DNA of 64,000 nt, taken from the NCBI GenBank assembly GCA_902799835.1, contig CADCCF010000005.1, forward strand, positions 58,813 through 122,812, in the 5' to 3' direction. Both the position numbers and the translations under genes were made by a program. Shown in pieces: positions 1 to 64,000 of the stretch (within the stretch, counting starts at the first letter, position 1; every line of letters starts with the position of its first letter). The notes under the pieces are model-generated. The model had not been told where the DNA came from, did not search any database, and saw only the letters and a list, made by a program, of their open reading frames with translations. Source of the DNA: an uncultured Pseudomonadota bacterium. GTDB lineage: Bacteria > Pseudomonadota > Alphaproteobacteria > RF32 > CAG-239.

Positions 1-422
1 GAAGCTGATACTGCTTGCCGACCAGCTTTTTTCAGGCGTTTGTAATAGCTTGCGGCATTGTTATAATCAGCTTGTGCCTTAATAGATGCGGCTTTGGCAG
101 ATTCCAATTCGGCTTTGTATTCTCTTTGGTCAATCAGTACTAAATTATCGCCAACTTTGACCTCGTCACCACCTTCTACCATCACATCATCAATATATCC
201 GGCAACATTTGCCGCCATATCGGCACTTTGAATTGGGGTTACATAACCGACATATTGTTTTTCAATTTTGACATCTTGATGAGGAATGGCGATTGCATTT
301 ATACTCTGTGTGTGAGCAATTTCCGGCAAGGCAGAGTCAGCTCTGATGCTGTTAAACAGTATATAATATACTATTATCACCGCAGCTGCAGCAAAGTAGC
401 GATATCTGAATAAATTATTCAT
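1..422 (-). CDS. Efflux RND transporter periplasmic adaptor subunit (5' part; runs off window)
   Basis: Manual translation from ATG at 422: MNNLFRYRYF...YVGYVTPIQSADMAANVAGYIDDVMVEGGDEVKVGDNLVLIDQREYKAEL, a lipoyl-like/alpha-hairpin MFP pattern paralogous to 62314..63471; not in ORF track because truncated. Confidence 0.85.
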   Translation of the reverse strand, partial: MNNLFRYRYFAAAAVIIVYYILFNSIRADSALPEIAHTQSINAIAIPHQDVKIEKQYVGYVTPIQSADMAANVAGYIDDVMVEGGDEVKVGDNLVLIDQREYKAELESAKAASIKAQADYNNAASYYKRLKKAGRQAVSA

Positions 423-613
423 TTTTTTAACCTCAAAATACTTATCCATTTGGCATATAAATAAACTCTTGTCGCTTTTATCCAACCTATACCAAATGTT
501 TTATTGGGAAGATTTTTGTGTAATTATGCTTAAAATTATTAAAAATCAATAAGATGATGAAAGGTAATATTTTACCGTTAAATAATTTATTGAAAAAACA
601 TCAAAAAAATATA

Positions 614-641
614 TTGACAAATAAAAATAATTCTCTATAAC
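614..641 (+). promoter_or_regulatory. Putative sigma70 promoter of rplM-rpsI
   Basis: TTGACA at 614-619, 16-nt spacer, TATAAC at 636-641, upstream of rplM. Confidence 0.6.
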
Positions 642-683
642 TACAACCGAGCGTTAATTTATAACATTAGAGAGAGACAAATA

Positions 684-1148
684 ATGAACACTTATGCAAC
701 CAAACCCTCAGACATTGAGAGAAAATGGTATGTAGTAGATGCCGAAGGTGTTGTATTGGGCCGTCTTTCTGCCGAAATCGCCAAGATTTTGCGCGGCAAG
801 CACAAACCGAACTTTGTTCCCAATATTGACTGCGGCGACTATGTAGTAGTTATCAATGCTGACAAAGTAAAATTGACCGGCAACAAATTGTCGGCTAAAA
901 AGTATTTCCGTCACACCGGTTGGGCCGGCGGTATCAAAGAAACTACCGCTGAAAAATTGCTCAACGGTCGTTTTCCGGAAAGAGTTATCATCAAAGCTGT
1001 TGAGCGCATGATTTCTCGCAACCCGATGGGTCGTCAACAGATGAGCAAATTAAAAGTATATGCCGGATCAAATCATCCGCATACTGCTCAAAACCCTGTT
1101 GCTTTGGATATTGCAGCTCAAAACCCCAAGAATAAGAGGAGCAACTAA
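684..1148 (+). CDS. rplM: 50S ribosomal protein L13
   Basis: [15 protein letters not shown]...LRGKHKP...[11 protein letters not shown] motif; followed by S9. Confidence 0.99.
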
Positions 1149-1150
1149 TA

Positions 1151-1639
1151 ATGGCTGAGAAATTAGAATCTTTAAAAGACCTGAAAAAAGCTGCCAAGAC
1201 TGTTGAAGCTTCATCAGAAGAAACAACTGTTCGCAAAGCTAAAAAAGATAAACAAGGTCGTTCTTATGCTACCGGTCGTCGCAAGGATGCCGTTGCTCGT
1301 GTTTGGATTAAAGCTGGTAAAGGCAACATCACCATCAATGACAAGTCAATTGATCAGTACTTTGCTCGTCCGGTTTTGAAAATGATTATCAATCAACCTT
1401 TTGAAGTTGCTAATCGTGCCGGTGAATTTGATGTAATCTGCACAGTAAAAGGCGGTGGTTTGTCTGGTCAGGCCGGTGCTATCAAACACGGTATTTCACG
1501 CGCTTTGAATGCTTATGAGCCTGAATTGCGTGATTGCTTGAAGAAGGCAGGTTTCTTGACACGTGATGATCGTGCAGTTGAACGTAAGAAATATGGTAAA
1601 GCAAAAGCTCGCCGTTCTTACCAGTTCTCAAAACGTTAA
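1151..1639 (+). CDS. rpsI: 30S ribosomal protein S9
   Basis: [32 protein letters not shown]-terminal [11 protein letters not shown]. Confidence 0.99.
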
Positions 1640-1718
1640 TCAGACGATACGAAAAATCGTTTTATTTCAATGGGTTGTGTATTTTCACAGCCCATTTTTT
1701 TGTTTCACATAATATTCA
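1628..1718 (+). repeat. attL: rpsI 3' end + terminator repeat
   Basis: Matches 28246..28336 over ~91 bp with few differences. Confidence 0.92.
1670..1701 (+). terminator. Intrinsic terminator of rplM-rpsI
   Basis: ATGGGTTGTG-tatttt-CACAGCCCAT hairpin followed by T7. Confidence 0.85.
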
Positions 1719-1788
1719 CATAACCCTTGACAATTCTAATTTACTAATTTACCATTTTCACATAATCTTCACAGTTTTTATGGTAAAA

Positions 1789-3186
1789 ATGGGTAATTTT
1801 TATAGCGAAACATACACCTATCGTGATGGGCGAATTCTGCTTTATAAGCGTCCAAACTCCAAAAACTTTCAATGCCGTTTACGTGTTGAAGGCATAAAAG
1901 GTTATATCATCCTGTCTTGCCAAACGCCAAATCTCGGCAAAGCCTTAAAATTTGCCGAAGATACTTATGATAATATGCGTTTCAAGAAAATAAATAACCT
2001 ACCCCTAAAGACCAAGACCTTCCGGCAAATATACAATGAATGGTTCAGCCGAGCCGAAAAGTCAGAATATCGCAAGGATTTTTATACCAGCCGTGCCAGG
2101 CTCTACTTTTTCCCTTATTTTGGTGATTATAACATTGAAGAGATTACAGAAAGCATCATTGATGATTATTGGGTTTGGCGTAAGAATTACTACAAGAATA
2201 ATCCAGAAAAATATAACCGAAATGCCGCTATGGTGCCATCAGCTCTGTCATTAAGGATGGAAAAGACCGCTATCAAAGAGATTTTGGAGTATGCCCAATG
2301 CCGTGGTTACATTCGGACTGTCCCTGCCATCAGATTTAAGCCGCGCTGCAAACCCGAACGCCGAGAAACATTTACCCCGAGCGAATATCGCCGCTTGGTT
2401 GCCGGTTTAGCGATGAGTGCTCAAAGAAACGCCAAGAAGAATGATATCTATCAGCGCAAAATGCTTTACAACTTGGTGGTTTTCTTGGCTAACACCGGAA
2501 TTCGTCCCAATGAGTTTTATAAAATCAAGTGGCAAGACATTTCCGTGCATATCCAAGGCAAGATTAAGATTTTATATATTTCAATCTCCGAGGACAATAA
2601 AACCGGCAAAAGAACGGTTGTGAGCTTGCCCGAAGCCTATTCTTGCTATGAAAATGTTAAAAGCTTCTCACTTTTCACCAAGCCAACCGATTACTTCTTC
2701 ACTAATTATGACGGAAGTTGGGTCAAAAATATCAGCAAAAGCTACGTAACAGCCGCCCGCATGCTAAAGTTATATATGAGCAGCGACGGCAAACCGAGAC
2801 CGCTGTACTCTTTGCGCCACTATTATGCCACCCAGAGGTTAATGGATGGCGTGCAGGTGTTTGACTTGGCTAGAAATATGGGAACATCGGTCAAACAAAT
2901 AGAACAGCACTACGGACACGTGCTTTCTACGCAAAAATCGGAAGAACTCATTCAAGGCGCATCAAAATCCAACTACCAGCAACGTGAAGAGCTGGAAGAC
3001 TTGCTGGGCGTCAACATAACGCCGGAACACGACAGTTTTGTCTTGGGCGAACCCGAAGATCCACAGGAAGAGGAAGATCCGACCGCTAAAATCTATGAAC
3101 AGCTAGATAAATTAGCCCGAACCCCCGCCGGCAAAAAGAAATTGCAAGAATTTATGCTCACCATGCTGAAAAATATAGGAAAGTAA
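1789..3186 (+). CDS. Tyrosine recombinase/integrase of the island
   Basis: GIRPNE (R), NKTG (K), YSLRHYYAT (R), MGTSVKQIEQHY (Y); N-terminal arm-binding-like region; start ATG 1780 or 1789 more plausible than TTG 1675. Confidence 0.93.
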   Translation: MGNFYSETYTYRDGRILLYKRPNSKNFQCRLRVEGIKGYIILSCQTPNLGKALKFAEDTYDNMRFKKINNLPLKTKTFRQIYNEWFSRAEKSEYRKDFYTSRARLYFFPYFGDYNIEEITESIIDDYWVWRKNYYKNNPEKYNRNAAMVPSALSLRMEKTAIKEILEYAQCRGYIRTVPAIRFKPRCKPERRETFTPSEYRRLVAGLAMSAQRNAKKNDIYQRKMLYNLVVFLANTGIRPNEFYKIKWQDISVHIQGKIKILYISISEDNKTGKRTVVSLPEAYSCYENVKSFSLFTKPTDYFFTNYDGSWVKNISKSYVTAARMLKLYMSSDGKPRPLYSLRHYYATQRLMDGVQVFDLARNMGTSVKQIEQHYGHVLSTQKSEELIQGASKSNYQQREELEDLLGVNITPEHDSFVLGEPEDPQEEEDPTAKIYEQLDKLARTPAGKKKLQEFMLTMLKNIGK

Positions 3187-3229
3187 GCAGAAGGCAAAAA
3201 AAATACTGAATTGGCAGAGAAAATACAAA

Positions 3230-3260
3230 TTTAGCCCTCTAAAGAATAAGAGGGCTAAAA
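3230..3260. terminator. Hairpin/terminator after integrase
   Basis: TTTAGCCCTCT-aaagaata-AGAGGGCTAAA inverted repeat. Confidence 0.65.
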
Positions 3261-3366
3261 AGATGTGCATAACAAGTTTACTTTTAATATTTTTGCTTGA
3301 CTTTTTTGTAAAAAACCTCTCTATTTATATTGCTTGATATTAATTTTATAAAAGAAAGGATTAACA

Positions 3367-3981
3367 ATGACAATAAAACCAAGCGAATTTAATAAAAGTC
3401 TTGATGAACATCTCATTGAGAAAGTAGCACATATTTTATATAATGCAAGAGTAAAATGCCTAAATGGATATGAACCAGAAAATGGTGATACCCCATGGTC
3501 AAATGGTGTACGGTCAAGAGAATGGTGCAGAAAAGCTATTCGTGATGCTGTTGAAGAATATCAATTTTTAGACATTATAAAGGATAAGGGGCAAACTTTT
3601 ATATTTTCAATAAATGGTGTTCCTATTAAGTTTTATAAAGATAATACTAAAAAACCCAGTTCAAAATTATTTAAATATCAAGAAATTGAGCAAAAACAGT
3701 ATGATTTGTTTCCGTTTGATGGAGTGGGGAATCCTAAAGATATTTTATGGAGATTTGTTATTGAAACAGATATAACTCTTGATATTTCAAAAATTTCTTT
3801 TATAGGTTTAGGCAAGAAAAGTAAAAAAATTGAGTGTTTATATGATGTTGAAACTAGAGACAAAGATGTAAGAATTATAACACCTTTGGCAACGAGCGTT
3901 GATTCTGATGAGAAAGAGTTAGAAGAGATAGCAATTTCATATAAAACATTTGAAAATGAAAAGAAAAAGGTAAATGGCTGA
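3367..3981 (+). CDS. Hypothetical protein, putative toxin of a RosmerTA-like pair
   Basis: 204-aa ORF with good RBS, overlaps start of the downstream HTH+M78 peptidase gene; toxin role inferred from context only. Confidence 0.55.
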   Translation: MTIKPSEFNKSLDEHLIEKVAHILYNARVKCLNGYEPENGDTPWSNGVRSREWCRKAIRDAVEEYQFLDIIKDKGQTFIFSINGVPIKFYKDNTKKPSSKLFKYQEIEQKQYDLFPFDGVGNPKDILWRFVIETDITLDISKISFIGLGKKSKKIECLYDVETRDKDVRIITPLATSVDSDEKELEEIAISYKTFENEKKKVNG

Positions 3982-5074
3982 TTTTTATAAGGAAAAACTT
4001 GTCCAAGCGCGTCTTTTCTGGGGAATGTCCCTTCAAGATGTTGGTGAGAAACTTGGGGTAAGCAAACAATATATACAACAAATTGAGAACGGAGCAAAAG
4101 TACCAAACGAGCTGTTTATAGGAGCTTTAGCTGAAGTTTTGAATGTTTATCCCAATTTTTTTGAAACGCCCGTAACAAATGTAATGTTGGAATCCCAATG
4201 CCATTTTAGAAAGGCTAAAACAACACCTATTTCAATAAAAGAGCGTGCTTTACAACAAAGCAGTTTATTTGAAGATTTAGTTGATTTTGTAGATGACGAA
4301 CTAGCTCTTCCTGCTGTTAATTTTAACGAAGCAATGCCTATTGATAATGAACATATAGAACAAGCAGCAGAAGATTGTCGCAAAAATTGGAATATAGGAC
4401 TAGATTGTCCTGTACAAAATGTAGCACACTATGTAGAAAAAGCTGGTGCTGTTATTACTATGTTTAATGATATTTCAGAAAAGATTGATGCTTTTTCAGT
4501 AAACAAAAGAAGACCAATAATAATAAGAAATCAGCCTAAAAATACGGCATGTAGATTCCGTTTTGATATAGCGCACGAATGTGGACATTTGGTTTTGCAT
4601 AATGGTGTTACAACAGGCGATACAGAAACCGAAACTCAAGCAAATAGATTTGCAAATGCATTTTTGCTCCCAAGAGGTGCTTTTTTGAGGGAATTCGGAC
4701 CTTCATTCACAAGTTACCGTATAAATTGGCGTACTTTAGTTTCTCTGAAAAGAAAATGGAAAGTATCTTTGAGTGCAATAATTCGCAGAGCTTATGATTT
4801 AGGTATAATAGATGCTGTCAAATATAGAAGTGCGTACATTTATATGAATAATAAGGGATATATGAAAAAGGAACCCTTAGATGATGATATTCCGATGGAA
4901 CAGCCATTTGTTATGAATAAAGCTCTATCTATGCTAGAAAAAAATGGACAGCTTGAATATTACTTAAGAAACAAAAAAGGAATTAAAGCGAAGTTTCTTG
5001 AAAAACTATGTGGATACAAACTGTGCTATTCTGATAATAATGTTGTTAGTATAGATAGTTATAGATTCAGATGA
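3974..5074 (+). CDS. XRE HTH + ImmA/IrrE (M78) Zn metallopeptidase (RmrA-like)
   Basis: N-terminal XRE HTH (MSLQDVGEKLGVSKQYIQQIENG); RFRFDIAHECGHLVLH (HExxH); ETQANRFANAFLLP. Confidence 0.9.
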   Translation: MADFYKEKLVQARLFWGMSLQDVGEKLGVSKQYIQQIENGAKVPNELFIGALAEVLNVYPNFFETPVTNVMLESQCHFRKAKTTPISIKERALQQSSLFEDLVDFVDDELALPAVNFNEAMPIDNEHIEQAAEDCRKNWNIGLDCPVQNVAHYVEKAGAVITMFNDISEKIDAFSVNKRRPIIIRNQPKNTACRFRFDIAHECGHLVLHNGVTTGDTETETQANRFANAFLLPRGAFLREFGPSFTSYRINWRTLVSLKRKWKVSLSAIIRRAYDLGIIDAVKYRSAYIYMNNKGYMKKEPLDDDIPMEQPFVMNKALSMLEKNGQLEYYLRNKKGIKAKFLEKLCGYKLCYSDNNVVSIDSYRFR

Positions 5075-5141
5075 AAAGAAAGCTCCTGCAATCATTGATT
5101 GACTTGATAGTATCGCCAATGTTGTTAAATCTATTAAGGGT

Positions 5142-5198
5142 AATTAACTCACATTCTTTGCAAAAATTTTGCAAAGAACGTCAATTAATGGCTCAAAA
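5142..5198 (+). repeat. Palindromic direct repeat, copy 1 (pairs with 12052..12108)
   Basis: TTCTTTGCAAAA-A-TTTTGCAAAGAA plus conserved flank CAATTAATGGCTCAAAA. Confidence 0.8.
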
Positions 5199-5219
5199 TA
5201 TAGAGAAATAAGCAATTCT

Positions 5220-5816
5220 CTACAATCCATAGCGTTTGATAAACCTTGAGAGTGTCATATACTGAACATTCATAATTTTTGATATTTGGTTCTTGGAAAC
5301 CCCTTTAGCAAGTAGGTCTTGTATGCGTTTAAGGTTCTTGGCAAGTTTCAATTTCTTGGATTCAGCTCCGATTGGTCTTCCGAGCTTTACACCTTGCTCT
5401 TTCTTGGATGCAAGCGAGCATTTTGTTCTTTGGCTGATTAAATCCCTTTCAATTTGACTGGCAAGCCCAAAAGCAAAGGCTAATACTTGCGATTGTAGGT
5501 CATTCCCTAAATGATAGTTTTCTTTGATAGTGATAACTTGGCAGTTTTTATTTAGGCAGGTCTGCAGAATAGAGAAAGTTTCAGGGACAGACCTAGAAAT
5601 CCTTGAGAGTTCACTTGTTATCAAAATGTCATTTGGTTGCAGTTTCTCCAGTAATTGACCTAATTGCCTTTTTTGAAGGGGTTTTCTTGATGATATGGTC
5701 TCTTCAACCCAAACATCAATTTTCATATTGTGTTTGGCGGCATACTCGTTGATTTCATACTCCATATGCTCAAATGATTGCTTTTCGGTGCTTTTGCGGA
5801 TATATCCGTAAATCAT
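5220..5816 (-). CDS. Serine recombinase, Mpi-like DNA invertase/resolvase
   Basis: MIYGYIRKST..Q, EETIS, SELSRISRS, VLAFAFGLASQIERDLISQRTK, GVKLGRP, C-terminal HTH; pattern recalled as very close to Bacteroides Mpi family. Confidence 0.9.
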   Translation of the reverse strand: MIYGYIRKSTEKQSFEHMEYEINEYAAKHNMKIDVWVEETISSRKPLQKRQLGQLLEKLQPNDILITSELSRISRSVPETFSILQTCLNKNCQVITIKENYHLGNDLQSQVLAFAFGLASQIERDLISQRTKCSLASKKEQGVKLGRPIGAESKKLKLAKNLKRIQDLLAKGVSKNQISKIMNVQYMTLSRFIKRYGL

Positions 5817-6102
5817 AAAATTCTCCTTTTGATATATTTATCAGGAGATTCAAAGAATTATGAGGAAAATGTTCTGCTGTTTTAACGAACAATTAAATCA
5901 ACTAATTTTTTAAGTATTTTGTAGAGCTGGAATAAAGTTAATTTATGGCTACATAATTCCTTGAAATGCACAAAAAATAAAGGAGTTTCAAGGGATTTAA
6001 TGGCAACAAAACTGGACACTTGCTTTATATTGGTTACAGGTTCAACAAAATTGTTCGTTTCTGTTAAGTGCGGAATTAGGCGCAACTTAACAGGATTGGA
6101 TT

Positions 6103-6612
6103 ATGGGTAAAATTTGTGCATTTTTAGGAAATGATTACGATTTCATGCATGGAAGAAGGCGTGAAAGAAGACCAAGGATTGAGTTAAGAGAAAAGGTAAA
6201 GGAACAAATAATCAATCTGATTGAAAACGAAGATGTTACAACCTTTTTCGTTGGAGAAATTGGCGGATTTGAGGAAGATGCCTATGATGCAGTATTGGAA
6301 GCAAAGGAACTGTATCCGCATATTCATATCACGCTTGTCATATCAAAAATAACAGAATTGCATCCAGTTGGCGAAGATAATCCAAATTATATCCATAAAG
6401 GAAAGCCTTGTGATGATTTTATATACCCTGACAAAAGCGCAACAGGCTATAAAAGGTTAAGCATTGTCTATCGTAACCGCTACATCATAGAGAATGCAGA
6501 TTTTATCATTGCTTTTAATGAATATCACGGCAAAGCCTATGAATTTTGCAAGCAAGCCAAAGGAAAAGGTGTAGAAGTCATTGAATTAGCGGAAGAAATT
6601 TCGGAAATGTAA
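6103..6612 (+). CDS. SLOG-family (DUF1273/YpsA-like) protein
   Basis: KICAFLG, TTFFVGEIGGFEEDAYDAV, YRNRYIIENADFIIAF; Rossmannoid SLOG pattern. Confidence 0.7.
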   Translation: MGKICAFLGNDYDFMHGRRRERRPRIELREKVKEQIINLIENEDVTTFFVGEIGGFEEDAYDAVLEAKELYPHIHITLVISKITELHPVGEDNPNYIHKGKPCDDFIYPDKSATGYKRLSIVYRNRYIIENADFIIAFNEYHGKAYEFCKQAKGKGVEVIELAEEISEM

Positions 6613-6640
6613 GATTCTCGTTTATAATGGTTCATTTTTA

Positions 6641-6669
6641 TTGCTAAAAATATAAAGATAAATTAAAAT
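6641..6669 (+). promoter_or_regulatory. Putative sigma70 promoter of RM operon
   Basis: TTGCTA-17nt-TAAAAT just upstream of dpnM. Confidence 0.5.
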
Positions 6670-6677
6670 AACGAACA

Positions 6678-7634
6678 ATGGGGAATAATATGAACGCTTA
6701 TCCAGCAATAAAAATTGAACAATATGACGAGATAAATGCAAAACCAGTATTAAAATGGGCTGGTGGTAAAGGTATGCTTTTGCCTCAAATAAGGGAACAT
6801 TTGCCTAATAAATTAAAATTTGGGGCGGTAAAGCGTTATATAGAGCCTTTTGTGGGCGGAGGAGCTGTTTTCTTTGATTTAATAAAGAATTACACTTTTG
6901 AAGATGCTTACTTATTTGATGTCAATCCCGAACTTATTGTATTATACAATGTTATAAAGAATGATGTTGAAGACCTAATTAAAGAGCTATCAGCTATTTC
7001 TGAAGGGTATTTTAGAATAGATCCTAGTGAGAGAGATGCTTTCTACTATGCTTATAGAGATTTGTACAATGAAAACAGTAAAAATATTGATGCTAATCAA
7101 TATAGCCGGGATTATATAGCAAGGGCAGCATTTACTATATTCTTAAATCGCACTTGTTTTAATGGACTATATCGCGTTAATTCAAAAGGATTTTTCAATG
7201 TTCCTGTCGGAAAATATAAAAATCCTCGGATTTTAGATGAAGATAATCTCAGAGAAGTATCTAAAGCACTCCAATGTGCAACAATCATACAAACAGATTT
7301 TTCAAAAGTTTTAGATTTTGTGAACGATGATACTTTTGTTTATTATGACCCACCGTACCGACCAATCAATGAAACATCTTTTAAATCCTATGCTGTCGGT
7401 GATTTTGATGATAATGAACAAAAACGTCTTAAGGATATCTTTGCTAAAGCAGATAGTTGTGGGGCTTTACAAATGTTGAGCAACTCAGACCCAACAAATT
7501 ATAATCCAGAAGATATGTTCTTTGATGACTTATATGGAAATTATAATATTCATAGAATTTGGGCAAAAAGAATGATAAATTCTGATCCTAATGGTCGTAA
7601 TGGTGTAAGAGAACTTTTAATAACGAATTACTGA
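6678..7634 (+). CDS. dpnM: Dam-family (D12) N6-adenine DNA methyltransferase, DpnM-like
   Basis: KPVLKWAGGK, YIEPFVGGGAV, FLNRTCFNGLYRVN, YYDPPY. Confidence 0.92.
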   Translation: MGNNMNAYPAIKIEQYDEINAKPVLKWAGGKGMLLPQIREHLPNKLKFGAVKRYIEPFVGGGAVFFDLIKNYTFEDAYLFDVNPELIVLYNVIKNDVEDLIKELSAISEGYFRIDPSERDAFYYAYRDLYNENSKNIDANQYSRDYIARAAFTIFLNRTCFNGLYRVNSKGFFNVPVGKYKNPRILDEDNLREVSKALQCATIIQTDFSKVLDFVNDDTFVYYDPPYRPINETSFKSYAVGDFDDNEQKRLKDIFAKADSCGALQMLSNSDPTNYNPEDMFFDDLYGNYNIHRIWAKRMINSDPNGRNGVRELLITNY

Positions 7635-7636
7635 CA

Positions 7637-8428
7637 ATGGAAGAGCTTTATCATTTATATTGTGCTGATTGTATTAAAAAATTAAAGGATTTCCCTGAGA
7701 ATACTTTTGATATGATTTTTGCAGACCCTCCATATATGCTGTCAAATGGAGGGATAACCTGCCAAAATGGTAAAGCTGTATCTGTAAATAAAGGAGATTG
7801 GGATGAAAGCCAAGGTCTCAAAAAAGATTTTAAGTTCCATAAAAAATGGCTTTCTGCTTGCAAAAGAGTGCTAAAACCTAACGGAACACTATGGATTTCA
7901 GGAACATATCACAGCATATATTCTTGCGGATTCGCAATGCAGTTGCTTGGATATCATATTCTCAACGATATTTCTTGGTTTAAACCTAATGCAAGTCCAA
8001 ATCTATCTTGTCGCTATTTTACGGCAAGCCACGAAACGCTTATTTGGGCAAGAAAAGATAAAAAATCAAAACATTATTTCAATTATGACTTAATGAAAGA
8101 TGGGGATTTTTCTAAAGATATCATAAAGAAACCGCATGCACAAATGAGGAGCGTGTGGGCAATTGGAACACCAACACCTAAAGAAAAAACTTTTGGAAAA
8201 CATCCGACACAAAAGCCTTTAGACCTTCTAGAACGTATAATATTGGCATCAACTAAAGAAAATGATTTGATTCTTGACCCCTTTATGGGAAGTGGTACGA
8301 CGGGCGTAGCTGCTATGAAACTAAAAAGACAATTTATAGGTATTGAAAAGAATCCAGATTTTGTTGTCCTTGCTGATAAAAGAATGTATGATGCGTATAA
8401 AAATAGGGAGAATACCAATGAAAAATAA
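7637..8428 (+). CDS. dpnA: N4/N6 DNA methyltransferase, DpnA-like
   Basis: MIFADPPY, KHPTQKPLDLLERIILAS, ILDPFMGSGTTG (beta class). Confidence 0.92.
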   Translation: MEELYHLYCADCIKKLKDFPENTFDMIFADPPYMLSNGGITCQNGKAVSVNKGDWDESQGLKKDFKFHKKWLSACKRVLKPNGTLWISGTYHSIYSCGFAMQLLGYHILNDISWFKPNASPNLSCRYFTASHETLIWARKDKKSKHYFNYDLMKDGDFSKDIIKKPHAQMRSVWAIGTPTPKEKTFGKHPTQKPLDLLERIILASTKENDLILDPFMGSGTTGVAAMKLKRQFIGIEKNPDFVVLADKRMYDAYKNRENTNEK

Positions 8429-9314
8429 TCCAGCATTTAAGAATATCTTAAATTGTAATACCCCTGATGAAGTTTTTAAGTATTTGATTGATACGTTGAA
8501 GGAAACAATCAAATCTTGGGATTATTTTGTAAATTGGAAAAAAGTAATTCATAATTATAGAGATGTGGAAATATCGCTAAGTTTACTGAATACATTGGTC
8601 GGTAAGAAAAATATTGAAGCTGAAGCACTAGCTTTATTAAAAGAATATCCTAAAATTATTGGTGTTGTTCCTGCTCTTTTAGCGGAAAGAGATAAGAAAA
8701 TAAGTTTACTCGTTAAGCCTAACAGTTTTGATGCCAAAAGATTTGATTTTTCAAAACCCATGCCAGCCGAAGATGGCGTTTTATTCCTCAAAGAAAGTGG
8801 CTTCTTGGACCTTATATCGGATAGAAGTATTAAATCTATTCCCGACTACTTCATTGGTGTAGAGGTCGGATTGGATTCAAATGGTCGTAAGAACCGCAGC
8901 GGTACATCTATGGAAAATTTGGTGGAGTTCTTTGTAAAGGACATTTGTGAAAGAAATGGCTATGAATATATAGCTCAAGCAACGGCTGATAAGATTAAAT
9001 TCAAGTGGAACAAAAATATTACAGTTACAAAATCATCTAAAAGAATTGATTTTGCAATTAACACTCCGAAAAAGCTGTATCTTATTGAAACAAACTTTTA
9101 TGGTGGTGGCGGATCCAAATTGAAATCAACAGCAGGAGAATATTCTGATATATATCACCAATGGACAAGAGATGGTCATCAGTTTATTTGGGTAACAGAT
9201 GGATTTGGTTGGAAGAAAACTCAACGCCCTTTAAGAGATACATTTAATAATACCGATTATATCATAAACCTTGATATGATTCAGAAGGGTATATTAGAGG
9301 AATTGTTAAAATGA
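8418..9314 (+). CDS. dpnB: Type II restriction endonuclease, DpnII family (GATC)
   Basis: WDYFVNWKK, DYFIGVEVGLDSNGRKNRSGTSME, IETNFYGGGGSKL, FIWVTDGFGW; third gene of dpnM-dpnA-dpnB layout. Confidence 0.92.
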   Translation: MKNNPAFKNILNCNTPDEVFKYLIDTLKETIKSWDYFVNWKKVIHNYRDVEISLSLLNTLVGKKNIEAEALALLKEYPKIIGVVPALLAERDKKISLLVKPNSFDAKRFDFSKPMPAEDGVLFLKESGFLDLISDRSIKSIPDYFIGVEVGLDSNGRKNRSGTSMENLVEFFVKDICERNGYEYIAQATADKIKFKWNKNITVTKSSKRIDFAINTPKKLYLIETNFYGGGGSKLKSTAGEYSDIYHQWTRDGHQFIWVTDGFGWKKTQRPLRDTFNNTDYIINLDMIQKGILEELLK

Positions 9315-9865
9315 AAAATTTTATTAAACGTATTCCGTTAGTTGGAATTATTGTTCAAAAAGATAGAAAATTTCATAGAGAAGCCTTCGCCATCTTTTCT
9401 ATTTCTTGGATTATAATAAATATTCCATTACTATTAAATTTACTAAAAAATATTAATGACAAAAAAGAGAGTTTAATCCCTTGGACAATAACGGATATAA
9501 TAGTTTATTCTATTTCCTTTTTAGCACCTTTTGTTTTCTGTTACAAAAAGCAAAAATCTGAACCCAGTGTTTTTCAAGATTCAAAAGAAGCATGTTTTGG
9601 TTTATGTATTTTAATTCTTTCTGTCTCGTTATTATCATTTTATTTTACATTTCCTGCTACAGAATTAAGACAAATTTCAAAAATAATTATAGGTGCATTG
9701 TATTTTATCTCTTTATTTTTATGGTATTTTTCAATTTTAACATCTATAAGCGACGATAGAGTGGAAGAAAATATTGAAGATGCAAATTTAACTATCAAAA
9801 CTACAGAGAAAAATTTTGTAAAAGAATTTAATGAAAGTATTAAAGAGGAGCAAGCAGATGAGTAA
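9311..9865 (+). CDS. 4-TM membrane protein coupled to DGQHR gene
   Basis: Four hydrophobic segments; overlaps dpnB stop and DGQHR start. Confidence 0.75.
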   Translation: MKNFIKRIPLVGIIVQKDRKFHREAFAIFSISWIIINIPLLLNLLKNINDKKESLIPWTITDIIVYSISFLAPFVFCYKKQKSEPSVFQDSKEACFGLCILILSVSLLSFYFTFPATELRQISKIIIGALYFISLFLWYFSILTSISDDRVEENIEDANLTIKTTEKNFVKEFNESIKEEQADE

Positions 9866-11045
9866 TTGCATTATACTTCCAGGTTTAAGAATTAGTCAGC
9901 CAATAGGAGATTTATATGTAGCTAAAATTAAGGCAAAAGACCTACTTAACATATCATATTCTGATGTAAGATCAATTGCAGATGAAACATATAGAAACAC
10001 TTATTTAGGGATACAGAGAAAACTAGATCACAAAAGAGAACAAGAAATTGCAGAATATGTGCAAACTTTTGATGCAACTTTTCCAACATCTATAATAGTT
10101 TATATAGATGAAAATAACGTAGAAATAACAGAAAATAGTATTAGTGGGGTATCCCAAATTAAAATATTAAATGTATCAGATAAAATTGCAAAAGTTATTG
10201 ATGGACAACATAGATTGGCAGGCCTTCAGGCGGCAATAGACTATTTAGAAAAAAACAATAGTGATTTATTTAATAGCCATGAAAAAGAGTTACAAAATAT
10301 AAAAGATTTTGAACTCTCATTAACAATATTAATAGGCATGGATATTGCTGAACAGGCTAATATTTTCTCTAAAGTCAACTTAACGCAAACAAAAGTTAAC
10401 AAAAGTTTGGTTTACGATTTAGAAGAATATAGCAAGGTAAGATCACCTTATAAATCAGCTCATAATATAGCAATAGCCCTCAATTATAATGAAACTTCTC
10501 CATTTTATAAAAAGATTAAAAGGTTAGGATATATTGATCTCGGTGGGGAAACGTTGACGCAACAAACTTTTGTGGAAAGTTTGACTAAATTATTTTTATC
10601 TTCAAATCCAGAGAAAGACAGGGATGATATGGCTAGAAAAGGTAATATATCAAACGATGATTTTGATGAAAAATTTCCTTTCCGGAAATTATTTGCGGAT
10701 GATAAAGATATTATAATCGCAAAAATTTTATATAATTACTTTAACGCAGTTAAAAATAAATGGCCAGATGCTTGGGGAAATAGTTATTATCTTCTTTCAA
10801 AAAATAATGGTTTTAGAGCTTTGATGAGATATTTGAAAGATATTTATATTAAACTATATAGTGATGATAGTGTAGTAATACCTTCTACTGACGATTTTTC
10901 AAAGTATTTTACAGATTTTGAGATAAAATCTGAAGAATTTACTCCAAAAAGTTTTAAACTTGGAGAAAGTGGAATGAATGAGTTTTATAAATATTTAAAA
11001 GGCGAATTATCTTACCAGGACCTAATGTTAAATAAAAAATCCTGA
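9858..11045 (+). CDS. DGQHR (DndB-like) domain protein
   Basis: GIQRKLD..R, TFPTSII, KVIDGQHRLAG, QANIFSKVNLTQTKV. Confidence 0.9.
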   Translation: MSNCIILPGLRISQPIGDLYVAKIKAKDLLNISYSDVRSIADETYRNTYLGIQRKLDHKREQEIAEYVQTFDATFPTSIIVYIDENNVEITENSISGVSQIKILNVSDKIAKVIDGQHRLAGLQAAIDYLEKNNSDLFNSHEKELQNIKDFELSLTILIGMDIAEQANIFSKVNLTQTKVNKSLVYDLEEYSKVRSPYKSAHNIAIALNYNETSPFYKKIKRLGYIDLGGETLTQQTFVESLTKLFLSSNPEKDRDDMARKGNISNDDFDEKFPFRKLFADDKDIIIAKILYNYFNAVKNKWPDAWGNSYYLLSKNNGFRALMRYLKDIYIKLYSDDSVVIPSTDDFSKYFTDFEIKSEEFTPKSFKLGESGMNEFYKYLKGELSYQDLMLNKKS

Positions 11046-11087
11046 GAGCAAATACGAAGAGATAGATAATACTAAACAAAAACCTAG

Positions 11088-11936
11088 CTATCTATTTAAT
11101 AAAATTGTCAGTTTATTACCTTTTAGCATCCAAGTGGCAGAAGCCGGAGTTATGCTTCCATCCTCTGAAAGCAGTCCATATTTACGATATATTTTTGTTA
11201 CCCCTGCAAGATAATTTCTTCCTTTATTTATAGAAAGCTTTTCACTAAATTCATTGTTAAAACAAACAGAAATAGATGTTTGCTCTAAGGGGATTCTATC
11301 TAAAATTATTCTTGGAATAGATAAGATCCTTGCTCGTATATCATTTGCTGTAATTTTCTTTTCTACAGTAATGACATCTACTGAAGATGAATTTTGATTA
11401 TTTTCCGAAGCAAGAATAGGTTTTACAGTTATATCAGACATCAATTTATCCATAGATTGTGAACTAAATATAGGCTTATAAACAAAACCTAGTTCATTAT
11501 CTATACAACTATCAACCAGAGTTCTCCCATCAATTAAGATTATTGGAGGATTTCTTAAGTTTTCAAATTCATCACGAGTTGGCTTTGAAAATTTAGCTGT
11601 TGTTATAAAAATACCTGTTGAACTAAGTTTAGCTGCATTATAAGCAAAAGCCTTAACTGTATCTATGCTGATATTACTTGATGGCTTATATCTTTTTGCT
11701 TGGACGCAGTATTTTATGTAATCTTGACCATCTAAATCACCAATGCCATTACGAATAGCTATTAAATCTATTCCCCCATCACGAGAAGGTTGAGTTACAA
11801 CAACTTCTTCCAGTCCTATCTTTTCTAGATAAGTTTTTAAAAATTTTTCAAATTTATAACCATCCTCAAAATAGCTGTAAAACTGATTAATAATGGAATC
11901 ATATTCGTCATCGGATAAATTAATATTATGTTTCAT
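11088..11936 (-). CDS. Mrr-family restriction endonuclease (Mrr_cat) with extra C-terminal domain
   Basis: FEKFL..YL..IG, TQPSRDGGIDL, VQAKRY, GIFITTAKFS, ILIDG. Confidence 0.85.
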   Translation of the reverse strand: MKHNINLSDDEYDSIINQFYSYFEDGYKFEKFLKTYLEKIGLEEVVVTQPSRDGGIDLIAIRNGIGDLDGQDYIKYCVQAKRYKPSSNISIDTVKAFAYNAAKLSSTGIFITTAKFSKPTRDEFENLRNPPIILIDGRTLVDSCIDNELGFVYKPIFSSQSMDKLMSDITVKPILASENNQNSSSVDVITVEKKITANDIRARILSIPRIILDRIPLEQTSISVCFNNEFSEKLSINKGRNYLAGVTKIYRKYGLLSEDGSITPASATWMLKGNKLTILLNR

Positions 11937-12051
11937 TGGAAGCTCACTTTTTTACTATTATAAGTAACAGGATATTATGAAATGATTATATTTCAAGCAA
12001 ATTTCTAAAATAATAACCTGTTTCATTTGGTATAATTTTCTCATTTTCACC

Positions 12052-12108
12052 AAATAACATGCATTCTTTGCAAAATTTTTGCAAAGAATGGCAGTTAATA
12101 GCTAAAAA
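12052..12108 (+). repeat. Palindromic direct repeat, copy 2 (pairs with 5142..5198)
   Basis: CATTCTTTGCAAAA-T-TTTTGCAAAGAATG plus flank CAGTTAATAGCTAAAAA; offset 6910 bp from copy 1. Confidence 0.8.
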
Positions 12109-12208
12109 GTGGCAAATTAACGCATCAGAACAATTCTTATTCAAATATGTTTACTTTTCAAAATATGCTTTTTATAATCACTAAAGACTTATAAATTGGA
12201 GTGAATAT

Positions 12209-13087
12209 ATGAGTGCATTGGCTTGGCTTATCGGGACTGTATTAACGGCTGGAATTCTTTCCTCGGGTAAGAAAAAGGAGCTTGATGCTTATCAGTTGTT
12301 AAGCAAGCAAGGCGATAAGATGTTTGATGAGGCGTGGGAAAAACGCCAGAAAAGAGCTAATAAGAAAAATGCTTATGATGTATTAGGAATTGAGCCGACA
12401 GCAACATCAGAAGAAATAAAAGCAGCCTATAAGGCTATGGTGAAGCGGTATCATCCCGACCATAACGAAAGCAAAAATGCGGCATCTCAATTCAGAGCCG
12501 TTAAAAAGGCTTATGATATTTTGAAAGATGAGGAGAAAAAAGCCGAGTATGATGCTAATATACTTCCTCGGGCAAAAAAGGTTTTACTGGTAGGCTTTTC
12601 GGTTCAGCAGTTACGATTGACTTTGGCTGAACACATGAAGATTGATTCCAAAACGATTAAATTCACGCAAACCGGTGATGTTTTTATCAATGATGAATTT
12701 TCCGCCTGCTGGTGCGAATTTGGTGGTTTCTTTGTTTATTATGAACCGCAAACAGCTAAAAACATTAAGTTTGACGATACTATCCACGAGGTTATCTTTT
12801 ATACTTCTTATAGTATGTATGAGTTAGAAGAAATGATAGCAATGAGTTTCGGTTGTATGTCATCAGCAATAGAGCTTAAGTATAACGGATTTGATTTGAG
12901 TAGCGGAATAGTCTTAAAATATGGCGAGTATGCACTATGTTGGCGACAAATTAATGAAGACTACTATGAATATTATATTCCGACAGTTTATTATACGCCT
13001 GAAGGAATAAACACCGAAGAAGACGATTTTGATGACTTTGACCTTTCTGACGAACCGGAAGATGTTAAGGAAATAAGTCACAGTTAA
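12209..13087 (+). CDS. DnaJ-domain protein with N-terminal hydrophobic segment
   Basis: AYDVLGI...EIKAAYKAMVKRYHPDHN...F..VKKAYDILKD J-domain with HPD. Confidence 0.85.
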   Translation: MSALAWLIGTVLTAGILSSGKKKELDAYQLLSKQGDKMFDEAWEKRQKRANKKNAYDVLGIEPTATSEEIKAAYKAMVKRYHPDHNESKNAASQFRAVKKAYDILKDEEKKAEYDANILPRAKKVLLVGFSVQQLRLTLAEHMKIDSKTIKFTQTGDVFINDEFSACWCEFGGFFVYYEPQTAKNIKFDDTIHEVIFYTSYSMYELEEMIAMSFGCMSSAIELKYNGFDLSSGIVLKYGEYALCWRQINEDYYEYYIPTVYYTPEGINTEEDDFDDFDLSDEPEDVKEISHS

Positions 13088-13605
13088 GCAGCCGCTTGTA
13101 CATCCATCATCTGCCCAATCATCATATCAATCTGCTCTTTGGTGCAGCCTTGGGCAGTGAAGATGTTTTCCAGTTGCTTAACCCTTAATTCTGCTTGGAA
13201 AAGTTTGCTCTGTAGGCTTGTATTTTCTCTTTCCAGTGTCTCTATACGGATTTTAGCCAATTCAAGCTCATGGGCGGAATATTGGGCTTCTCTTTCATAG
13301 TATTCCTTATCATCTCTCAAGGATTTCTTATCAATATTATTCATATTCTCAATAATTGGTGCAAATTCTTTACCGGTATAGACCATATGGCGGCGTCCTT
13401 GCTTATCATAGCCCAATTGTAAATATTCCAGCTTAACAAGTTTAGCAATGGCTTTCCTAACGGTATCAGGCTGAACATCAACACATTTGGCGATGTTTTT
13501 ATTATCTCCGAAGAATGTCGGATGTTTGGGATTTTTAGTGCGATAGATAACTAATTGTATGATTAATCTTTCTGTAACAGACAGTTCTGTTTTACTTCTA
13601 CTCAT
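13084..13605 (-). CDS. Winged-helix protein with coiled-coil tail, putative replication initiator
   Basis: LSVTERLI...FFGDNKNIAKCVDVQPDTVRKAIAKLVKLEYL resembles phage/plasmid Rep N-terminal wHTH; adjacent to iteron array. Confidence 0.6.
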   Translation of the reverse strand: MSRSKTELSVTERLIIQLVIYRTKNPKHPTFFGDNKNIAKCVDVQPDTVRKAIAKLVKLEYLQLGYDKQGRRHMVYTGKEFAPIIENMNNIDKKSLRDDKEYYEREAQYSAHELELAKIRIETLERENTSLQSKLFQAELRVKQLENIFTAQGCTKEQIDMMIGQMMDVQAAA

Positions 13606-13658
13606 ATTGTTTCCTTTAATAAATTCCTATAATTATTTATCAGGGAAAATAAGGCTTT

Positions 13659-13790
13659 GGCATTTATATCCGCCCCCTTGGCATCTATATCCGGATTTTT
13701 GAGGTTTTTGGCACGTATATCCGGTTTTGGTGGCATTTATATCCGGTTTGGGCGGCACGTATATCCGGTTTAGGCGGCACGTATATCCGG
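13659..13790 (+). repeat. Six iteron-like direct repeats GGCA(T/C)(T/G/C)TATATCCG
   Basis: Copies start at 13659, 13680, 13710, 13732, 13754, 13776 (spacing 21,30,22,22,22); AT-rich tract at ~13846-13886 follows. Confidence 0.85.
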
Positions 13791-14199
13791 CTTTGAAAAT
13801 CCAAACACCTTGTAAAATAAGGGTTAAAGGGCAATTTTTTGCTCCTAAAATATAATATAATATAATAGAAAATATATTTTAAAATAGAGCACTTTTTGTC
13901 CGGAATTAAAATAGAAAACCAAAGTAATTTCCTGATGAATTAATAATAACAAATGAGCAAATAGATTCGCAAAAATAAAATCTGCAATTAATGACGAAAA
14001 TAATATTGACGACAAATGACTCGTATAAAAATTGAGGTTCAATTTAACTGATAACAAAATCAAAGGAAAATGGAAATTCAGTGGGGCGAGGGCTTTTCGT
14101 GGAAAAAATATAGAAGTTTACGTGTAATGAAACGCTTATGGCTTGACAACAGAGACATATGATGAAAATATAGACATAGATTGATTTTAGGAATAAGCG

Positions 14200-14820
14200 A
14201 TGTGTGAGACGATTTGTTTTATAATACAAGAAATTCAAAATTTTTGCTTAATTGGTTGGAGTTATATATTAAAACTTATAAAATGTATATTTGAGATAGA
14301 AACATTATTAGCAATATTTGGGGGATACATTGCTTGGCAACAATGGCAAACCAGTGAGAGAAAACGTAAGCAAGATTTATTTGAAAAACGTTATGACAAT
14401 CTATATCTACCAATACTAAAATGTTCAGAAAGCATCATGCATATCAAGGATAGCAAAGTTTCAAAAGAGAAGAGAAAACAGCAGATAGAAAATGAAATAG
14501 CAGAATTTTGGAAGCAATATAACAAGTATAAATTTTTAATTTCTGAACAAGATGATGAAAAATTAAATAATCACTACAAATATATTTTGGAAATTGTTCA
14601 GAATAATGGGGCAAGTGATGTTGAACAATTGGGTAATCTATTTGCTCTTTTAGGTCATTTATCACAAATGGAAATGTTATTGGCACAATATTTGAGAATT
14701 GAACAAGGAAGTCTGCTTTATAAAATTAGAAAGTGTTTTCAAAAAAAATACAGCATGAAAGAAATAATAACAATGCTTGCTAATTCTTCGCAACAGCAAG
14801 ATAATAATGCTAAAAAATAG
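14200..14820 (+). CDS. Hypothetical protein with N-terminal TM segment
   Basis: LLAIFGGYIAWQQWQT..RKRKQDLFEKRY, typical TM + helical accessory protein. Confidence 0.65.
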   Translation: MCETICFIIQEIQNFCLIGWSYILKLIKCIFEIETLLAIFGGYIAWQQWQTSERKRKQDLFEKRYDNLYLPILKCSESIMHIKDSKVSKEKRKQQIENEIAEFWKQYNKYKFLISEQDDEKLNNHYKYILEIVQNNGASDVEQLGNLFALLGHLSQMEMLLAQYLRIEQGSLLYKIRKCFQKKYSMKEIITMLANSSQQQDNNAKK

Positions 14821-15038
14821 AAAAATGCTATCGGTTACCCAATAGCACTTGAGATGAAATTTATATTGAAACAATACGAGCAGAAATCTGCTACACATAT
14901 ATTTATCTTGATTTTATCGTTATTCGCAATCAAAAAATTATCATTTTCATTTTTGTTCAAATCAAAATAGCCAAATTGCTCCTGATAAATATTTTTGTGA
15001 GGGGAACTCACGGAATTTAACTTTTAAACAATAGGAGT

Positions 15039-15644
15039 ATGATGATGCTAAAAACTTATAATAAAGAAAATAACACCTATAGTCGTTACTTCCACGTTTC
15101 AGAAATAGAAGCTGCTTTAGAGAAAATGAAGCAAATCAGCAGTCGTGTGGAATATAGACCTTTTGACGAGCTTCCTAATAGAAATCAAATAGAAGATTAC
15201 CACGTAACCATTGATGATGCTAATAGCTTGGAAAGGATGTTTGCAGATAATCCGGCTTTCAAATTGGAACACCCGATGGATATTATGAGAAGAACCATAT
15301 TGTTAGTGGCTTGCGGTATGAGTGAAGACACCGAAGGAATTGAATACTTGATTAACAAAGGTGCGGAAATTAACCGAAATGATTTGATTGGCGAAAATGC
15401 TTTAATGTATATCATTCAGAACCCAAATATGCCAACAGAAGAAAAGCTGAAAGCTGTTCAATTACTGATAGACCATGGAATTGATGTTAATTGGCTTAAT
15501 AGCCGTTTTGAAACACCTTTGATGATGGCATTAAATCAGATTGAAATAGAAGTTGCCGACCTTTTAATAGAAAATGGTGGAATTGTTTATAAACCTCCAT
15601 TCAGACCACAAGAAGAAAATACCGAAGAAGAAAACAAAGAATAA
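15039..15644 (+). CDS. Ankyrin repeat protein
   Basis: EYLINKGAEIN, GENALMY, LLIDHGIDVN, ETPLMMAL. Confidence 0.85.
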   Translation: MMMLKTYNKENNTYSRYFHVSEIEAALEKMKQISSRVEYRPFDELPNRNQIEDYHVTIDDANSLERMFADNPAFKLEHPMDIMRRTILLVACGMSEDTEGIEYLINKGAEINRNDLIGENALMYIIQNPNMPTEEKLKAVQLLIDHGIDVNWLNSRFETPLMMALNQIEIEVADLLIENGGIVYKPPFRPQEENTEEENKE

Positions 15645-15664
15645 CTCCTGACATATGTTCTGCC

Positions 15665-15700
15665 AAGCCGCTGCAAGAAATTGTGGCGGTTTTCTTATTT
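15665..15700 (+). terminator. Intrinsic terminator
   Basis: AAGCCGCTGCAA-gaaa-TTGTGGCGGTTT followed by T-rich tract. Confidence 0.65.
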
Positions 15701-15760
15701 TATTTTAAAGAACAAAACAAGAACGATTTTTTCTTGACAAATGGTTTTTAAGCCATAATA

Positions 15761-16303
15761 ATGAACCTTATGAAAAAAGTGCTATTTGTTATTTTAGTCG
15801 GATTATTTGTTTGTCTTCCTTGTGCTGCAAAGGTTGATGTTAAGTTTACGCCTTCAAATGATTGTGAAGACTCCATTATTAAGTATATTAATTCTTCAGA
15901 AAAGACGATTGATATAGCAGTATATTCAATTAACAATGATAAAATTGTTGATGCTTTGAAAAATGCTTATGATAGAGGTGTTAAGTTAAGAATTTTAACT
16001 GATAAATTACAAGCTTCGGCAAAATCATCAAAAGTTATTGATTTATACAAATATGGCATTAACATAAGAGTTAATAGCAAACACAAAATAGAACATAATA
16101 AATTTGCGATTTATGATAGGCAAGTAGCATCTACAGGCTCTTTTAATTGGACTAACCCAGCAAGTGATAAGAATAGTGAAAACTGCGTGTTTTTAGTCCA
16201 AGATAAAAACGCTGTAAACAAGTATTGCCAACGTTTTGAGCAACTTTGGAGTATGAATACACAACAAAAGTCGGATAACTGGTTTAAGAACAAGGGAATT
16301 TGA
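15761..16303 (+). CDS. Secreted phospholipase D-family (Nuc-like) nuclease
   Basis: Signal peptide; IDIAVYS, HNKFAIYD (HKD), TGSFNWT, NSEN. Confidence 0.88.
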   Translation: MNLMKKVLFVILVGLFVCLPCAAKVDVKFTPSNDCEDSIIKYINSSEKTIDIAVYSINNDKIVDALKNAYDRGVKLRILTDKLQASAKSSKVIDLYKYGINIRVNSKHKIEHNKFAIYDRQVASTGSFNWTNPASDKNSENCVFLVQDKNAVNKYCQRFEQLWSMNTQQKSDNWFKNKGI

Positions 16304-17676
16304 TAATGATTAATATAAAAAAGTTTGTTTTACTGTTGATTGGTTCATTATTAATAGCATTTAACACAATAGCTAAAGAAGATGTTATTAATACAAATGC
16401 TGATAATATTTTACAGAACTATACTAAAAACGGATTAAAATATTTTTCAAAAGGACATTCAAAAGCAGAAGGATTAAATATTGAGATTAAATTTCCTTCT
16501 GAATGGCAAGCCAAGGAAGGAAATCGTCCACACATTGTTCAGAAATTTGTTTCAAAAGATGATCCGTGTACTTGCAATTTGCTTGTAAAAAACACTCCAG
16601 AAACCTTTTCTTCAAAAGAATGGGAAGAAATGATACAAGACACTGAAGGTGTTAAAAATGTTTTATTTTCTGATATAGAAACTAAAGATATAAAGGTGAC
16701 TCCTACAAAATATAGTGGTATTCCAGGCGTCCTTTCAGAGGTTGTGTATAAAGGAGAGCAGGCAGGAATCACTATATTTTTTAATGGTATTTCGCACATT
16801 TTGTTTTTTAAGGATAAAATGATTAGTCTTGATTGTGCAGTTGGGACCCCAAAACAAGAAGTATCATCTGAACTTATGAAAAAATATTATTCAGTATTCA
16901 GAAAAATGGGAAATGATATAATTTTACATAACAAATACACCGAAGAAGATGCGGAGGAATCTGTCCAAAAACCTACTAAAATAGAAAATAATAACTTAAT
17001 TTCAAATGTTAGTCCTTTAATTATTCTTATTTTTGCATATGGATTAGGTTTATTGGTGCCATTAATTATTCGTTTTGCTTGTAAGAAAAGACTACCAAAA
17101 TCCTTATCTTTTCTTATTGTGTTTTCTTTAATGTTAGTTCAATTTGTTATTATAGAATCATTTACCAGTGATTATGAAAACAATAAGTACTTAGGTTTAT
17201 TGGTTGCTGCTTTTATCGGGTATGGTATAATTGTTGAGAAAGAAGATTCAAAGGTCATAGAGACAAGTAAAGAAGATAAAGAAAGTAAAAAAGAAGATAA
17301 AGAAAATAAAATAATAACAGAAAATACTAATGAGAAATGCGATAAATTTCCATTATCTCGTTTATTAGTGGCTTCATTTTTAGGAGCACTTTTAGCATAT
17401 GTGTCTAGTGCAAACATGAAATTTATTGAACACGAGGTTTTTTATACTGTTTCATATACAAGAATGTTTATAATATCCTTGTTGATGTGTTCAGTACCAA
17501 TGAGTATTGCGTATCTTAGAAAAATACAAAAAAGAGAAATAGTTTATTGGTTATCTTTTTTGGGATTGATATGTCCATTTGGACTAGTAATACTTGTAAT
17601 AGCTTTAGTAATTTCAATATTTGGCAAGAAGCAATCTACAGTTGAAAACATTACTGGTAAAAAAGCAGATGAATAG
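16300..17676 (+). CDS. Membrane protein: signal peptide, periplasmic domain, multiple C-terminal TM helices
   Basis: Hydrophobicity pattern; EGNRPHIVQKF; no family recognised. Confidence 0.7.
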   Translation: MIMINIKKFVLLLIGSLLIAFNTIAKEDVINTNADNILQNYTKNGLKYFSKGHSKAEGLNIEIKFPSEWQAKEGNRPHIVQKFVSKDDPCTCNLLVKNTPETFSSKEWEEMIQDTEGVKNVLFSDIETKDIKVTPTKYSGIPGVLSEVVYKGEQAGITIFFNGISHILFFKDKMISLDCAVGTPKQEVSSELMKKYYSVFRKMGNDIILHNKYTEEDAEESVQKPTKIENNNLISNVSPLIILIFAYGLGLLVPLIIRFACKKRLPKSLSFLIVFSLMLVQFVIIESFTSDYENNKYLGLLVAAFIGYGIIVEKEDSKVIETSKEDKESKKEDKENKIITENTNEKCDKFPLSRLLVASFLGALLAYVSSANMKFIEHEVFYTVSYTRMFIISLLMCSVPMSIAYLRKIQKREIVYWLSFLGLICPFGLVILVIALVISIFGKKQSTVENITGKKADE

Positions 17677-17711
17677 AATTTAATGTATTTAATATAAAAG
17701 AGGACAGACAA

Positions 17712-18854
17712 ATGCCTAAATCAGTTAATAAAAAGGAAAATGTAAAAACAATATCTAATCTAAAGAAATTTGTTTGGATAATTATCGTTATTGTTTTTTT
17801 TATAGTGCTTTACGCATTACCATTAGCTGTAAACAGATATAGTTATAAGAGTAAGAAAATTTCATTTCCTAATGAAAAAGAAGAAATAATGACATATCAT
17901 GAGATGAAAGCAAAATTATATGAATCTTCTTCTATTAATCATTCGGAATTTGATGATGAAAATATTATAATACAGTACAATATGCTTCCTCATGGAGAAA
18001 TATCTATATCAGATACATATAGATTATCAGATTGCAAACAAGACAATAATTGTTATTTGATTAATGGAACAAGGTATTATAAAAATGGTTCATTGAGAAC
18101 CCAGTTAGATTGTAAAGCTTATAAAACACCGTTTTTGTTTTTACATATATTATATGATGTTTTTGTTTTTGGAGATGGTATAATTCCAATAATGACGTAT
18201 GACTGTACAAGAAAAGAAATATATGAAAATGGTTCAATAAGATTAGAAGCACATTACATTGATGGTGAAGTTTTTAGTGGTAGTGTTGAAGAACGAGCTA
18301 TGAGCGATATGACAGATAATAATGTAACCGTGCATAATTTGTGTAGCCATGTAATGAATTCGTGCAAAAAATATCACTCAACATTATATTATCAAGAAAA
18401 AAAATGCATAAAAGGAAGTGATGGATATTCTTCTTCAAATAATAATTGCAAAGAAGAAGAATATATTCCCAAGAAAACAGGAGGTTATTGGTATAAGTCG
18501 TATTATCCTAGTGGCATTTTAAAAAATGAACAAGAATCTCAAGATAATCACGATAATACATGGACTTCAAAAATATTTGAAGAAAATGGTAAATTAAAAG
18601 AGAAAATTATAGAAAAAGGAAATAATAGAACAGAATATTATTATCTGCACGGAGAATTGAGGACAGTTGTTAAACGAAATAAAAAAAATAAAAAATATAG
18701 CGTAGAAGCATATTCATATTCAGGAGACTTAAACTACGAAGCAGAATTTGATGGTAAAAAATTGTTAAAAGCATATGAGTACCATGGTGGAGAAAAACAA
18801 AAAATGTCTATTGCTAAAGTTCAGAAGATATTTCATGTAGATGTAGAAGAATAA
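17712..18854 (+). CDS. Membrane-anchored protein with MORN-variant-like repeats
   Basis: N-terminal TM; YYKNGSL, IYENGSI, YYPSGIL, FEENGKL repeats. Confidence 0.7.
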   Translation: MPKSVNKKENVKTISNLKKFVWIIIVIVFFIVLYALPLAVNRYSYKSKKISFPNEKEEIMTYHEMKAKLYESSSINHSEFDDENIIIQYNMLPHGEISISDTYRLSDCKQDNNCYLINGTRYYKNGSLRTQLDCKAYKTPFLFLHILYDVFVFGDGIIPIMTYDCTRKEIYENGSIRLEAHYIDGEVFSGSVEERAMSDMTDNNVTVHNLCSHVMNSCKKYHSTLYYQEKKCIKGSDGYSSSNNNCKEEEYIPKKTGGYWYKSYYPSGILKNEQESQDNHDNTWTSKIFEENGKLKEKIIEKGNNRTEYYYLHGELRTVVKRNKKNKKYSVEAYSYSGDLNYEAEFDGKKLLKAYEYHGGEKQKMSIAKVQKIFHVDVEE

Positions 18855-18961
18855 TGCAGATTAAAAAGTTGGAATTTTGCAATTGGTTATAATTGAATTA
18901 TATTTTTCTATTATATGCATGCATAGTAATTAGAAAGATACAGTTCTATAGTAACAAAAAA

Positions 18962-19966
18962 TTACATTACTTTTAATTTGGCAATGCAATTTTTAAACTC
19001 AGGATGTTCTTTAATTATATTCTTAGCATATGCAAAGCAATCGTGTTTTGCAACTAAATATCTATCAGAAAAACTTAGCTGAAGATAATTAAAAAAATGT
19101 CCCTCATCTTTTTGATATATACATCCTCCATTTTCCATAGCTTTATACCTATCATAAAAAAGTTTTGACTGGTTAGTTAGTATATTATATGGAGGCAATA
19201 GGGTTTTGCAGTGATATGCCAGAATTACGCGAGGAGATAGTGGCAAATAAATTTCAATACCAGGAACAAGTAGTCCAATATTACCATAAGGTTTGTAATC
19301 ATTCTTGTTATCCAAAACAACTGGGCAATCAGAAATATATAAATCATCCTCTAATACATCTATCAAAAACATGTTTTTCGTTAAAAATAATATCTTTGCA
19401 TCTTCAATAGCAAATTCTCCTAATTTTGTTATATTCATTAATTTAGCAAATATATCAAAATCCTTTCCAATATTATCTTCTTGCCACTTTTCATAGGATC
19501 CTGATTTCATTGCACCAGCATCATAAAATTCCTTTATTTTATTTGCCATGGTCTTTGTTATTGTTTTTATATCATTACGCTGATGCGATGTTCTTAACAT
19601 TTGTAAGGACGTAAACAAACATAACATAAATTTTTCTTTATCAGTTAATACTGCTAAGCTTTTATGAGATAATACTTTTTTTACAATTTCTCCTGTCCTA
19701 GTCTCTACTTCTGTGATTGCTTTATCGCAGGATAAGATAACATCTTTAGGAATTTCTCCAATACTTGCTTGAAGTTCTTCTTTCGTTTTAGGTTGATTTT
19801 CGCATATTTTTTCCAAAGATAAGTTATAAAAATCATCTTGAGAGCAAACGCTTTTAATGTTCTTTTGTTCTACTCTTCCTGTTTTTTTATCATATCTATA
19901 AACTATTTTGTTTTTTGAAAAATTTTTTAATAAAAACCTTGGAACATAATGTTGATTAGAGCTCAT
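18962..19966 (-). CDS. DUF4238 domain protein
   Basis: NQHYVPRFLLKNFS, FTSLQMLRT, ISDCPV, IYLPLSPR. Confidence 0.85.
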   Translation of the reverse strand: MSSNQHYVPRFLLKNFSKNKIVYRYDKKTGRVEQKNIKSVCSQDDFYNLSLEKICENQPKTKEELQASIGEIPKDVILSCDKAITEVETRTGEIVKKVLSHKSLAVLTDKEKFMLCLFTSLQMLRTSHQRNDIKTITKTMANKIKEFYDAGAMKSGSYEKWQEDNIGKDFDIFAKLMNITKLGEFAIEDAKILFLTKNMFLIDVLEDDLYISDCPVVLDNKNDYKPYGNIGLLVPGIEIYLPLSPRVILAYHCKTLLPPYNILTNQSKLFYDRYKAMENGGCIYQKDEGHFFNYLQLSFSDRYLVAKHDCFAYAKNIIKEHPEFKNCIAKLKVM

Positions 19967-20251
19967 TTTTTTTATTCCTATTTATATACTTGTTTTTTCT
20001 TCAAAATATGATTTTTATGTGATTACCTGCATTTTCTGATATTTTACTTTATGCTTGAGTAAAAAACAATAAAATTTCTATCTGATTCAATCTATTGAAT
20101 TTAAAAGAAAATCATGCAAAAACATGGACTTAAGTGTATTTTTTACTAAAAAAGTGCTTGACATGTGGATTCGGGCATGATTCTATATACTCGTAAAGTG
20201 AATTTATAAACCAACTTGTCCCACTTTAAGCGGACTAAAAGGAGAATTAAG

Positions 20252-20776
20252 ATGACTAACCCTCAAGACGCATTGCGTCAGCAATTAATGCACGCACTAC
20301 ACAATGACGATTTTTCAAGCGTAGATAATCTTTTACAACAAGGTACAAATGTAAATTTACCATACAATCACCACGGATGGACACCATTTATGTGGGTTTG
20401 TAAGGAACATTGCAATCCCGAGATAATTACCAAGTTTTTGATTCGTGGCGGTAAGGTTGATAAAGCCAACAAACACGGCAAAACACCTCTGCATATTATG
20501 GCAAGATATAGAAGCTCATTTGATTGCTTACAGATTTTGTTAGCCAACGGAGCTAATCCGAACGCTCAAGATGAAGACGGCAACACTCCATTGCATATTG
20601 CCGTATCCCACGTTCAAGCCGATATTCGTATGGATGTTATATGGAATTTGTTCCTTAAGACAGATGATACCATCCGCAACAACGAAGGCAAGACCGTTTA
20701 TGACCTTGCTAAAGAAAATCCATATTTTACTGATAGAGAAGTCTTAAAGATTATGAAGGAGAGCGTTGATGCCTAA
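20252..20776 (+). CDS. Ankyrin repeat protein
   Basis: GWTPFM, GKTPLHI, LLANGANPNAQDEDGNTPLHIA, GKTVYDLA; RBS AAGGAG before ATG 20252. Confidence 0.9.
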   Translation: MTNPQDALRQQLMHALHNDDFSSVDNLLQQGTNVNLPYNHHGWTPFMWVCKEHCNPEIITKFLIRGGKVDKANKHGKTPLHIMARYRSSFDCLQILLANGANPNAQDEDGNTPLHIAVSHVQADIRMDVIWNLFLKTDDTIRNNEGKTVYDLAKENPYFTDREVLKIMKESVDA

Positions 20777-21095
20777 TACAACAGAAATAGCTCTTCAAAA
20801 CGATAACTTCCGTAAGCATTTATCTAAAGGAACTCTTGTTCTAACTCAAGGCATCCGTTCTAATACAACTGAAGACATCCAAGCAATCATAACCCAAGTC
20901 AGGACTTTTGATAAATTTGATGAGAATAATGACCCTTACAATGAACATGACTTTGGAGCCTTTGATTATAAGGGTAAGAAGGTTTTCTGGAAGATTGACA
21001 ACTATGATAAGGCGTTCTTGTATCTCTCGCCAGATGTATGCAATCCAAAGCTAACCAACAAAGTGCTAACCATAATGTATGCGGAGGAATATTGA
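20769..21095 (+). CDS. DUF3768 domain protein
   Basis: NDNFRK, FDENNDPYNEHDFGAF, FWKIDNYD, VLTIMYAEEY. Confidence 0.88.
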   Translation: MPNTTEIALQNDNFRKHLSKGTLVLTQGIRSNTTEDIQAIITQVRTFDKFDENNDPYNEHDFGAFDYKGKKVFWKIDNYDKAFLYLSPDVCNPKLTNKVLTIMYAEEY

Positions 21096-21096
21096 G

Positions 21097-21681
21097 ATGA
21101 CTAACTCGGAATTTGTTGATGATAAGAAGATTAAAGACATTTTGGCTTATGTCAGCACTATGAAGCACGCTGAACAAATTAGAATGATGTTCCTTTGCAG
21201 CCTAAATGGCTTGAGAAGTATTAATTTCACTTACCTTCAGGTCAAAGATTGCTATACCGAGCAATTAAAGCCAAAGGATGTGATTAACCTTGATTATGAT
21301 AAGAATAAAGGCAAGCATAGCTGTTCATACTTCTTAAATACCCAGATGAAGAAGGAGTTTGCCGACTATTTGAAGTATCTGCAGAATAAATGGGGAGATG
21401 GCTTGAGCCCTGAAACATATATCTTTACATCCCAGAAGCTCAATAAACCCTATAACCGAGTAAGTATCAGCCGCTTGTTCAGTTCAATTTATAAGAAATT
21501 TGGGATTAAAGGAGCAAGCCATTTAGGGCGACATCTGTTTGTAAGCAAGTTAGTCAATGCAGGCGTTAATATCTGTTTGGTTCAAAAGCTTGCTAATCAT
21601 AGAAACATTGGGACTACCCAGCATTATTTTAATTATAATGAGAAAATGTTAGCTAATGCCGTGGAGAATACGAAGATATAG
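21097..21681 (+). CDS. Small tyrosine recombinase (catalytic domain only)
   Basis: NGLRS (R), KNKG (K), SHLGRH (HxxR), LANH (H), TQHY (Y); ~194 aa, no arm-binding domain. Confidence 0.85.
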   Translation: MTNSEFVDDKKIKDILAYVSTMKHAEQIRMMFLCSLNGLRSINFTYLQVKDCYTEQLKPKDVINLDYDKNKGKHSCSYFLNTQMKKEFADYLKYLQNKWGDGLSPETYIFTSQKLNKPYNRVSISRLFSSIYKKFGIKGASHLGRHLFVSKLVNAGVNICLVQKLANHRNIGTTQHYFNYNEKMLANAVENTKI

Positions 21682-21682
21682 T

Positions 21683-22060
21683 ATGAAAACAGTAGATAGA
21701 GTTTGGTTTTTAAGCCATTGCGAATGGATTTACAACAATCGGCACAGGTTAGAAAGCATACCTTGTGCCGATTTTGTACTGACAGGATTTGTTATCAATT
21801 CCTTCGGATGCCCGTATTACGGCTATGCGATTGATAAAATAACTCTCGGGAACTTAATAAAACTATGGAATAATGGCTTTGTTTATAAAGATTTACCGCT
21901 AATTCATTACCGAATTTCGCACGGTGACAGTTCCACAAATATCGCTTACATTTATCGTGGAAAAGTTTTTAACCACAGATTTCCTTATTCAGATCCAGAC
22001 AGATTCATTCCAACGGAAGACGTGAGGAAGATTTTAAAAGAGTTGAGAAAACAAAAGTAA
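21683..22060 (+). CDS. Hypothetical protein
   Basis: ATG two bases after recombinase stop; operonic. Confidence 0.6.
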   Translation: MKTVDRVWFLSHCEWIYNNRHRLESIPCADFVLTGFVINSFGCPYYGYAIDKITLGNLIKLWNNGFVYKDLPLIHYRISHGDSSTNIAYIYRGKVFNHRFPYSDPDRFIPTEDVRKILKELRKQK

Positions 22061-22070
22061 ATAAAACAGA

Positions 22071-22802
22071 TTACTTAACAAACTTTGCAGCTTCTTCCAA
22101 TATATCCATTTGTCTTTTTGTAAATATCTGCCAACCATTATTTACGGTATTATAGATAAAAGTTTCTCTGGTAATTTCAAAAAAACAAGCTTGTCCCTGG
22201 ACCTTTTGCGGAAGGAAACAATACAAAGGAAGTCTTCTAGTATCAACTAAATCACCTTGTTTAGGCATTCCTAAAAAATCAAACACAACAGGAACAGTAG
22301 AGGAACTCCAATCATTTGTTATTATTTCTTCGGAACAATAAAATTTATATATATTGATAACACCAGGTTGATGAGATATTAAAGTTGTTCTTCCCTTAAG
22401 AAATTTACTAAAATCTCTCTTCCTTCTTGTTCCATCAACAACCCAAACCATATCTTTATAAAATTTTTCTCTAGATAACCTTTCTTGCGGTGTTATAGAG
22501 GAATGTTGAAATTCTATAGTAAGACCGTTTGGCAGATGTACATCAGCTATATGCTTTTCTTTTGTTATATCATTATTCATTACAATTTCTTGATATTCTT
22601 TGGGAAATTTATCTTTCCAAGCCAAATGCCAATTAGTCTCATTTTCCCACCACTTATCACAATCATTTAAAGACTTATGCGCCCAATGATTAATTTTTTG
22701 TGCACCGCACTTTGCAATTACAGGCGCATGACAATATGGACATAACCCTTTTAACTTCGGCTCGGCTTCACATCGTTCATTGTTTACAAGTGCAAATCGC
22801 AT
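22071..22802 (-). CDS. CoiA-like PD-(D/E)xK nuclease
   Basis: CPYCHAPVIAKCG..KINHWAH, WHLAWK, HIADV, IEFQHSSI, MVWVVDG. Confidence 0.85.
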   Translation of the reverse strand: MRFALVNNERCEAEPKLKGLCPYCHAPVIAKCGAQKINHWAHKSLNDCDKWWENETNWHLAWKDKFPKEYQEIVMNNDITKEKHIADVHLPNGLTIEFQHSSITPQERLSREKFYKDMVWVVDGTRRKRDFSKFLKGRTTLISHQPGVINIYKFYCSEEIITNDWSSSTVPVVFDFLGMPKQGDLVDTRRLPLYCFLPQKVQGQACFFEITRETFIYNTVNNGWQIFTKRQMDILEEAAKFVK

Positions 22803-22825
22803 TGTGTTAACCTATAATTTTGTTA

Positions 22826-23407
22826 TTATTTAAGAAAATCAGGAATTTTTCCGCATTCTTTTGTTACTTTTTTATTTAATTCATCTTTAGAAAAATCTTT
22901 AGATAATGTTTCTATATCAACAAGATATTTTACAAAGTTTGTAGCATAACAATCACAGAATTTTTCACCTTTTTCATGTTTTATTGTATTAAAATCACTT
23001 ACACAAGCATTGTACATTCTTTGATATTTGTCGTATATTCTTTCCTGAATATCTTCTTCAGTTTTAGGGTTATCCTTAAATTCAAACCTGATAGAGGGTA
23101 CAGTTTTAAGTGTATTTTGCTTGTTTGTATACTTATATACACCATTTTGTACTGCGCATTTATTAGATGGTATCTTGACCTCCATACCATCATAATAATC
23201 TTTATCCAAAAGATTTTCTATATAATACAATTGATTAGATGAAGAACAACCATCCCAAATTGTACATTCATAAGCCAAGGCTCCATCATTTAATGCTTGA
23301 AGAACTTCAAATTCACGTACAGCCAAACAATCTTTATTATCACTCATAATAGTTACTGTTGTGCATCCAGTTACGAGCATTGCCGCAAGTACTAATATTT
23401 TTTTCAT
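22826..23407 (-). CDS. Lipoprotein, hypothetical
   Basis: MKKILVLAAMLVTGC lipobox. Confidence 0.75.
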   Translation of the reverse strand: MKKILVLAAMLVTGCTTVTIMSDNKDCLAVREFEVLQALNDGALAYECTIWDGCSSSNQLYYIENLLDKDYYDGMEVKIPSNKCAVQNGVYKYTNKQNTLKTVPSIRFEFKDNPKTEEDIQERIYDKYQRMYNACVSDFNTIKHEKGEKFCDCYATNFVKYLVDIETLSKDFSKDELNKKVTKECGKIPDFLK

Positions 23408-23480
23408 AGCATACCCCTTATATAAAGTTATAATTGTGAAGTATTACACATAACCTATAAAATACAAGATATTTTATTGC

Positions 23481-23525
23481 AAAATGTTAAACTTTCCTCT
23501 CCATCCCGACAAAGTTTAACATTTT
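23481..23525. repeat. Inverted repeat, 15-bp arms / 15-bp spacer
   Basis: AAAATGTTAAACTTT-cctctccatcccgac-AAAGTTTAACATTTT; same arm core as 23583 and 25019 sites. Confidence 0.8.
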
Positions 23526-23537
23526 TTATTTTGCAGT

Positions 23538-23617
23538 ATTTGAGCCGATTTCAAAGTCCTATATTTTCCGCCACTTCCGAAGAAAATGTTAAACAATATA
23601 CCTTCTTTAACATTTTT
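23538..23617 (+). repeat. 80-bp degenerate direct repeat copy 1 ending in palindrome with 6-bp spacer
   Basis: AAAATGTTAAACAA-TATACC-TTCTTTAACATTTTT; aligns without gaps to 24975..25054. Confidence 0.85.
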
Positions 23618-23746
23618 AGATTTTAAGGATAAATTTTACTTTTTATGCAAAAATATGATTAGAAAATAAAGTTTTTTATATTTTTCTAAAAAACTTCTTG
23701 AAATCATAAAGTTTTTTATATATATTAAATATAAAGGAGAAAAGCT

Positions 23747-24961
23747 ATGATAGATAGACCATTATATTTAGACAAGCTGATATCTTGGAAAGATAAAGAC
23801 ACAATTAAGGTTATTACAGGTATCCGCCGCTGTGGTAAATCCAAAATATTAGAAAGTTTTGCTGAAAAATTAAAAGCTCAAGGTGTAAGTGAAAAACAAA
23901 TCATTCAACTGAATTTTGAAGAAATGGGCGATGAACAAATTACTGATGCTAAAACTTTGCATGACAGAATAGATGCACAGCTCAAAGCCAATAAAAATAA
24001 AATGACCTACATTATGCTTGATGAAATACAAAAGATACCGGAATGGGAAAAGGTCGTTGCATCACTTCGCTTAAGAAAAAATGCTGATTTATATCTGACC
24101 GGTTCAAATGCGTATATGCTATCATCTGAATTGGCAACATTCCTTTCAGGACGGTATGTAGAAATCAAAATGCTTCCATTGTCATTTAAGGAATTTTTGA
24201 CTTTCCACAAGTTTCCCGAAAATATGTCGTTGGAACGCAGACTAGCGTTATATACCAAATTTGGCGGTATGCCATCTCTAAAAGATTTTAATTTTGATGA
24301 AGGTCAATCTTATGAAATTCTTGATGGTATATATAACACAGTATTAGTAAAGGATGTTACTTCAAGAGCAAAAACAACAAATACTGCAACATTAGAAAAA
24401 ATCATACATTTTCTGGCTGATAATATCTCAAATATAAGCAGCACCAACAATATTACGAATGCGCTTTATTCGGCTAAAAGTATTGAGAGTAAAAATAATG
24501 CTTATGTTGAAGGATGTATAAGCCTTCTGGAAAAAGCCTTCATTTTTTATCCCATCCGGCGTTATGATATAAAAGGAAAAGAATATCTGCGCAGCTTAGA
24601 AAAATATTACATTGTTGATAGTGGGCTACGTTATCGTATATTAGGAAGAGTATCAGATAATGGCAGAATATTAGAAAACATAGTATATTTTGAACTTTTA
24701 CGCCGAGGATACAATGTTGCTATCGGCAAATATGATGACAAAGAAATAGATTTTATTGCAACCAAACAGGATGAAAAACTATATATCCAAGTCAACGATA
24801 AAATGGATAGGACAAAAACAATAGAAAGGGAATTAGGCTCATTGCAACAAATAAGGGATAGTTTTCCCAAAATGGTGCTGACAAACGATGAACTAGCCGT
24901 CGGTAGCACAGATGATGGTATTAAAATTGTATCTCTGGTTGAGTGGCTAACTCAAGATTAG
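23747..24961 (+). CDS. AAA+ ATPase (AAA_14) with DUF4143 C-terminal domain
   Basis: ITGIRRCGKS Walker A, IMLDEIQ Walker B, LTGSNA, KYYIVDSGL, LENIVY, EIDF. Confidence 0.92.
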   Translation: MIDRPLYLDKLISWKDKDTIKVITGIRRCGKSKILESFAEKLKAQGVSEKQIIQLNFEEMGDEQITDAKTLHDRIDAQLKANKNKMTYIMLDEIQKIPEWEKVVASLRLRKNADLYLTGSNAYMLSSELATFLSGRYVEIKMLPLSFKEFLTFHKFPENMSLERRLALYTKFGGMPSLKDFNFDEGQSYEILDGIYNTVLVKDVTSRAKTTNTATLEKIIHFLADNISNISSTNNITNALYSAKSIESKNNAYVEGCISLLEKAFIFYPIRRYDIKGKEYLRSLEKYYIVDSGLRYRILGRVSDNGRILENIVYFELLRRGYNVAIGKYDDKEIDFIATKQDEKLYIQVNDKMDRTKTIERELGSLQQIRDSFPKMVLTNDELAVGSTDDGIKIVSLVEWLTQD

Positions 24962-24974
24962 GATACAGCATTAA

Positions 24975-25054
24975 ATTTCAGCCATTTTCAAAACTACATA
25001 TTTTGTGGGTTTTCAGAAAAAAATGTTAAAGAATATATCTTCTTTAACATTTTT
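24975..25054 (+). repeat. 80-bp degenerate direct repeat copy 2 ending in palindrome with 6-bp spacer
   Basis: AAAAATGTTAAAGAA-TATATC-TTCTTTAACATTTTT (perfect 15-bp arms); offset 1437 bp from copy 1. Confidence 0.85.
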
Positions 25055-25340
25055 CACCTGTAATATAATTTGAATTAGTATAAGATAGATTATATTAATA
25101 AGAAGTGGGGACGAAATTTATCGGCAGAACAAAAACACTCAAAAATATTGGTGCTGGTTAAGGGGTTGAACAGGGAATTATAAATTGTTTATAAAATAAT
25201 TTTCAAAAAAAGATATTGACACTATAAAATTTTGCTTTTACTATAGAACATAATAAGAACAAAGCAGCGATGAGATTAAAGGTGTAAATCAAAATGTATC
25301 AATTAATATACTCAAAAACTGTTAACTTAAGGAGCTCCCT

Positions 25341-26882
25341 ATGAAAAAAATAAAATTAAATATCAAAAAAAAGCACGTTTATACGGGATTAATTGTTTTT
25401 GCTTTATGTATAAGTGTAGGAGGTTTTCTTAATGTTTTTTTGAATAAAAGTACAAAATCCTACGAGTATAATAATATTTATTGTAAAACGAATGAATATG
25501 GTATTTCTGTTTGTAAAGATAAAAATAATGGTCTTATAAACGGGATAACAAAGCTTTATTATGAAAGTGGAAAAGTAGAGTTTGAAGCAAATTGGAAAGA
25601 CGGAAAACATCATGGTCCATTAAAACGCTATTCTGAAAATGGAATTTTGTTGGAGGAAATACCATTTGTTGATGGAAAACGGGAGGGAGTTGGAAAATCA
25701 TATTATAATGATGGGCAATTGCAAAGAGAGACAACATATAAAAATGATAAAATAAAGGGGCAAGCCAAGGAATATTATAGAGATGGTATCTTAAAGAGTG
25801 TAGAAAATTTTGAGGATGTGCTATTAAACGGAGTAGCTGAATATTATAATCAAGATGGAATTTTGATTGTTTCAACAAATTATATTGATGCTCAACAAGA
25901 TGGAGTTAGAAAGGAATATTATGATGATGGAAAGTTAAAATCTGTTGCAACATGGAAAAAAGGTAAACTTGATGGTGAAGGAAAATCATATTATCGTAAT
26001 GGAATACTTGAAACAGACTATCTTTTTAAGGATGGCAAAGAAAATGGAATATGTAAGCAGTATTATGATAACGGAACATTAAAATCTGAAGTATCTTGGA
26101 AAAATGGCAAGCAAGATGGAATATATCAAGAGTTTGACCAGTACGGAAATATTGTGATAAAAGGATTTTTTGTTGATGGAATGAAAGAGGGTATAGCTAA
26201 ATTTTATGATCAGCACGGCATATTGAGAAGGGAAATTCCCTATCACAAAGATAAAGCAGAGGGAATATCTAAAGATTATGCTGAAGACGGCTCGTTATTA
26301 GGCGAAACAACATGGAAAAATAATCTCCAAAATGGTATTTTGAAAGTATACTATAGGAGTGGTTCTTTATATGGTGAAGCCGAGTATAAAGATGATAAGC
26401 AAGAAGGAAGAAGCAAAACCTATTATGAAAACGGACAGTTGAAATCAGATGAAAATTGGAAGAGTGGAAAGCCGGATGGAAAGTTCGTATATTATTACGA
26501 AAATGGAAATATTGAAAGAGAAATCATATTCAGTAATGGAAAAGAAAACGGAAAATTTAAAGAATATTATGAAAAAGGTCAATTGAAGACAGAAAAAAAT
26601 ATGATTAATGGTCAGGAAGACGGTGAAGTTATTTTATATTATAAAAACGGAAAAAAAGAAGCAATTTTGGCTTATAAAAAAGGAAAAGAGAATGGGATAA
26701 GTAAAAGATATTATAAAAATGGTAATATAAAAAGTGAATATTCATATCATGATGGTAAAAAAGAAGGGATTGGAAAAATATATTATGAAAATGGAAAATT
26801 ACAATCGGAAGAAGAATGGAAAGAAGGTAAACGTACCAAGGTGTTAAAATCTTTTGATAAAAAAGGAAAGGCTACAAAATAA
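25341..26882 (+). CDS. MORN-variant repeat protein (YwqK antitoxin-like), membrane anchored
   Basis: N-terminal TM then many ~24-aa G..K.YY.NG.L..E..(W/Y)K.GK repeats. Confidence 0.9.
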   Translation: MKKIKLNIKKKHVYTGLIVFALCISVGGFLNVFLNKSTKSYEYNNIYCKTNEYGISVCKDKNNGLINGITKLYYESGKVEFEANWKDGKHHGPLKRYSENGILLEEIPFVDGKREGVGKSYYNDGQLQRETTYKNDKIKGQAKEYYRDGILKSVENFEDVLLNGVAEYYNQDGILIVSTNYIDAQQDGVRKEYYDDGKLKSVATWKKGKLDGEGKSYYRNGILETDYLFKDGKENGICKQYYDNGTLKSEVSWKNGKQDGIYQEFDQYGNIVIKGFFVDGMKEGIAKFYDQHGILRREIPYHKDKAEGISKDYAEDGSLLGETTWKNNLQNGILKVYYRSGSLYGEAEYKDDKQEGRSKTYYENGQLKSDENWKSGKPDGKFVYYYENGNIEREIIFSNGKENGKFKEYYEKGQLKTEKNMINGQEDGEVILYYKNGKKEAILAYKKGKENGISKRYYKNGNIKSEYSYHDGKKEGIGKIYYENGKLQSEEEWKEGKRTKVLKSFDKKGKATK

Positions 26883-26892
26883 TATACAATTT

Positions 26893-26948
26893 ATCGTTTT
26901 ATATCAATGGGTTGTGGATTTTCACAGCCCATTTTTTTGTTTCACATA
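26893..26948 (+). repeat. Third, partial copy of the att/terminator repeat
   Basis: ATCGTTTTATATCAATGGGTTGTGGATTTTCACAGCCCATTTTTTTGTTTCACATA matches 1656-1711; lacks the rpsI core. Confidence 0.85.
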
Positions 26949-27011
26949 GGCTTGCATTCTGAGGTTTTGTTACCTAACTAAAGAGTATAAACTTTAGATT
27001 AGGAAAGAACC

Positions 27012-27479
27012 ATGACCGACAAAGAAACTTTACCCCTTAAAGCGGCACGCAAGTTAAATATGCTGATTATGCATAACAATGCGTTGGCAAAAGATAAAAG
27101 CCTGCAAGAAAAAATAATCGCTTGGGGCTTAGATATGTTGGAAGAAGCCCATGCCGATTGGAGCGATATGCTAGCAACAACGTTGGATTCTGTTATAAAG
27201 ATTCATCAAAGAACGAATGCTCGTATGGGAGGCATAGAAAGAGATAAGAAATATATACAATTTAGAGAAGAATTTGCAAAAATACAAAAAGAATATTTTA
27301 TAAGGGCATATCAAAATAATCAAAAATTAACAGCAAATAGCTTTGTTGAATGGTTTATAACGAATAAAGCTAAAAAAATAAAGATTCCATACGTTCCTCA
27401 AAACCAAAAGAATAAATTAAGACAACTTGCACAAGCTAATAATCGTGAATTTAAAAAGCTTTTGCTTGGCAAAAGCTAA
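27012..27479 (+). CDS. Hypothetical protein
   Basis: 155-aa ORF with AGGA RBS. Confidence 0.65.
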   Translation: MTDKETLPLKAARKLNMLIMHNNALAKDKSLQEKIIAWGLDMLEEAHADWSDMLATTLDSVIKIHQRTNARMGGIERDKKYIQFREEFAKIQKEYFIRAYQNNQKLTANSFVEWFITNKAKKIKIPYVPQNQKNKLRQLAQANNREFKKLLLGKS

Positions 27480-27566
27480 ATTTTAGCAAGCTATAGGGCA
27501 TAGACAAGATATTCTCTGAAACGCTAAAGTTAAAATCTAATATTAACTTAAAAAAGGAGCAAAAAT

Positions 27567-27806
27567 ATGCCAAATCCGCTTTTATGGCCAGTTGTAAGGC
27601 AACTTGCAAAACAAGCAGCGATGCCTAAAACATTAAACAAACATGAAGATCTAGTTGTCAAGGAGATGAGTAATAGGAATTCTCCAATGCACAAAGATGT
27701 ATCAAAATGGACAGATAAAGACTTTAATAAAGCCCTATCTTCTCCATCATTTAAATACAATTATACTTTACAAAATAAAGCTAGGCAGTATATTAAAAGA
27801 AAATAA
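27567..27806 (+). CDS. Small basic hypothetical protein
   Basis: AAGGAG RBS; 79 aa. Confidence 0.6.
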   Translation: MPNPLLWPVVRQLAKQAAMPKTLNKHEDLVVKEMSNRNSPMHKDVSKWTDKDFNKALSSPSFKYNYTLQNKARQYIKRK

Positions 27807-27832
27807 TGTATACTTAATAAGGGATATGCAAA

Positions 27833-28108
27833 ATGCAAAGATTATGGACAACAGCAAGACAAATAGTTATCTTTTTTACCCTATGGGTATTTGTTATATG
27901 GTTTAGTGCTGAGATAATTTTTGCATTGTTTAAGAATGACCAAAGTGTTTCAGAAGATGATTTGCAAGGTGCTGCCTGTATCTCTTTTATTTTAGTTTAT
28001 GCCATTATTAAGCCCATAGCTTCTCGCTATAAATTAAAATTATGGATTAAGTATATTCTATATTTTGTAATTTATACGGCTTTATTTCTTTTGTTTTCTT
28101 TTATGTAA
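27833..28108 (+). CDS. Small 3-TM membrane protein
   Basis: Three hydrophobic segments; 91 aa. Confidence 0.6.
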   Translation: MQRLWTTARQIVIFFTLWVFVIWFSAEIIFALFKNDQSVSEDDLQGAACISFILVYAIIKPIASRYKLKLWIKYILYFVIYTALFLLFSFM

Positions 28109-28245
28109 TTAACTCTATGATAAAAAGTTAGATTAATGCATCTTTGCGAGATAATACTGATTTTATACCATTCACAGCATCTTCACATAGAATTTTTAAG
28201 GATGTAATATATTGATTTTGCTATATAAAAACCTTTAGTGCTTTA

Positions 28246-28336
28246 TCAAAACGTTAATCAGACGATACAGAAAAACGTTTATTTTCAATTGGTTGTGGAT
28301 TTTCACAGCCCATTTTTTTGTTTCACATAATATTCA
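28246..28336 (+). repeat. attR: copy of rpsI 3' end + terminator
   Basis: Matches 1628..1718. Confidence 0.92.
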
Positions 28337-28386
28337 AAGATTGGTTTGCTCATGCCGATAAGGCAGAATACCGCCAAGACTTTTAT
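28330..28386 (+). pseudogene. Fragment of a paralogous integrase gene
   Basis: Translates IFKDWFAHADKAEYRQDFY versus IYNEWFSRAEKSEYRKDFY in the island integrase (nt ~2029-2085). Confidence 0.75.
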
Positions 28387-28528
28387 ATTTCGTTCACTGC
28401 GGCAATCAGCTGATCGCTGACCGGTGCGCTGCCGCTCACCTTTGCCTTGTAGTCAAACCCACTTTTTCGTGGGTTCTTATCCCAACTTACCCAATAAAAA
28501 AACCTTCCACGAGGGAAGGTTTTTTTAT
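28387..28528. other. tRNA-trailing structured element (Lys copy)
   Basis: Shares TTCGTT(T)CAC and GCyTTGwrGTyAAACC motifs with 49445-49608 and 45020-45157; includes tRNA terminator hairpin 28491-28531. Confidence 0.65.
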
Positions 28529-28604
28529 TGGTGAGCCCGGCGGGATTCGAACCCACGACCCTTTGATTAAAAGTCAAATGCTCTACCTACTGAGCTACGA
28601 GCCC
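28529..28604 (-). tRNA. tRNA-Lys(TTT)
   Basis: GGGCTCGTAGCTCAGTAGGTAGAGCATTTGACTTTTAATCAAAGGGTCGTGGGTTCGAATCCCGCCGGGCTCACCA, 76 nt, encoded CCA. Confidence 0.97.
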
Positions 28605-28745
28605 GAACTCAAAAACTAACAGCACATATAAAATAGAAAAAAACGCAAGTCAATAAAAAAATAAAAAAATTTACAAATGTAAGAAATTTGTTAATAATTA
28701 GATGATAACATGAGACAAGATTTTAGAAAAAATAGTGAGGTTGAT

Positions 28746-29069
28746 ATGGAAAACACAACTGGTAATGCTGTTGATAACGAAGGAAGCTATGAAATTTTGC
28801 AAAACGCCAACGGCGAAATCTTAATTGTCATCAAGCAACGTCATGGTGGCCCGGAGAATCCGCGATTCGTTTATGATGGTGGCGATACTGCTTTGTTGTA
28901 TCGCAGTCGCGAAAGCTCGGTCTTTTTGGGAGGAATCAACGAAGAAGCTCGCAATCCCATCAAAGTTGTTGATGAGGTTATTGTAGCTGAGATTGATGGC
29001 GAAGAGGTTGCCAGAGAATATGTGGTTCCGGTGCGTTTAGTGCGCGATCTTAAAGCTGTTTTGAATTAA
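28746..29069 (+). CDS. Hypothetical protein
   Basis: GAGG RBS before ATG 28746; core-like codon usage. Confidence 0.7.
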   Translation: MENTTGNAVDNEGSYEILQNANGEILIVIKQRHGGPENPRFVYDGGDTALLYRSRESSVFLGGINEEARNPIKVVDEVIVAEIDGEEVAREYVVPVRLVRDLKAVLN

Positions 29070-29169
29070 CAGAAGTCTTAAATGGTCATTTTGAGTGTAA
29101 AATAAGGGCTTTAATGATAAGCTCTTATTTTGTATAAAGCATAAAAGCCTGCTTAAGGATGAGAGTTAC

Positions 29170-30780
29170 ATGGTCATACATTTGTTTATTGGACTTATAT
29201 TAATTGCCGTCGCTTCTATGTTTATAACTCAAGGCAAGCGACGAAAGATATGGTCGCTTTTGCTGTTAGTCGCTTTAGGCTTGGTTTCGTGGTTGTTTAT
29301 CTACAACATCAGCATGGATAGCAATTCAAGTTTTATGTACCAATGGTTGCCGTATTCCAAGCTTCAGGCTGATTTTAGCATATCTTCTTCAGCTCGTATG
29401 CAGGGGTTGGTAGCAACATTAATTTGGTTACTTGCCGGCGTGATAATTCTCAACATTACTGAAGTTAACGAAAGCTACTCGTTAAATGTGAGTGTTTTAA
29501 ATATATTGTCTTTTGTGGCAATGATATTGTTAATCTCAAGCCGCGATATGTTTCAGCTTATGTTTGCTTCAGCTCTATTGGCGATTCTTTGTTTTTATAT
29601 TCCCAATGATGCAATTTCCAAACGAAAGTTGTTTATTTATAGTTTCTTGGCCGAAATTTCCTGCTTTACAGCCTTAGCTGTGGTTTATGCTGCCCAGGGA
29701 TCTATTAGTCTATCAGCTCTCAATGATTATGTTTCATCACCAATACATAAAGATTTTGTTGCAGCACTGCTTTTGTTCTCTCTAGGTATTAAAAGCGGAT
29801 TATTTTTGTTAAACAATCACTATAATTCTCTATCCGCTGCTTTAATGAATCGTTTGAGTGGTATTTTTATTATGTCATTACCATTTTCCGCACTGGTTAT
29901 ATTAGCAAAATTGTCGCCATTGATATCTTCTTCACATTTAACGTCGATAATAGCATACTGGCTAATTATATCAGCAGTCGTCGCGGGATTAAAAGTTTTT
30001 GCTTATAGTGACTGTTCTCGCAAAATAATTAATTTGTCTCAAGTAGTATATTGCGGTTTGTTTTATGTTGTTTTTAATGATAATGCTAGTCTCTACACAA
30101 CTGTTCCGCAAGGTCTCATAATATTATTATTAAGCCAGAGCCTCATTTATTACACCGGTTTGGCTGGTCTTGACAGTAAAAAGAAAAATTATGCAAAATA
30201 TTATGTTGCTTTAAGTGGAATCGGTGCAATTTTATATTTGATAACAATTGTTGACGCTCCATTGATGTTGAAATACAGTTACATGTTTATTTGTGGCCTT
30301 CTGATCAAACAGCTTTTATTACTAAAAAGTGATGACATATCAAATAATGATAATTCATTATATAATATCATTTATTTCTCAGGTATTATTATAGTTTCAA
30401 TAATTGCTGTTTATCTGAAGTTGAATTATACCCCACATTGGGACTGGAAAATTTTAGCCGCATTGATTTTGGCACTGTTTGTACCGACAGCACTTTTAAC
30501 CAAAATAGGTCAGTTGTCTTTATGGAATAAAGAAATAACCGAAAACATATATAACAACTTGATTGTGCTTCCATTAAAATGGTTCGGGCGCATATTATGG
30601 TTAGCTTTCGATTTTGTTTTTATCGAAAGAGGTATAATAGCTACATCAGCTTCCGGAGAAGAGGTCATGACCGAATATTTGCGTTTAATCCAAAGTCCGT
30701 CATTTAAATCTTGGTTGTTGTGGTTGCTTATCGGTATAGTCGGGCTGGTTGTTTATGTAGGAGTTCGCGCCTATGAATAG
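29170..30780 (+). CDS. nuoL: Divergent NuoL-like membrane subunit
   Basis: Polytopic; LLFSLGIKSG, LWLAFDFVFIERG, LIQSP..KSW echo NuoL; position before nuoM/N-birA. Confidence 0.7.
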   Translation: MVIHLFIGLILIAVASMFITQGKRRKIWSLLLLVALGLVSWLFIYNISMDSNSSFMYQWLPYSKLQADFSISSSARMQGLVATLIWLLAGVIILNITEVNESYSLNVSVLNILSFVAMILLISSRDMFQLMFASALLAILCFYIPNDAISKRKLFIYSFLAEISCFTALAVVYAAQGSISLSALNDYVSSPIHKDFVAALLLFSLGIKSGLFLLNNHYNSLSAALMNRLSGIFIMSLPFSALVILAKLSPLISSSHLTSIIAYWLIISAVVAGLKVFAYSDCSRKIINLSQVVYCGLFYVVFNDNASLYTTVPQGLIILLLSQSLIYYTGLAGLDSKKKNYAKYYVALSGIGAILYLITIVDAPLMLKYSYMFICGLLIKQLLLLKSDDISNNDNSLYNIIYFSGIIIVSIIAVYLKLNYTPHWDWKILAALILALFVPTALLTKIGQLSLWNKEITENIYNNLIVLPLKWFGRILWLAFDFVFIERGIIATSASGEEVMTEYLRLIQSPSFKSWLLWLLIGIVGLVVYVGVRAYE

Positions 30781-32203
30781 TCCTTTGATGATGTTATCGC
30801 TGATAGTCATAATTCCCTTCTTGGGAATGTTATTTGTTTTAACAGCGAAAGATGATACGGAAAATAATCGCCACAACAGCTCTGATGTTGCTGTTTTTTC
30901 AATTTTAGCCAACATCATAATGATATGGCAGATTTTTGCTTTTGTTAAAAAAGCCGGCACAAAATTGCACTTAATCGAAACCATAAGCTGGCTAAAACTT
31001 CCGGAAATAAATTTTGTTCTGGCGGTTGATAATATGTCATTGTTGTTGATATTAGCTGTCCACATCATAATTCTGGCCGGAATAGTTTTTGTCAGGATGG
31101 AAGATATCAAACAAAAAGCCATGATGGCACTTTCATTGTTGTTTTTGAGCATGATTACCGGTCTGTTTATCAGTAATGATATTTTTTCATTCTTTATTTT
31201 CTTTGAGGGAATGTTGTTGCCTTTGTATATGTTGATAGGCATGCATGGAGCTTTGAAGAAACAATCGTTACTTAAAGGATTTTTTGTTTATAATTTTATC
31301 GGATGTATCATATTTTTATTTGGAATTTTATGGTTGTATAAAAGTTATGGCGCTTTCACTCCTGAACAATTCAGTTACTTAAGCTACAAAAAGAAATATG
31401 TGGTTATGATTTGGGCAATGTTTATGTCAGCTTTTATGTTTCGCATACCGATATGGCCGTTTCATTACTTTATAGCCACTATCAATACCAAAATACGTAA
31501 TCCTTTGGTATTTCTTGAGGTTTCTTTATTACCGCTCAGTGGTTTATATGGTTTGTATCGCTTTTGGCCGAACTACATTCCTTTAGAAATTTCACAACAT
31601 TTTGTATGGATAAATGTCATAGGTATCTTAACTATGCTGTTTATCAGTCTTATCGGCTTCAGCAATTCTGATTCTCAATATCGTATATTTGCTTATTCAA
31701 CCATTTATTATATTATGTATTTGCTTGGTATATTCAGTCAAAATAAGGGTATTTATGCTAATCTGAACTACGCTTTATTCGGATTTTTGCTGGTGCTCGG
31801 TGGCTTGGAGGTTGTTAGTTCTTATATACGCCGTCAGGAACAGTTGTTCAGCAGTACATCACAAGGATTTTTATGCCGTGCTCACAGGTTATCATTGGTT
31901 TATTCTTTTTTGGTGTTTTCAGCGGTAGGTTTTCCTGTATCCTCAATGTTTACTAACAATTTTCTTATCTTATCACAGCTTTTGTCGGTAAATATTCACA
32001 TGGGATCAGTGTTAGTGCTATCTTGGATGTTGGTTTCGGTATCGCTGATTATAGAAATGTTGCGACTTAAAACCGATGCTAAAGAATGTTTGTTTGGCAA
32101 GTCGGAAGATTTACCCAAAAGCTATTTCATCTTTATGCTATTTATCATTTTCATGCTTCTTATGTCTTTTATTCATCCTTTATGGTTTGTGATAAATACA
32201 TAG
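30773..32203 (+). CDS. nuoM: Divergent NuoM-like membrane subunit
   Basis: LAVDNMSLLLILA, FFIFFEGMLLPLYMLIG, FRIPIWPFH, IFAYST, VGFP. Confidence 0.85.
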   Translation: MNSPLMMLSLIVIIPFLGMLFVLTAKDDTENNRHNSSDVAVFSILANIIMIWQIFAFVKKAGTKLHLIETISWLKLPEINFVLAVDNMSLLLILAVHIIILAGIVFVRMEDIKQKAMMALSLLFLSMITGLFISNDIFSFFIFFEGMLLPLYMLIGMHGALKKQSLLKGFFVYNFIGCIIFLFGILWLYKSYGAFTPEQFSYLSYKKKYVVMIWAMFMSAFMFRIPIWPFHYFIATINTKIRNPLVFLEVSLLPLSGLYGLYRFWPNYIPLEISQHFVWINVIGILTMLFISLIGFSNSDSQYRIFAYSTIYYIMYLLGIFSQNKGIYANLNYALFGFLLVLGGLEVVSSYIRRQEQLFSSTSQGFLCRAHRLSLVYSFLVFSAVGFPVSSMFTNNFLILSQLLSVNIHMGSVLVLSWMLVSVSLIIEMLRLKTDAKECLFGKSEDLPKSYFIFMLFIIFMLLMSFIHPLWFVINT

Positions 32204-32225
32204 TTGGAACAAGGAGATTGTAGTT

Positions 32226-33650
32226 ATGTTATCGCAATGGTTTATGATTTTGCCGGAAATATTATTAGTGTCATTTGTATTGATGGCAGGTTTCATCGAA
32301 AATTATTATCAAGCCAAAACTCCGAAAACATTTTTTACAATGTCTCAAATTTTTATAGCTTTGGTTTTAGGAGCAACATTAGTTTTCTATAATAAATCAG
32401 CTTTTCCTCAATTTTGGCGCAACACTCCGCTTATTACATTATTCAAATCATGTGCCTATATGCTGACTTGGGGATGGATATATTTATCATCAAAATGGTT
32501 TTTAAATAAGAATCGTCCCTCATGTATTTTTTGCAGTTTGATTTTTATGCAGTTGTTATGGTTGGATATTTTAGCTTCATCTTCATCATTATTAACACTA
32601 GCCGTAATTATTCCGCTTATTTTTCTGGGCAATACTTTGCTGATTACGCGGCACTGGGATTTTGACAAAGTAAAATCAGTTGCTTTTAAGTATGGCTTAT
32701 GTTCGATTTTATTTTCTTTGGCTTTATGGGGTGGTATCGCAATAATTTATTATTGGTCAGGAAGTTTTAGTTATAGTGAAGTATTAACATTTTTAAAATC
32801 ACAACCGCACAACAATATATGGATATTGTCTTCTATTGGTATATTGATAGCAGTTTTTATGTTTTTACTTGGTTTGGTGCCATTTCATATTTGGTTGGTC
32901 AGCGTTGCCTCTTCGGGAGTTTTGCCGATTTGCGGATTTTTTATATTGATACCGCAATTGTTTTATCTTTGCGGATTTACCAATTTGGTGCGTGATTGTT
33001 TAATGCCGTTTTATTGGTTTTTTAGTCCGATTATCATGACTTGTGCCATCTTATCGGTTATAATCGGTGCATTATCAGCCAATGGCGAAAAAAATTTGCG
33101 AGTTTTTTCTGTTTATTTGAGCATTTATTGCTTAGGACTTGGAGTATTGGGATTAAATGATTTCTCGGCTTCAGCGATTATAACATCATTTGCTTTTATA
33201 ATCATCGCAATTTTATCATTTGCCGGCATTTATACTGTGTTTCTTGGTCTTAAGTCACATAGTGAATACTTGAGTGACATTGATGCAATCAAAGGTTTTT
33301 CTTCTTCTCGCCCATATATGTCGGTGGCTTTGATGATTTTTATGTTTTCTTTTATGGGAATTGCACCGACCTTAGGTTTTTTGGGCTATATGTCGATTAT
33401 GAATAATTTGATTATGCAAAATGACTGGTGGCGCATTGGCATATTGATTTGTGGTGTGTTGATGGTAGCCAAAGCTTGCCTTGATATAATCAAAGCAGTT
33501 TATTTTGAGCAAAAACAACACAGTTATGATCGTCCGGACAAATCCATCTATATTTGCTTGTTTTTGAATATGTCGGTTATTTTATTATCACTGTTTAATC
33601 CTAATTGGTTGATGCACAATGCAGTTATGATTTTAGGAGGGCTCAACTGA
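32226..33650 (+). CDS. nuoN: Divergent NuoN-like membrane subunit
   Basis: ILPEIL, LVPFHIW, IFMFSFMGIAPTLGF, IIKAVYF. Confidence 0.8.
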   Translation: MLSQWFMILPEILLVSFVLMAGFIENYYQAKTPKTFFTMSQIFIALVLGATLVFYNKSAFPQFWRNTPLITLFKSCAYMLTWGWIYLSSKWFLNKNRPSCIFCSLIFMQLLWLDILASSSSLLTLAVIIPLIFLGNTLLITRHWDFDKVKSVAFKYGLCSILFSLALWGGIAIIYYWSGSFSYSEVLTFLKSQPHNNIWILSSIGILIAVFMFLLGLVPFHIWLVSVASSGVLPICGFFILIPQLFYLCGFTNLVRDCLMPFYWFFSPIIMTCAILSVIIGALSANGEKNLRVFSVYLSIYCLGLGVLGLNDFSASAIITSFAFIIIAILSFAGIYTVFLGLKSHSEYLSDIDAIKGFSSSRPYMSVALMIFMFSFMGIAPTLGFLGYMSIMNNLIMQNDWWRIGILICGVLMVAKACLDIIKAVYFEQKQHSYDRPDKSIYICLFLNMSVILLSLFNPNWLMHNAVMILGGLN

Positions 33651-34360
33651 TGCCGGATCAAAAAATCGGTGTTTGGCATTGGTTTGATTTTGCGAGTTTG
33701 GACTCCACTAATAACTATGCTTTGTCTCAAGCGTCAAAACTCTTAAGATCGCAAAAAAATATCTATACTGCCAAAACGCAAACATCAGGACGGGGAAGGA
33801 GAGGGCGTTCTTGGGATTCTCCTTTGGGCAATCTTTATTTCAGCCAGTTATTCTTTTCTTCTAAATCACCGACAGAAATGGTTTATATCACCGCTTTTAG
33901 CATAGTTCAAACCATCAAAAAAATCACTGCTAAGCACTCTCCGCAAATCAAATGGCCTAACGATATTTTGATTAACGACCGCAAAATTGGCGGAATTTTG
34001 ATTGAAAAGAGTCAAGAGGGAGCCTATATCGTCGGTGTCGGCATTAACTTGGTTTCATCGCCAAATTTGAATGCTATTTATCCGGCGGCATCATTGCATG
34101 ATTTTGAAGTTAATGTAAGCCGGGACGATTTTCTTAAATTGTATTTAGAGGCATTTGAAGATAATCTTTTGCAAAATTTTGATGTAATTAAAAATAATTT
34201 TCTCGCTAATGCTTATAAATTGAATCAAGATATTACTATCGGACTTGGCGATAAAGAAATTAGTGGCCAATTTATAGGTATTGACGAAAAAGGTTTTTTG
34301 TTGTTAAAACAAAAGGAAAACATATCAGTAATTAATACCGGAGAAATTTTGTTTTCTTGA
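33650..34360 (+). CDS. birA: Biotin--[acetyl-CoA carboxylase] ligase
   Basis: LDSTN, QTSGRGRRGRSW.SP.GNLY, IKWPNDI, KIGGILIE, GVGINL. Confidence 0.95.
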   Translation: MPDQKIGVWHWFDFASLDSTNNYALSQASKLLRSQKNIYTAKTQTSGRGRRGRSWDSPLGNLYFSQLFFSSKSPTEMVYITAFSIVQTIKKITAKHSPQIKWPNDILINDRKIGGILIEKSQEGAYIVGVGINLVSSPNLNAIYPAASLHDFEVNVSRDDFLKLYLEAFEDNLLQNFDVIKNNFLANAYKLNQDITIGLGDKEISGQFIGIDEKGFLLLKQKENISVINTGEILFS

Positions 34361-34374
34361 AAATGGGATAAAAA

Positions 34375-36042
34375 ATGATAGAAGGGTTTACGCAGAAAGG
34401 ACTTTATTTTATTGCTTTGGGCGGTGCTGAAGAAGTTGGCTATAACATGTTCGCCTACATTGTTGACGGCAAAATAATTGTAGTTGATGCCGGATATGGT
34501 TTTTTGAAAGATGACTTTCCCGGTATGGAAATGGGGTTAGCCGATATCTCATTTTTGGAGGCTTATCGCGATGATATTGAAGCAATGTTTATCACCCATG
34601 GTCACGAAGATCATTATGGTGCTATCGGTCATATATGGGACAGGCTCGATTGCCCGCTCTATGCTGCTGATTTTACGCTCGGACATATTAAAAATCGGCT
34701 CAAGGAATATCATGTAAATGACTTTTCCAGCCTGCATTCTATCAATGATAATCCGCAAGTAAAACTTAATAATTTCATGGTTGAGTTTGTGCCTTTGGTT
34801 CACTCATGTCCGCAAAGTTGCGGTCTGTTAATTCATACGGAATACGGCACGGTTTTACATGCTACTGATTGGCGCTTTGATGATGATAAGACAACGATAA
34901 GCCATACCGATTATGCCAAGTTGAAAAATGCAGCTGATGAAGGAATAGATATATACGTTGGTGATTCCACCAATATGTCATCTGATTATAAAGAGCCTAG
35001 TGAATATGAGATTCGCCAAAGCTTACTTGAGTTGGTTCCGTCATTATCTAATACAGTAGTAGCAACTTGTTTTGCTTCAAATATTGTACGTCTGGAAAGT
35101 CTTATATTGGCAGCCTCTGCGGCCGGACGCACCCCGATTATATCCGGACATTCTCTCAATCAAAATTATCAAATTGCCAAAGATTGCGGCTACTTACAGG
35201 ATTGTCCGTTGGCTTTTGATATTGCCAAAGCTGAAGATATCCCATCGGATAAGGCGCTTTATATTTGTGCCGGTTCGCAAGGAGATTATCGTTCGGCATT
35301 GAGCCGTATTGCCAACGGTGAAAGTAAAGATATAGTTTTGAGCAAGGGTGACAACATTATTTTTTCTTCAAAGATTATTCCCGGTAATGAGGAAAAAATT
35401 GAGCGTATGCAAGAAAAATTGCGTGATATGGGAGTAAATGTAATTTCGTCAGAAGATTATCAGGTTCATGCTTCCGGTCATGCCACTCCAAGTCAAATTA
35501 TAGAAATGTACCAAATGCTCAAACCCAAAGTGGTTATTCCGGTTCATGGCGATAAACGCAACATTCGCAAACAGCGCAAATTGGCAAAAGAAAACGGGGT
35601 TGGCGAGGTTTTAGTGGTACGTAACGGAGATGTTGTTTTGTACCGTAATGGAAACGCTGAAATAGTTTCGGAAATATTTACACGCAAACTTGGGGTTGAT
35701 CGTAATAAATTGGTTCCTTTGGACTCACAGTTAATCAAAAATCGTCGCCGGATTGCCTATAATTGTTCAGTATTTATCAGCGTGGTATTTGACCAGCAGT
35801 GGCATCTTAAAGATTTGCAAATAAGTTCGATTGATATTTTGGAAGAAGTTGATTTTATAACGTTGCGTGATGAGATAATTGAAGAAATTAAAAAAGATAT
35901 TGCCAAAGAATTAGTCAAACTCAATTTCAAAGAAAATGCCATAAAAGAGTATCTGGCAGCTCGTATCAGAAGGCGCATATTTAAGCAAACCGATATTAAA
36001 CCTGTGGTATTTATGCACTTTTATCACGAAAGTAATGCCTAA
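34375..36042 (+). CDS. rnj: Ribonuclease J
   Basis: ALGGAEEVGYNM, ITHGHEDHYGA, IIPGNE, HASGH, PVHG. Confidence 0.95.
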   Translation: MIEGFTQKGLYFIALGGAEEVGYNMFAYIVDGKIIVVDAGYGFLKDDFPGMEMGLADISFLEAYRDDIEAMFITHGHEDHYGAIGHIWDRLDCPLYAADFTLGHIKNRLKEYHVNDFSSLHSINDNPQVKLNNFMVEFVPLVHSCPQSCGLLIHTEYGTVLHATDWRFDDDKTTISHTDYAKLKNAADEGIDIYVGDSTNMSSDYKEPSEYEIRQSLLELVPSLSNTVVATCFASNIVRLESLILAASAAGRTPIISGHSLNQNYQIAKDCGYLQDCPLAFDIAKAEDIPSDKALYICAGSQGDYRSALSRIANGESKDIVLSKGDNIIFSSKIIPGNEEKIERMQEKLRDMGVNVISSEDYQVHASGHATPSQIIEMYQMLKPKVVIPVHGDKRNIRKQRKLAKENGVGEVLVVRNGDVVLYRNGNAEIVSEIFTRKLGVDRNKLVPLDSQLIKNRRRIAYNCSVFISVVFDQQWHLKDLQISSIDILEEVDFITLRDEIIEEIKKDIAKELVKLNFKENAIKEYLAARIRRRIFKQTDIKPVVFMHFYHESNA

Positions 36043-36064
36043 ACTTTTTTGCCTCAAAACGAAA

Positions 36065-37510
36065 TTATTTTTTTGGTAACTCTTTACTTTTCTCGAATAC
36101 GGGTAAATATATTGTAAAAGTTGTACCATTATATCCGGTAGAATTGACGGTGATGTTTCCTTTGTGGCGAATTATGATATGCTTGATTATCGCCAACCCT
36201 AAACCGGTTCCTTTAATCTTGCGGTCTTTATGCTCTTGCATGCGATAAAATCTCTCGGTTAGTCTGGCAAGCTGTTCTTGCGGAATTTTGGGGCCTTTGT
36301 TGTTGATGGATATTGCAACAGCCTTACCTTCAGCGGTTTTTATGGTTTTAGAAGGGGGTATCTTTTCGGTATTGTTTAAGCGAATAGTTATTTGCGTCTG
36401 TTCTTCGCCATATTTCACGGCATTATCCAACAAATTTTGGATGACTTGCCGTATTTGTTGTTCATCGCCTTTTATGGTAGCAAGTTCTTTTTCAGCAATA
36501 ACCTTAATTTCCATATTGCGAGATTTTGCTTTTATATCAAAACTTTTCTTTATGTCATTAACCAATTTCTTTATATTTATTTTATCAATCGGATCTTCGT
36601 CTTGGCTAAGTTCAATTTTTGACAACGATAACAATTTTTCGATTAAATTTGCCATGTATTCGGTCTGTTCGGCAATAATCTCCAAAAATTGTTCACGAGC
36701 CTGTTCATCGTCTTTTGCCGAAGTGCGCAAAGTTTCAACAAACCCGGAAATAACCGATAGCGGTGTTTTCAATTCATGACTGGCATTAGCCACAAAATCT
36801 GATTGCATTTTTTCTATTTTTAATGACTTGGTCAAATCATAAATAGCAATCATTGCCTGAGTTTGGTTTAATTTTTGCCATGGTAATAATTTAATGTGTG
36901 CATACAATTTGGCCGAAATGGGTTTATCTGCATAGAATACAAGATTTTCTGCCGGCGATTCTTTTTTCAGTACTTTGGTCACTGCATTAATAAAATTATG
37001 CGAATCAAAAATGCTATCAATATTTTTATGCATTATTTTTTCACCCAAAAATTGCCGTGCCGAAAGATTTGCCCCTATGACATCGCCAATATTATTGATA
37101 ACAATCAACGGATCGGGCAAACTGTCGAGTACTGCAGCATCGGACAGGTTTTTAGTCTTCATAACATAATTTTTTTCTGACCAAAATTTATGCATATTAT
37201 TGATAGCATTAATCAAATCTTTAGTTTCCTGTTCTGACATATCCATAATGTCGGATTCAACATTTTCTCCAGACGACAGCTTTGCAACATAGCGACGAAT
37301 TTTTTGCAGTTCTACACTCAAAGGAAACAATAGAATTGTATTAAACAAAGCAACACCGGCCAAGGATGCAACAGCAATTAATGGGTCAACCTGGTGGTAA
37401 AAAGCTAAAATCATAAATACCACAACACTGGGAAAGCACAACAACAAAACCTTTATAACAAAAGAATTGTCGCGTTCAAAATCAAGATTGCTACGAAATT
37501 TATCAAACAT
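36065..37510 (-). CDS. phoR: PhoR-like sensor histidine kinase (2 TM, PAS, HisKA, HATPase)
   Basis: DFVANASHELKTPLSVISGFVETL, NLLDNAVKY, RLTERFYR, GTGLGLAIIKHI. Confidence 0.85.
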   Translation of the reverse strand: MFDKFRSNLDFERDNSFVIKVLLLCFPSVVVFMILAFYHQVDPLIAVASLAGVALFNTILLFPLSVELQKIRRYVAKLSSGENVESDIMDMSEQETKDLINAINNMHKFWSEKNYVMKTKNLSDAAVLDSLPDPLIVINNIGDVIGANLSARQFLGEKIMHKNIDSIFDSHNFINAVTKVLKKESPAENLVFYADKPISAKLYAHIKLLPWQKLNQTQAMIAIYDLTKSLKIEKMQSDFVANASHELKTPLSVISGFVETLRTSAKDDEQAREQFLEIIAEQTEYMANLIEKLLSLSKIELSQDEDPIDKINIKKLVNDIKKSFDIKAKSRNMEIKVIAEKELATIKGDEQQIRQVIQNLLDNAVKYGEEQTQITIRLNNTEKIPPSKTIKTAEGKAVAISINNKGPKIPQEQLARLTERFYRMQEHKDRKIKGTGLGLAIIKHIIIRHKGNITVNSTGYNGTTFTIYLPVFEKSKELPKK

Positions 37511-37612
37511 AAAATTATTCCACCGAAATAAAAAATATGCTGGCTAACCTATTTATTATGTAATATACTCTCCTAAAAGTTTAAAAATGCTGAATAATAT
37601 AAGAGATATAAT

Positions 37613-40291
37613 ATGAAAAATAGCAATAACGGCAAAAGTAGTAAAGAAACCCCTTTATTGGCACAGTACTTCCGTATCAGACAGGAGTATCCTGATTATT
37701 TGTTGTTTTTTCGTTTGGGTGATTTTTACGAACTTTTTTTTGATGACGCTAAAGTGGCTTCAGCCATTTTAGATATAGCTTTAACCCATCGCGGAACATA
37801 CAAAGATGAAGAAGTTCCCATGTGCGGTGTGCCTTTTCATGCTTGCGAAAGTTATTTGGCAAAGTTGGTTCGCAACGGTAAGAAGGTGGCTATTTGTGAA
37901 CAAACTGAAGACCCCAAAGAGGCCAAAAAACGCGGCTATAAGTCCGTAGTAAATCGCGAAGTTATCCGTTTGGTAACTGCCGGAACTTTAACCGAAGACC
38001 CGTTGCTCAATGCAAAGAGTAACAACTTTTTGATGGGATTTGCAAAAGATGGAGCTTTGCTTGGTGCTGCTTGGATTGATATTTCAACCGGCGAATTTTA
38101 TACTCAATCATTCAATTTAAGCAAAGATCAAGAACTTTCGATTCTTGCTTCATTATTGACTAAATTTGATCCTGCTGAAATTGTAATTGCTGACAGTTAT
38201 GCCCGCGATCCGCAGATTAATAGCTTATTGACTGTCGGTAATCGCCAAGTCAGTATTTGGCCGGATGATCGCTTTAACTTTATCAATGCTGAAATACGTT
38301 TGCAAAAAACATATCAGGTGAACACTCTTTCATCTTTTGGTGATTTTACAAATCCTGAAGTTTGTGCTGCCGGCGCGTTGCTTGATTATATTGAAGTTTC
38401 GCAAAAAGGCAAACTGCCGCTGTTGCAAAATATTTCGCGTTTAACTGCCGGCAGTTTTATGGAAATTGACAATGCTACTCGTCGTTCACTGGAATTAACC
38501 TCATCCTTGAGTAGCGATTCGAAGGCGACTTTGCTCAAAGCCATTGATCGAACAAGCACAGCAGTGGGAGGGCGTTTACTAAATTTTCGTCTTAACAATC
38601 CGTTGAAAGATATATCCGCAATTAACGAACGTTTAGATATGATTGAATTCTTCGTAAAATGTTCAGCGGCGCGGCAAGAGGTAAGGGAGCTATTGCGAAA
38701 TGTTTCCGATATTGAGCGAGCTTTATCACGCCTGATGTTAGGACGTGGTGGTCCTCGAGATGTTGTCAGCATTAAAGATACTTTGGCTTTGATAGCCCCG
38801 TTGCGCAACATTATCCATTTTAAATCAAACATTCCATCATTGGAAGTTACAATTCCTCCGGCGCTGAATCGTGCTATGGAAAATTTAGGTAATCACAATA
38901 ATCTTATCGCTAAGTTGGATGCTGCCTTCGTCGAGAAAAATTTGCCGATACTTGCGCGCGATGGCGGTTTTATCAAGAACGGCTATTCGGCAGCATTGGA
39001 TAATATGCGCGATTTCAAAGAAAATGGCCATAAAAAAATATTGTCAATGCAAGGACAATACATTCAAAATACCGGTATTGAACATCTTAAAATCAAATAC
39101 AACAGTGTAATCGGCTATTTTGTGGAGGTTCCGCTCAAAAATGCCGAACAACTGATGCATAATCCTGAATTTATTTTTCGCCAATCGGTTCTTAATGCAT
39201 CGCGTTATACCACGGCTGAATTAACGGCATTAGAAGATAATGTGCGTTCGGCTGACGAAAAATCATTAGCCATGGAATTAGAAATTTATGAAGAATTAAT
39301 GCAATTTATCAGGGCTTCATCAGATGAAATTATAAAAACATCTCAGGCTTTTGCTGAAATTGATGTGGCAGCCGGATTGGCAACTTTGGCGACGGAATAT
39401 GGTTATTGCCGTCCTGAATTGACCGCAACTAATGATTTTATTGTTAAAATGGGGCGTCATCCGGTAGTAGAACAATCTTTGCGTCGCAACGAAGGAAAAG
39501 AATTTGTTGCCAATGATTGCAATTTGAGCGAAGCCAAAGGCAATTTATGGTTGTTAACCGGTCCCAATATGGCAGGAAAATCAACTTACCTGCGGCAGAA
39601 TGCCATTATTGCAATTATGGCGCAAATGGGATCTTTTGTGCCGGCACAAAGTGCCAAAATCGGTATCATCAATAAGATGTTTTCCAGAGTCGGGGCATCT
39701 GATGATTTAGCTCGCGGTCAATCAACTTTTATGGTTGAGATGGTTGAAACAGCTTCCATTTTGAACAAAGCAGATGAGAGTTCGTTTGTTATTTTGGATG
39801 AAATAGGGCGCGGAACCGCCACTTTTGACGGGCTTTCGATTGCTTGGGCAGTAGTAGAATATTTGCACTCTGTCAATCGATGCCGCACAATTTTTGCAAC
39901 CCATTATCATGAGCTAACCTCGCTTTATGGTAAGTTAAGCAATTTAAGCCTGCATTGCATGCGGGTTAAGGAGTTTAATGGTGATGTTGTATTTATGCAT
40001 GAGATTACCGATGGCGCTGCTGATCGTAGTTATGGTATTCATGTTGCACAACTGGCCGGATTACCTTCCAAAGTAATCAAACGCGCCGGTGTTATTTTGC
40101 ACAATATTGAAAATCAAAATAAAGGTCTGTCGGCTGATGAAATAGCTGAACAACTTCCCTTATTCAATTATGCCAAAGAGCAAACCCAAGCTACCTCAGC
40201 CATAGAGGAGGCAATCAAGCAGCTTAATCCTGATGATTACAGTCCGCGCGAGGCCCTGGCTAAACTTTATGAGCTCAAAAAAATGCTTTAG
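37613..40291 (+). CDS. mutS: DNA mismatch repair protein MutS
   Basis: LFFRLGDFYELF, LTGPNMAGKSTYLRQ, STFMVEM, LDEIGRGT, SYGIHVA. Confidence 0.98.
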   Translation: MKNSNNGKSSKETPLLAQYFRIRQEYPDYLLFFRLGDFYELFFDDAKVASAILDIALTHRGTYKDEEVPMCGVPFHACESYLAKLVRNGKKVAICEQTEDPKEAKKRGYKSVVNREVIRLVTAGTLTEDPLLNAKSNNFLMGFAKDGALLGAAWIDISTGEFYTQSFNLSKDQELSILASLLTKFDPAEIVIADSYARDPQINSLLTVGNRQVSIWPDDRFNFINAEIRLQKTYQVNTLSSFGDFTNPEVCAAGALLDYIEVSQKGKLPLLQNISRLTAGSFMEIDNATRRSLELTSSLSSDSKATLLKAIDRTSTAVGGRLLNFRLNNPLKDISAINERLDMIEFFVKCSAARQEVRELLRNVSDIERALSRLMLGRGGPRDVVSIKDTLALIAPLRNIIHFKSNIPSLEVTIPPALNRAMENLGNHNNLIAKLDAAFVEKNLPILARDGGFIKNGYSAALDNMRDFKENGHKKILSMQGQYIQNTGIEHLKIKYNSVIGYFVEVPLKNAEQLMHNPEFIFRQSVLNASRYTTAELTALEDNVRSADEKSLAMELEIYEELMQFIRASSDEIIKTSQAFAEIDVAAGLATLATEYGYCRPELTATNDFIVKMGRHPVVEQSLRRNEGKEFVANDCNLSEAKGNLWLLTGPNMAGKSTYLRQNAIIAIMAQMGSFVPAQSAKIGIINKMFSRVGASDDLARGQSTFMVEMVETASILNKADESSFVILDEIGRGTATFDGLSIAWAVVEYLHSVNRCRTIFATHYHELTSLYGKLSNLSLHCMRVKEFNGDVVFMHEITDGAADRSYGIHVAQLAGLPSKVIKRAGVILHNIENQNKGLSADEIAEQLPLFNYAKEQTQATSAIEEAIKQLNPDDYSPREALAKLYELKKML

Positions 40292-40296
40292 ATTTT

Positions 40297-40434
40297 TTAA
40301 GCGTCTTGTTGCTCAAAATCTTCTTTGCCAACGCCGCACAAAGGGCAAACCCAATCTTCCGGCAGTTCTTCAAAAGGAATTTTGCCGTCATATACATATC
40401 CGCAAACTTTGCAAACCCAAACTTTATTAGACAT
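40297..40434 (-). CDS. Rubredoxin (short type, 45 aa; below ORF-track cutoff)
   Basis: [45 protein letters not shown]; two CxxC; AAGGAG RBS. Confidence 0.95.
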
Positions 40435-40446
40435 CTTTACTCTCCT

Positions 40447-41328
40447 TTAGTTAGTGGATATAATCAATATAATAGTTGCAATCAACAATGTAAATATCCA
40501 CTTTTTGGCAATTTGCTTATAACTTTTCTTTCTACCTAAAAGTTTTTGTATATAATTAATAATCATAATCCAAATAACTGATGTATATATTATAGCTGAA
40601 GTATAAGCAGGATTCGCTGCATAATAAAGCGAAAAATTGACAGTAATCATACTTATTGCAAGTAATATTATGTATAAACCTTTGCGAATATTTTTCCATT
40701 TTATAATTTCTCGGGTTTTTACATTATGCTTTTCAGCCACATATAGATTTACCGAGCCGATAATAAGTCCGGTGACAAATACACGCCATAATGCCGCAGA
40801 TAACAAATGGCCATTAGCATATTCCATTATAATTTTATTACTGGTGTCAATAACAGATGACAAAATCAACAAAGGGAGCATTTGAGTAAAGCATCTTAAC
40901 CCAACCGGATGAGTCCGATATTTAAATGTAGCATAAACTATTGCCACAATCGAACCAATAATCAAAATCGAGCGTCCGGGGGTAGCAAGATAATATGCCC
41001 ACATATAAGGTTTTATCACAAGCCATAGACCAAAGGTAAACAATACGGTCAAAGGTTTAATAGAGCATACTGTTTCGGCACCGAATTTTTGAAAAGCGTG
41101 AAAATACTTTAAATCCACAAAAGAAATGGCTAAACCTTGTATGATAACAAGCGCAAAAAATTGCCATTGAAAATCGTAAGTGATAAAAAATAAAGCCGGA
41201 AGCACAAATGCAGCGGTTATAAATCCGCGATATATTATATATAAGGTCGGTTTTAAACGGCTATTCTGATTACCTACATAATAAAAAGCATTGAACCAAC
41301 TGACTGCCAAAGCGAAGATGAACCACAT
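40447..41328 (-). CDS. DMT/EamA-like membrane transporter
   Basis: ~10 TM helices in two repeats, 293 aa. Confidence 0.7.
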   Translation of the reverse strand: MWFIFALAVSWFNAFYYVGNQNSRLKPTLYIIYRGFITAAFVLPALFFITYDFQWQFFALVIIQGLAISFVDLKYFHAFQKFGAETVCSIKPLTVLFTFGLWLVIKPYMWAYYLATPGRSILIIGSIVAIVYATFKYRTHPVGLRCFTQMLPLLILSSVIDTSNKIIMEYANGHLLSAALWRVFVTGLIIGSVNLYVAEKHNVKTREIIKWKNIRKGLYIILLAISMITVNFSLYYAANPAYTSAIIYTSVIWIMIINYIQKLLGRKKSYKQIAKKWIFTLLIATIILIISTN

Positions 41329-41340
41329 TTTTTATTTTCC

Positions 41341-41538
41341 TTAATAATGGGGAGGAGGGGTTTCTTCCGATAATGGCTTTACCAGATCCTTGTCTATGTT
41401 TTCCAATAGATAACGATTCATTTTTTGCAAATGTTCAATTTGCCGCCCTTGTTCAATAACTACAGTATTTAGTTCCTCAACTGTCTTTTGTAAGTCAGCG
41501 ATTATCATTTCAATATTTATTAAACGATTTTCACACAT
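41341..41538 (-). CDS. slyX: SlyX family protein
   Basis: RLINIEMIIADLQKTVEELNTVVIEQ...EETPPPHY. Confidence 0.9.
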   Translation of the reverse strand: MCENRLINIEMIIADLQKTVEELNTVVIEQGRQIEHLQKMNRYLLENIDKDLVKPLSEETPPPHY

Positions 41539-41764
41539 AAATCCCAACCTGTTATAGTTAAAAAAGTAGCTAAAACATATCATAGCTCGCAGTTTTTGGC
41601 AATAAGCAAATTTTTATTTATTTTGCTGATTTTTAACTGTTATTTAATTTTTTTTATTTATTATAACCAAAGATATATGACTAAAGCGAGGGTTGTTTTG
41701 AGGGATTAAATAGGGTAATATGAAGGTATAAAGCAACCACAAACTTTAATAAAGGAGAGGAACA

Positions 41765-42306
41765 ATGACAATATTTAGTAAAAAAACAGACCAGTCAGGT
41801 CGATCCATGGTAGAGATGTTGGGTGTATTGGCAATTATCGGTGTTTTAAGGCACAAGATCAGATCACCATGTTGTTGATGAACATTCGTACCGCTTATGC
41901 TACATCACCTAACTATGCCGGATTAAATTCTAAAATAGCTATTGAGTACAATTTGGCTCCGCAAGAAATGGCAGCCAGCACAGCAGACACCGGAACATTG
42001 TATGGTGCATTCGGTGGTGAAGTTAAAGTTGGTACTTTAAGTAATTCGACTAACTATTTTTACATTCAAATTAAAGCATTAGGTAAAGAAGCCTGCCGTG
42101 GATTATTGACCTCTGATTGGGGCGCAGATGGTTTGGTTAAAATTGTTGCAGCTGCTTCAGGTGTTGTTCCGGCATCTGGTTGCACCAAAGTTAACGCTGC
42201 CAAACAAACAGGAACATGGTGTACGGCAGATCTTCCGGTAGCCTTATCCGAGGCCGGAACGGTATGTAACGCAGAAACTACGGATTTAACTTGGGTTTAC
42301 TACTAA
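41765..42306 (+). pseudogene. Type IV pilin-like gene with internal deletion/frameshift
   Basis: Frame 1: MTIFSKKTDQSG|RSMVEMLGVLAIIGVL then stop at 41876-41878; frame 2 from 41848: KAQDQITMLLMNIRTAYA... to 42306; the usual SVGGIAGYSKAM-type segment is absent. Confidence 0.8.
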
Positions 42307-42329
42307 TATCTTAAGTATCAGACCTCTCC

Positions 42330-42360
42330 AATCCCTGTCTGTCTCAGACGGGGATTTTTC
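42330..42360 (+). terminator. Intrinsic terminator after pilin
   Basis: AATCCCTGTCTG-tct-CAGACGGGGATT then T tract. Confidence 0.75.
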
Positions 42361-42505
42361 TTACAATCTTATAATTACAGGATTATATAAGAGCGTTGAC
42401 ATTTAAGTACATTTGTTATAAAACTCTCAATAGTTATCAACAAATATTTTTTTCAGCTACTTAACAATATCATTTATGTGTTTGCTTTTATAAGAGGAAC
42501 AGTAC

Positions 42506-42805
42506 ATGAAAAAACTTTTAATTTGTATCAGTCTTGCTTTAACACTGTCTGCTTGCGCCAGCGATCATATTATGCGTTTCAATCTTGACCAACAACAAAG
42601 TATAAATACCACTCCCTCATATGAAGGTAAAAGTCATTTTTTCTTTTGGGGAATGTGGCAAAAGACAAATTATAAATTGATTAATTTATGCCGTGCCAGA
42701 GGTATCAATGCCATCGAAACCCATTGGACATTATATGATTCCTTAATGAATGGATTAACCTTCGGAATTTATGCGCCGGAAAGTTTTTCGATTTATTGTA
42801 ATTAG
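42506..42805 (+). CDS. Bor/Iss family lipoprotein
   Basis: LSAC lipobox; SHFFFWG, LTFGIYAP...IYC. Confidence 0.85.
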   Translation: MKKLLICISLALTLSACASDHIMRFNLDQQQSINTTPSYEGKSHFFFWGMWQKTNYKLINLCRARGINAIETHWTLYDSLMNGLTFGIYAPESFSIYCN

Positions 42806-42845
42806 TTCTTAGATATCTATTCTGCGGGCATAACAGTAAATACTG

Positions 42846-43409
42846 TTATGCTCTTCTTTTAGCTTGTTTGCTGTTTTTATCTTTCAATATTCTTAAGTCA
42901 GAACGGAATTCCATGATGAGTATAATTTGCCAAAACAGGAAGATGACCGTCACAATGTCATCACACATACGATTTTCGATAATATCAACCAGCGCAAAAA
43001 TATACCCCTGTTCCGTCGTCACAAAAAGCATTGCCGTCTCCCATGCAAACATAGTAAATCTTTTATCTACAATCGGGATTAAATTGTTTTTCTCATCATA
43101 AACAATGTTGCGAATGCGCTTTGTTTTATATGCCAAATGTTTTACTACAAACACCAAAATACAAATAAATATTTGCAAAAGAACATTGAGCCATATCCAT
43201 TTTTTATCACAAATATTATGGGGTAATCCGGAAAAATCATAATCATATTTCACCATATTGGGAATATAATCCCAATACATATAATACATAGCAATTTCTA
43301 TAATAAGAACAGAAAAAGCTATGATAATTGACAATAGCGTTCTAAACTTAATACCTCGCAATGTATTGCCTGATATAAGCAGTTTCATAAATTGTATAAA
43401 AGATGACAT
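42846..43409 (-). CDS. Membrane protein (DUF1648-like)
   Basis: WDYIPNMV..YDFSG.P pattern; 4 TM. Confidence 0.6.
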   Translation of the reverse strand: MSSFIQFMKLLISGNTLRGIKFRTLLSIIIAFSVLIIEIAMYYMYWDYIPNMVKYDYDFSGLPHNICDKKWIWLNVLLQIFICILVFVVKHLAYKTKRIRNIVYDEKNNLIPIVDKRFTMFAWETAMLFVTTEQGYIFALVDIIENRMCDDIVTVIFLFWQIILIMEFRSDLRILKDKNSKQAKRRA

Positions 43410-43811
43410 ATTTTCCCCTGTTTTTAATAAGTAATAAGAGCATATTATGGCAGAAAAATAAAAAAAACAAGGAAATGCTTATCTTATGGTAACAACCAAT
43501 CTGAAAGAATACAAAAAATTTTTTTACATTATATTTGTTATTTTTTTAATTGTTCTATTTATAAAATTTTAAATTTTATTATTTATGCTAACAGATTGAA
43601 AAACATAAAACATTGCTTGAATTATATAATAATCAATCTAAAATATATTTAAAAGTTTCTTATCAGTTTAAAAAGGATATCCCTCATGCGTTATGCTCGT
43701 TCTGCCATTACCCAATTAAAACGCTGGTATAAAAAGGTTTTAATTAAATGTGCTTTTTATATTAACATAGAATATGTCTTTATGTAGTTCTGACAGAACA
43801 GGAGAAATGCA

Positions 43812-44867
43812 GTGAGCGAAATTGGAAAAGCACTTAAGCAACTCAAAGAAGATGCTTATCAGGAATATAAAAATGAAGACAAACCAAATAAAAGAGAATC
43901 ATTGTCATATTTTGGTAGATGTATCTCGTATTCATCTGAACTTATCTTCAAAGAAAAAGAAATTATTACTTTTGCAATTTTGCAAATTGTTTGTATAGCG
44001 TTAGGATACTATCTTTGGGTGCAAATGTTAGATTGGATTCCCGAAGAAGTTTGGAAGAGTACCAAAGATTCTGATAGCGGTTCTCCTGCCGACATTGTTT
44101 TGTTATTATGGTCTTTTTTCTGTGTTGGTTTAACAACTTATCCGTTAGGTTTGTTAACTGCTTGCATGGGAGCGGCTCACTTTTTGCATAAAAATGGTGA
44201 AGAATCAACTATAGCCAAATGTTTTCGCATTGTTTTGCCTCGAGCTTGGCCAATATGGGTATTTAGTTGGCTTGACGGTTGGTGGACTGTAAACAGAATT
44301 CTGGAGCGTCTTCCTAAAAAACGCGACCGCATATCTTTATCACAAAAATTAGTCAACGAAGCAATTTATCAGGCATGGAAAATCGCTTCTTTAGGTTTTT
44401 TGTCCGCCTTGATTATCGGGCGAAGTGTAGTGGATAGTTGTAAGGATTCATTAGGTGTTTTAAAAACAAATTTTAAAACAATTTGTCAATTAAGGATCGC
44501 TTATTCTGTTATTTGTTGGATTTTTGGAATAGGTTCCTACGTTGGAGCAATTTTTATGGCTCCTTATATTTTTTCACACATGTCCGGTGATAATGATATG
44601 TATACTTTTTATAAGTTTGTTGGCTTTCCGATGTTGATTGCATTGTTCTTCATTCAGGTGTTTTTCAGACCAATATATATTATATCAGCTTGTCGTATTT
44701 ATTCTGACTATGTACGCGAAAATAATATCAAAATTGAACTACCTAAAGTTTCAAAATTTTCAAGCACAATAATTGCTTTCTTTGTATTAGTTGCAATTAT
44801 TGGTACAGTATTTTTGTACAGAGATGATTTGGGAATTACAGATCTCTTGTCCATTCCATATAAATAG
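43812..44867 (+). CDS. Multi-pass membrane protein, hypothetical
   Basis: 351-aa ORF, GGAG RBS before GTG, several TM helices. Confidence 0.75.
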   Translation: MSEIGKALKQLKEDAYQEYKNEDKPNKRESLSYFGRCISYSSELIFKEKEIITFAILQIVCIALGYYLWVQMLDWIPEEVWKSTKDSDSGSPADIVLLLWSFFCVGLTTYPLGLLTACMGAAHFLHKNGEESTIAKCFRIVLPRAWPIWVFSWLDGWWTVNRILERLPKKRDRISLSQKLVNEAIYQAWKIASLGFLSALIIGRSVVDSCKDSLGVLKTNFKTICQLRIAYSVICWIFGIGSYVGAIFMAPYIFSHMSGDNDMYTFYKFVGFPMLIALFFIQVFFRPIYIISACRIYSDYVRENNIKIELPKVSKFSSTIIAFFVLVAIIGTVFLYRDDLGITDLLSIPYK

Positions 44868-45019
44868 TGGATATTAAATAAAATCCAATTTTTTGAGATG
44901 ACAATTTTAGGTCTAAGAGGGAATAGTGTAGGCTATAAAGAAAAATTTATTTCCAAAGTTAGTAAGTGACATTTTCGGCTCTCTGATATTCGAACAATTG
45001 TAAGCATCACTGTGTTTAT

Positions 45020-45157
45020 CGGCTTTAAAGTCTACCGGCGTATTATCATTCGCTTTTGCCTTGAAGTTAAACCAGTTTTCTCGCAGGTTCGAGCCCTCAG
45101 CTTTCGCTGTTCAACAAAAAAATCCCGCCACAAGTGCAGGATTTGTTTTGTTGGTCG
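45020..45157. other. tRNA-trailing structured element (older, diverged Pro-type copy)
   Basis: CGCTTTTGCCTTGAAGTTAAACCAGTTTTCTCGCAGGTTCGAGCC...terminator-like hairpin...TTGGTCG parallels 49509-49614; left boundary uncertain. Confidence 0.65.
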
Positions 45158-48100
45158 AGCATAATAGCCTCGTTTCGTGCTGAAAATTATGATGAATATA
45201 AGCAGTTAGCCTGTAAAATAGCTGACTTCAAGCAATTAAGAAAATGCTGAATAAGGAAAGAATTTTATAAAAAAGTACTAATATTCGGAAATTATTCGGT
45301 AAGGATTTCAGAATTGCTTTTTCGAAATTTTTTGACAAAATTGACAAGATGTGATAATATGATGTTATATTATTTTTAACCTTTTTTTCTATAAAATACC
45401 TACAAGGGAGAAGATATATGGCTGTTAGAACAAGAACAAAAGGTATATCTTTGGACACATTTAAGGGTATAAAAAAAGAGAATGAAGAACAAGCCGTCCA
45501 AGATATTAAATTATTTATAGAATCTATTTCAGACGATTGGAGTCACGATAATGAATACGCTTGTGAAAAAGCGTATAGTATTTTAACAAATTTTACTATT
45601 GAACATCCCAATTTAGCAGAAAAAACTCTTCCTTTATTTAAGGAAGTTGCAATGAAAAGCGGTGGTATGGGAACTCAGTATTATTGGGGTTATCCTTTTA
45701 ATAAATTGTCCGAGTTAATGGAAAAAGTTCCTGATAATATCAAACCTCTTGTCTTAAATGCGTTTAAAGAAGTAAGAGATACACCAATCGCTGAAAAAAA
45801 TACAACAGCAAAAAGAGTAGCATTATCAAAACTTACAAGCATGTTTAAGGTAGATAGTCCACATAATGAGCAAATAATAGATATATTAACCCACATCAAT
45901 GGAAATGACAGAACACGTGCACTATTATACGTTCCTTCTGCTATTGTTCCTCAATTTGCACAAGAGATGCTAGATATTGCAACCAAAAGTTCTCAAGCTA
46001 CCTTGGCATTAACAATTGCGACTTTATGTCCGGATATGACGGATAAAGCACTGGATGTTTTTGATAATATTAACAATAATTCAGATAAAATTGGTCATTT
46101 TTATGATGAAATATCAAAAGCAATTTTAAACAAACCAGAATTAACTGAAAGATTATTAAAATCGTATAAGATTCTTTTTTCAAAACCTAATGAATACAAG
46201 ATGGGGCTAGATGGATTTATATACCTTTCAAAAATAGCCGAAGAGCAACCTTTATTTCATGAAGAAATTTACGATATAATATGTACAGGATTAAAAAATC
46301 CGAGTATTGATGATGATTGTCAGAAAAAATATGCATATTCTGCTCTTGAAAAGGTTGCCTTATCAACTCCTGATTTGGCTTATAAAGTTCTAGATATATT
46401 TGCTGTAGAACTGCAATCAGATAAGATGGACGAAAAAAACTTTAAGCAAATAATAGACAGTATAATCAAAATTAGCGAACTACAACCCTCATTAAACAAC
46501 AAGGTTTTCGAGCTTTCTAAATCCCTTTATGATGCAAATGAATCTTATGCATCAAGTAGACTGATGTCCAAATGTATTCAAAATAATCCTAATTTAGCAA
46601 ATAGTGCTATTGAAGTTTTAGAAAAAAATAGTACAGAAACTCAAGGTTCATTAATTGCAACACATCGCGTAATTAACACAATTGCTAGTGCAAACGAAAA
46701 TGTATCACTTGAAATTTTAAGGATCTTAAAAAAGACATTAAAATCTCCTTATAATGACAGTTATACTTTAGAGCCTACTTATAAAGCATTGCAGACAATA
46801 TCAAAAAACAATCCCAAATTAACAAAAGATGCTCTTTCCTTATATAAAAGCAGCCTACATGGATATGTTAGTGATTCAGAGTTACGACAAGGTTATAGAT
46901 TTGCCACAGATATATTGCTAAATAGCCCTGAATATACCTCTGGAGCTATAGATCTTTTTAATACAGCTTTAATGTCTACTTCTAGTCGAATATATGAAGA
47001 TGATACTTTTAAATTTGCCTATAAGTGTTTAAGTCAATTAATAAAAGAAAGGCCCAATCTTCAGCAAGAATTATTTGATTCTTTTAAACTTGGACTGCAA
47101 AATAAAAGAAATAATGCAGCATCTTTAGATACAGCTTATGAACAATTAGCGTTAATACTTGATTCACAACCTCAATTAGCAAAAAAATGTGTTGAAGTAA
47201 TTGATATAGGCGTTCAATCTTCTAAAAATGAATTTTATTCTTTGCAACGTGCAACAGAAATTCTAAAATATATAGCTAAAGACCATCCAGAACTGGCTAG
47301 TGATATTCTCAATACAAGTAAACATTTAACAAAAGATCATAACCTGCCACTTTATAAAGCCTGTATGAAGCATTTGCCATTAGAAGAAACAATTGCTAAG
47401 CACCCTGAAATTGAACAGGACTTGCGAGTAGCTCATAAAGCAAGATTTGCTAACGATCATGAATTTGAATATGCTTTAGGTAACTATGATAAAGAAACTT
47501 TAATTGAGACAAATATCTTTTCAGCACAACAACGTGTCATGAATATTTTATTTTCCACATCGGCACAAGAGGCCGGAATCAGTAAAGAAGACGCTTTAAA
47601 CTTCCGTAAACCAGATGCTCCGAATGCTGTAACAGATTATATGGCATCAAATCAAGATTGGTTAATACCGGCAAGTTTTAAGGGGGCTGCTATTTTTAAG
47701 GAATATTTCCCAGCATATATTAAAACAATTCAAAATCATAATCAAAAAAATCCAGAGGATAAAATATCTATCCACGATGCGGTATATTGGTTACCGGAAC
47801 CAATGAATAAAGAAGCAAATGCTCGTTTTTCAAAATTTATTCAGAGAAATATAGTTTATCAAAATGCAGAACACAAAAATGTGCATCGACCATTTAATGA
47901 ATTAGCTATGATCTCAAGAAATTGGCAAGCCGTTGAAAAAAAACTAGCTCAGGCAGATGAAAATTCTGATATTACTAAACTTAAATATAATGATATTTTA
48001 TCAATCTGTATGAGTGTCCGATATGAAGATCAACGCAATGATGCTTTTGCGGTAGAAGCAGCAAAACATGGTGTGCCTGAAGAAAATTATCATAATTGTG

Positions 48101-49431
48101 AAGATATTTATTTAGCTGGCTTGAAAGTGCCTGAGCCGTTCGATAGTAAAAAGGAATTTAAGGAAGGTAAGTATACAGGAAGATTTTTGCCACGAGATGA
48201 TGTCCGCACTGGATTTTTCGGTGACTATACAGATTGTTGTCAGCATTTTGGTGGCGTTGGAGATGCTTGTGCCGTTTCTACAGTTAAACATCCTTTCTCT
48301 CAATTATTTGTTATTGAAGATGAAAAAGGTAAAATTGTTGCCGGCAGTTGGGCTTGGGAAAATACAGAAGGAAAATACCGAGAGGTTTGTTTTGATAATA
48401 TTGAAGCAATAGGAGAATTTTCCGAACATCCGATGGTCAATAAGATTTATGGTCAAGTTGGAGATTATTTAGCAAAAGAACAAAATTGCCGTAAAGTTAC
48501 AATAGGTTTAGGCTATCAAGATGCTGATGTAACTGAATATAAAGCTACAGAATCTATAAAATTACCAAAACTTTATGGTAACGATGGAACAGATGATTAT
48601 TCTGACTCGTATTCACAAGTTTTATTAGCAGAAAATCCAAATGCTAAGCCATTAGATAAGACACAAGAAAGCCAGCGTTATATTCGTGATGTATGCTTTT
48701 TGGACATGTCAGCAATGGATAGAGTTTCAGAAGTGGTTTTTCCTGACGGAGATAAACAACTTCAAGCACCGGAAAATATGGCTGGATTTGTTGTTGAGGA
48801 CAGAGAAAAGGGTGTCGTTGGCTACTGCTTATATGATAAAGAAAAAAAATCGATTTATGACATGGCTGTTTTACCGGAATATCGTAAAGATAAAAACGCC
48901 TCTTCACGTAAATTATTTGCAGAAATGATGCGTGTTATCAATAAAGAAGGCGGTGAGTGGAGTGCAGAAATGCGTGATGAAACAACGTTAAGGTACCTTA
49001 AGGTGATGGCGGAAAGAGGTCTTGTCAGTTATGAGGAGCATGGTGTTGACCATGTTATGAGTGATGGAACAAAAGTTGTTGCTGTTACTTTTAGTCCTGT
49101 TTCAGAAAAAGTCCGACAATTAAAACAAAGAATTGAAAAGAATAATAACGGTAATAATGAAAAAACTGAACTTGAAAGTAATGCAAGTACCAAAAGTGAA
49201 AATTCTGAAGTTAAAAGGAATAAATCTAATAATGTTTTAAGTAATGCTCAATCTAATGTTTTAGGAGCATGAATTTTTCTGAACATCTACATGAGTTCGA
49301 AACCTGATGAGAGAAACCAATTTTTGAAACTTTTAGTTTCGAACTGCATTTTAGACAACAAAAAAGCTAGGATTTCTTTGGCTAAACCATTCGATTTGCT
49401 CTTGAAAAATCCTAGCTGTCCAATGTGGTCG
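45152..49431. mobile_element. ~4.3 kb non-autonomous serine-recombinase-type element inserted in a tRNA-Pro 3'-end copy
   Basis: TGGTCG core at 45152-45157 and 49426-49431; recombinase C-tail split across the two ends. Confidence 0.72.
45418..49272 (+). CDS. 1284-aa protein: HEAT/ARM-like repeats, central CCQ-motif domain, C-terminal GNAT-like domain
   Basis: Repeats such as AYSALEKVALSTPDLAYKVLDIF; GDYTDCCQHFGGVGDAC...GSWAW...VCFDNIE; GVVGYCLY...IYDMAVLPEYR. Confidence 0.8.
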   Translation: MAVRTRTKGISLDTFKGIKKENEEQAVQDIKLFIESISDDWSHDNEYACEKAYSILTNFTIEHPNLAEKTLPLFKEVAMKSGGMGTQYYWGYPFNKLSELMEKVPDNIKPLVLNAFKEVRDTPIAEKNTTAKRVALSKLTSMFKVDSPHNEQIIDILTHINGNDRTRALLYVPSAIVPQFAQEMLDIATKSSQATLALTIATLCPDMTDKALDVFDNINNNSDKIGHFYDEISKAILNKPELTERLLKSYKILFSKPNEYKMGLDGFIYLSKIAEEQPLFHEEIYDIICTGLKNPSIDDDCQKKYAYSALEKVALSTPDLAYKVLDIFAVELQSDKMDEKNFKQIIDSIIKISELQPSLNNKVFELSKSLYDANESYASSRLMSKCIQNNPNLANSAIEVLEKNSTETQGSLIATHRVINTIASANENVSLEILRILKKTLKSPYNDSYTLEPTYKALQTISKNNPKLTKDALSLYKSSLHGYVSDSELRQGYRFATDILLNSPEYTSGAIDLFNTALMSTSSRIYEDDTFKFAYKCLSQLIKERPNLQQELFDSFKLGLQNKRNNAASLDTAYEQLALILDSQPQLAKKCVEVIDIGVQSSKNEFYSLQRATEILKYIAKDHPELASDILNTSKHLTKDHNLPLYKACMKHLPLEETIAKHPEIEQDLRVAHKARFANDHEFEYALGNYDKETLIETNIFSAQQRVMNILFSTSAQEAGISKEDALNFRKPDAPNAVTDYMASNQDWLIPASFKGAAIFKEYFPAYIKTIQNHNQKNPEDKISIHDAVYWLPEPMNKEANARFSKFIQRNIVYQNAEHKNVHRPFNELAMISRNWQAVEKKLAQADENSDITKLKYNDILSICMSVRYEDQRNDAFAVEAAKHGVPEENYHNCEDIYLAGLKVPEPFDSKKEFKEGKYTGRFLPRDDVRTGFFGDYTDCCQHFGGVGDACAVSTVKHPFSQLFVIEDEKGKIVAGSWAWENTEGKYREVCFDNIEAIGEFSEHPMVNKIYGQVGDYLAKEQNCRKVTIGLGYQDADVTEYKATESIKLPKLYGNDGTDDYSDSYSQVLLAENPNAKPLDKTQESQRYIRDVCFLDMSAMDRVSEVVFPDGDKQLQAPENMAGFVVEDREKGVVGYCLYDKEKKSIYDMAVLPEYRKDKNASSRKLFAEMMRVINKEGGEWSAEMRDETTLRYLKVMAERGLVSYEEHGVDHVMSDGTKVVAVTFSPVSEKVRQLKQRIEKNNNGNNEKTELESNASTKSENSEVKRNKSNNVLSNAQSNVLGA

Positions 49432-49437
49432 GATTGA
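49273..49437 (+). pseudogene. C-terminal remnant of a large serine recombinase
   Basis: IFLNIYMSSKPDERNQFLKLLVSNCILDNKKARISLAKPFDLLLKNPSCPMWSD*, matching the recalled LSR tail (SS..E...L..V.SN..L......L.KPF..L....W) that reads into att. Confidence 0.7.
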
Positions 49438-49444
49438 CTGGACT
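49426..49444 (-). repeat. 19-bp duplication of tRNA-Pro 3' end
   Basis: TGGTCGGATTGACTGGACT identical to 49609-49627. Confidence 0.92.
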
Positions 49445-49608
49445 GACTTCGTTTCACTTCGTCGCCCCTGCGCTCATCGCCTTAACGGCGACCGCGATAC
49501 TCTCGTCTCGCTTTCGCTTGTGGTCAAACCAGCTTCTCGCCGGTTCGAGCTCCATGCTATCGCATTCAAGACACAAAAAAAACCGCCATAAAGGCGGTCT
49601 TTGTGTCT
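49445..49608. other. tRNA-trailing structured element (Pro copy), bounded by tRNA 3'-end direct repeats
   Basis: GC-rich hairpins; contains terminator 49567-49610 and inverted T-arm copy 49537-49554. Confidence 0.7.
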
Positions 49609-49685
49609 TGGTCGGATTGACTGGACTCGAACCAGCGACCTCTTCGTCCCGAACGAAGCGTTCTACCAGGCTGAACTACAATCCG
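49609..49685 (-). tRNA. tRNA-Pro(CGG)
   Basis: CGGATTGTAGTTCAGCCTGGTAGAACGCTTCGTTCGGGACGAAGAGGTCGCTGGTTCGAGTCCAGTCAATCCGACCA, 77 nt. Confidence 0.96.
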
Positions 49686-49751
49686 TTTGTCTTTCAACTC
49701 GCCTATTGATACCACATTTTTTTATCTTGGCAAGTAAAATTTTCAAAAAAA

Positions 49752-51080
49752 TTATTTTTCTTGCCATTTTTTTGTTTTCATATACCAATAAGGAATCAAG
49801 AACGATATGATATTATATAACAAGTCTGAGTAATAACACCAAGCAACTTCCGCATTACTTATACCAATAACCATTCTTACTGTACCGGCATAAAAAACTA
49901 TACTGCAAATCTCGATCATGAAAGCTACTTTAATTTTATCTGCTCCATACAAAGCATAGAAATATACATACTCCGGCAACATAATGGAATTAGCGATCAG
50001 CATAACATACAGTGGTTTTACAGCATCATTTATCAGCAGGCTGTCATTGGTAAAAATTCTCAAAATTTGTTCCGGAAATATTGCTAAGGTTAAAAGAATT
50101 GCAAAAAATGGCAATGCGCCTAATTTGATAATTCGTGTTAAAGTTGGTAATATTTCATTATCTTTTTTTGCTCCGATAAGATTACCGGTAATTGATATGG
50201 TAGCAATACCCAAAGCATTAGCCACTATGCAGGCAATACTGTAAAGTGATTTAACAACATTGGATATAGCCAAAGCTTCAACCCCTAGTTTTTCAACTTC
50301 AACATAAAAATAAAGCCATGATCCCCAAGAAGCTAAATTTAAAATTATGAGGTAATTTGCTTTACCGATAACTTGTTTAAATATTCCAACATTTAATAAA
50401 GTAAATTTGTTAAAACCGAATTTATGCCAATCTATTTTTAGCATAACATAGATAATCAAATATACAAAAGCTATTACCTCAGATAATACTGATGCTAAAG
50501 CTGCACCTTTTAATCCCAAGGGTTCGATTCCCCATCCTCCGAAAATAAGCCACCAATCAAAAAAGATATTGGAAACTAATAAAATTACTGAGGCAATAGC
50601 AATGCTGTGAGTAGTATTTATAGCCACTAAAAAACCTTCAAACATTGATTTTATGCCGGAGAAAAGCAAACCAAAACACCTGGGGAGTAAATAAGTTAAT
50701 GTTGCAATTTGTAAAATATCACTTTGAACCATTATTCGTAAAATTGGATCGGTTGCTAAAATAACCATTACTATTGCTATAATTGAAATTAACATAACAA
50801 TATTGTTAGTTGCCCAAAAAACTTGTCCGATATTTTTTAGTTTCTGTTTGCCACAACCATTATATTGTGACATTATAATTTGTGCTCCGGTGATAAATGC
50901 TTTTTCTAACATGAATATAACTAAATAAATTAATCCGCCGATAGCACAAGCACCCAATTCTACTTCGCCGACATGGCCCAAAAATATAGTATCGGTGGTG
51001 CCAATTAAAGTTTGGATCACCATGCTTAAAATTAGTGGCCAAGTGATATTTGCAATTTTGCGATAAGAATAAGTTATCAT
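49752..51080 (-). CDS. MATE family efflux transporter
   Basis: WPLILSM...DTIFLGHVG..ELGA, LIFGGWGIEPLGLKGAALASVLSE; 12 TM. Confidence 0.92.
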   Translation of the reverse strand: MITYSYRKIANITWPLILSMVIQTLIGTTDTIFLGHVGEVELGACAIGGLIYLVIFMLEKAFITGAQIIMSQYNGCGKQKLKNIGQVFWATNNIVMLISIIAIVMVILATDPILRIMVQSDILQIATLTYLLPRCFGLLFSGIKSMFEGFLVAINTTHSIAIASVILLVSNIFFDWWLIFGGWGIEPLGLKGAALASVLSEVIAFVYLIIYVMLKIDWHKFGFNKFTLLNVGIFKQVIGKANYLIILNLASWGSWLYFYVEVEKLGVEALAISNVVKSLYSIACIVANALGIATISITGNLIGAKKDNEILPTLTRIIKLGALPFFAILLTLAIFPEQILRIFTNDSLLINDAVKPLYVMLIANSIMLPEYVYFYALYGADKIKVAFMIEICSIVFYAGTVRMVIGISNAEVAWCYYSDLLYNIISFLIPYWYMKTKKWQEK

Positions 51081-51131
51081 TTTTTTAAACCTTCTATGAT
51101 AATTATATCCTAAACATCAATAGGTTGAATA

Positions 51132-52259
51132 ATGTTTAATATAAGGCAAAAATTTCATAATTTCATGATAAATCATTGGCTCAAAGTTGCCAATAATTTT
51201 TATGTTTCACACAATTATGACAAAGCTATTAAACTTTATGATAAAATACTGTACCTTGATAATAAAAATTATGCTGCAAATTGCAATTTGGCAACTGCCT
51301 ATTTTTTGAATAATGACTACAAAAAGGCCCAACCGTATTTTGAATATCTGCAAAAAGTGGATTCGCAAAATCCTTGGTGGCAAACTTATCTTTCTCAAAT
51401 TTATCAAAAACAAAAATCCTATCGCAAGGCACTTAAGGCAGCCTGGAATTCAGTAAAAATCAGCCATGGTGCCAGTGAACATCAAGTAAATTTGGCTTAT
51501 GCTTTATACGAAATTGCTGAGATTAAGGGTAAAGATTTTATCCTTGATATGGTTCAAAAGTTTTACCAAAAATATCCCGATTCCGGTGTAGCTCAGCAGT
51601 GCTATCATACTTTTTTACATCTTCAAAAAACAGCTATTTGTAATTCTGAATATATTGAAAAAATCTTTGATATTTTTGCCCCCGAATTTGAAACAACACT
51701 AAATCGTTTGCAGTATAATTCGCCGCAAATGATTGCTCATTATTTGGCCGATATTTGCCGTAATTACTCAACTTTGCATGTGCTTGATTTGGGGTGCGGC
51801 ACCGGAATGTGCGGCGCAAATATTAAAAAAAATTTGCCGCAAGCCGTGCTTTGGGGAGTCGATATTTCTGCTCAAATGCTGGCTGAAGCCGATGCCAAAA
51901 AAATCTATAATCAACTGGCTAAAAATGATATTATAAGTTACTTAAAAACATCAAAGTCTCAATTTGATGTTATAGTTGCATCAGATGTTTTGACCTATTT
52001 CGGAATGTTGGATGAAGTCATTGCTTTGACATATTCCCATCTTTCCCCTAATGGAATTTTTATATTCACGGTTTCGCAAAATAATCTCAATCGCCAGAGT
52101 TATTTTTTGACCCCATCTTCACGTTTTGTGCATCAATTTTCTTATGTTAAAAAAGTGCTGGCTAAGGTTGGATTCTCTCGTATAAAAAGTCACAAAGAAG
52201 TTATCCGCAAAGAGGGAAAAAAAGATGTAATCGGCGGTATTTTTATCGCCGTAAAATAA
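51132..52259 (+). CDS. TPR-repeat + class I SAM-dependent methyltransferase
   Basis: TPR helices; VLDLGCGTG, GVDISAQML, DVLTYFG. Confidence 0.9.
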   Translation: MFNIRQKFHNFMINHWLKVANNFYVSHNYDKAIKLYDKILYLDNKNYAANCNLATAYFLNNDYKKAQPYFEYLQKVDSQNPWWQTYLSQIYQKQKSYRKALKAAWNSVKISHGASEHQVNLAYALYEIAEIKGKDFILDMVQKFYQKYPDSGVAQQCYHTFLHLQKTAICNSEYIEKIFDIFAPEFETTLNRLQYNSPQMIAHYLADICRNYSTLHVLDLGCGTGMCGANIKKNLPQAVLWGVDISAQMLAEADAKKIYNQLAKNDIISYLKTSKSQFDVIVASDVLTYFGMLDEVIALTYSHLSPNGIFIFTVSQNNLNRQSYFLTPSSRFVHQFSYVKKVLAKVGFSRIKSHKEVIRKEGKKDVIGGIFIAVK

Positions 52260-52264
52260 CAAAA

Positions 52265-52292
52265 AAATTCCCACCGAATGAGTGGGAATTTT
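52265..52292. terminator. Bidirectional terminator
   Basis: AAATTCCCAC-cgaatga-GTGGGAATTT between convergent genes. Confidence 0.75.
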
Positions 52293-52313
52293 AATGTTTA
52301 ACTTCGTAAAAAA

Positions 52314-52532
52314 TTACTTTTTCGATTTGCTGCTCAAAGATTTTTTTGTGCTGGTCGAAGAAGATTTTTTAGCAGAAGCAGAAGAAGACTTTTTATTGCA
52401 AGAAGACTTGTTGCAGCAATTTAATTGCTTCAAAGCTTCATTCCAAAAATAATTATCCTGTCCGTTAGGGCAACCGGCATTTTGCCAAAGATAATAAGCT
52501 GCTTCTCTGATAGCTTGTTCGTTATTAACCAT
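52314..52532 (-). CDS. DUF2934 domain protein
   Basis: EQAIREAAYYLWQNAGCPNGQDNYFWNEA with Ser/Lys-rich tail. Confidence 0.85.
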   Translation of the reverse strand: MVNNEQAIREAAYYLWQNAGCPNGQDNYFWNEALKQLNCCNKSSCNKKSSSASAKKSSSTSTKKSLSSKSKK

Positions 52533-52763
52533 AATCACTAACTCCAAAAAAAGTTTTAATAAACATTGTTTAATATACATACAAATTTTTATCCGTCAAT
52601 AGTAAATCGTTATAATACTTCAAAAATATTGCAAAAAAAATAAACCGATACTATTTTTTAATGAGATTTTAATTAAATTGTTGCATTTAAATTGATAAGA
52701 ATTTATAAGTAAAAAGTGAATGTTTGTTTCAACATCTAATGACTTATTACATAGGAAAATTAT

Positions 52764-54956
52764 ATGCAAAATTTATTATCAAAAGAGGAAATGGAAGCCG
52801 TAATTAATGGTGACCACGGTAATGTTTTCGCTGTATTGGGTATACATCGCAACAAGGGTAGTAAAGAGTCTTTCATTCGTGCATATCTGCCCATGTCATC
52901 ATCTATCGAAGTACTTTCTCGTGACGGTTCAAGTCGTGGCATGATGACTAAATTGGATGATCGCGGATTCTACCAAATTGATTTGGGTGTTACTGAAGAT
53001 TATGATTATAAATTTCGCATTACCAATGATAAAGGTGCTATTTATGATGCGGAGGATACCTATCGTTTTACTCCGACTTTAGGCGATATGGATATTTATC
53101 TTCTTGCTGAGGGTAATCATCTCGATATGTATAAAAAATTGGGCGCCCATGTAATGGAAAAAGAAGGTATCAAAGGTGTAGCTTTTGCGGTATGGGCACC
53201 TAATGCCAAACGTGTCAGTGTTGTCGGCGCTTTCAATAATTGGGATGGTCGAGTTGATGTTATGCGTAAACATCCGTCTTGTGGGGTATGGGATATTTTT
53301 ATTCCAGGTATCGGCGAAGGCGAGATATATAAATATGAGATTAAAACAAATTCCAATAACATTTTCTTAAAAGCCGATCCGGTAGCTTTTTATTCCGAAC
53401 GTCGTCCCAATACCGCATCAGTGGTTTATGATTTAAATCACTATGAATGGCATGATAATGATTGGATGAATTATCGTTCAGAGTATAATTCTCTTGATAA
53501 ACCTATGTCAATTTATGAAGTGCATTTGGGGTCATGGCGTCGCAAAAACGGCAATGAATATTTGACCTATCGTGAGTTAGCTGATCACCTGATTCCCTAT
53601 GTGCAAAATATGGGATTTACTCATGTCGAGTTTTTGCCTCTGGCCGAGCATCCTCTTGATGCATCTTGGGGCTATCAGATTATCGGTATGTTTGCGCCCA
53701 CCTCGCGTTTTGGCACTCCCGATGATTTGCGCTATATGATTGACAAATTCCATCAGGCCGGTATCAGTGTAATTATGGATTGGGTTCCTGCACACTTCCC
53801 CAAAGATGCTCACGGGCTTAATGAATTTGATGGTACTCATTTGTATGAACACGCTGATCCCAGAAAAGGTGAGCATAATGATTGGGGTACCAAAATATAT
53901 AATTACGGACGTTCGGAAGTTGCCAACTTCTTATGTTGCAGTGCATTGTTTTGGTTAAAGGAATTTCATATTGACGGACTGCGTGTTGATGCGGTTGCTT
54001 CAATGTTGTACTTGGATTATTCACGCAAGGCTGGTGAGTGGATTCCTAACCAATATGGCGGTAATGAAAATATTGAAGCTATTTCGTTTTTGCGCCGCAT
54101 GAATGAATTGGCCTATTCGCAAGTCAACGGAGCTGTTACCGTTGCCGAAGAGTCAACAGCCTGGCCGATGGTTTCGCGTCCTACAAGCATGGGCGGTTTG
54201 GGCTTTGGTTATAAATGGAACATGGGTTGGATGAATGATACTTTGCGTTATATTTCACACGAACCCATTCATCGTAAATATCACCATGGAATGCTGACTT
54301 TCGGTTTGCTCTATGCTTTTAATGAGAATTTTATTTTGCCGATTTCACACGATGAAGTTGTTCATGGTAAAGGTTCAATGCTTTCTAAAATGCCGGGTGA
54401 TGAGTGGCAAAAATTTGCCAACTTGCGTGCTTACTATGGCTTTATGTACACACATCCCGGTAAAAAATTGTTGTTCATGGGATGTGAATTTGGTCAGGAT
54501 TACGAGTGGAATTCAGAAGAAGGTTTACGTTGGTTCTTGCTTGATCATCCGATGTATCGCGGCCTACAAAATTGTGTGCGTGATCTGAACTTAATGTACA
54601 AGGGTAATCCTTGTATGTACCAACAGGATTTCGATTATCGTGGTTTTGAATGGTTGGATCACTCCAATGCTGATGACAGTGTTATTTCCTACATTCGTCG
54701 TGGTTATAATTACAATGACTTTATGATTGTAGTTTGCAATTTTACTCCGGTTGTTCGTCACAATTATCGCATCGGTGTTCCGGAGGGCGGTGATTATCAG
54801 GAAATTTTCAACAGTGATGATGTCAACTATTGGGGCAGTGGTGTTAAGAATGATGGCGTAATCCATTCGGATAATCAAGAATGCAATTACAAGCCATTTT
54901 CTATCAACATAACGCTTCCGCCTCTATCAACTATAATTATTAAACCTTTGCGTTAG
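52764..54956 (+). CDS. glgB: 1,4-alpha-glucan branching enzyme
   Basis: FAVWAPNA, IYEVHLGSW, DWVPAHFP, GLRVDAVASMLY, AEESTAWP, SHDEVVHGK. Confidence 0.98.
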   Translation: MQNLLSKEEMEAVINGDHGNVFAVLGIHRNKGSKESFIRAYLPMSSSIEVLSRDGSSRGMMTKLDDRGFYQIDLGVTEDYDYKFRITNDKGAIYDAEDTYRFTPTLGDMDIYLLAEGNHLDMYKKLGAHVMEKEGIKGVAFAVWAPNAKRVSVVGAFNNWDGRVDVMRKHPSCGVWDIFIPGIGEGEIYKYEIKTNSNNIFLKADPVAFYSERRPNTASVVYDLNHYEWHDNDWMNYRSEYNSLDKPMSIYEVHLGSWRRKNGNEYLTYRELADHLIPYVQNMGFTHVEFLPLAEHPLDASWGYQIIGMFAPTSRFGTPDDLRYMIDKFHQAGISVIMDWVPAHFPKDAHGLNEFDGTHLYEHADPRKGEHNDWGTKIYNYGRSEVANFLCCSALFWLKEFHIDGLRVDAVASMLYLDYSRKAGEWIPNQYGGNENIEAISFLRRMNELAYSQVNGAVTVAEESTAWPMVSRPTSMGGLGFGYKWNMGWMNDTLRYISHEPIHRKYHHGMLTFGLLYAFNENFILPISHDEVVHGKGSMLSKMPGDEWQKFANLRAYYGFMYTHPGKKLLFMGCEFGQDYEWNSEEGLRWFLLDHPMYRGLQNCVRDLNLMYKGNPCMYQQDFDYRGFEWLDHSNADDSVISYIRRGYNYNDFMIVVCNFTPVVRHNYRIGVPEGGDYQEIFNSDDVNYWGSGVKNDGVIHSDNQECNYKPFSINITLPPLSTIIIKPLR

Positions 54957-54960
54957 GAGA

Positions 54961-57039
54961 TTGCAATTGGCAAAATACCAAACATCTTTCGGACAAGCTT
55001 ATCCTCTTGGCTCTACTTATGATGGTAAAGGTGTTAATTTTGCCTTGTTTTCGGCTCATGCGCAAAAAGTCGAGCTTTGTCTTTTTGATGAAAGCGGTGC
55101 TGTTGAGCTTGAGCGCTATGAAATTAATGAGCAGGACAATAATATCTGGCATATTTATCTTCACAATGCAATGCCTGGTATAGTATATGGTTGGCGGGTT
55201 TATGGTTTGTATGAACCGCTTAAAGGTTATCGTTTTAATCCCAACAAACTTCTCATTGATCCCTATGGTAAACAATTGGTTGGAACTTTGATATGGAACA
55301 AGGCTATCTTTGGTTATGATTGGGATAGTCCTGATGGCGATTTGTCTTTTTCCGAGCTTGATTCGGCACCTTATGTTCCCAAGTCGGTAGTCGTTGATGA
55401 AAGTTATGATTGGAGCAAAGAGAAGCGTCCTTCATATTCAATGTCAGAAAGTATAATTTATGAAACTCACTTGCGTGGAGCCACAAGGTTAAATCCGTTT
55501 TTAGATGATGGTGCCAGAGGAACATTTGCCGCCTTTAGTGAAGCTTCGACCATAAATTATCTCAAGCATCTGGGGGTTACAGCGGTAGAGTTTCTGCCCA
55601 TACATGCTTTTTTTGGTAACCGTCACAAGCGCGGATTTGTGATTGACAATTATTGGGGATATGAAAACTTCAGTTATTTCGCTCCGGAACAATCTTATAT
55701 GTCAACCGGACACATCAACGAAATAAAAGACATGGTCAAGAAATTGCATAATCATGGTTTGGAGGTGATTTTAGATGTAGTCTATAATCACACCGGTGAA
55801 GGCAATCAAATGGGACCTACTTTGTGCTATCGCGGAATTGATAATCAATCATATTATGTATTGGATGAAAAAAATCCTCGTTTTTATGTTGATACTACCG
55901 GATGCGGCGCCAGCCTTAATTTGCAAAATCGTGATTGTTTGCGTATGGTGATGGATTCCATGCGTTATTGGGTGCGTGAAATGCACATAGATGGTTTCCG
56001 TTTTGACTTGGCACCAACCCTTTGTCGTCATGGCGGAGAGTTTAAACAATCAAGCGGTTTTTTATATGCAGTTACACAAGACGAAGTTTTGCAAAAAGTA
56101 AAAATGATTGCCGAACCTTGGGATGTTGGTAAAGGCGGTTATCAGTTGGGAGCATTTCCGATTAATTGGAGTGAGTGGAACGATAAATATCGTGATAATG
56201 TTCGCCGAATTTGGAAAGGTGATAATGGGCAGATAGCAGAGTTTGCTTCGCGTCTGACCGGCTCCAGTGAAATATTTAATCATTATAATCGCGGAATGTC
56301 ATCAAGCATCAATTTTGTGACAGCACATGACGGATTTACGCTTTATGATTTGGTCAGCTATCAACAAAAACACAATTCAGCCAATGGTGAAAATAATCAT
56401 GATGGTTCAGATAGTAATTGGAGCTGGAATTCCGGTGCTGAAGGTGAAACAACCAATCCCATTATAATGCGCAATCGCAAAGACAGAATGCGAGCCATGT
56501 TGGCAACTTTGTTTTTGTCCTTTGGCACACCAATGTTGAATTTTGGTGATGAATTGGGGCGCACCCAAATGGGCAATAACAATCCTTATTGTCAGGATAA
56601 TGCCATTAGTTGGCTTAGTTGGGAAGGTCTTGCTCCATGGCAACACAAAATGGTAACTTTTATGCACAACTTGATAAAATTGCGTAAAGATTTGCAGATA
56701 TTTTCAAGACGTCAGTTTTTTACCGGTAAAAAAGATGAAAGCGGTTTTGCTGATTTAGCTTGGTACACCGAAAATGGTCGAGAATTTATTTCAGCTGATT
56801 GGCAAAACGCCAATCGTCATAGCCTGTCTTATTTAGTTCATTATGACGAACGTTTCTTGTTAGCGATTTTTAATGCTTATCATCAACCTGTTGAATGGAA
56901 ACTTCCCAATTTGGCCAAAAACATGAATTGGCATTTGATGTTGGATACATCCGAACGCATGGATAAAAATATCAAGTTAGGTGCTTCTGAAAAAATAACA
57001 GTTCCTTCATGGAGTGTGGTTGTAATTACAATAGACTAG
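54961..57039 (+). CDS. glgX: Glycogen debranching enzyme
   Basis: YPLGSTYDGKGVNFALFS, NYWGY, DVVYNHT, DGFRFDLA, AEPWD, AHDGFTL. Confidence 0.97.
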   Translation: MQLAKYQTSFGQAYPLGSTYDGKGVNFALFSAHAQKVELCLFDESGAVELERYEINEQDNNIWHIYLHNAMPGIVYGWRVYGLYEPLKGYRFNPNKLLIDPYGKQLVGTLIWNKAIFGYDWDSPDGDLSFSELDSAPYVPKSVVVDESYDWSKEKRPSYSMSESIIYETHLRGATRLNPFLDDGARGTFAAFSEASTINYLKHLGVTAVEFLPIHAFFGNRHKRGFVIDNYWGYENFSYFAPEQSYMSTGHINEIKDMVKKLHNHGLEVILDVVYNHTGEGNQMGPTLCYRGIDNQSYYVLDEKNPRFYVDTTGCGASLNLQNRDCLRMVMDSMRYWVREMHIDGFRFDLAPTLCRHGGEFKQSSGFLYAVTQDEVLQKVKMIAEPWDVGKGGYQLGAFPINWSEWNDKYRDNVRRIWKGDNGQIAEFASRLTGSSEIFNHYNRGMSSSINFVTAHDGFTLYDLVSYQQKHNSANGENNHDGSDSNWSWNSGAEGETTNPIIMRNRKDRMRAMLATLFLSFGTPMLNFGDELGRTQMGNNNPYCQDNAISWLSWEGLAPWQHKMVTFMHNLIKLRKDLQIFSRRQFFTGKKDESGFADLAWYTENGREFISADWQNANRHSLSYLVHYDERFLLAIFNAYHQPVEWKLPNLAKNMNWHLMLDTSERMDKNIKLGASEKITVPSWSVVVITID

Positions 57040-57056
57040 GTGAGGAGATTAAAACA

Positions 57057-59171
57057 ATGAAAGACAATTTACACCAGTTGTGCGAAGCTTTGGGTATCGC
57101 TGCTGATTTTTCTGATGCCGGTTTGCAACGCAAAGAATATTCCGTCAGTGATAAAACTTTGCGCTTTTTTGCATCTGCATTAGGTTATCCTGCCGCAACC
57201 GAAAAGCAAGCCCAAACCTCACTTGCCAAACTAAAAGAAAAGCGTTGGCGTAAAATGTTGGAGCCGATATATGTTTGTCGTCAAGACAATATTGTCATTA
57301 ATGTGGTTTCTCATGATTTATCAAATATTGTAATTACGGCAATTGATGATAAGGGACAGAAAATAAATCTTGAATATTATTATCTGCACGATGTTGAAAA
57401 TTTCGGTATCTTCTACAAAGAAAGTTTACACATTACCACACCGCTTAACATAGGTTATTATAATATCGAAGTCAAAGCCGGTGGACGTAAAGACTGTGCA
57501 GTCTTGGCAGTTGCCCCTTTGTCTTGTCGAACTTTGCCTGATAATCAAAAGCTTTTTGGTTTTGCTATTCAGATATATTCTCTCAAGAGCGACCACGATT
57601 GGGGAGTTGGTGATTTTAGCGACCTAAAGGATTTAATCAAAATTTGTGCTAAGGTCAAAGCTGATGTTATAGGCATAAATCCGATAAATGTTTTGTATCA
57701 CAGCTTTCCCGAAAATGCCAGTCCTTATATGTCAATTTCGCGTACATTTCTAAATCCGATTTATATTGATGTGGAACAGGTTCCCGAATTCAGTGCAGCT
57801 GATAAAAAATCTTCTTCTGCCGAAGCTGAAAAATTGCGTACCATGGAAACCATTGACTACACCAAGGTCTATAATCTCAAAATAAAATATTTGGAAAAAT
57901 GTTTTGCGCGTTTTCAAAAATCAAAAGATAAAAAGCGCCATCAGGAATATCTTGATTTTTGCCGTCAATATAATCCTGATTTGGATAATCTCGGTTTGTT
58001 CCAAGCCATCTACGAAACCGAATTGGCTAAAGGGATTAAATTTAATCAATGGTCAACCGATTATGTTTCACCGGATTGTGAGGAATCAGTAAAATTCCGT
58101 AAAGAACATCAAGAGCGTATTGAATTTTTCAAGTTTTTACAATTTGAAACATTTCGCCAATTTTCTTTAGTGCAAGAACAAATAAAATCGAGTGGTCTTA
58201 AAATTGGATTATATCGTGATCTGGCTGTCGGTGTCGGTCGCGATTCTGCCGAGTTTTGGAGCAATCCGGAATTGTTTATGCGAGATTGCGGCACCGGTGC
58301 TCCACCTGATGCATTTTTTCCCAATGGTCAAAAATGGGGATTAGGCACTTTTCATCCTTTGAAGCTCAAAGAACAAGCCTATCGCCCATTTATAAACATT
58401 CTTCGTTCCAATATGCAGGCCGGAGCTTTACGTATTGATCATGTTATGAGTCTGATGCGGCTTTATGTTATTCCGGATAAGGACGAGAGTGGAACTTATC
58501 TGTATTACAACTTTGATGACATGCTGAATTTGGTCGCTCTGGAAAGTAGCTTGAATAATTGCATAATTGTCGGCGAAAGTATTGGTAATGTTCCGGAAGG
58601 ATTTTTGGATCGCTTGGCTGAAAAGAATATTTATTCTTTGAGCGTTTTGTGGGCTGAGCGTTGGAATATCGGTGCCGGTGATTTTAAACATCCCGAAGCT
58701 TATCCCGATAATGCCTTTACTTCCATCGGCACACACGACATGGCCCCATTGAAAATGTGGTGGTTTGGCTATGATATTGAAACCAATTTTCAAGTCGGTA
58801 TAATTCCGGATGAGCAGGCCAAAGTCGCCGCCTATCACCGTCGCGAAGATGATCGTCGTCGCTTGCTTAAAGTTTTGGATGAAACCGGTGTTTGGCCGAC
58901 TGATAAATATCGTCATGGTGATTATATCTATGGTGAAGGCTATCCGGAAGGGATAGAGGAGGCTTTGGAACGCTTTATGGCGCGTTCAATCTCACCAGTT
59001 TATTTAGCACAATTAGAAGATATTTTGCATGTTATCGTTATGCAAAACTTACCCGGTACTGATAGAGATAAGCACCCCAACTGGCGGCGCAAACTTCCGG
59101 TTAAATTAGAAAAATTGGCTTCCGATATTGCCTTTGTCCGTTGTATTGACGCTATTCACCAAGAACGATAA
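57057..59171 (+). CDS. malQ: 4-alpha-glucanotransferase
   Basis: WGVGDFSDL, SPY, GLYRDLAVG, GAPPDAF..GQKWG, LRIDHVM, NLPGT...NWRRKL. Confidence 0.96.
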   Translation: MKDNLHQLCEALGIAADFSDAGLQRKEYSVSDKTLRFFASALGYPAATEKQAQTSLAKLKEKRWRKMLEPIYVCRQDNIVINVVSHDLSNIVITAIDDKGQKINLEYYYLHDVENFGIFYKESLHITTPLNIGYYNIEVKAGGRKDCAVLAVAPLSCRTLPDNQKLFGFAIQIYSLKSDHDWGVGDFSDLKDLIKICAKVKADVIGINPINVLYHSFPENASPYMSISRTFLNPIYIDVEQVPEFSAADKKSSSAEAEKLRTMETIDYTKVYNLKIKYLEKCFARFQKSKDKKRHQEYLDFCRQYNPDLDNLGLFQAIYETELAKGIKFNQWSTDYVSPDCEESVKFRKEHQERIEFFKFLQFETFRQFSLVQEQIKSSGLKIGLYRDLAVGVGRDSAEFWSNPELFMRDCGTGAPPDAFFPNGQKWGLGTFHPLKLKEQAYRPFINILRSNMQAGALRIDHVMSLMRLYVIPDKDESGTYLYYNFDDMLNLVALESSLNNCIIVGESIGNVPEGFLDRLAEKNIYSLSVLWAERWNIGAGDFKHPEAYPDNAFTSIGTHDMAPLKMWWFGYDIETNFQVGIIPDEQAKVAAYHRREDDRRRLLKVLDETGVWPTDKYRHGDYIYGEGYPEGIEEALERFMARSISPVYLAQLEDILHVIVMQNLPGTDRDKHPNWRRKLPVKLEKLASDIAFVRCIDAIHQER

Positions 59172-59290
59172 ACAATTTTATTGTCAAATCTTGGCCTTTG
59201 CTTTGATGAGCAAAAGTTAGGCCATCTTTGCAGTACTTTTTCGGGATTACCAACAGCAAAGACTGTCTAAAAATAGGAGACTTTTTCATC

Positions 59291-59332
59291 AAAAAAAAAG
59301 CGCCCCAAAGTATTGATGAAAACTTTGGAGCG
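59291..59332. terminator. Terminator hairpin between convergent genes
   Basis: A8-GCGCCCCAAAGT...ACTTTGGAGCGC. Confidence 0.6.
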
Positions 59333-59340
59333 CTCGGGTA

Positions 59341-59700
59341 TTAATTCTTGAGATACATAATTCTGTCATCTCTTAAAAAATGTGCGCAATTTCTATCGTG
59401 ATTGCTTATGAAATCTCGCAAATTTTTTGCAAGATTTTCCGGAATACTGTGTTTACAAGTTTTCGAATGAATCAGTTCATAATAATCCTGCAAATTATCG
59501 ATTTTTATGAACATACCCATTTTTTCCATTTCTTTTATTTGTGACGAAGCGTCATCTATTAAGGTAATGATTTCATCTTTGTTGTCACAACCCCAAGCGA
59601 CAATTTCAACATCATTACCACAATCAGAGATTTTACCAAGAACGGCAAAAGTATTACCTTTGCTCAGTTCAGAGCTTGCGATAAATAATCTATTTAACAT
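59341..59700 (-). CDS. Hypothetical protein
   Basis: Open frame between malQ and transporter; start uncertain (59700 or 59751). Confidence 0.5.
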   Translation of the reverse strand: MLNRLFIASSELSKGNTFAVLGKISDCGNDVEIVAWGCDNKDEIITLIDDASSQIKEMEKMGMFIKIDNLQDYYELIHSKTCKHSIPENLAKNLRDFISNHDRNCAHFLRDDRIMYLKN

Positions 59701-59877
59701 AATTTTTAATATTATAATTTGACAAGGTATATAATATGACAAAAATGACAAAAGTCAAATCATTTTTAAATATATTGATATCAGGCTTGATATTTCATAG
59801 CTATATTTTTGATATGGGCCAAAAATTATCTTGTAATCTTTGTAGAAATAAAATACCCTGATCACAAGAGGATAAAA

Positions 59878-61224
59878 ATGCGTGCGACTTGGGGATCAAA
59901 AATAGGTTTTATTTTAGCCACTGCCGGTTCAGCCATTGGTTTGGGTAATATTTGGCGCTTTCCATATTTGGCTGCTCAAAATGGTGGCGGTGCTTTTTTG
60001 CTGATGTATTTGTTATGCGTCATTTTCTTGGGCTATTTTTTATTGACGGCCAAATTGGCCTTTGGTCATATTGCCAAAACCAATTTTATGGATGGTTTCA
60101 AGGTTGTTAAACCTGATGTTTCGAGTTTATGGGGCAAAATAGGCGGCAGTCTGACTTTGTTTAATATTTTTGCCGTAAGTTCCATATATGTGATTATCAT
60201 CGGGTGGACACTTTCCTATTGTGTTGCAGCAGTAAATAATTTAGTCGGTGCCGCAAAAATAAAAATTGATGAAAATTTATTCACATCTTTAACCTCATCC
60301 TATGGGGAACAACTGTTTTGGATTTTGCTTTGTATGACCATAGCGGGATTAATCCTGATGAAAGGTGTTAAAAGCGGCATAGAAAAAGTATCTCTTTATC
60401 TTATGCCGATTTTATTCTTCTTACTTTTGTTTATGGCCGGATGGATGTTGTTTTCTCCGGGAACAAAAAACGGTTTTATTTATCTGTTTACACCGCGTTG
60501 GGAGGAGTTAGGATTTCTCAAACACCAATTTAATTGGCATCAGTTTTCTCATCTGACATTGTTAGCATTAGGGCAGGCTATCTATTCATTATCTTTGGGG
60601 CTTGGCACTTGCTTTATTTACGGTTCATACTTAAAAGAAGGCAGCGGTATTAAAAAATCAGCATTTTGGATTGTGTTATTAGACACTTGTGTGGCAATAT
60701 TAGCTTCAATGATTGTTATACCGGCAGTATTTGCTTTTGATTTGCAATCCAATCAAGGTCCAGCTTTAAGTTTTATCACATTGCCTTTTGTTTTTGATAA
60801 AATGATCGGCGGATCATTTTTTATGGTTGCTTTTTTTATGCTATTGTTTTTAGGTGCGTTAACCTCGTTGATTTCCATTTATGAACCGGCCATCAATTTA
60901 GTAATGGAAAAATTGCACTTAACCCGCACCAAATCAACATTGACTGTGCTGGGGTTTAATCTTATTTTGGTCTTGATTGTTTTAGCCTCATTTACCCATC
61001 TGCTTGACTTTGGCAAAAATCTGTTTGATTTGGTTGATTATACGACCGGAACTTATACCATGGGTGCAATGATTTTGGTTTATTGTATCTTTATGGGCTG
61101 GAGAATCTCTCCGAGATTGTTGCGCAATTTGCATAATAACAAATTTATTTTTAAGGCCTACTTCCGTTTTGTCTTAAAGTGGTTGACACCAGCGGTATTG
61201 GTCATTTTATTTTTTAGTGCATAA
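59878..61224 (+). CDS. Sodium-dependent transporter (NSS/SNF family)
   Basis: WGSKIGFILATAGSAIGLGNIWRFPY...NGGGAF, GQAIYSLSLG, GPALSFITLP. Confidence 0.95.
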   Translation: MRATWGSKIGFILATAGSAIGLGNIWRFPYLAAQNGGGAFLLMYLLCVIFLGYFLLTAKLAFGHIAKTNFMDGFKVVKPDVSSLWGKIGGSLTLFNIFAVSSIYVIIIGWTLSYCVAAVNNLVGAAKIKIDENLFTSLTSSYGEQLFWILLCMTIAGLILMKGVKSGIEKVSLYLMPILFFLLLFMAGWMLFSPGTKNGFIYLFTPRWEELGFLKHQFNWHQFSHLTLLALGQAIYSLSLGLGTCFIYGSYLKEGSGIKKSAFWIVLLDTCVAILASMIVIPAVFAFDLQSNQGPALSFITLPFVFDKMIGGSFFMVAFFMLLFLGALTSLISIYEPAINLVMEKLHLTRTKSTLTVLGFNLILVLIVLASFTHLLDFGKNLFDLVDYTTGTYTMGAMILVYCIFMGWRISPRLLRNLHNNKFIFKAYFRFVLKWLTPAVLVILFFSA

Positions 61225-61505
61225 AATCAACCATTATCCAATCTCAAAAAATTTTTGTTATTTTTTTAAGTTATTTGAGTTGGGTAAAAAGGTAGGTTTA
61301 AATTGCATATTTGGCACTGCATAATTTTTGACAAATGTTGATTGAAAAACAGATAGTAAAAATTAACGAAATATTAGATAAATTAAAGTATACACGAGGA
61401 TAAAGATTTTTGTTGCGTATTAGACAAAATTATGTTAATATGTACATATAAAGTGTTCAATTTAAACCTGCCTTTTTATACAACAAGTTAACAAGGAGAA
61501 AATTG

Positions 61506-62153
61506 ATGAGTTTAAAAGATAAGATAAATGATATAAGAAATAAAGTCGTTGTAAGTATGTCTAAAGTACAGTCCCAAGGCAACGATGGCACCAGAGAGAT
61601 TATGAATGGTAAAGATAAGTATGTAGTTAGTAAGACCAGTGTTTATGATGAAGAAACCAGGTTCGGTCAAGATGATTATGGGATTATAGATAAAGTATCA
61701 TTTGAAGCTAGCGATAATAGTGGAAATTCAGAAACTCTTTCTATCACAAAACAAAGGCCGAAAGGAGAATGTGATGATGTTAAAAAAAAGGTTATAGTAC
61801 GTATAGGATATAAAAATAGTGCGGAGTTACCTTATGATACTGATATTGATGATATTAACAGTATTCGCTATCAATTAGGCAAAAAAGAAACAGCTAAACA
61901 GCTTGCCTATTTTATTGATAAATTTGTTATAGTTACCCCAAAAGAAAGAGAAGATTATAAAGAATATGCCAAACGGATGGATGAAAAAGAAGCTCTAAAT
62001 CGACGAAATGAAAAACAAGAACGACGCGAACAAGAGAAGGCAGGAAGATTAGCAAAACAACAAGAAAAACAACAAAAAAAACAACACGCGAGAGATGAGG
62101 CCCTAAAGGCTAAAAGACAAGCGAAAATAGTAGAGAAATTTATGGGAAAATGA
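61506..62153 (+). CDS. Hypothetical protein with charged coiled-coil C-terminus
   Basis: AAGGAG RBS; followed by terminator. Confidence 0.7.
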   Translation: MSLKDKINDIRNKVVVSMSKVQSQGNDGTREIMNGKDKYVVSKTSVYDEETRFGQDDYGIIDKVSFEASDNSGNSETLSITKQRPKGECDDVKKKVIVRIGYKNSAELPYDTDIDDINSIRYQLGKKETAKQLAYFIDKFVIVTPKEREDYKEYAKRMDEKEALNRRNEKQERREQEKAGRLAKQQEKQQKKQHARDEALKAKRQAKIVEKFMGK

Positions 62154-62168
62154 TAAATTGTTTCATAT

Positions 62169-62201
62169 AAAAGCTCTTAAGGAAAAAACTTAAGAGCTTT
62201 T
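62169..62201 (+). terminator. Intrinsic terminator
   Basis: AAAAGCTCTTAAG-gaaaaaa-CTTAAGAGCTTTT. Confidence 0.75.
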
Positions 62202-62313
62202 ATATTTTTTATCCTCTGCAATAAATAAAAAAACAATTGATTTTTAATTCAATTGCGTTATACATATCACGGTTAAATCATATGATTGAAAAAGAAATCC
62301 GGAGAATTTAATA

Positions 62314-63471
62314 ATGCAAGTAATTAAGGTTAGTAAGAGAGTAATAGTTAAGAATTTTATCGTAGTTTTTTTGTGCGTGGCTTTAGGTTGGTACATAAAA
62401 TCAAAGCTCACTCCGCAAGGTGCAATGCCCGGTGCCGGTGCTATGGCTGTTCCGCACGTGATTGTTGAACAGACCAAGTTAGAAGATGTTTCTCCGCAAA
62501 AGCAATATATTGCCACTATCGAGCCGATTAAGAGTGTTAATTTGGTACCGCAAGTTTCCGGCTACATTGAGCGTGTGTTATTCCAAGAAGGCTCCATTGT
62601 CAGCCAAGGCGATATTTTGTTCATAATTGAACAGGATAAATATCTTGCCAATGTTGATTTAGCCAAAGCTGCTCTTGCCAGTGCCCAAGCCAATTATGTT
62701 CGTGCTGAACGTGACTACAATCGCCAAAAAGCTTTAAGCACCAAACAATATGCCTCAAAATCAACTCTTGATACCGCTGAGAGTGCTTATTTGCAAGCTA
62801 AAGCCGCCGTTGCTCAGGCCAAAGCCAATTTAGAGTTGGCTCAGATTGACCTTATGCACACCGAAATTCGTGCGCCAATCAGTGGCAAAATCGGTAAAGC
62901 AAATGTTACCGAAGGTAACTTGGTCAGCTCCAATTCCGTTACCTTAGCACGCATTGTGCAAAATTCACCTATTCGGGTTGCTTTTTCCGTGCCGGACAAA
63001 GATCACTTTATGTTGCAAAAAGTTCAGGCTGATAAGTTACGTACCCGCTTAAAATTGCCTGACGGCAGCATTATTAATGACAATGCTACCTCATTTTTTA
63101 TCAATAACGAGGTTAATGCCCAAACTGCTACTTTGTCAGTTTATTTGGAATATGACAATTCTAACAACCAATTGATTGTCGGAAACTATGTTAATGTCAT
63201 AATTTCATCAGCTCAGGAAAAAAAGTTGGTAACTATCTCTCCGGCCGCAGTTATGCAAGATGCCAACGGTGCTTACGTTTTCACGGTTGATAGGACAGGT
63301 AAAGTTACCGAGCAGAGAGTCAAATTGGACGGCACTTTTGAGGGTAAACAAATCGTCTTGGAAGGTCTAAAAGGTGGCGAGCAAGTTATTGTTAACGGCC
63401 TACAAAAAGCCAAAGACGGTGCTCAAGTTCGTGCCAGTTTAGTATCCGAAGATTCCACGGAGGCTAAATAA
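62314..63471 (+). CDS. Efflux RND transporter periplasmic adaptor subunit (AcrA-like)
   Basis: PQVSGYIERVLFQEGSIV, TEIRAPISGKIG, GLKGGEQVIVNG. Confidence 0.93.
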   Translation: MQVIKVSKRVIVKNFIVVFLCVALGWYIKSKLTPQGAMPGAGAMAVPHVIVEQTKLEDVSPQKQYIATIEPIKSVNLVPQVSGYIERVLFQEGSIVSQGDILFIIEQDKYLANVDLAKAALASAQANYVRAERDYNRQKALSTKQYASKSTLDTAESAYLQAKAAVAQAKANLELAQIDLMHTEIRAPISGKIGKANVTEGNLVSSNSVTLARIVQNSPIRVAFSVPDKDHFMLQKVQADKLRTRLKLPDGSIINDNATSFFINNEVNAQTATLSVYLEYDNSNNQLIVGNYVNVIISSAQEKKLVTISPAAVMQDANGAYVFTVDRTGKVTEQRVKLDGTFEGKQIVLEGLKGGEQVIVNGLQKAKDGAQVRASLVSEDSTEAK

Positions 63472-63473
63472 TC

Positions 63474-64000
63474 ATGTTTTCACGCATATTTATTGAGCGT
63501 CCGCGTTTTGCGATTGTCATTTCTATTGTTATGTCAATTGCCGGACTTATTTCGGTTTTTTCACTCCCCATATCACTTTATCCTGAAATTACTCCTCCCG
63601 AGATTGTTGTATCAGCGATGTATCCCGGTGCATCAGCCGAGGTGGTTGCTCGTACTATCGGTATTCCTATTGAAGAACAGATCAATGGTGTTGAAGATAT
63701 GCTTTATATGGATTCTTCCTCCCAAGATTCTTCTTATCAACTGACGGTTACTTTTAAGCCAGGTATAGATTCGGATATGGCTCAGGTAAAAGTACAGAAC
63801 CGTATTCAACAAGCCACATCAAAATTGCCCACCGAAGTTCAACGCCAAGGTGTAACCGTTATGCGCCGTTCATCTAATATTTTGGGCTTTATTTCGGTAT
63901 TTTCCCCCGACAACAGTTATGACACCGGCATGCTTAGTGATTATGTGCAAAACAATATGAAAAACGCACTTTCGCGTGTTAATGGCGTCGGTGAGGTTAA
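63474..64000 (+). CDS. Efflux RND transporter permease (AcrB-like), 5' part
   Basis: MFSRIFIERPRFAIVISIV...LPISLYPEITPP...YPGASAEVV...PIEEQINGVEDMLYM; runs off window. Confidence 0.93.
   Translation, partial: MFSRIFIERPRFAIVISIVMSIAGLISVFSLPISLYPEITPPEIVVSAMYPGASAEVVARTIGIPIEEQINGVEDMLYMDSSSQDSSYQLTVTFKPGIDSDMAQVKVQNRIQQATSKLPTEVQRQGVTVMRRSSNILGFISVFSPDNSYDTGMLSDYVQNNMKNALSRVNGVGEV

Follow-up and report, generated by a model that had tools for sequence, protein, structure and literature searches.

Islands and prophages that target tRNA genes rely on a tyrosine integrase, with a crossover in the T-loop or in the anticodon loop. Passages of the tycheposon preprint describe the integrases of tRNA-targeting elements as usually specific for one tRNA, and new arrivals at a tRNA site as stacking beside the tRNA and pushing older ones outward, an arrangement that the units reported here also adopt. 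CIMEs are presented, in the passages of PMC5704250 that deal with them, as decayed ICE or IME that retain attL and attR. Our units are like the tRNA-targeting tyrosine-integrase islands and prophages (P4-type, tycheposons) in that they insert in the 3' part of a tRNA gene, bring a replacement 3' end and leave a repeat that extends to the CCA. Judged from sequence comparisons, they nevertheless appear to fit no described kind of mobile element. Rfam 15, run on the window (the whole 64,000-nucleotide stretch analysed here), passes its threshold for tRNA alone; a scan of 49380-49700 at E values up to 10 gave sub-threshold matches on the terminator and none on the core, and the other unit types have no Rfam match either. 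The first-pass annotation had recognised no named family, and we likewise found no description of such units in the literature searched; supplements of the tycheposon preprint might list gene-less att arrays.

Units of the window and their parts

Three related non-coding units had been noticed in the window, behind tRNA-Pro, behind tRNA-Lys and at a third place, and the tRNA calls of ARAGORN and Rfam, the exact repeat and the alignment all agree with this. An alignment of the three units has a mean column identity of 69%, and the units score 83.7 (Pro), 100.1 (Lys) and 62.4 bits (third) with R1, a covariance model built from 13 unit copies; their relatedness is far beyond chance. The features are as follows.

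49609..49685, minus strand: tRNA-Pro(cgg), intact (ARAGORN; Rfam tRNA, 65 bits)
49609-49627, minus strand: proximal repeat copy, the last 19 nt of tRNA-Pro, positions 58-76 (repeat mapping)
49567..49608, minus strand: putative intrinsic terminator of the Pro cassette itself (A-run, GC hairpin, T-run), directly after the CCA
49549..49566, minus strand: spacer, a degenerate inverted copy of the T-loop 3' part, the T-stem 3' strand and the acceptor strand
49524..49548, minus strand: hairpin H, made of the complement of 57-49, a 5-nt loop and a direct copy of 49-58 (GCTGGTTTGA)
49445..49523, minus strand: conserved core (model R1, covariation, fold)
49426..49444, minus strand: distal 19-bp direct repeat, the displaced original tRNA 58-76, ending exactly at the CCA (exact repeat)
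49360..49417, minus strand: native tRNA-Pro terminator, a long hairpin (gctaggattt...aaatcctagc) with a T-run (relatives' alleles)
28529..28604, minus strand: tRNA-Lys(ttt) (ARAGORN, Rfam)
28379..28528, minus strand: Lys unit (model R1; the fold recovers H and the three-way junction)
44991..45165, minus strand: third, orphan unit (model R1)

In the tRNA sense, the parts follow one another as a replacement 58-76, the unit's own terminator, a target-derived hairpin, a core of about 75 nt and the displaced original 58-76. The 19-bp repeat TGGTCGGATTGACTGGACT is identical at 49426-49444 and 49609-49627 and equals tRNA positions 58-76, so the exact duplication of the tRNA-Pro 3' end, breaking in the T-loop, was read correctly at first sight. 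The Pro unit itself measures 164 nt, or 183 bp with the repeat, and no credible ORF crosses it, those present being mechanical only. Its terminator-like site lies at 49602-49578 on the minus strand, and akin terminators are found in units at other tRNAs; the spacer is predicted, in folds of permuted units, to lengthen the terminator hairpin. The core comprises CYACAAG, P1 (49514-49517 with 49472-49475), P2 (49494-49511), GGT, P3 (49478-49490) and the tail GTGAAACGAAGTC, the last base of which is a pyrimidine abutting the repeat. The motif TTCGTT(T)CAC, formerly taken as the start of the units, is this core tail read on the opposite strand.

The Lys unit consists of a terminator (28492-28528), a degenerate spacer, H (28453-28476) and a core whose P1 is of the Watson-Crick variant, and is followed by an island of about 8 kb; it has no distal repeat, since no second copy of its 19-mer exists in the window at up to three mismatches. 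The third unit has only 'CGACCA' before its terminator (45112-45151), followed by spacer, H (45067-45090) and core, with no tRNA called there by ARAGORN and no distal repeat.

Insertion site, family and spread between species

At tRNA-Pro the insertion is polymorphic. Two related species, G051 (locus L166) and G045 (L173), have an empty allele in which the native terminator directly follows the tRNA, and in the genome of the window (G000), G022 (L159) and G014 (L160) the unit with its 19-bp repeat stands ahead of the same native terminator. As read from these alleles, the unit at tRNA-Pro is an insertion and not ancestral sequence, and it has displaced the native terminator by 183 bp; the gene-less integrated element of the first-pass annotation thus has both occupied and empty sites.

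Each unit sits exactly between T-loop positions 57 and 58. The repeat begins at tRNA position 58 (or 59) and extends to the CCA, matching at 19/19 positions in 47 of 120 units, at 18/19 in 22 and at 17/19 in 9. Throughout the 78 units with at least 17/19, identity never passes position 58 and the base before the repeat is a pyrimidine (T in 44, C in 34). The base before the cut is a purine at tRNA position 57 and a pyrimidine in the unit, where the core abuts exactly 19 nt of target. Hybrid tRNAs were considered as proof of a cassette-supplied 3' end and rejected: stem mismatches occur in 39 of 219 tRNAs, and those examined recur across species (Arg-acg, 7/7) and therefore do not date an insertion.

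Model R1 finds 21 unit copies in the 1.5-Mb genome G000 (completeness 99.86%), of which 18 lie directly behind a tRNA, one is second in an array and two are orphans; about half of the tRNA genes of this genome carry a unit. The proposed tRNA-anchored family therefore gains further tRNA-linked copies; the third unit of the window has no tRNA. Units are present in all 24 other species of the genus and in 110 of 120 genomes of the family (22 of 23 genera), and in none of 16 genomes from other families scanned with the covariance model. At the relatives' loci, 104 of 146 model matches lie 34-70 nt behind a same-strand tRNA, and at least 26 anticodons carry a unit. Unit size is about 140-180 nt (~165 nt) plus the 19-nt repeat, the distance from tRNA to repeat being 125-185 nt in 82 of the 83 units with a match of at least 16/19, and tandem arrays accrete with the same period. 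No cargo separates hairpin and core in the 146 matches, and the units hold no gene remnants. The units form an old family that is close to universal among its hosts.

In the survey of relatives' genomes, many model matches lie within a few hundred bases of contig starts, and therefore the units probably break metagenome assemblies. Spread across phyla was considered and rejected: among six checked loci labelled as non-alphaproteobacterial, three are chance motif matches (L053, L078, L116; GC 46-65%, no full unit). The other three (L051, L091, L082) are contigs with real units that are probably mis-binned, being short and low in GC, two of them with a tRNA-Pro beside the unit. A motif scan of viral contigs for a parent phage or plasmid gave four matches, all of them chance matches inside ORFs (0/4 real units).

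The units have spread between species. The Pro units of G000 and G054 are 99.4% identical (163/164), terminator included, within a 900-nt flank that is only 68% identical, which contradicts purely vertical descent; for the Lys unit, a relative's copy is 98.6% identical and its flank 89%. In each of the 17 near-identical unit pairs, both members lie at the same tRNA; 4 of 14 pairs checked proved to be the same genome twice. The first-pass annotation had called the elements retargetable, and the use of at least 26 anticodons agrees with this; recent retargeting is seen in none of the 17 pairs. Assembled contigs were also searched for circular or excised forms, and no joint across the unit occurs among the contigs listed.

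The units might be decayed att scars of islands or prophages (CIME-like), or else a vertically inherited, host-selected terminator or insulator module that is sporadically lost. Integrase islands do enter the site used by the units and stack beside them, the definition of CIMEs in PMC5704250 covers decayed elements that keep both att sites, and the age and near-universality of the family would suit such an origin. However, size is uniform, with the repeat at 125-185 nt in 82 of 83 units; one covarying fold recurs at 26 tRNAs or more with no gene remnants; a 16-kb island at the same site lacks such a core at its ends; the insertion stands in front of a pre-existing native terminator; and units are 99.4% identical between flanks at 68%. 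No full-size element with hairpin and core was found that could have left scars, the viral matches (0/4) and the cargo-free 146 matches included. We thus regard this origin as highly improbable.

Another account dispenses with a dedicated enzyme: DNA taken up by transformation or through gene-transfer agents would enter an empty cognate tRNA by host homologous recombination, with the tRNA body as left arm and the distal 19 nt as right arm. The compact fold would loop out the cassette and hide the copies of 49-58 and 58-76 inside it, leaving the outer arms to pair with the recipient. In favour of this account, near-identical units between flanks of 68-89% identity are always at the same tRNA, and it agrees with the lack of a linked or family-wide recombinase, with the lack of reverse transcriptase and tested HUH families in G000, and with the compact folds predicted for permuted units (15 units, z -3.4 to -10.2). 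A 19-nt arm, however, is very short for RecA-dependent exchange, the sharp boundary with its pyrimidine in 78/78 units resembles a cleavage-site rule and not an end of homology, and the first arrival at 26 or more different tRNAs is left unexplained. We consider this route quite unlikely.

Target-matched hairpin, folded core and search for partner enzymes

The hairpin tracks the tRNA, as had been suspected from the Pro and Lys units. Among 111 parsed units, its copy of the T-stem 5' strand (5 nt) matches the cognate tRNA exactly in 86 and has one mismatch in 17; non-cognate pairs are identical in 6.1%. An inverted copy of the tRNA's own T-arm, as first described, holds for the T-stem 5' strand and the first T-loop bases, which are the parts well kept; just 11 of 111 units carry an exact complement of the T-stem 3' strand. 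With the complement of 58-76 degenerate, the units do not maintain a complete duplex mimic of their target. Copying of the arms from the target at insertion was rejected as main route, units with perfect 19/19 repeats still having a degenerate inverted spacer, and rolling-hairpin replication was rejected as no inverted copy of the core exists.

The core is a conserved three-way junction of ~75 nt, and the constant scaffold proposed from three copies holds over 119, with covariation. Helix 1 (hairpin H) is 97.6% paired in the 119 copies; overall, 84.8% of cells are paired against 69.6% in shuffles, none of 500 shuffles reaching that value, both-side changes affect 286 cells against 86 expected, and slid controls give 20-45%. 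P1 alternates between tandem G·A/A·G (84/119) and C-G/A-T (25-26/119), and the P2 loop is a GNRA in 74 of 114 units. One hairpin pair is G·T in 55 units and A·C in 2, which marks the tRNA-sense strand; the Pro unit, too, folds well only in this sense, with z at -3.21 and at -0.36 for the opposite strand. With RNA and DNA parameters alike, permuted units are predicted to form a terminator-capped arm, the hairpin and the core. A hammerhead ribozyme was rejected: a few units have CUGAUGAG...CGAAA, but CUGAUGA lacks conservation, GAAUGAG being common, no stem III can be fitted and Rfam finds none.

GNRA loops and G·A pairs are hallmarks of RNA. The core might be a functional RNA made in the tRNA direction, with the DNA cassette as its vehicle, possibly a guide-type RNA in which a scaffold precedes 19 nt of target (58-76), like the right-end RNA of TnpB, and which would guide a nuclease or recombinase to tRNA alleles that are empty, the universal T-loop motif TTCGA acting as adjacent motif. 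The GNRA loops, the alternation of tandem G·A with Watson-Crick pairs, the G·T bias, the strand-specific fold of the Pro unit and the exactly 19 nt of target adjoining the core would all suit such an RNA. So would a 178-nt RNA-library contig that covers 49447-49624 with one difference, in a kind of library where DNA can be present, and a second RNA contig matching the core of another unit. In the RNA run X20, one listed contig covers the unit and none covers 48900-49432 or 49638-50100; coverage holes prove nothing, and therefore this pattern is not counted as specific expression. Against a functional RNA, a strong terminator separates the core from the tRNA promoter, and a simple scan found no promoter-like site inside either window unit. 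Rfam families and known ribozymes give no match at E values as high as 10, G000 is without Y1 and IS110-type transposases and has TnpB only as a 19-bit sub-threshold match, and single-stranded DNA, too, forms stable GNRA-type loops and G·A pairs. On this balance we hold a functional RNA to be unlikely.

A recombinase or HUH gene co-occurring with the units had been suggested as a check, and none of those tested goes with them. With the six tyrosine recombinases of G000 as queries, tblastn gave a match in one of 159 loci (941 kb) around relatives' units, and no accessory integrase type is family-wide (20/56, 16/61, 7/61); integrases are sporadic and unlinked to the units. The 16-kb island encodes a tyrosine recombinase of 505 aa and has tRNA-Gly(ccc) on one side and an older unit on the other; island and older unit each end in the last 16 nt of the tRNA-Gly, the island has no unit-type core at either end, and locus L129 has the same layout. 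With regard to IMEX, which are Xer-dependent and have a dif-like attP, XerC- and XerD-like genes are present, and by eye the units show no AT-rich stretch resembling a Xer arm. The best score for an integron integrase (TIGR02249) is 129 bits, from a XerD-like protein, against a cut-off of 265. G000 has no match to reverse transcriptase (PF00078), Y1 transposase (PF01797) or IS110-type DEDD/Transposase_20 (PF02371), for which controls were positive in 3, 6 and 6 of 14 genomes, respectively, nor to Relaxase or Rep_trans; TnpB (PF07282) gives only a 19-bit match with two stops, below the 26.3 cut-off, and the Y2_Tnp search is uninformative, its controls being silent as well.

These results also bear on a single-strand 'peel and paste' by a HUH-type nicking enzyme, the mode of IS200/IS605 and of the miniature elements derived from them. 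The enzyme would nick single-stranded DNA in the loop of the T-arm hairpin, at 57|58, and would meet the same context again where the core joins 58. With the unit released as a circle and the tRNA rejoined to the distal 58-76, excision would exactly restore the empty site seen in G051 and G045. Both junctions do precede the same 19 nt, with a fixed boundary before them, the structure is strand-specific, and the hairpin loop that is the target contains a conserved pentanucleotide. However, G000 lacks Y1_Tnp, Relaxase and Rep_trans (the silent Y2_Tnp controls saying nothing), and the bases ahead of the two cuts differ, a purine in the tRNA and a pyrimidine in the unit. Such a mechanism is very unlikely in our view.

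Proposed mechanism and comparison with known systems

Our preferred reading, to which we give a probability of roughly 0.4, is that the units are non-autonomous integrative cassettes which an enzyme acting in trans moves by exchanging strands at 57|58, the folded strand serving as att structure. A gene-less cassette would home to one phosphodiester of tRNA genes, in the T-loop, and deliver a replacement 58-76 (49609-49627 in tRNA-Pro) with its own terminator, the original 58-76 being moved downstream; with this 3' end and terminator, the tRNA would therefore stay functional. The hairpin would represent the left flank of the target (49-58) with its complement, followed by a three-way-junction core that ends exactly at the crossover. 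Integration and excision would proceed by conservative strand exchange catalysed in trans, most likely by a tyrosine recombinase of the kind that inserts gene-carrying islands at the same T-loop site, and the folded tRNA-sense single strand, hairpin and core beside the crossover, would serve as att structure, like attC or the attP of CTX. By our own derivation, the order observed would result if a single strand, the antisense one, were exchanged at 58|57. What we infer in this cassette reading is which enzyme acts, that the intermediate is single-stranded and how new tRNAs are colonised.

Several observations speak against parts of this reading. No recombinase travels with the units, no accessory integrase type is family-wide, and one core at 26 or more anticodons is hard to reconcile with tyrosine integrases, which are usually specific for one tRNA. 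A double-stranded attP needs no strand-specific fold with GNRA loops and G·A pairs, and the RNA-library contig over 49447-49624 is a further counterpoint, although DNA is possible in such libraries. The degenerate complement of 58-76 also counts against the cassette reading, which leaves the rewriting of three arm segments for a new tRNA unexplained; recent retargeting was not seen.

More tentatively, and as a proposal that is rather improbable as a whole, the units could represent a new class of mobile DNA: a gene-less cassette of ~165 nt whose entire sequence is one single-strand fold mimicking its own attachment site, homing with host, borrowed or no enzymes and retargetable by rewriting of its arms. 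The fold would combine a terminator-capped arm with the spare tRNA end, the target-copied hairpin and the three-way-junction arm at the crossover, and the class would be an integrase-free counterpart of integron cassettes with tRNA genes as platform.

If the cassette reading is right, the gut and rumen Alphaproteobacteria of an entire family carry a mobile element of undescribed design, with no gene, base-exact specificity for the T-loop in most tRNA genes, repair of the target on insertion, a folded core and the ability to cross species. It would raise the question of which enzyme, if any, recognises a DNA or RNA structure shaped like a T-arm, and would offer a template from nature for insertions at tRNA genes that are small, programmable and scar-free. 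The regions downstream of tRNAs in these genomes would not be 'intergenic noise', nor their partial tRNA ends ordinary prophage scars.

Among known systems, the units are like MITEs in being short, non-coding, multi-copy and flanked by direct repeats; however, their ends are a terminator and a core tail and not terminal inverted repeats, their internal inverted repeat is target-derived, their 19-nt repeat ends at the tRNA CCA, and no parent insertion sequence was found. Miniature derivatives of IS200/IS605 (PATEs, REPINs) are also gene-less structured repeats, which move as single strands by a short target motif, and the guide RNA of TnpB likewise has a scaffold followed directly by flanking target; but G000 has no Y1 and only a sub-threshold TnpB, and the units carry a 19-nt target copy and a terminator and are confined to tRNA genes. 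Class C group II introns, which target terminators, and retrons differ by their reverse transcriptase, and IS110/IS1111 with bridge RNA by their DEDD/Transposase_20 recombinase, neither of which has a match in G000.

Like CIMEs, as described in the passages of PMC5704250, the units are gene-less, have att repeats at the tRNA 3' end and occur in tandem with functional elements; unlike these decay products of varied size and content, they are uniform, conserve their structure across 22 genera and spread on their own. They differ from the tRNA-targeting islands in having no integrase or any gene, in measuring ~165 nt and not kilobases, in using one core at 26 anticodons or more (18 tRNAs in G000 alone), and in their strand-specific folded core and target-derived hairpin at the crossover. 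With integron attC cassettes and CTX-phage-type elements, whose att sites are folded single strands, they share small size, accretion in arrays at one site, an imperfect palindrome conserved in structure and not in sequence, and strand-specific signals. However, their target is the tRNA T-loop and not attI or dif, with no integron integrase, and their palindrome is copied from the target and adjoins a 75-nt three-way junction at the crossover.

Anatomy of the units and their tRNA genes

The window carries two tRNA genes, both on the minus strand, and three related units, none of which contains a gene. The positions of the tRNA genes, of the parts of the unit behind tRNA-Pro and of the third unit are as follows:

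28529–28604, minus: tRNA-Lys(ttt)
49609–49685, minus: tRNA-Pro(cgg)
49608–49567, minus: strong terminator of the Pro unit, directly after tRNA-Pro
49548–49524, minus: target-matched hairpin (H) of the Pro unit
49523–49445, minus: conserved stretch (core) of the Pro unit
49444–49426, minus: exact second copy of the last 19 nt of tRNA-Pro
about 49417–49360, minus: second, long terminator hairpin beyond the repeat
44991–45165: third unit, with the same parts and without a tRNA, its terminator preceded only by CGACCA

In the tRNA direction, a short spacer separates the terminator of the Pro unit from its hairpin. The tRNA-Lys unit has the same parts except for the second 19-mer. The first-pass annotation had proposed that the three units are related and that the Pro unit is bounded by a 19-bp duplication of the tRNA 3' end; the former agrees with a mean column identity of 69% in their alignment and the latter with the exact copy listed. 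The third, orphan unit and the Pro unit flank an ORF of 1284 aa (45418–49272, plus strand) that has no Pfam family above the cut-off, its sole match being a sub-threshold INTS1_R4. Beyond the tRNA-Lys unit, an island-like region (20216–28400) encodes an ankyrin-repeat protein, a DUF3768 protein, a CoiA-like nuclease, an AAA_14/DUF4143 ATPase, a MORN-repeat protein and a 200-aa integrase catalytic fragment, and no distal tRNA-Lys repeat was found for it.

Read in the tRNA sense, the general order is tRNA 1–76, terminator, degenerate spacer, H, CYACAAG, the junction of helices P1, P2 and P3, tail and a copy of positions 58–76. H itself is made of the complement of positions 57–49, a loop of 3–7 nt and a direct copy of 49–58. 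Among 120 tRNA-unit pairs from the window's genome (G000) and its relatives, the 19-mer repeat is perfect in 47, matches at 18/19 in 22 and at 17/19 in 9. Where at least 17 of the 19 bases match (78 units), the identity to the tRNA ends at position 58 in every case, and the base of the unit just before it is always a pyrimidine (44 T, 34 C), the tRNAs having a purine at position 57. The unit boundary is razor sharp.

The variable arm was also said to track the adjacent tRNA, and it does: of 111 parsed units, 86 have a five-base T-stem copy identical to the T-stem of the neighboring tRNA and 17 differ by one base, as against a match of 6.1% for non-cognate pairings, with 23 different T-stems represented. 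The complement of this copy within H is exact in 73/111 units. The idea of an inverted T-arm copy stands for the 5' strand of the T-stem and the start of the loop, but not for the 3' strand, whose complement, further upstream, is exact in only 11/111 units (4.2% by chance); what had been called an inverted T-arm is therefore the 5' strand of the T-stem, inverted, together with the first part of the loop.

G000 comprises 1,507,260 bp in 7 contigs (GC 38–39%), with 42 tRNAs and a permuted, two-piece tmRNA (C1:27663–28144, tag ANDNNVAPVALAA) that has no unit behind it. A profile of the three units gave 26 matches in this genome (E < 0.001, at least 60 profile positions), nearly all adjoining a tRNA 3' end in a single fixed orientation. 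The further tRNA-linked copies that had been anticipated were recovered with R1, a covariance model built from 13 clean copies in the tRNA sense: 21 copies, 18 of them directly behind a tRNA, the others being the second member of an array at tRNA-Glu-ttc, one copy distal to a 16-kb island at tRNA-Gly(ccc), and the orphan third unit of the window. With all core types included, we count some 25 occupied tRNAs out of 42. An exact downstream repeat of 12–19 nt accompanies 18/42 tRNAs, lying 141–177 nt downstream and starting 12 to 19 nt (mostly 18–19) before the tRNA end.

Other cores occur in the same layout. The units at Ser-gct, Asn and Gln-ttg of G000 share one common type, and those at Thr-ggt, Gln-ctg and Glu-ttc are of other types. 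At least three core types other than that of R1 keep the terminator, inverted T-stem hairpin, structured core and repeat to CCA (G000 C4:10459–10720, C5:167332–167600 and C7:36180–36430; L169, L174, L183, L184 and L186 in relatives), and none had an Rfam match. One of these types is a unit of about 240 nt at tRNA-Pro(cgg) of other species, with a repeat starting at position 52/53. Cores broken inside or just past P2 (L163, L164, L170 and G000 C6:92227–92297 at tRNA-Ala-ggc) run on into unrelated gene-bearing DNA, the break point varying by locus. The tRNA-Arg(acg) gene (G000 C1:47648–47724 and six loci of relatives) has the T-stem GTGAG / CCCGC, where 52·62 forms an A·C mismatch, in 7/7 genomes seen; a T-stem mismatch is kept in several other tRNAs, such as elongator Met and, in some species, Arg-ccg.

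Insertion, mobility and distribution

Among the tRNA-Pro loci recovered from a search of 56 genomes of the genus, three states occur. Empty alleles, whose existence had been left as a prediction, are found in G051 and G045, where tRNA-Pro is directly followed by its native terminator. In G000, G022 and G014, a unit and the 19-nt repeat precede that same terminator, the G014 unit being a different variant, and G054 carries two units in tandem. The unit is an insertion, and it is mobile. The Pro units of G000 and G054 are 99.4% identical (163/164) against 68% for the 900-nt flank across the tRNA; in other genome pairs, the Lys-ttt unit shows 98.6% against a flank of 89% and the Asn unit 97.1% against 77.4% (flanks were compared for 14 near-identical unit pairs, 4 of which are a genome paired with itself). 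It is very improbable that the units are scars or a host module, a view that runs against the contrast between unit and flank in G000 and G054 and against the insertion ahead of a native terminator.

Unit pairs that are at least 90% identical number 17, and in every one of them both units belong to the same tRNA; no recent jump to a new tRNA was seen. Core identity is 69% at the same tRNA and 66.5% at different tRNAs; in 31/120 cases the closest core from a different genome belongs to a tRNA of the same anticodon, the chance rate being 5.7%. The cores at Val-tac and Pro-cgg of G000 hardly differ, although the arms and terminators do. These comparisons show that modules are exchanged between loci over time.

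R1 matches were obtained in 24/24 other species of the genus and in 110/120 other genomes of the family (22/23 genera), as compared with 0/16 genomes, each of a different other family. A motif scan of species genomes yielded at least 118 stretches, and among the matches listed nearly all come from gut and rumen records titled uncultured Alphaproteobacteria, Rhodospirillales or "Azospirillum sp.". Spread outside this host group was considered for six loci of odd taxa and rejected: three of them match by chance, and the other three are real units on short contigs that are probably mis-binned. In relatives, 104 of 146 matches lie 34–70 nt behind a same-strand tRNA, 16 at 181–282 nt (second in an array), 7 further away and 19 in fetched stretches without a tRNA; at least 26 anticodons are used. 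The distant matches inspected were outer array members or lay beyond an inserted island. Many matches lie at most a few hundred bases from the start of a contig (for example G013:C18:179–276, G014:C5:185–281 and G023:C21:1–93), suggesting that units and arrays break short-read assemblies.

Fold of the core

For 119 copies aligned to R1, an alignment fitted to the model, 84.8% of cells are paired as against 69.6% in shuffles (0/500 reach this value), and 286 cells are changed on both sides where 86 are expected; slid controls pair 20–45% of cells. Covariation in H is uninformative, being a trivial consequence of tRNA tracking, so the informative helices are P1, P2 and P3. At the two inner pairs of P1, 84 units have tandem G·A/A·G and 25–26 have C-G with A-T instead; the base of P3 alternates likewise (G·A in 36, A·G in 33). 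P2 has a C-G closing pair and, in 74 of 114 distinct units, a GNRA tetraloop (GGAA 35, GGGA 23, GAAA 9, GAGA 5, GCAA 2). At one pair of the hairpin, G·T occurs in 55 units versus A·C in 2. The Pro unit folds with a z of -3.21 in the tRNA sense versus -0.36 on the opposite strand, and the Lys unit, whose P1 is of the Watson-Crick kind, has a good fold on either strand. In the core, it is the tRNA-sense strand whose fold is conserved. When the period is permuted (58–76, terminator, spacer, hairpin, core), a terminator-capped long arm, hairpin and core are predicted with RNA and DNA parameters alike, with z of -3.4 to -10.2 for 15 units (mononucleotide shuffles, terminator included).

These signals fit RNA, and an RNA function would be, for example, a scaffold plus a 19-nt guide. 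They fit a defined DNA single strand as well, since GNRA-like loops and tandem G·A pairs are also stable in DNA. Public runs were used as assembled contigs, which show neither strand nor ends: a 178-nt metatranscriptome contig matches 49447–49624 with one difference and spans nearly one full unit period, and a second matches the core of another unit, although DNA can be present in such libraries. The unit also occurs in two DNA runs from other studies, in tandem in one. We regard an RNA function as unlikely, if the foremost of the alternatives.

Candidate enzymes, mechanism and related systems

The following features bear on the enzyme that could move the units:

G000 C3:91908–108200 (outside the window; loci L010 and L025): 16-kb island at the T-loop site of tRNA-Gly(ccc)
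1675–3186, plus: 503-aa tyrosine recombinase, of a sporadic type present in 7/61 family genomes
5220–5816, minus: small serine recombinase (Resolvase domain, 100.9 bits), a few kb from the 503-aa recombinase

G000 encodes six tyrosine recombinases (XerD-like, XerC-like, a 384-aa integrase, a 200-aa fragment, and proteins of 505 aa and 503/528 aa), none of which reaches the integron-integrase cut-off, and has three serine-recombinase matches. The 16-kb island opens with the 505-aa recombinase, whose N-terminus shows a weak DUF6538, and with a C5 cytosine methylase. It carries repeated TGATGCAA / TGGTGCAGA motifs near both ends and terminates in the last 16 nt of tRNA-Gly, directly beyond which come an older mini-unit and a second repeat. 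Lying between tRNA-Gly(ccc) and this older unit, at the same T-loop site as the units, the island shows that ordinary integrase elements and cassettes share the site and stack. A recombinase linked to the units had been envisaged; an integrase is near them in only 1/159 loci. The accessory integrases are sporadic (20/56, 16/61 and 7/61 genomes) and, being also unlinked, count against a dedicated integrase.

For the suggested co-occurring HUH gene, searches of G000 for a Y1 transposase, a relaxase and Rep_trans found none; HUH-type peel and paste, which would involve a folded single strand, is improbable. Neither a reverse transcriptase nor an IS110-type transposase was found in G000, and TnpB gave nothing beyond one sub-threshold match. 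Homing by host recombination with no enzyme of its own would suit the lack of a linked enzyme, and has the exact crossover to account for; we hold it to be less probable than an RNA function and more so than peel and paste.

Any account has to explain why the crossover falls exactly at 57|58, why a spare tRNA end is carried and why accretion is on the tRNA side, as well as the precision of the empty sites, the match of the hairpins to their targets, the conserved and strand-specific core at the crossover, the horizontal spread and the absence of a linked enzyme. The best single one, to which we give a probability of about 0.4, treats the units as non-autonomous integrative cassettes for which an enzyme acting in trans would carry out strand exchange at 57|58, the folded strand serving as the att structure. 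The exchange would involve a single strand, the antisense one, at 58|57, while the recombinase occupied the shared 58–76 side; in our derivation, such an exchange would reproduce the observed order of parts.

Literature searches (supplementary files aside) returned no description of the element, in keeping with the initial impression that it is not a recognized named family. We consider the cassette a kind of non-autonomous integrative element; that its mechanism is new in kind is a real but rather doubtful prospect. In its working, the cassette resembles both a tRNA-targeting integrative element and an integron cassette, but fails the defining tests of each; CIMEs (PMC5704250) and tycheposons (10.1101/2020.12.28.424599) are among the published systems with which it was compared.
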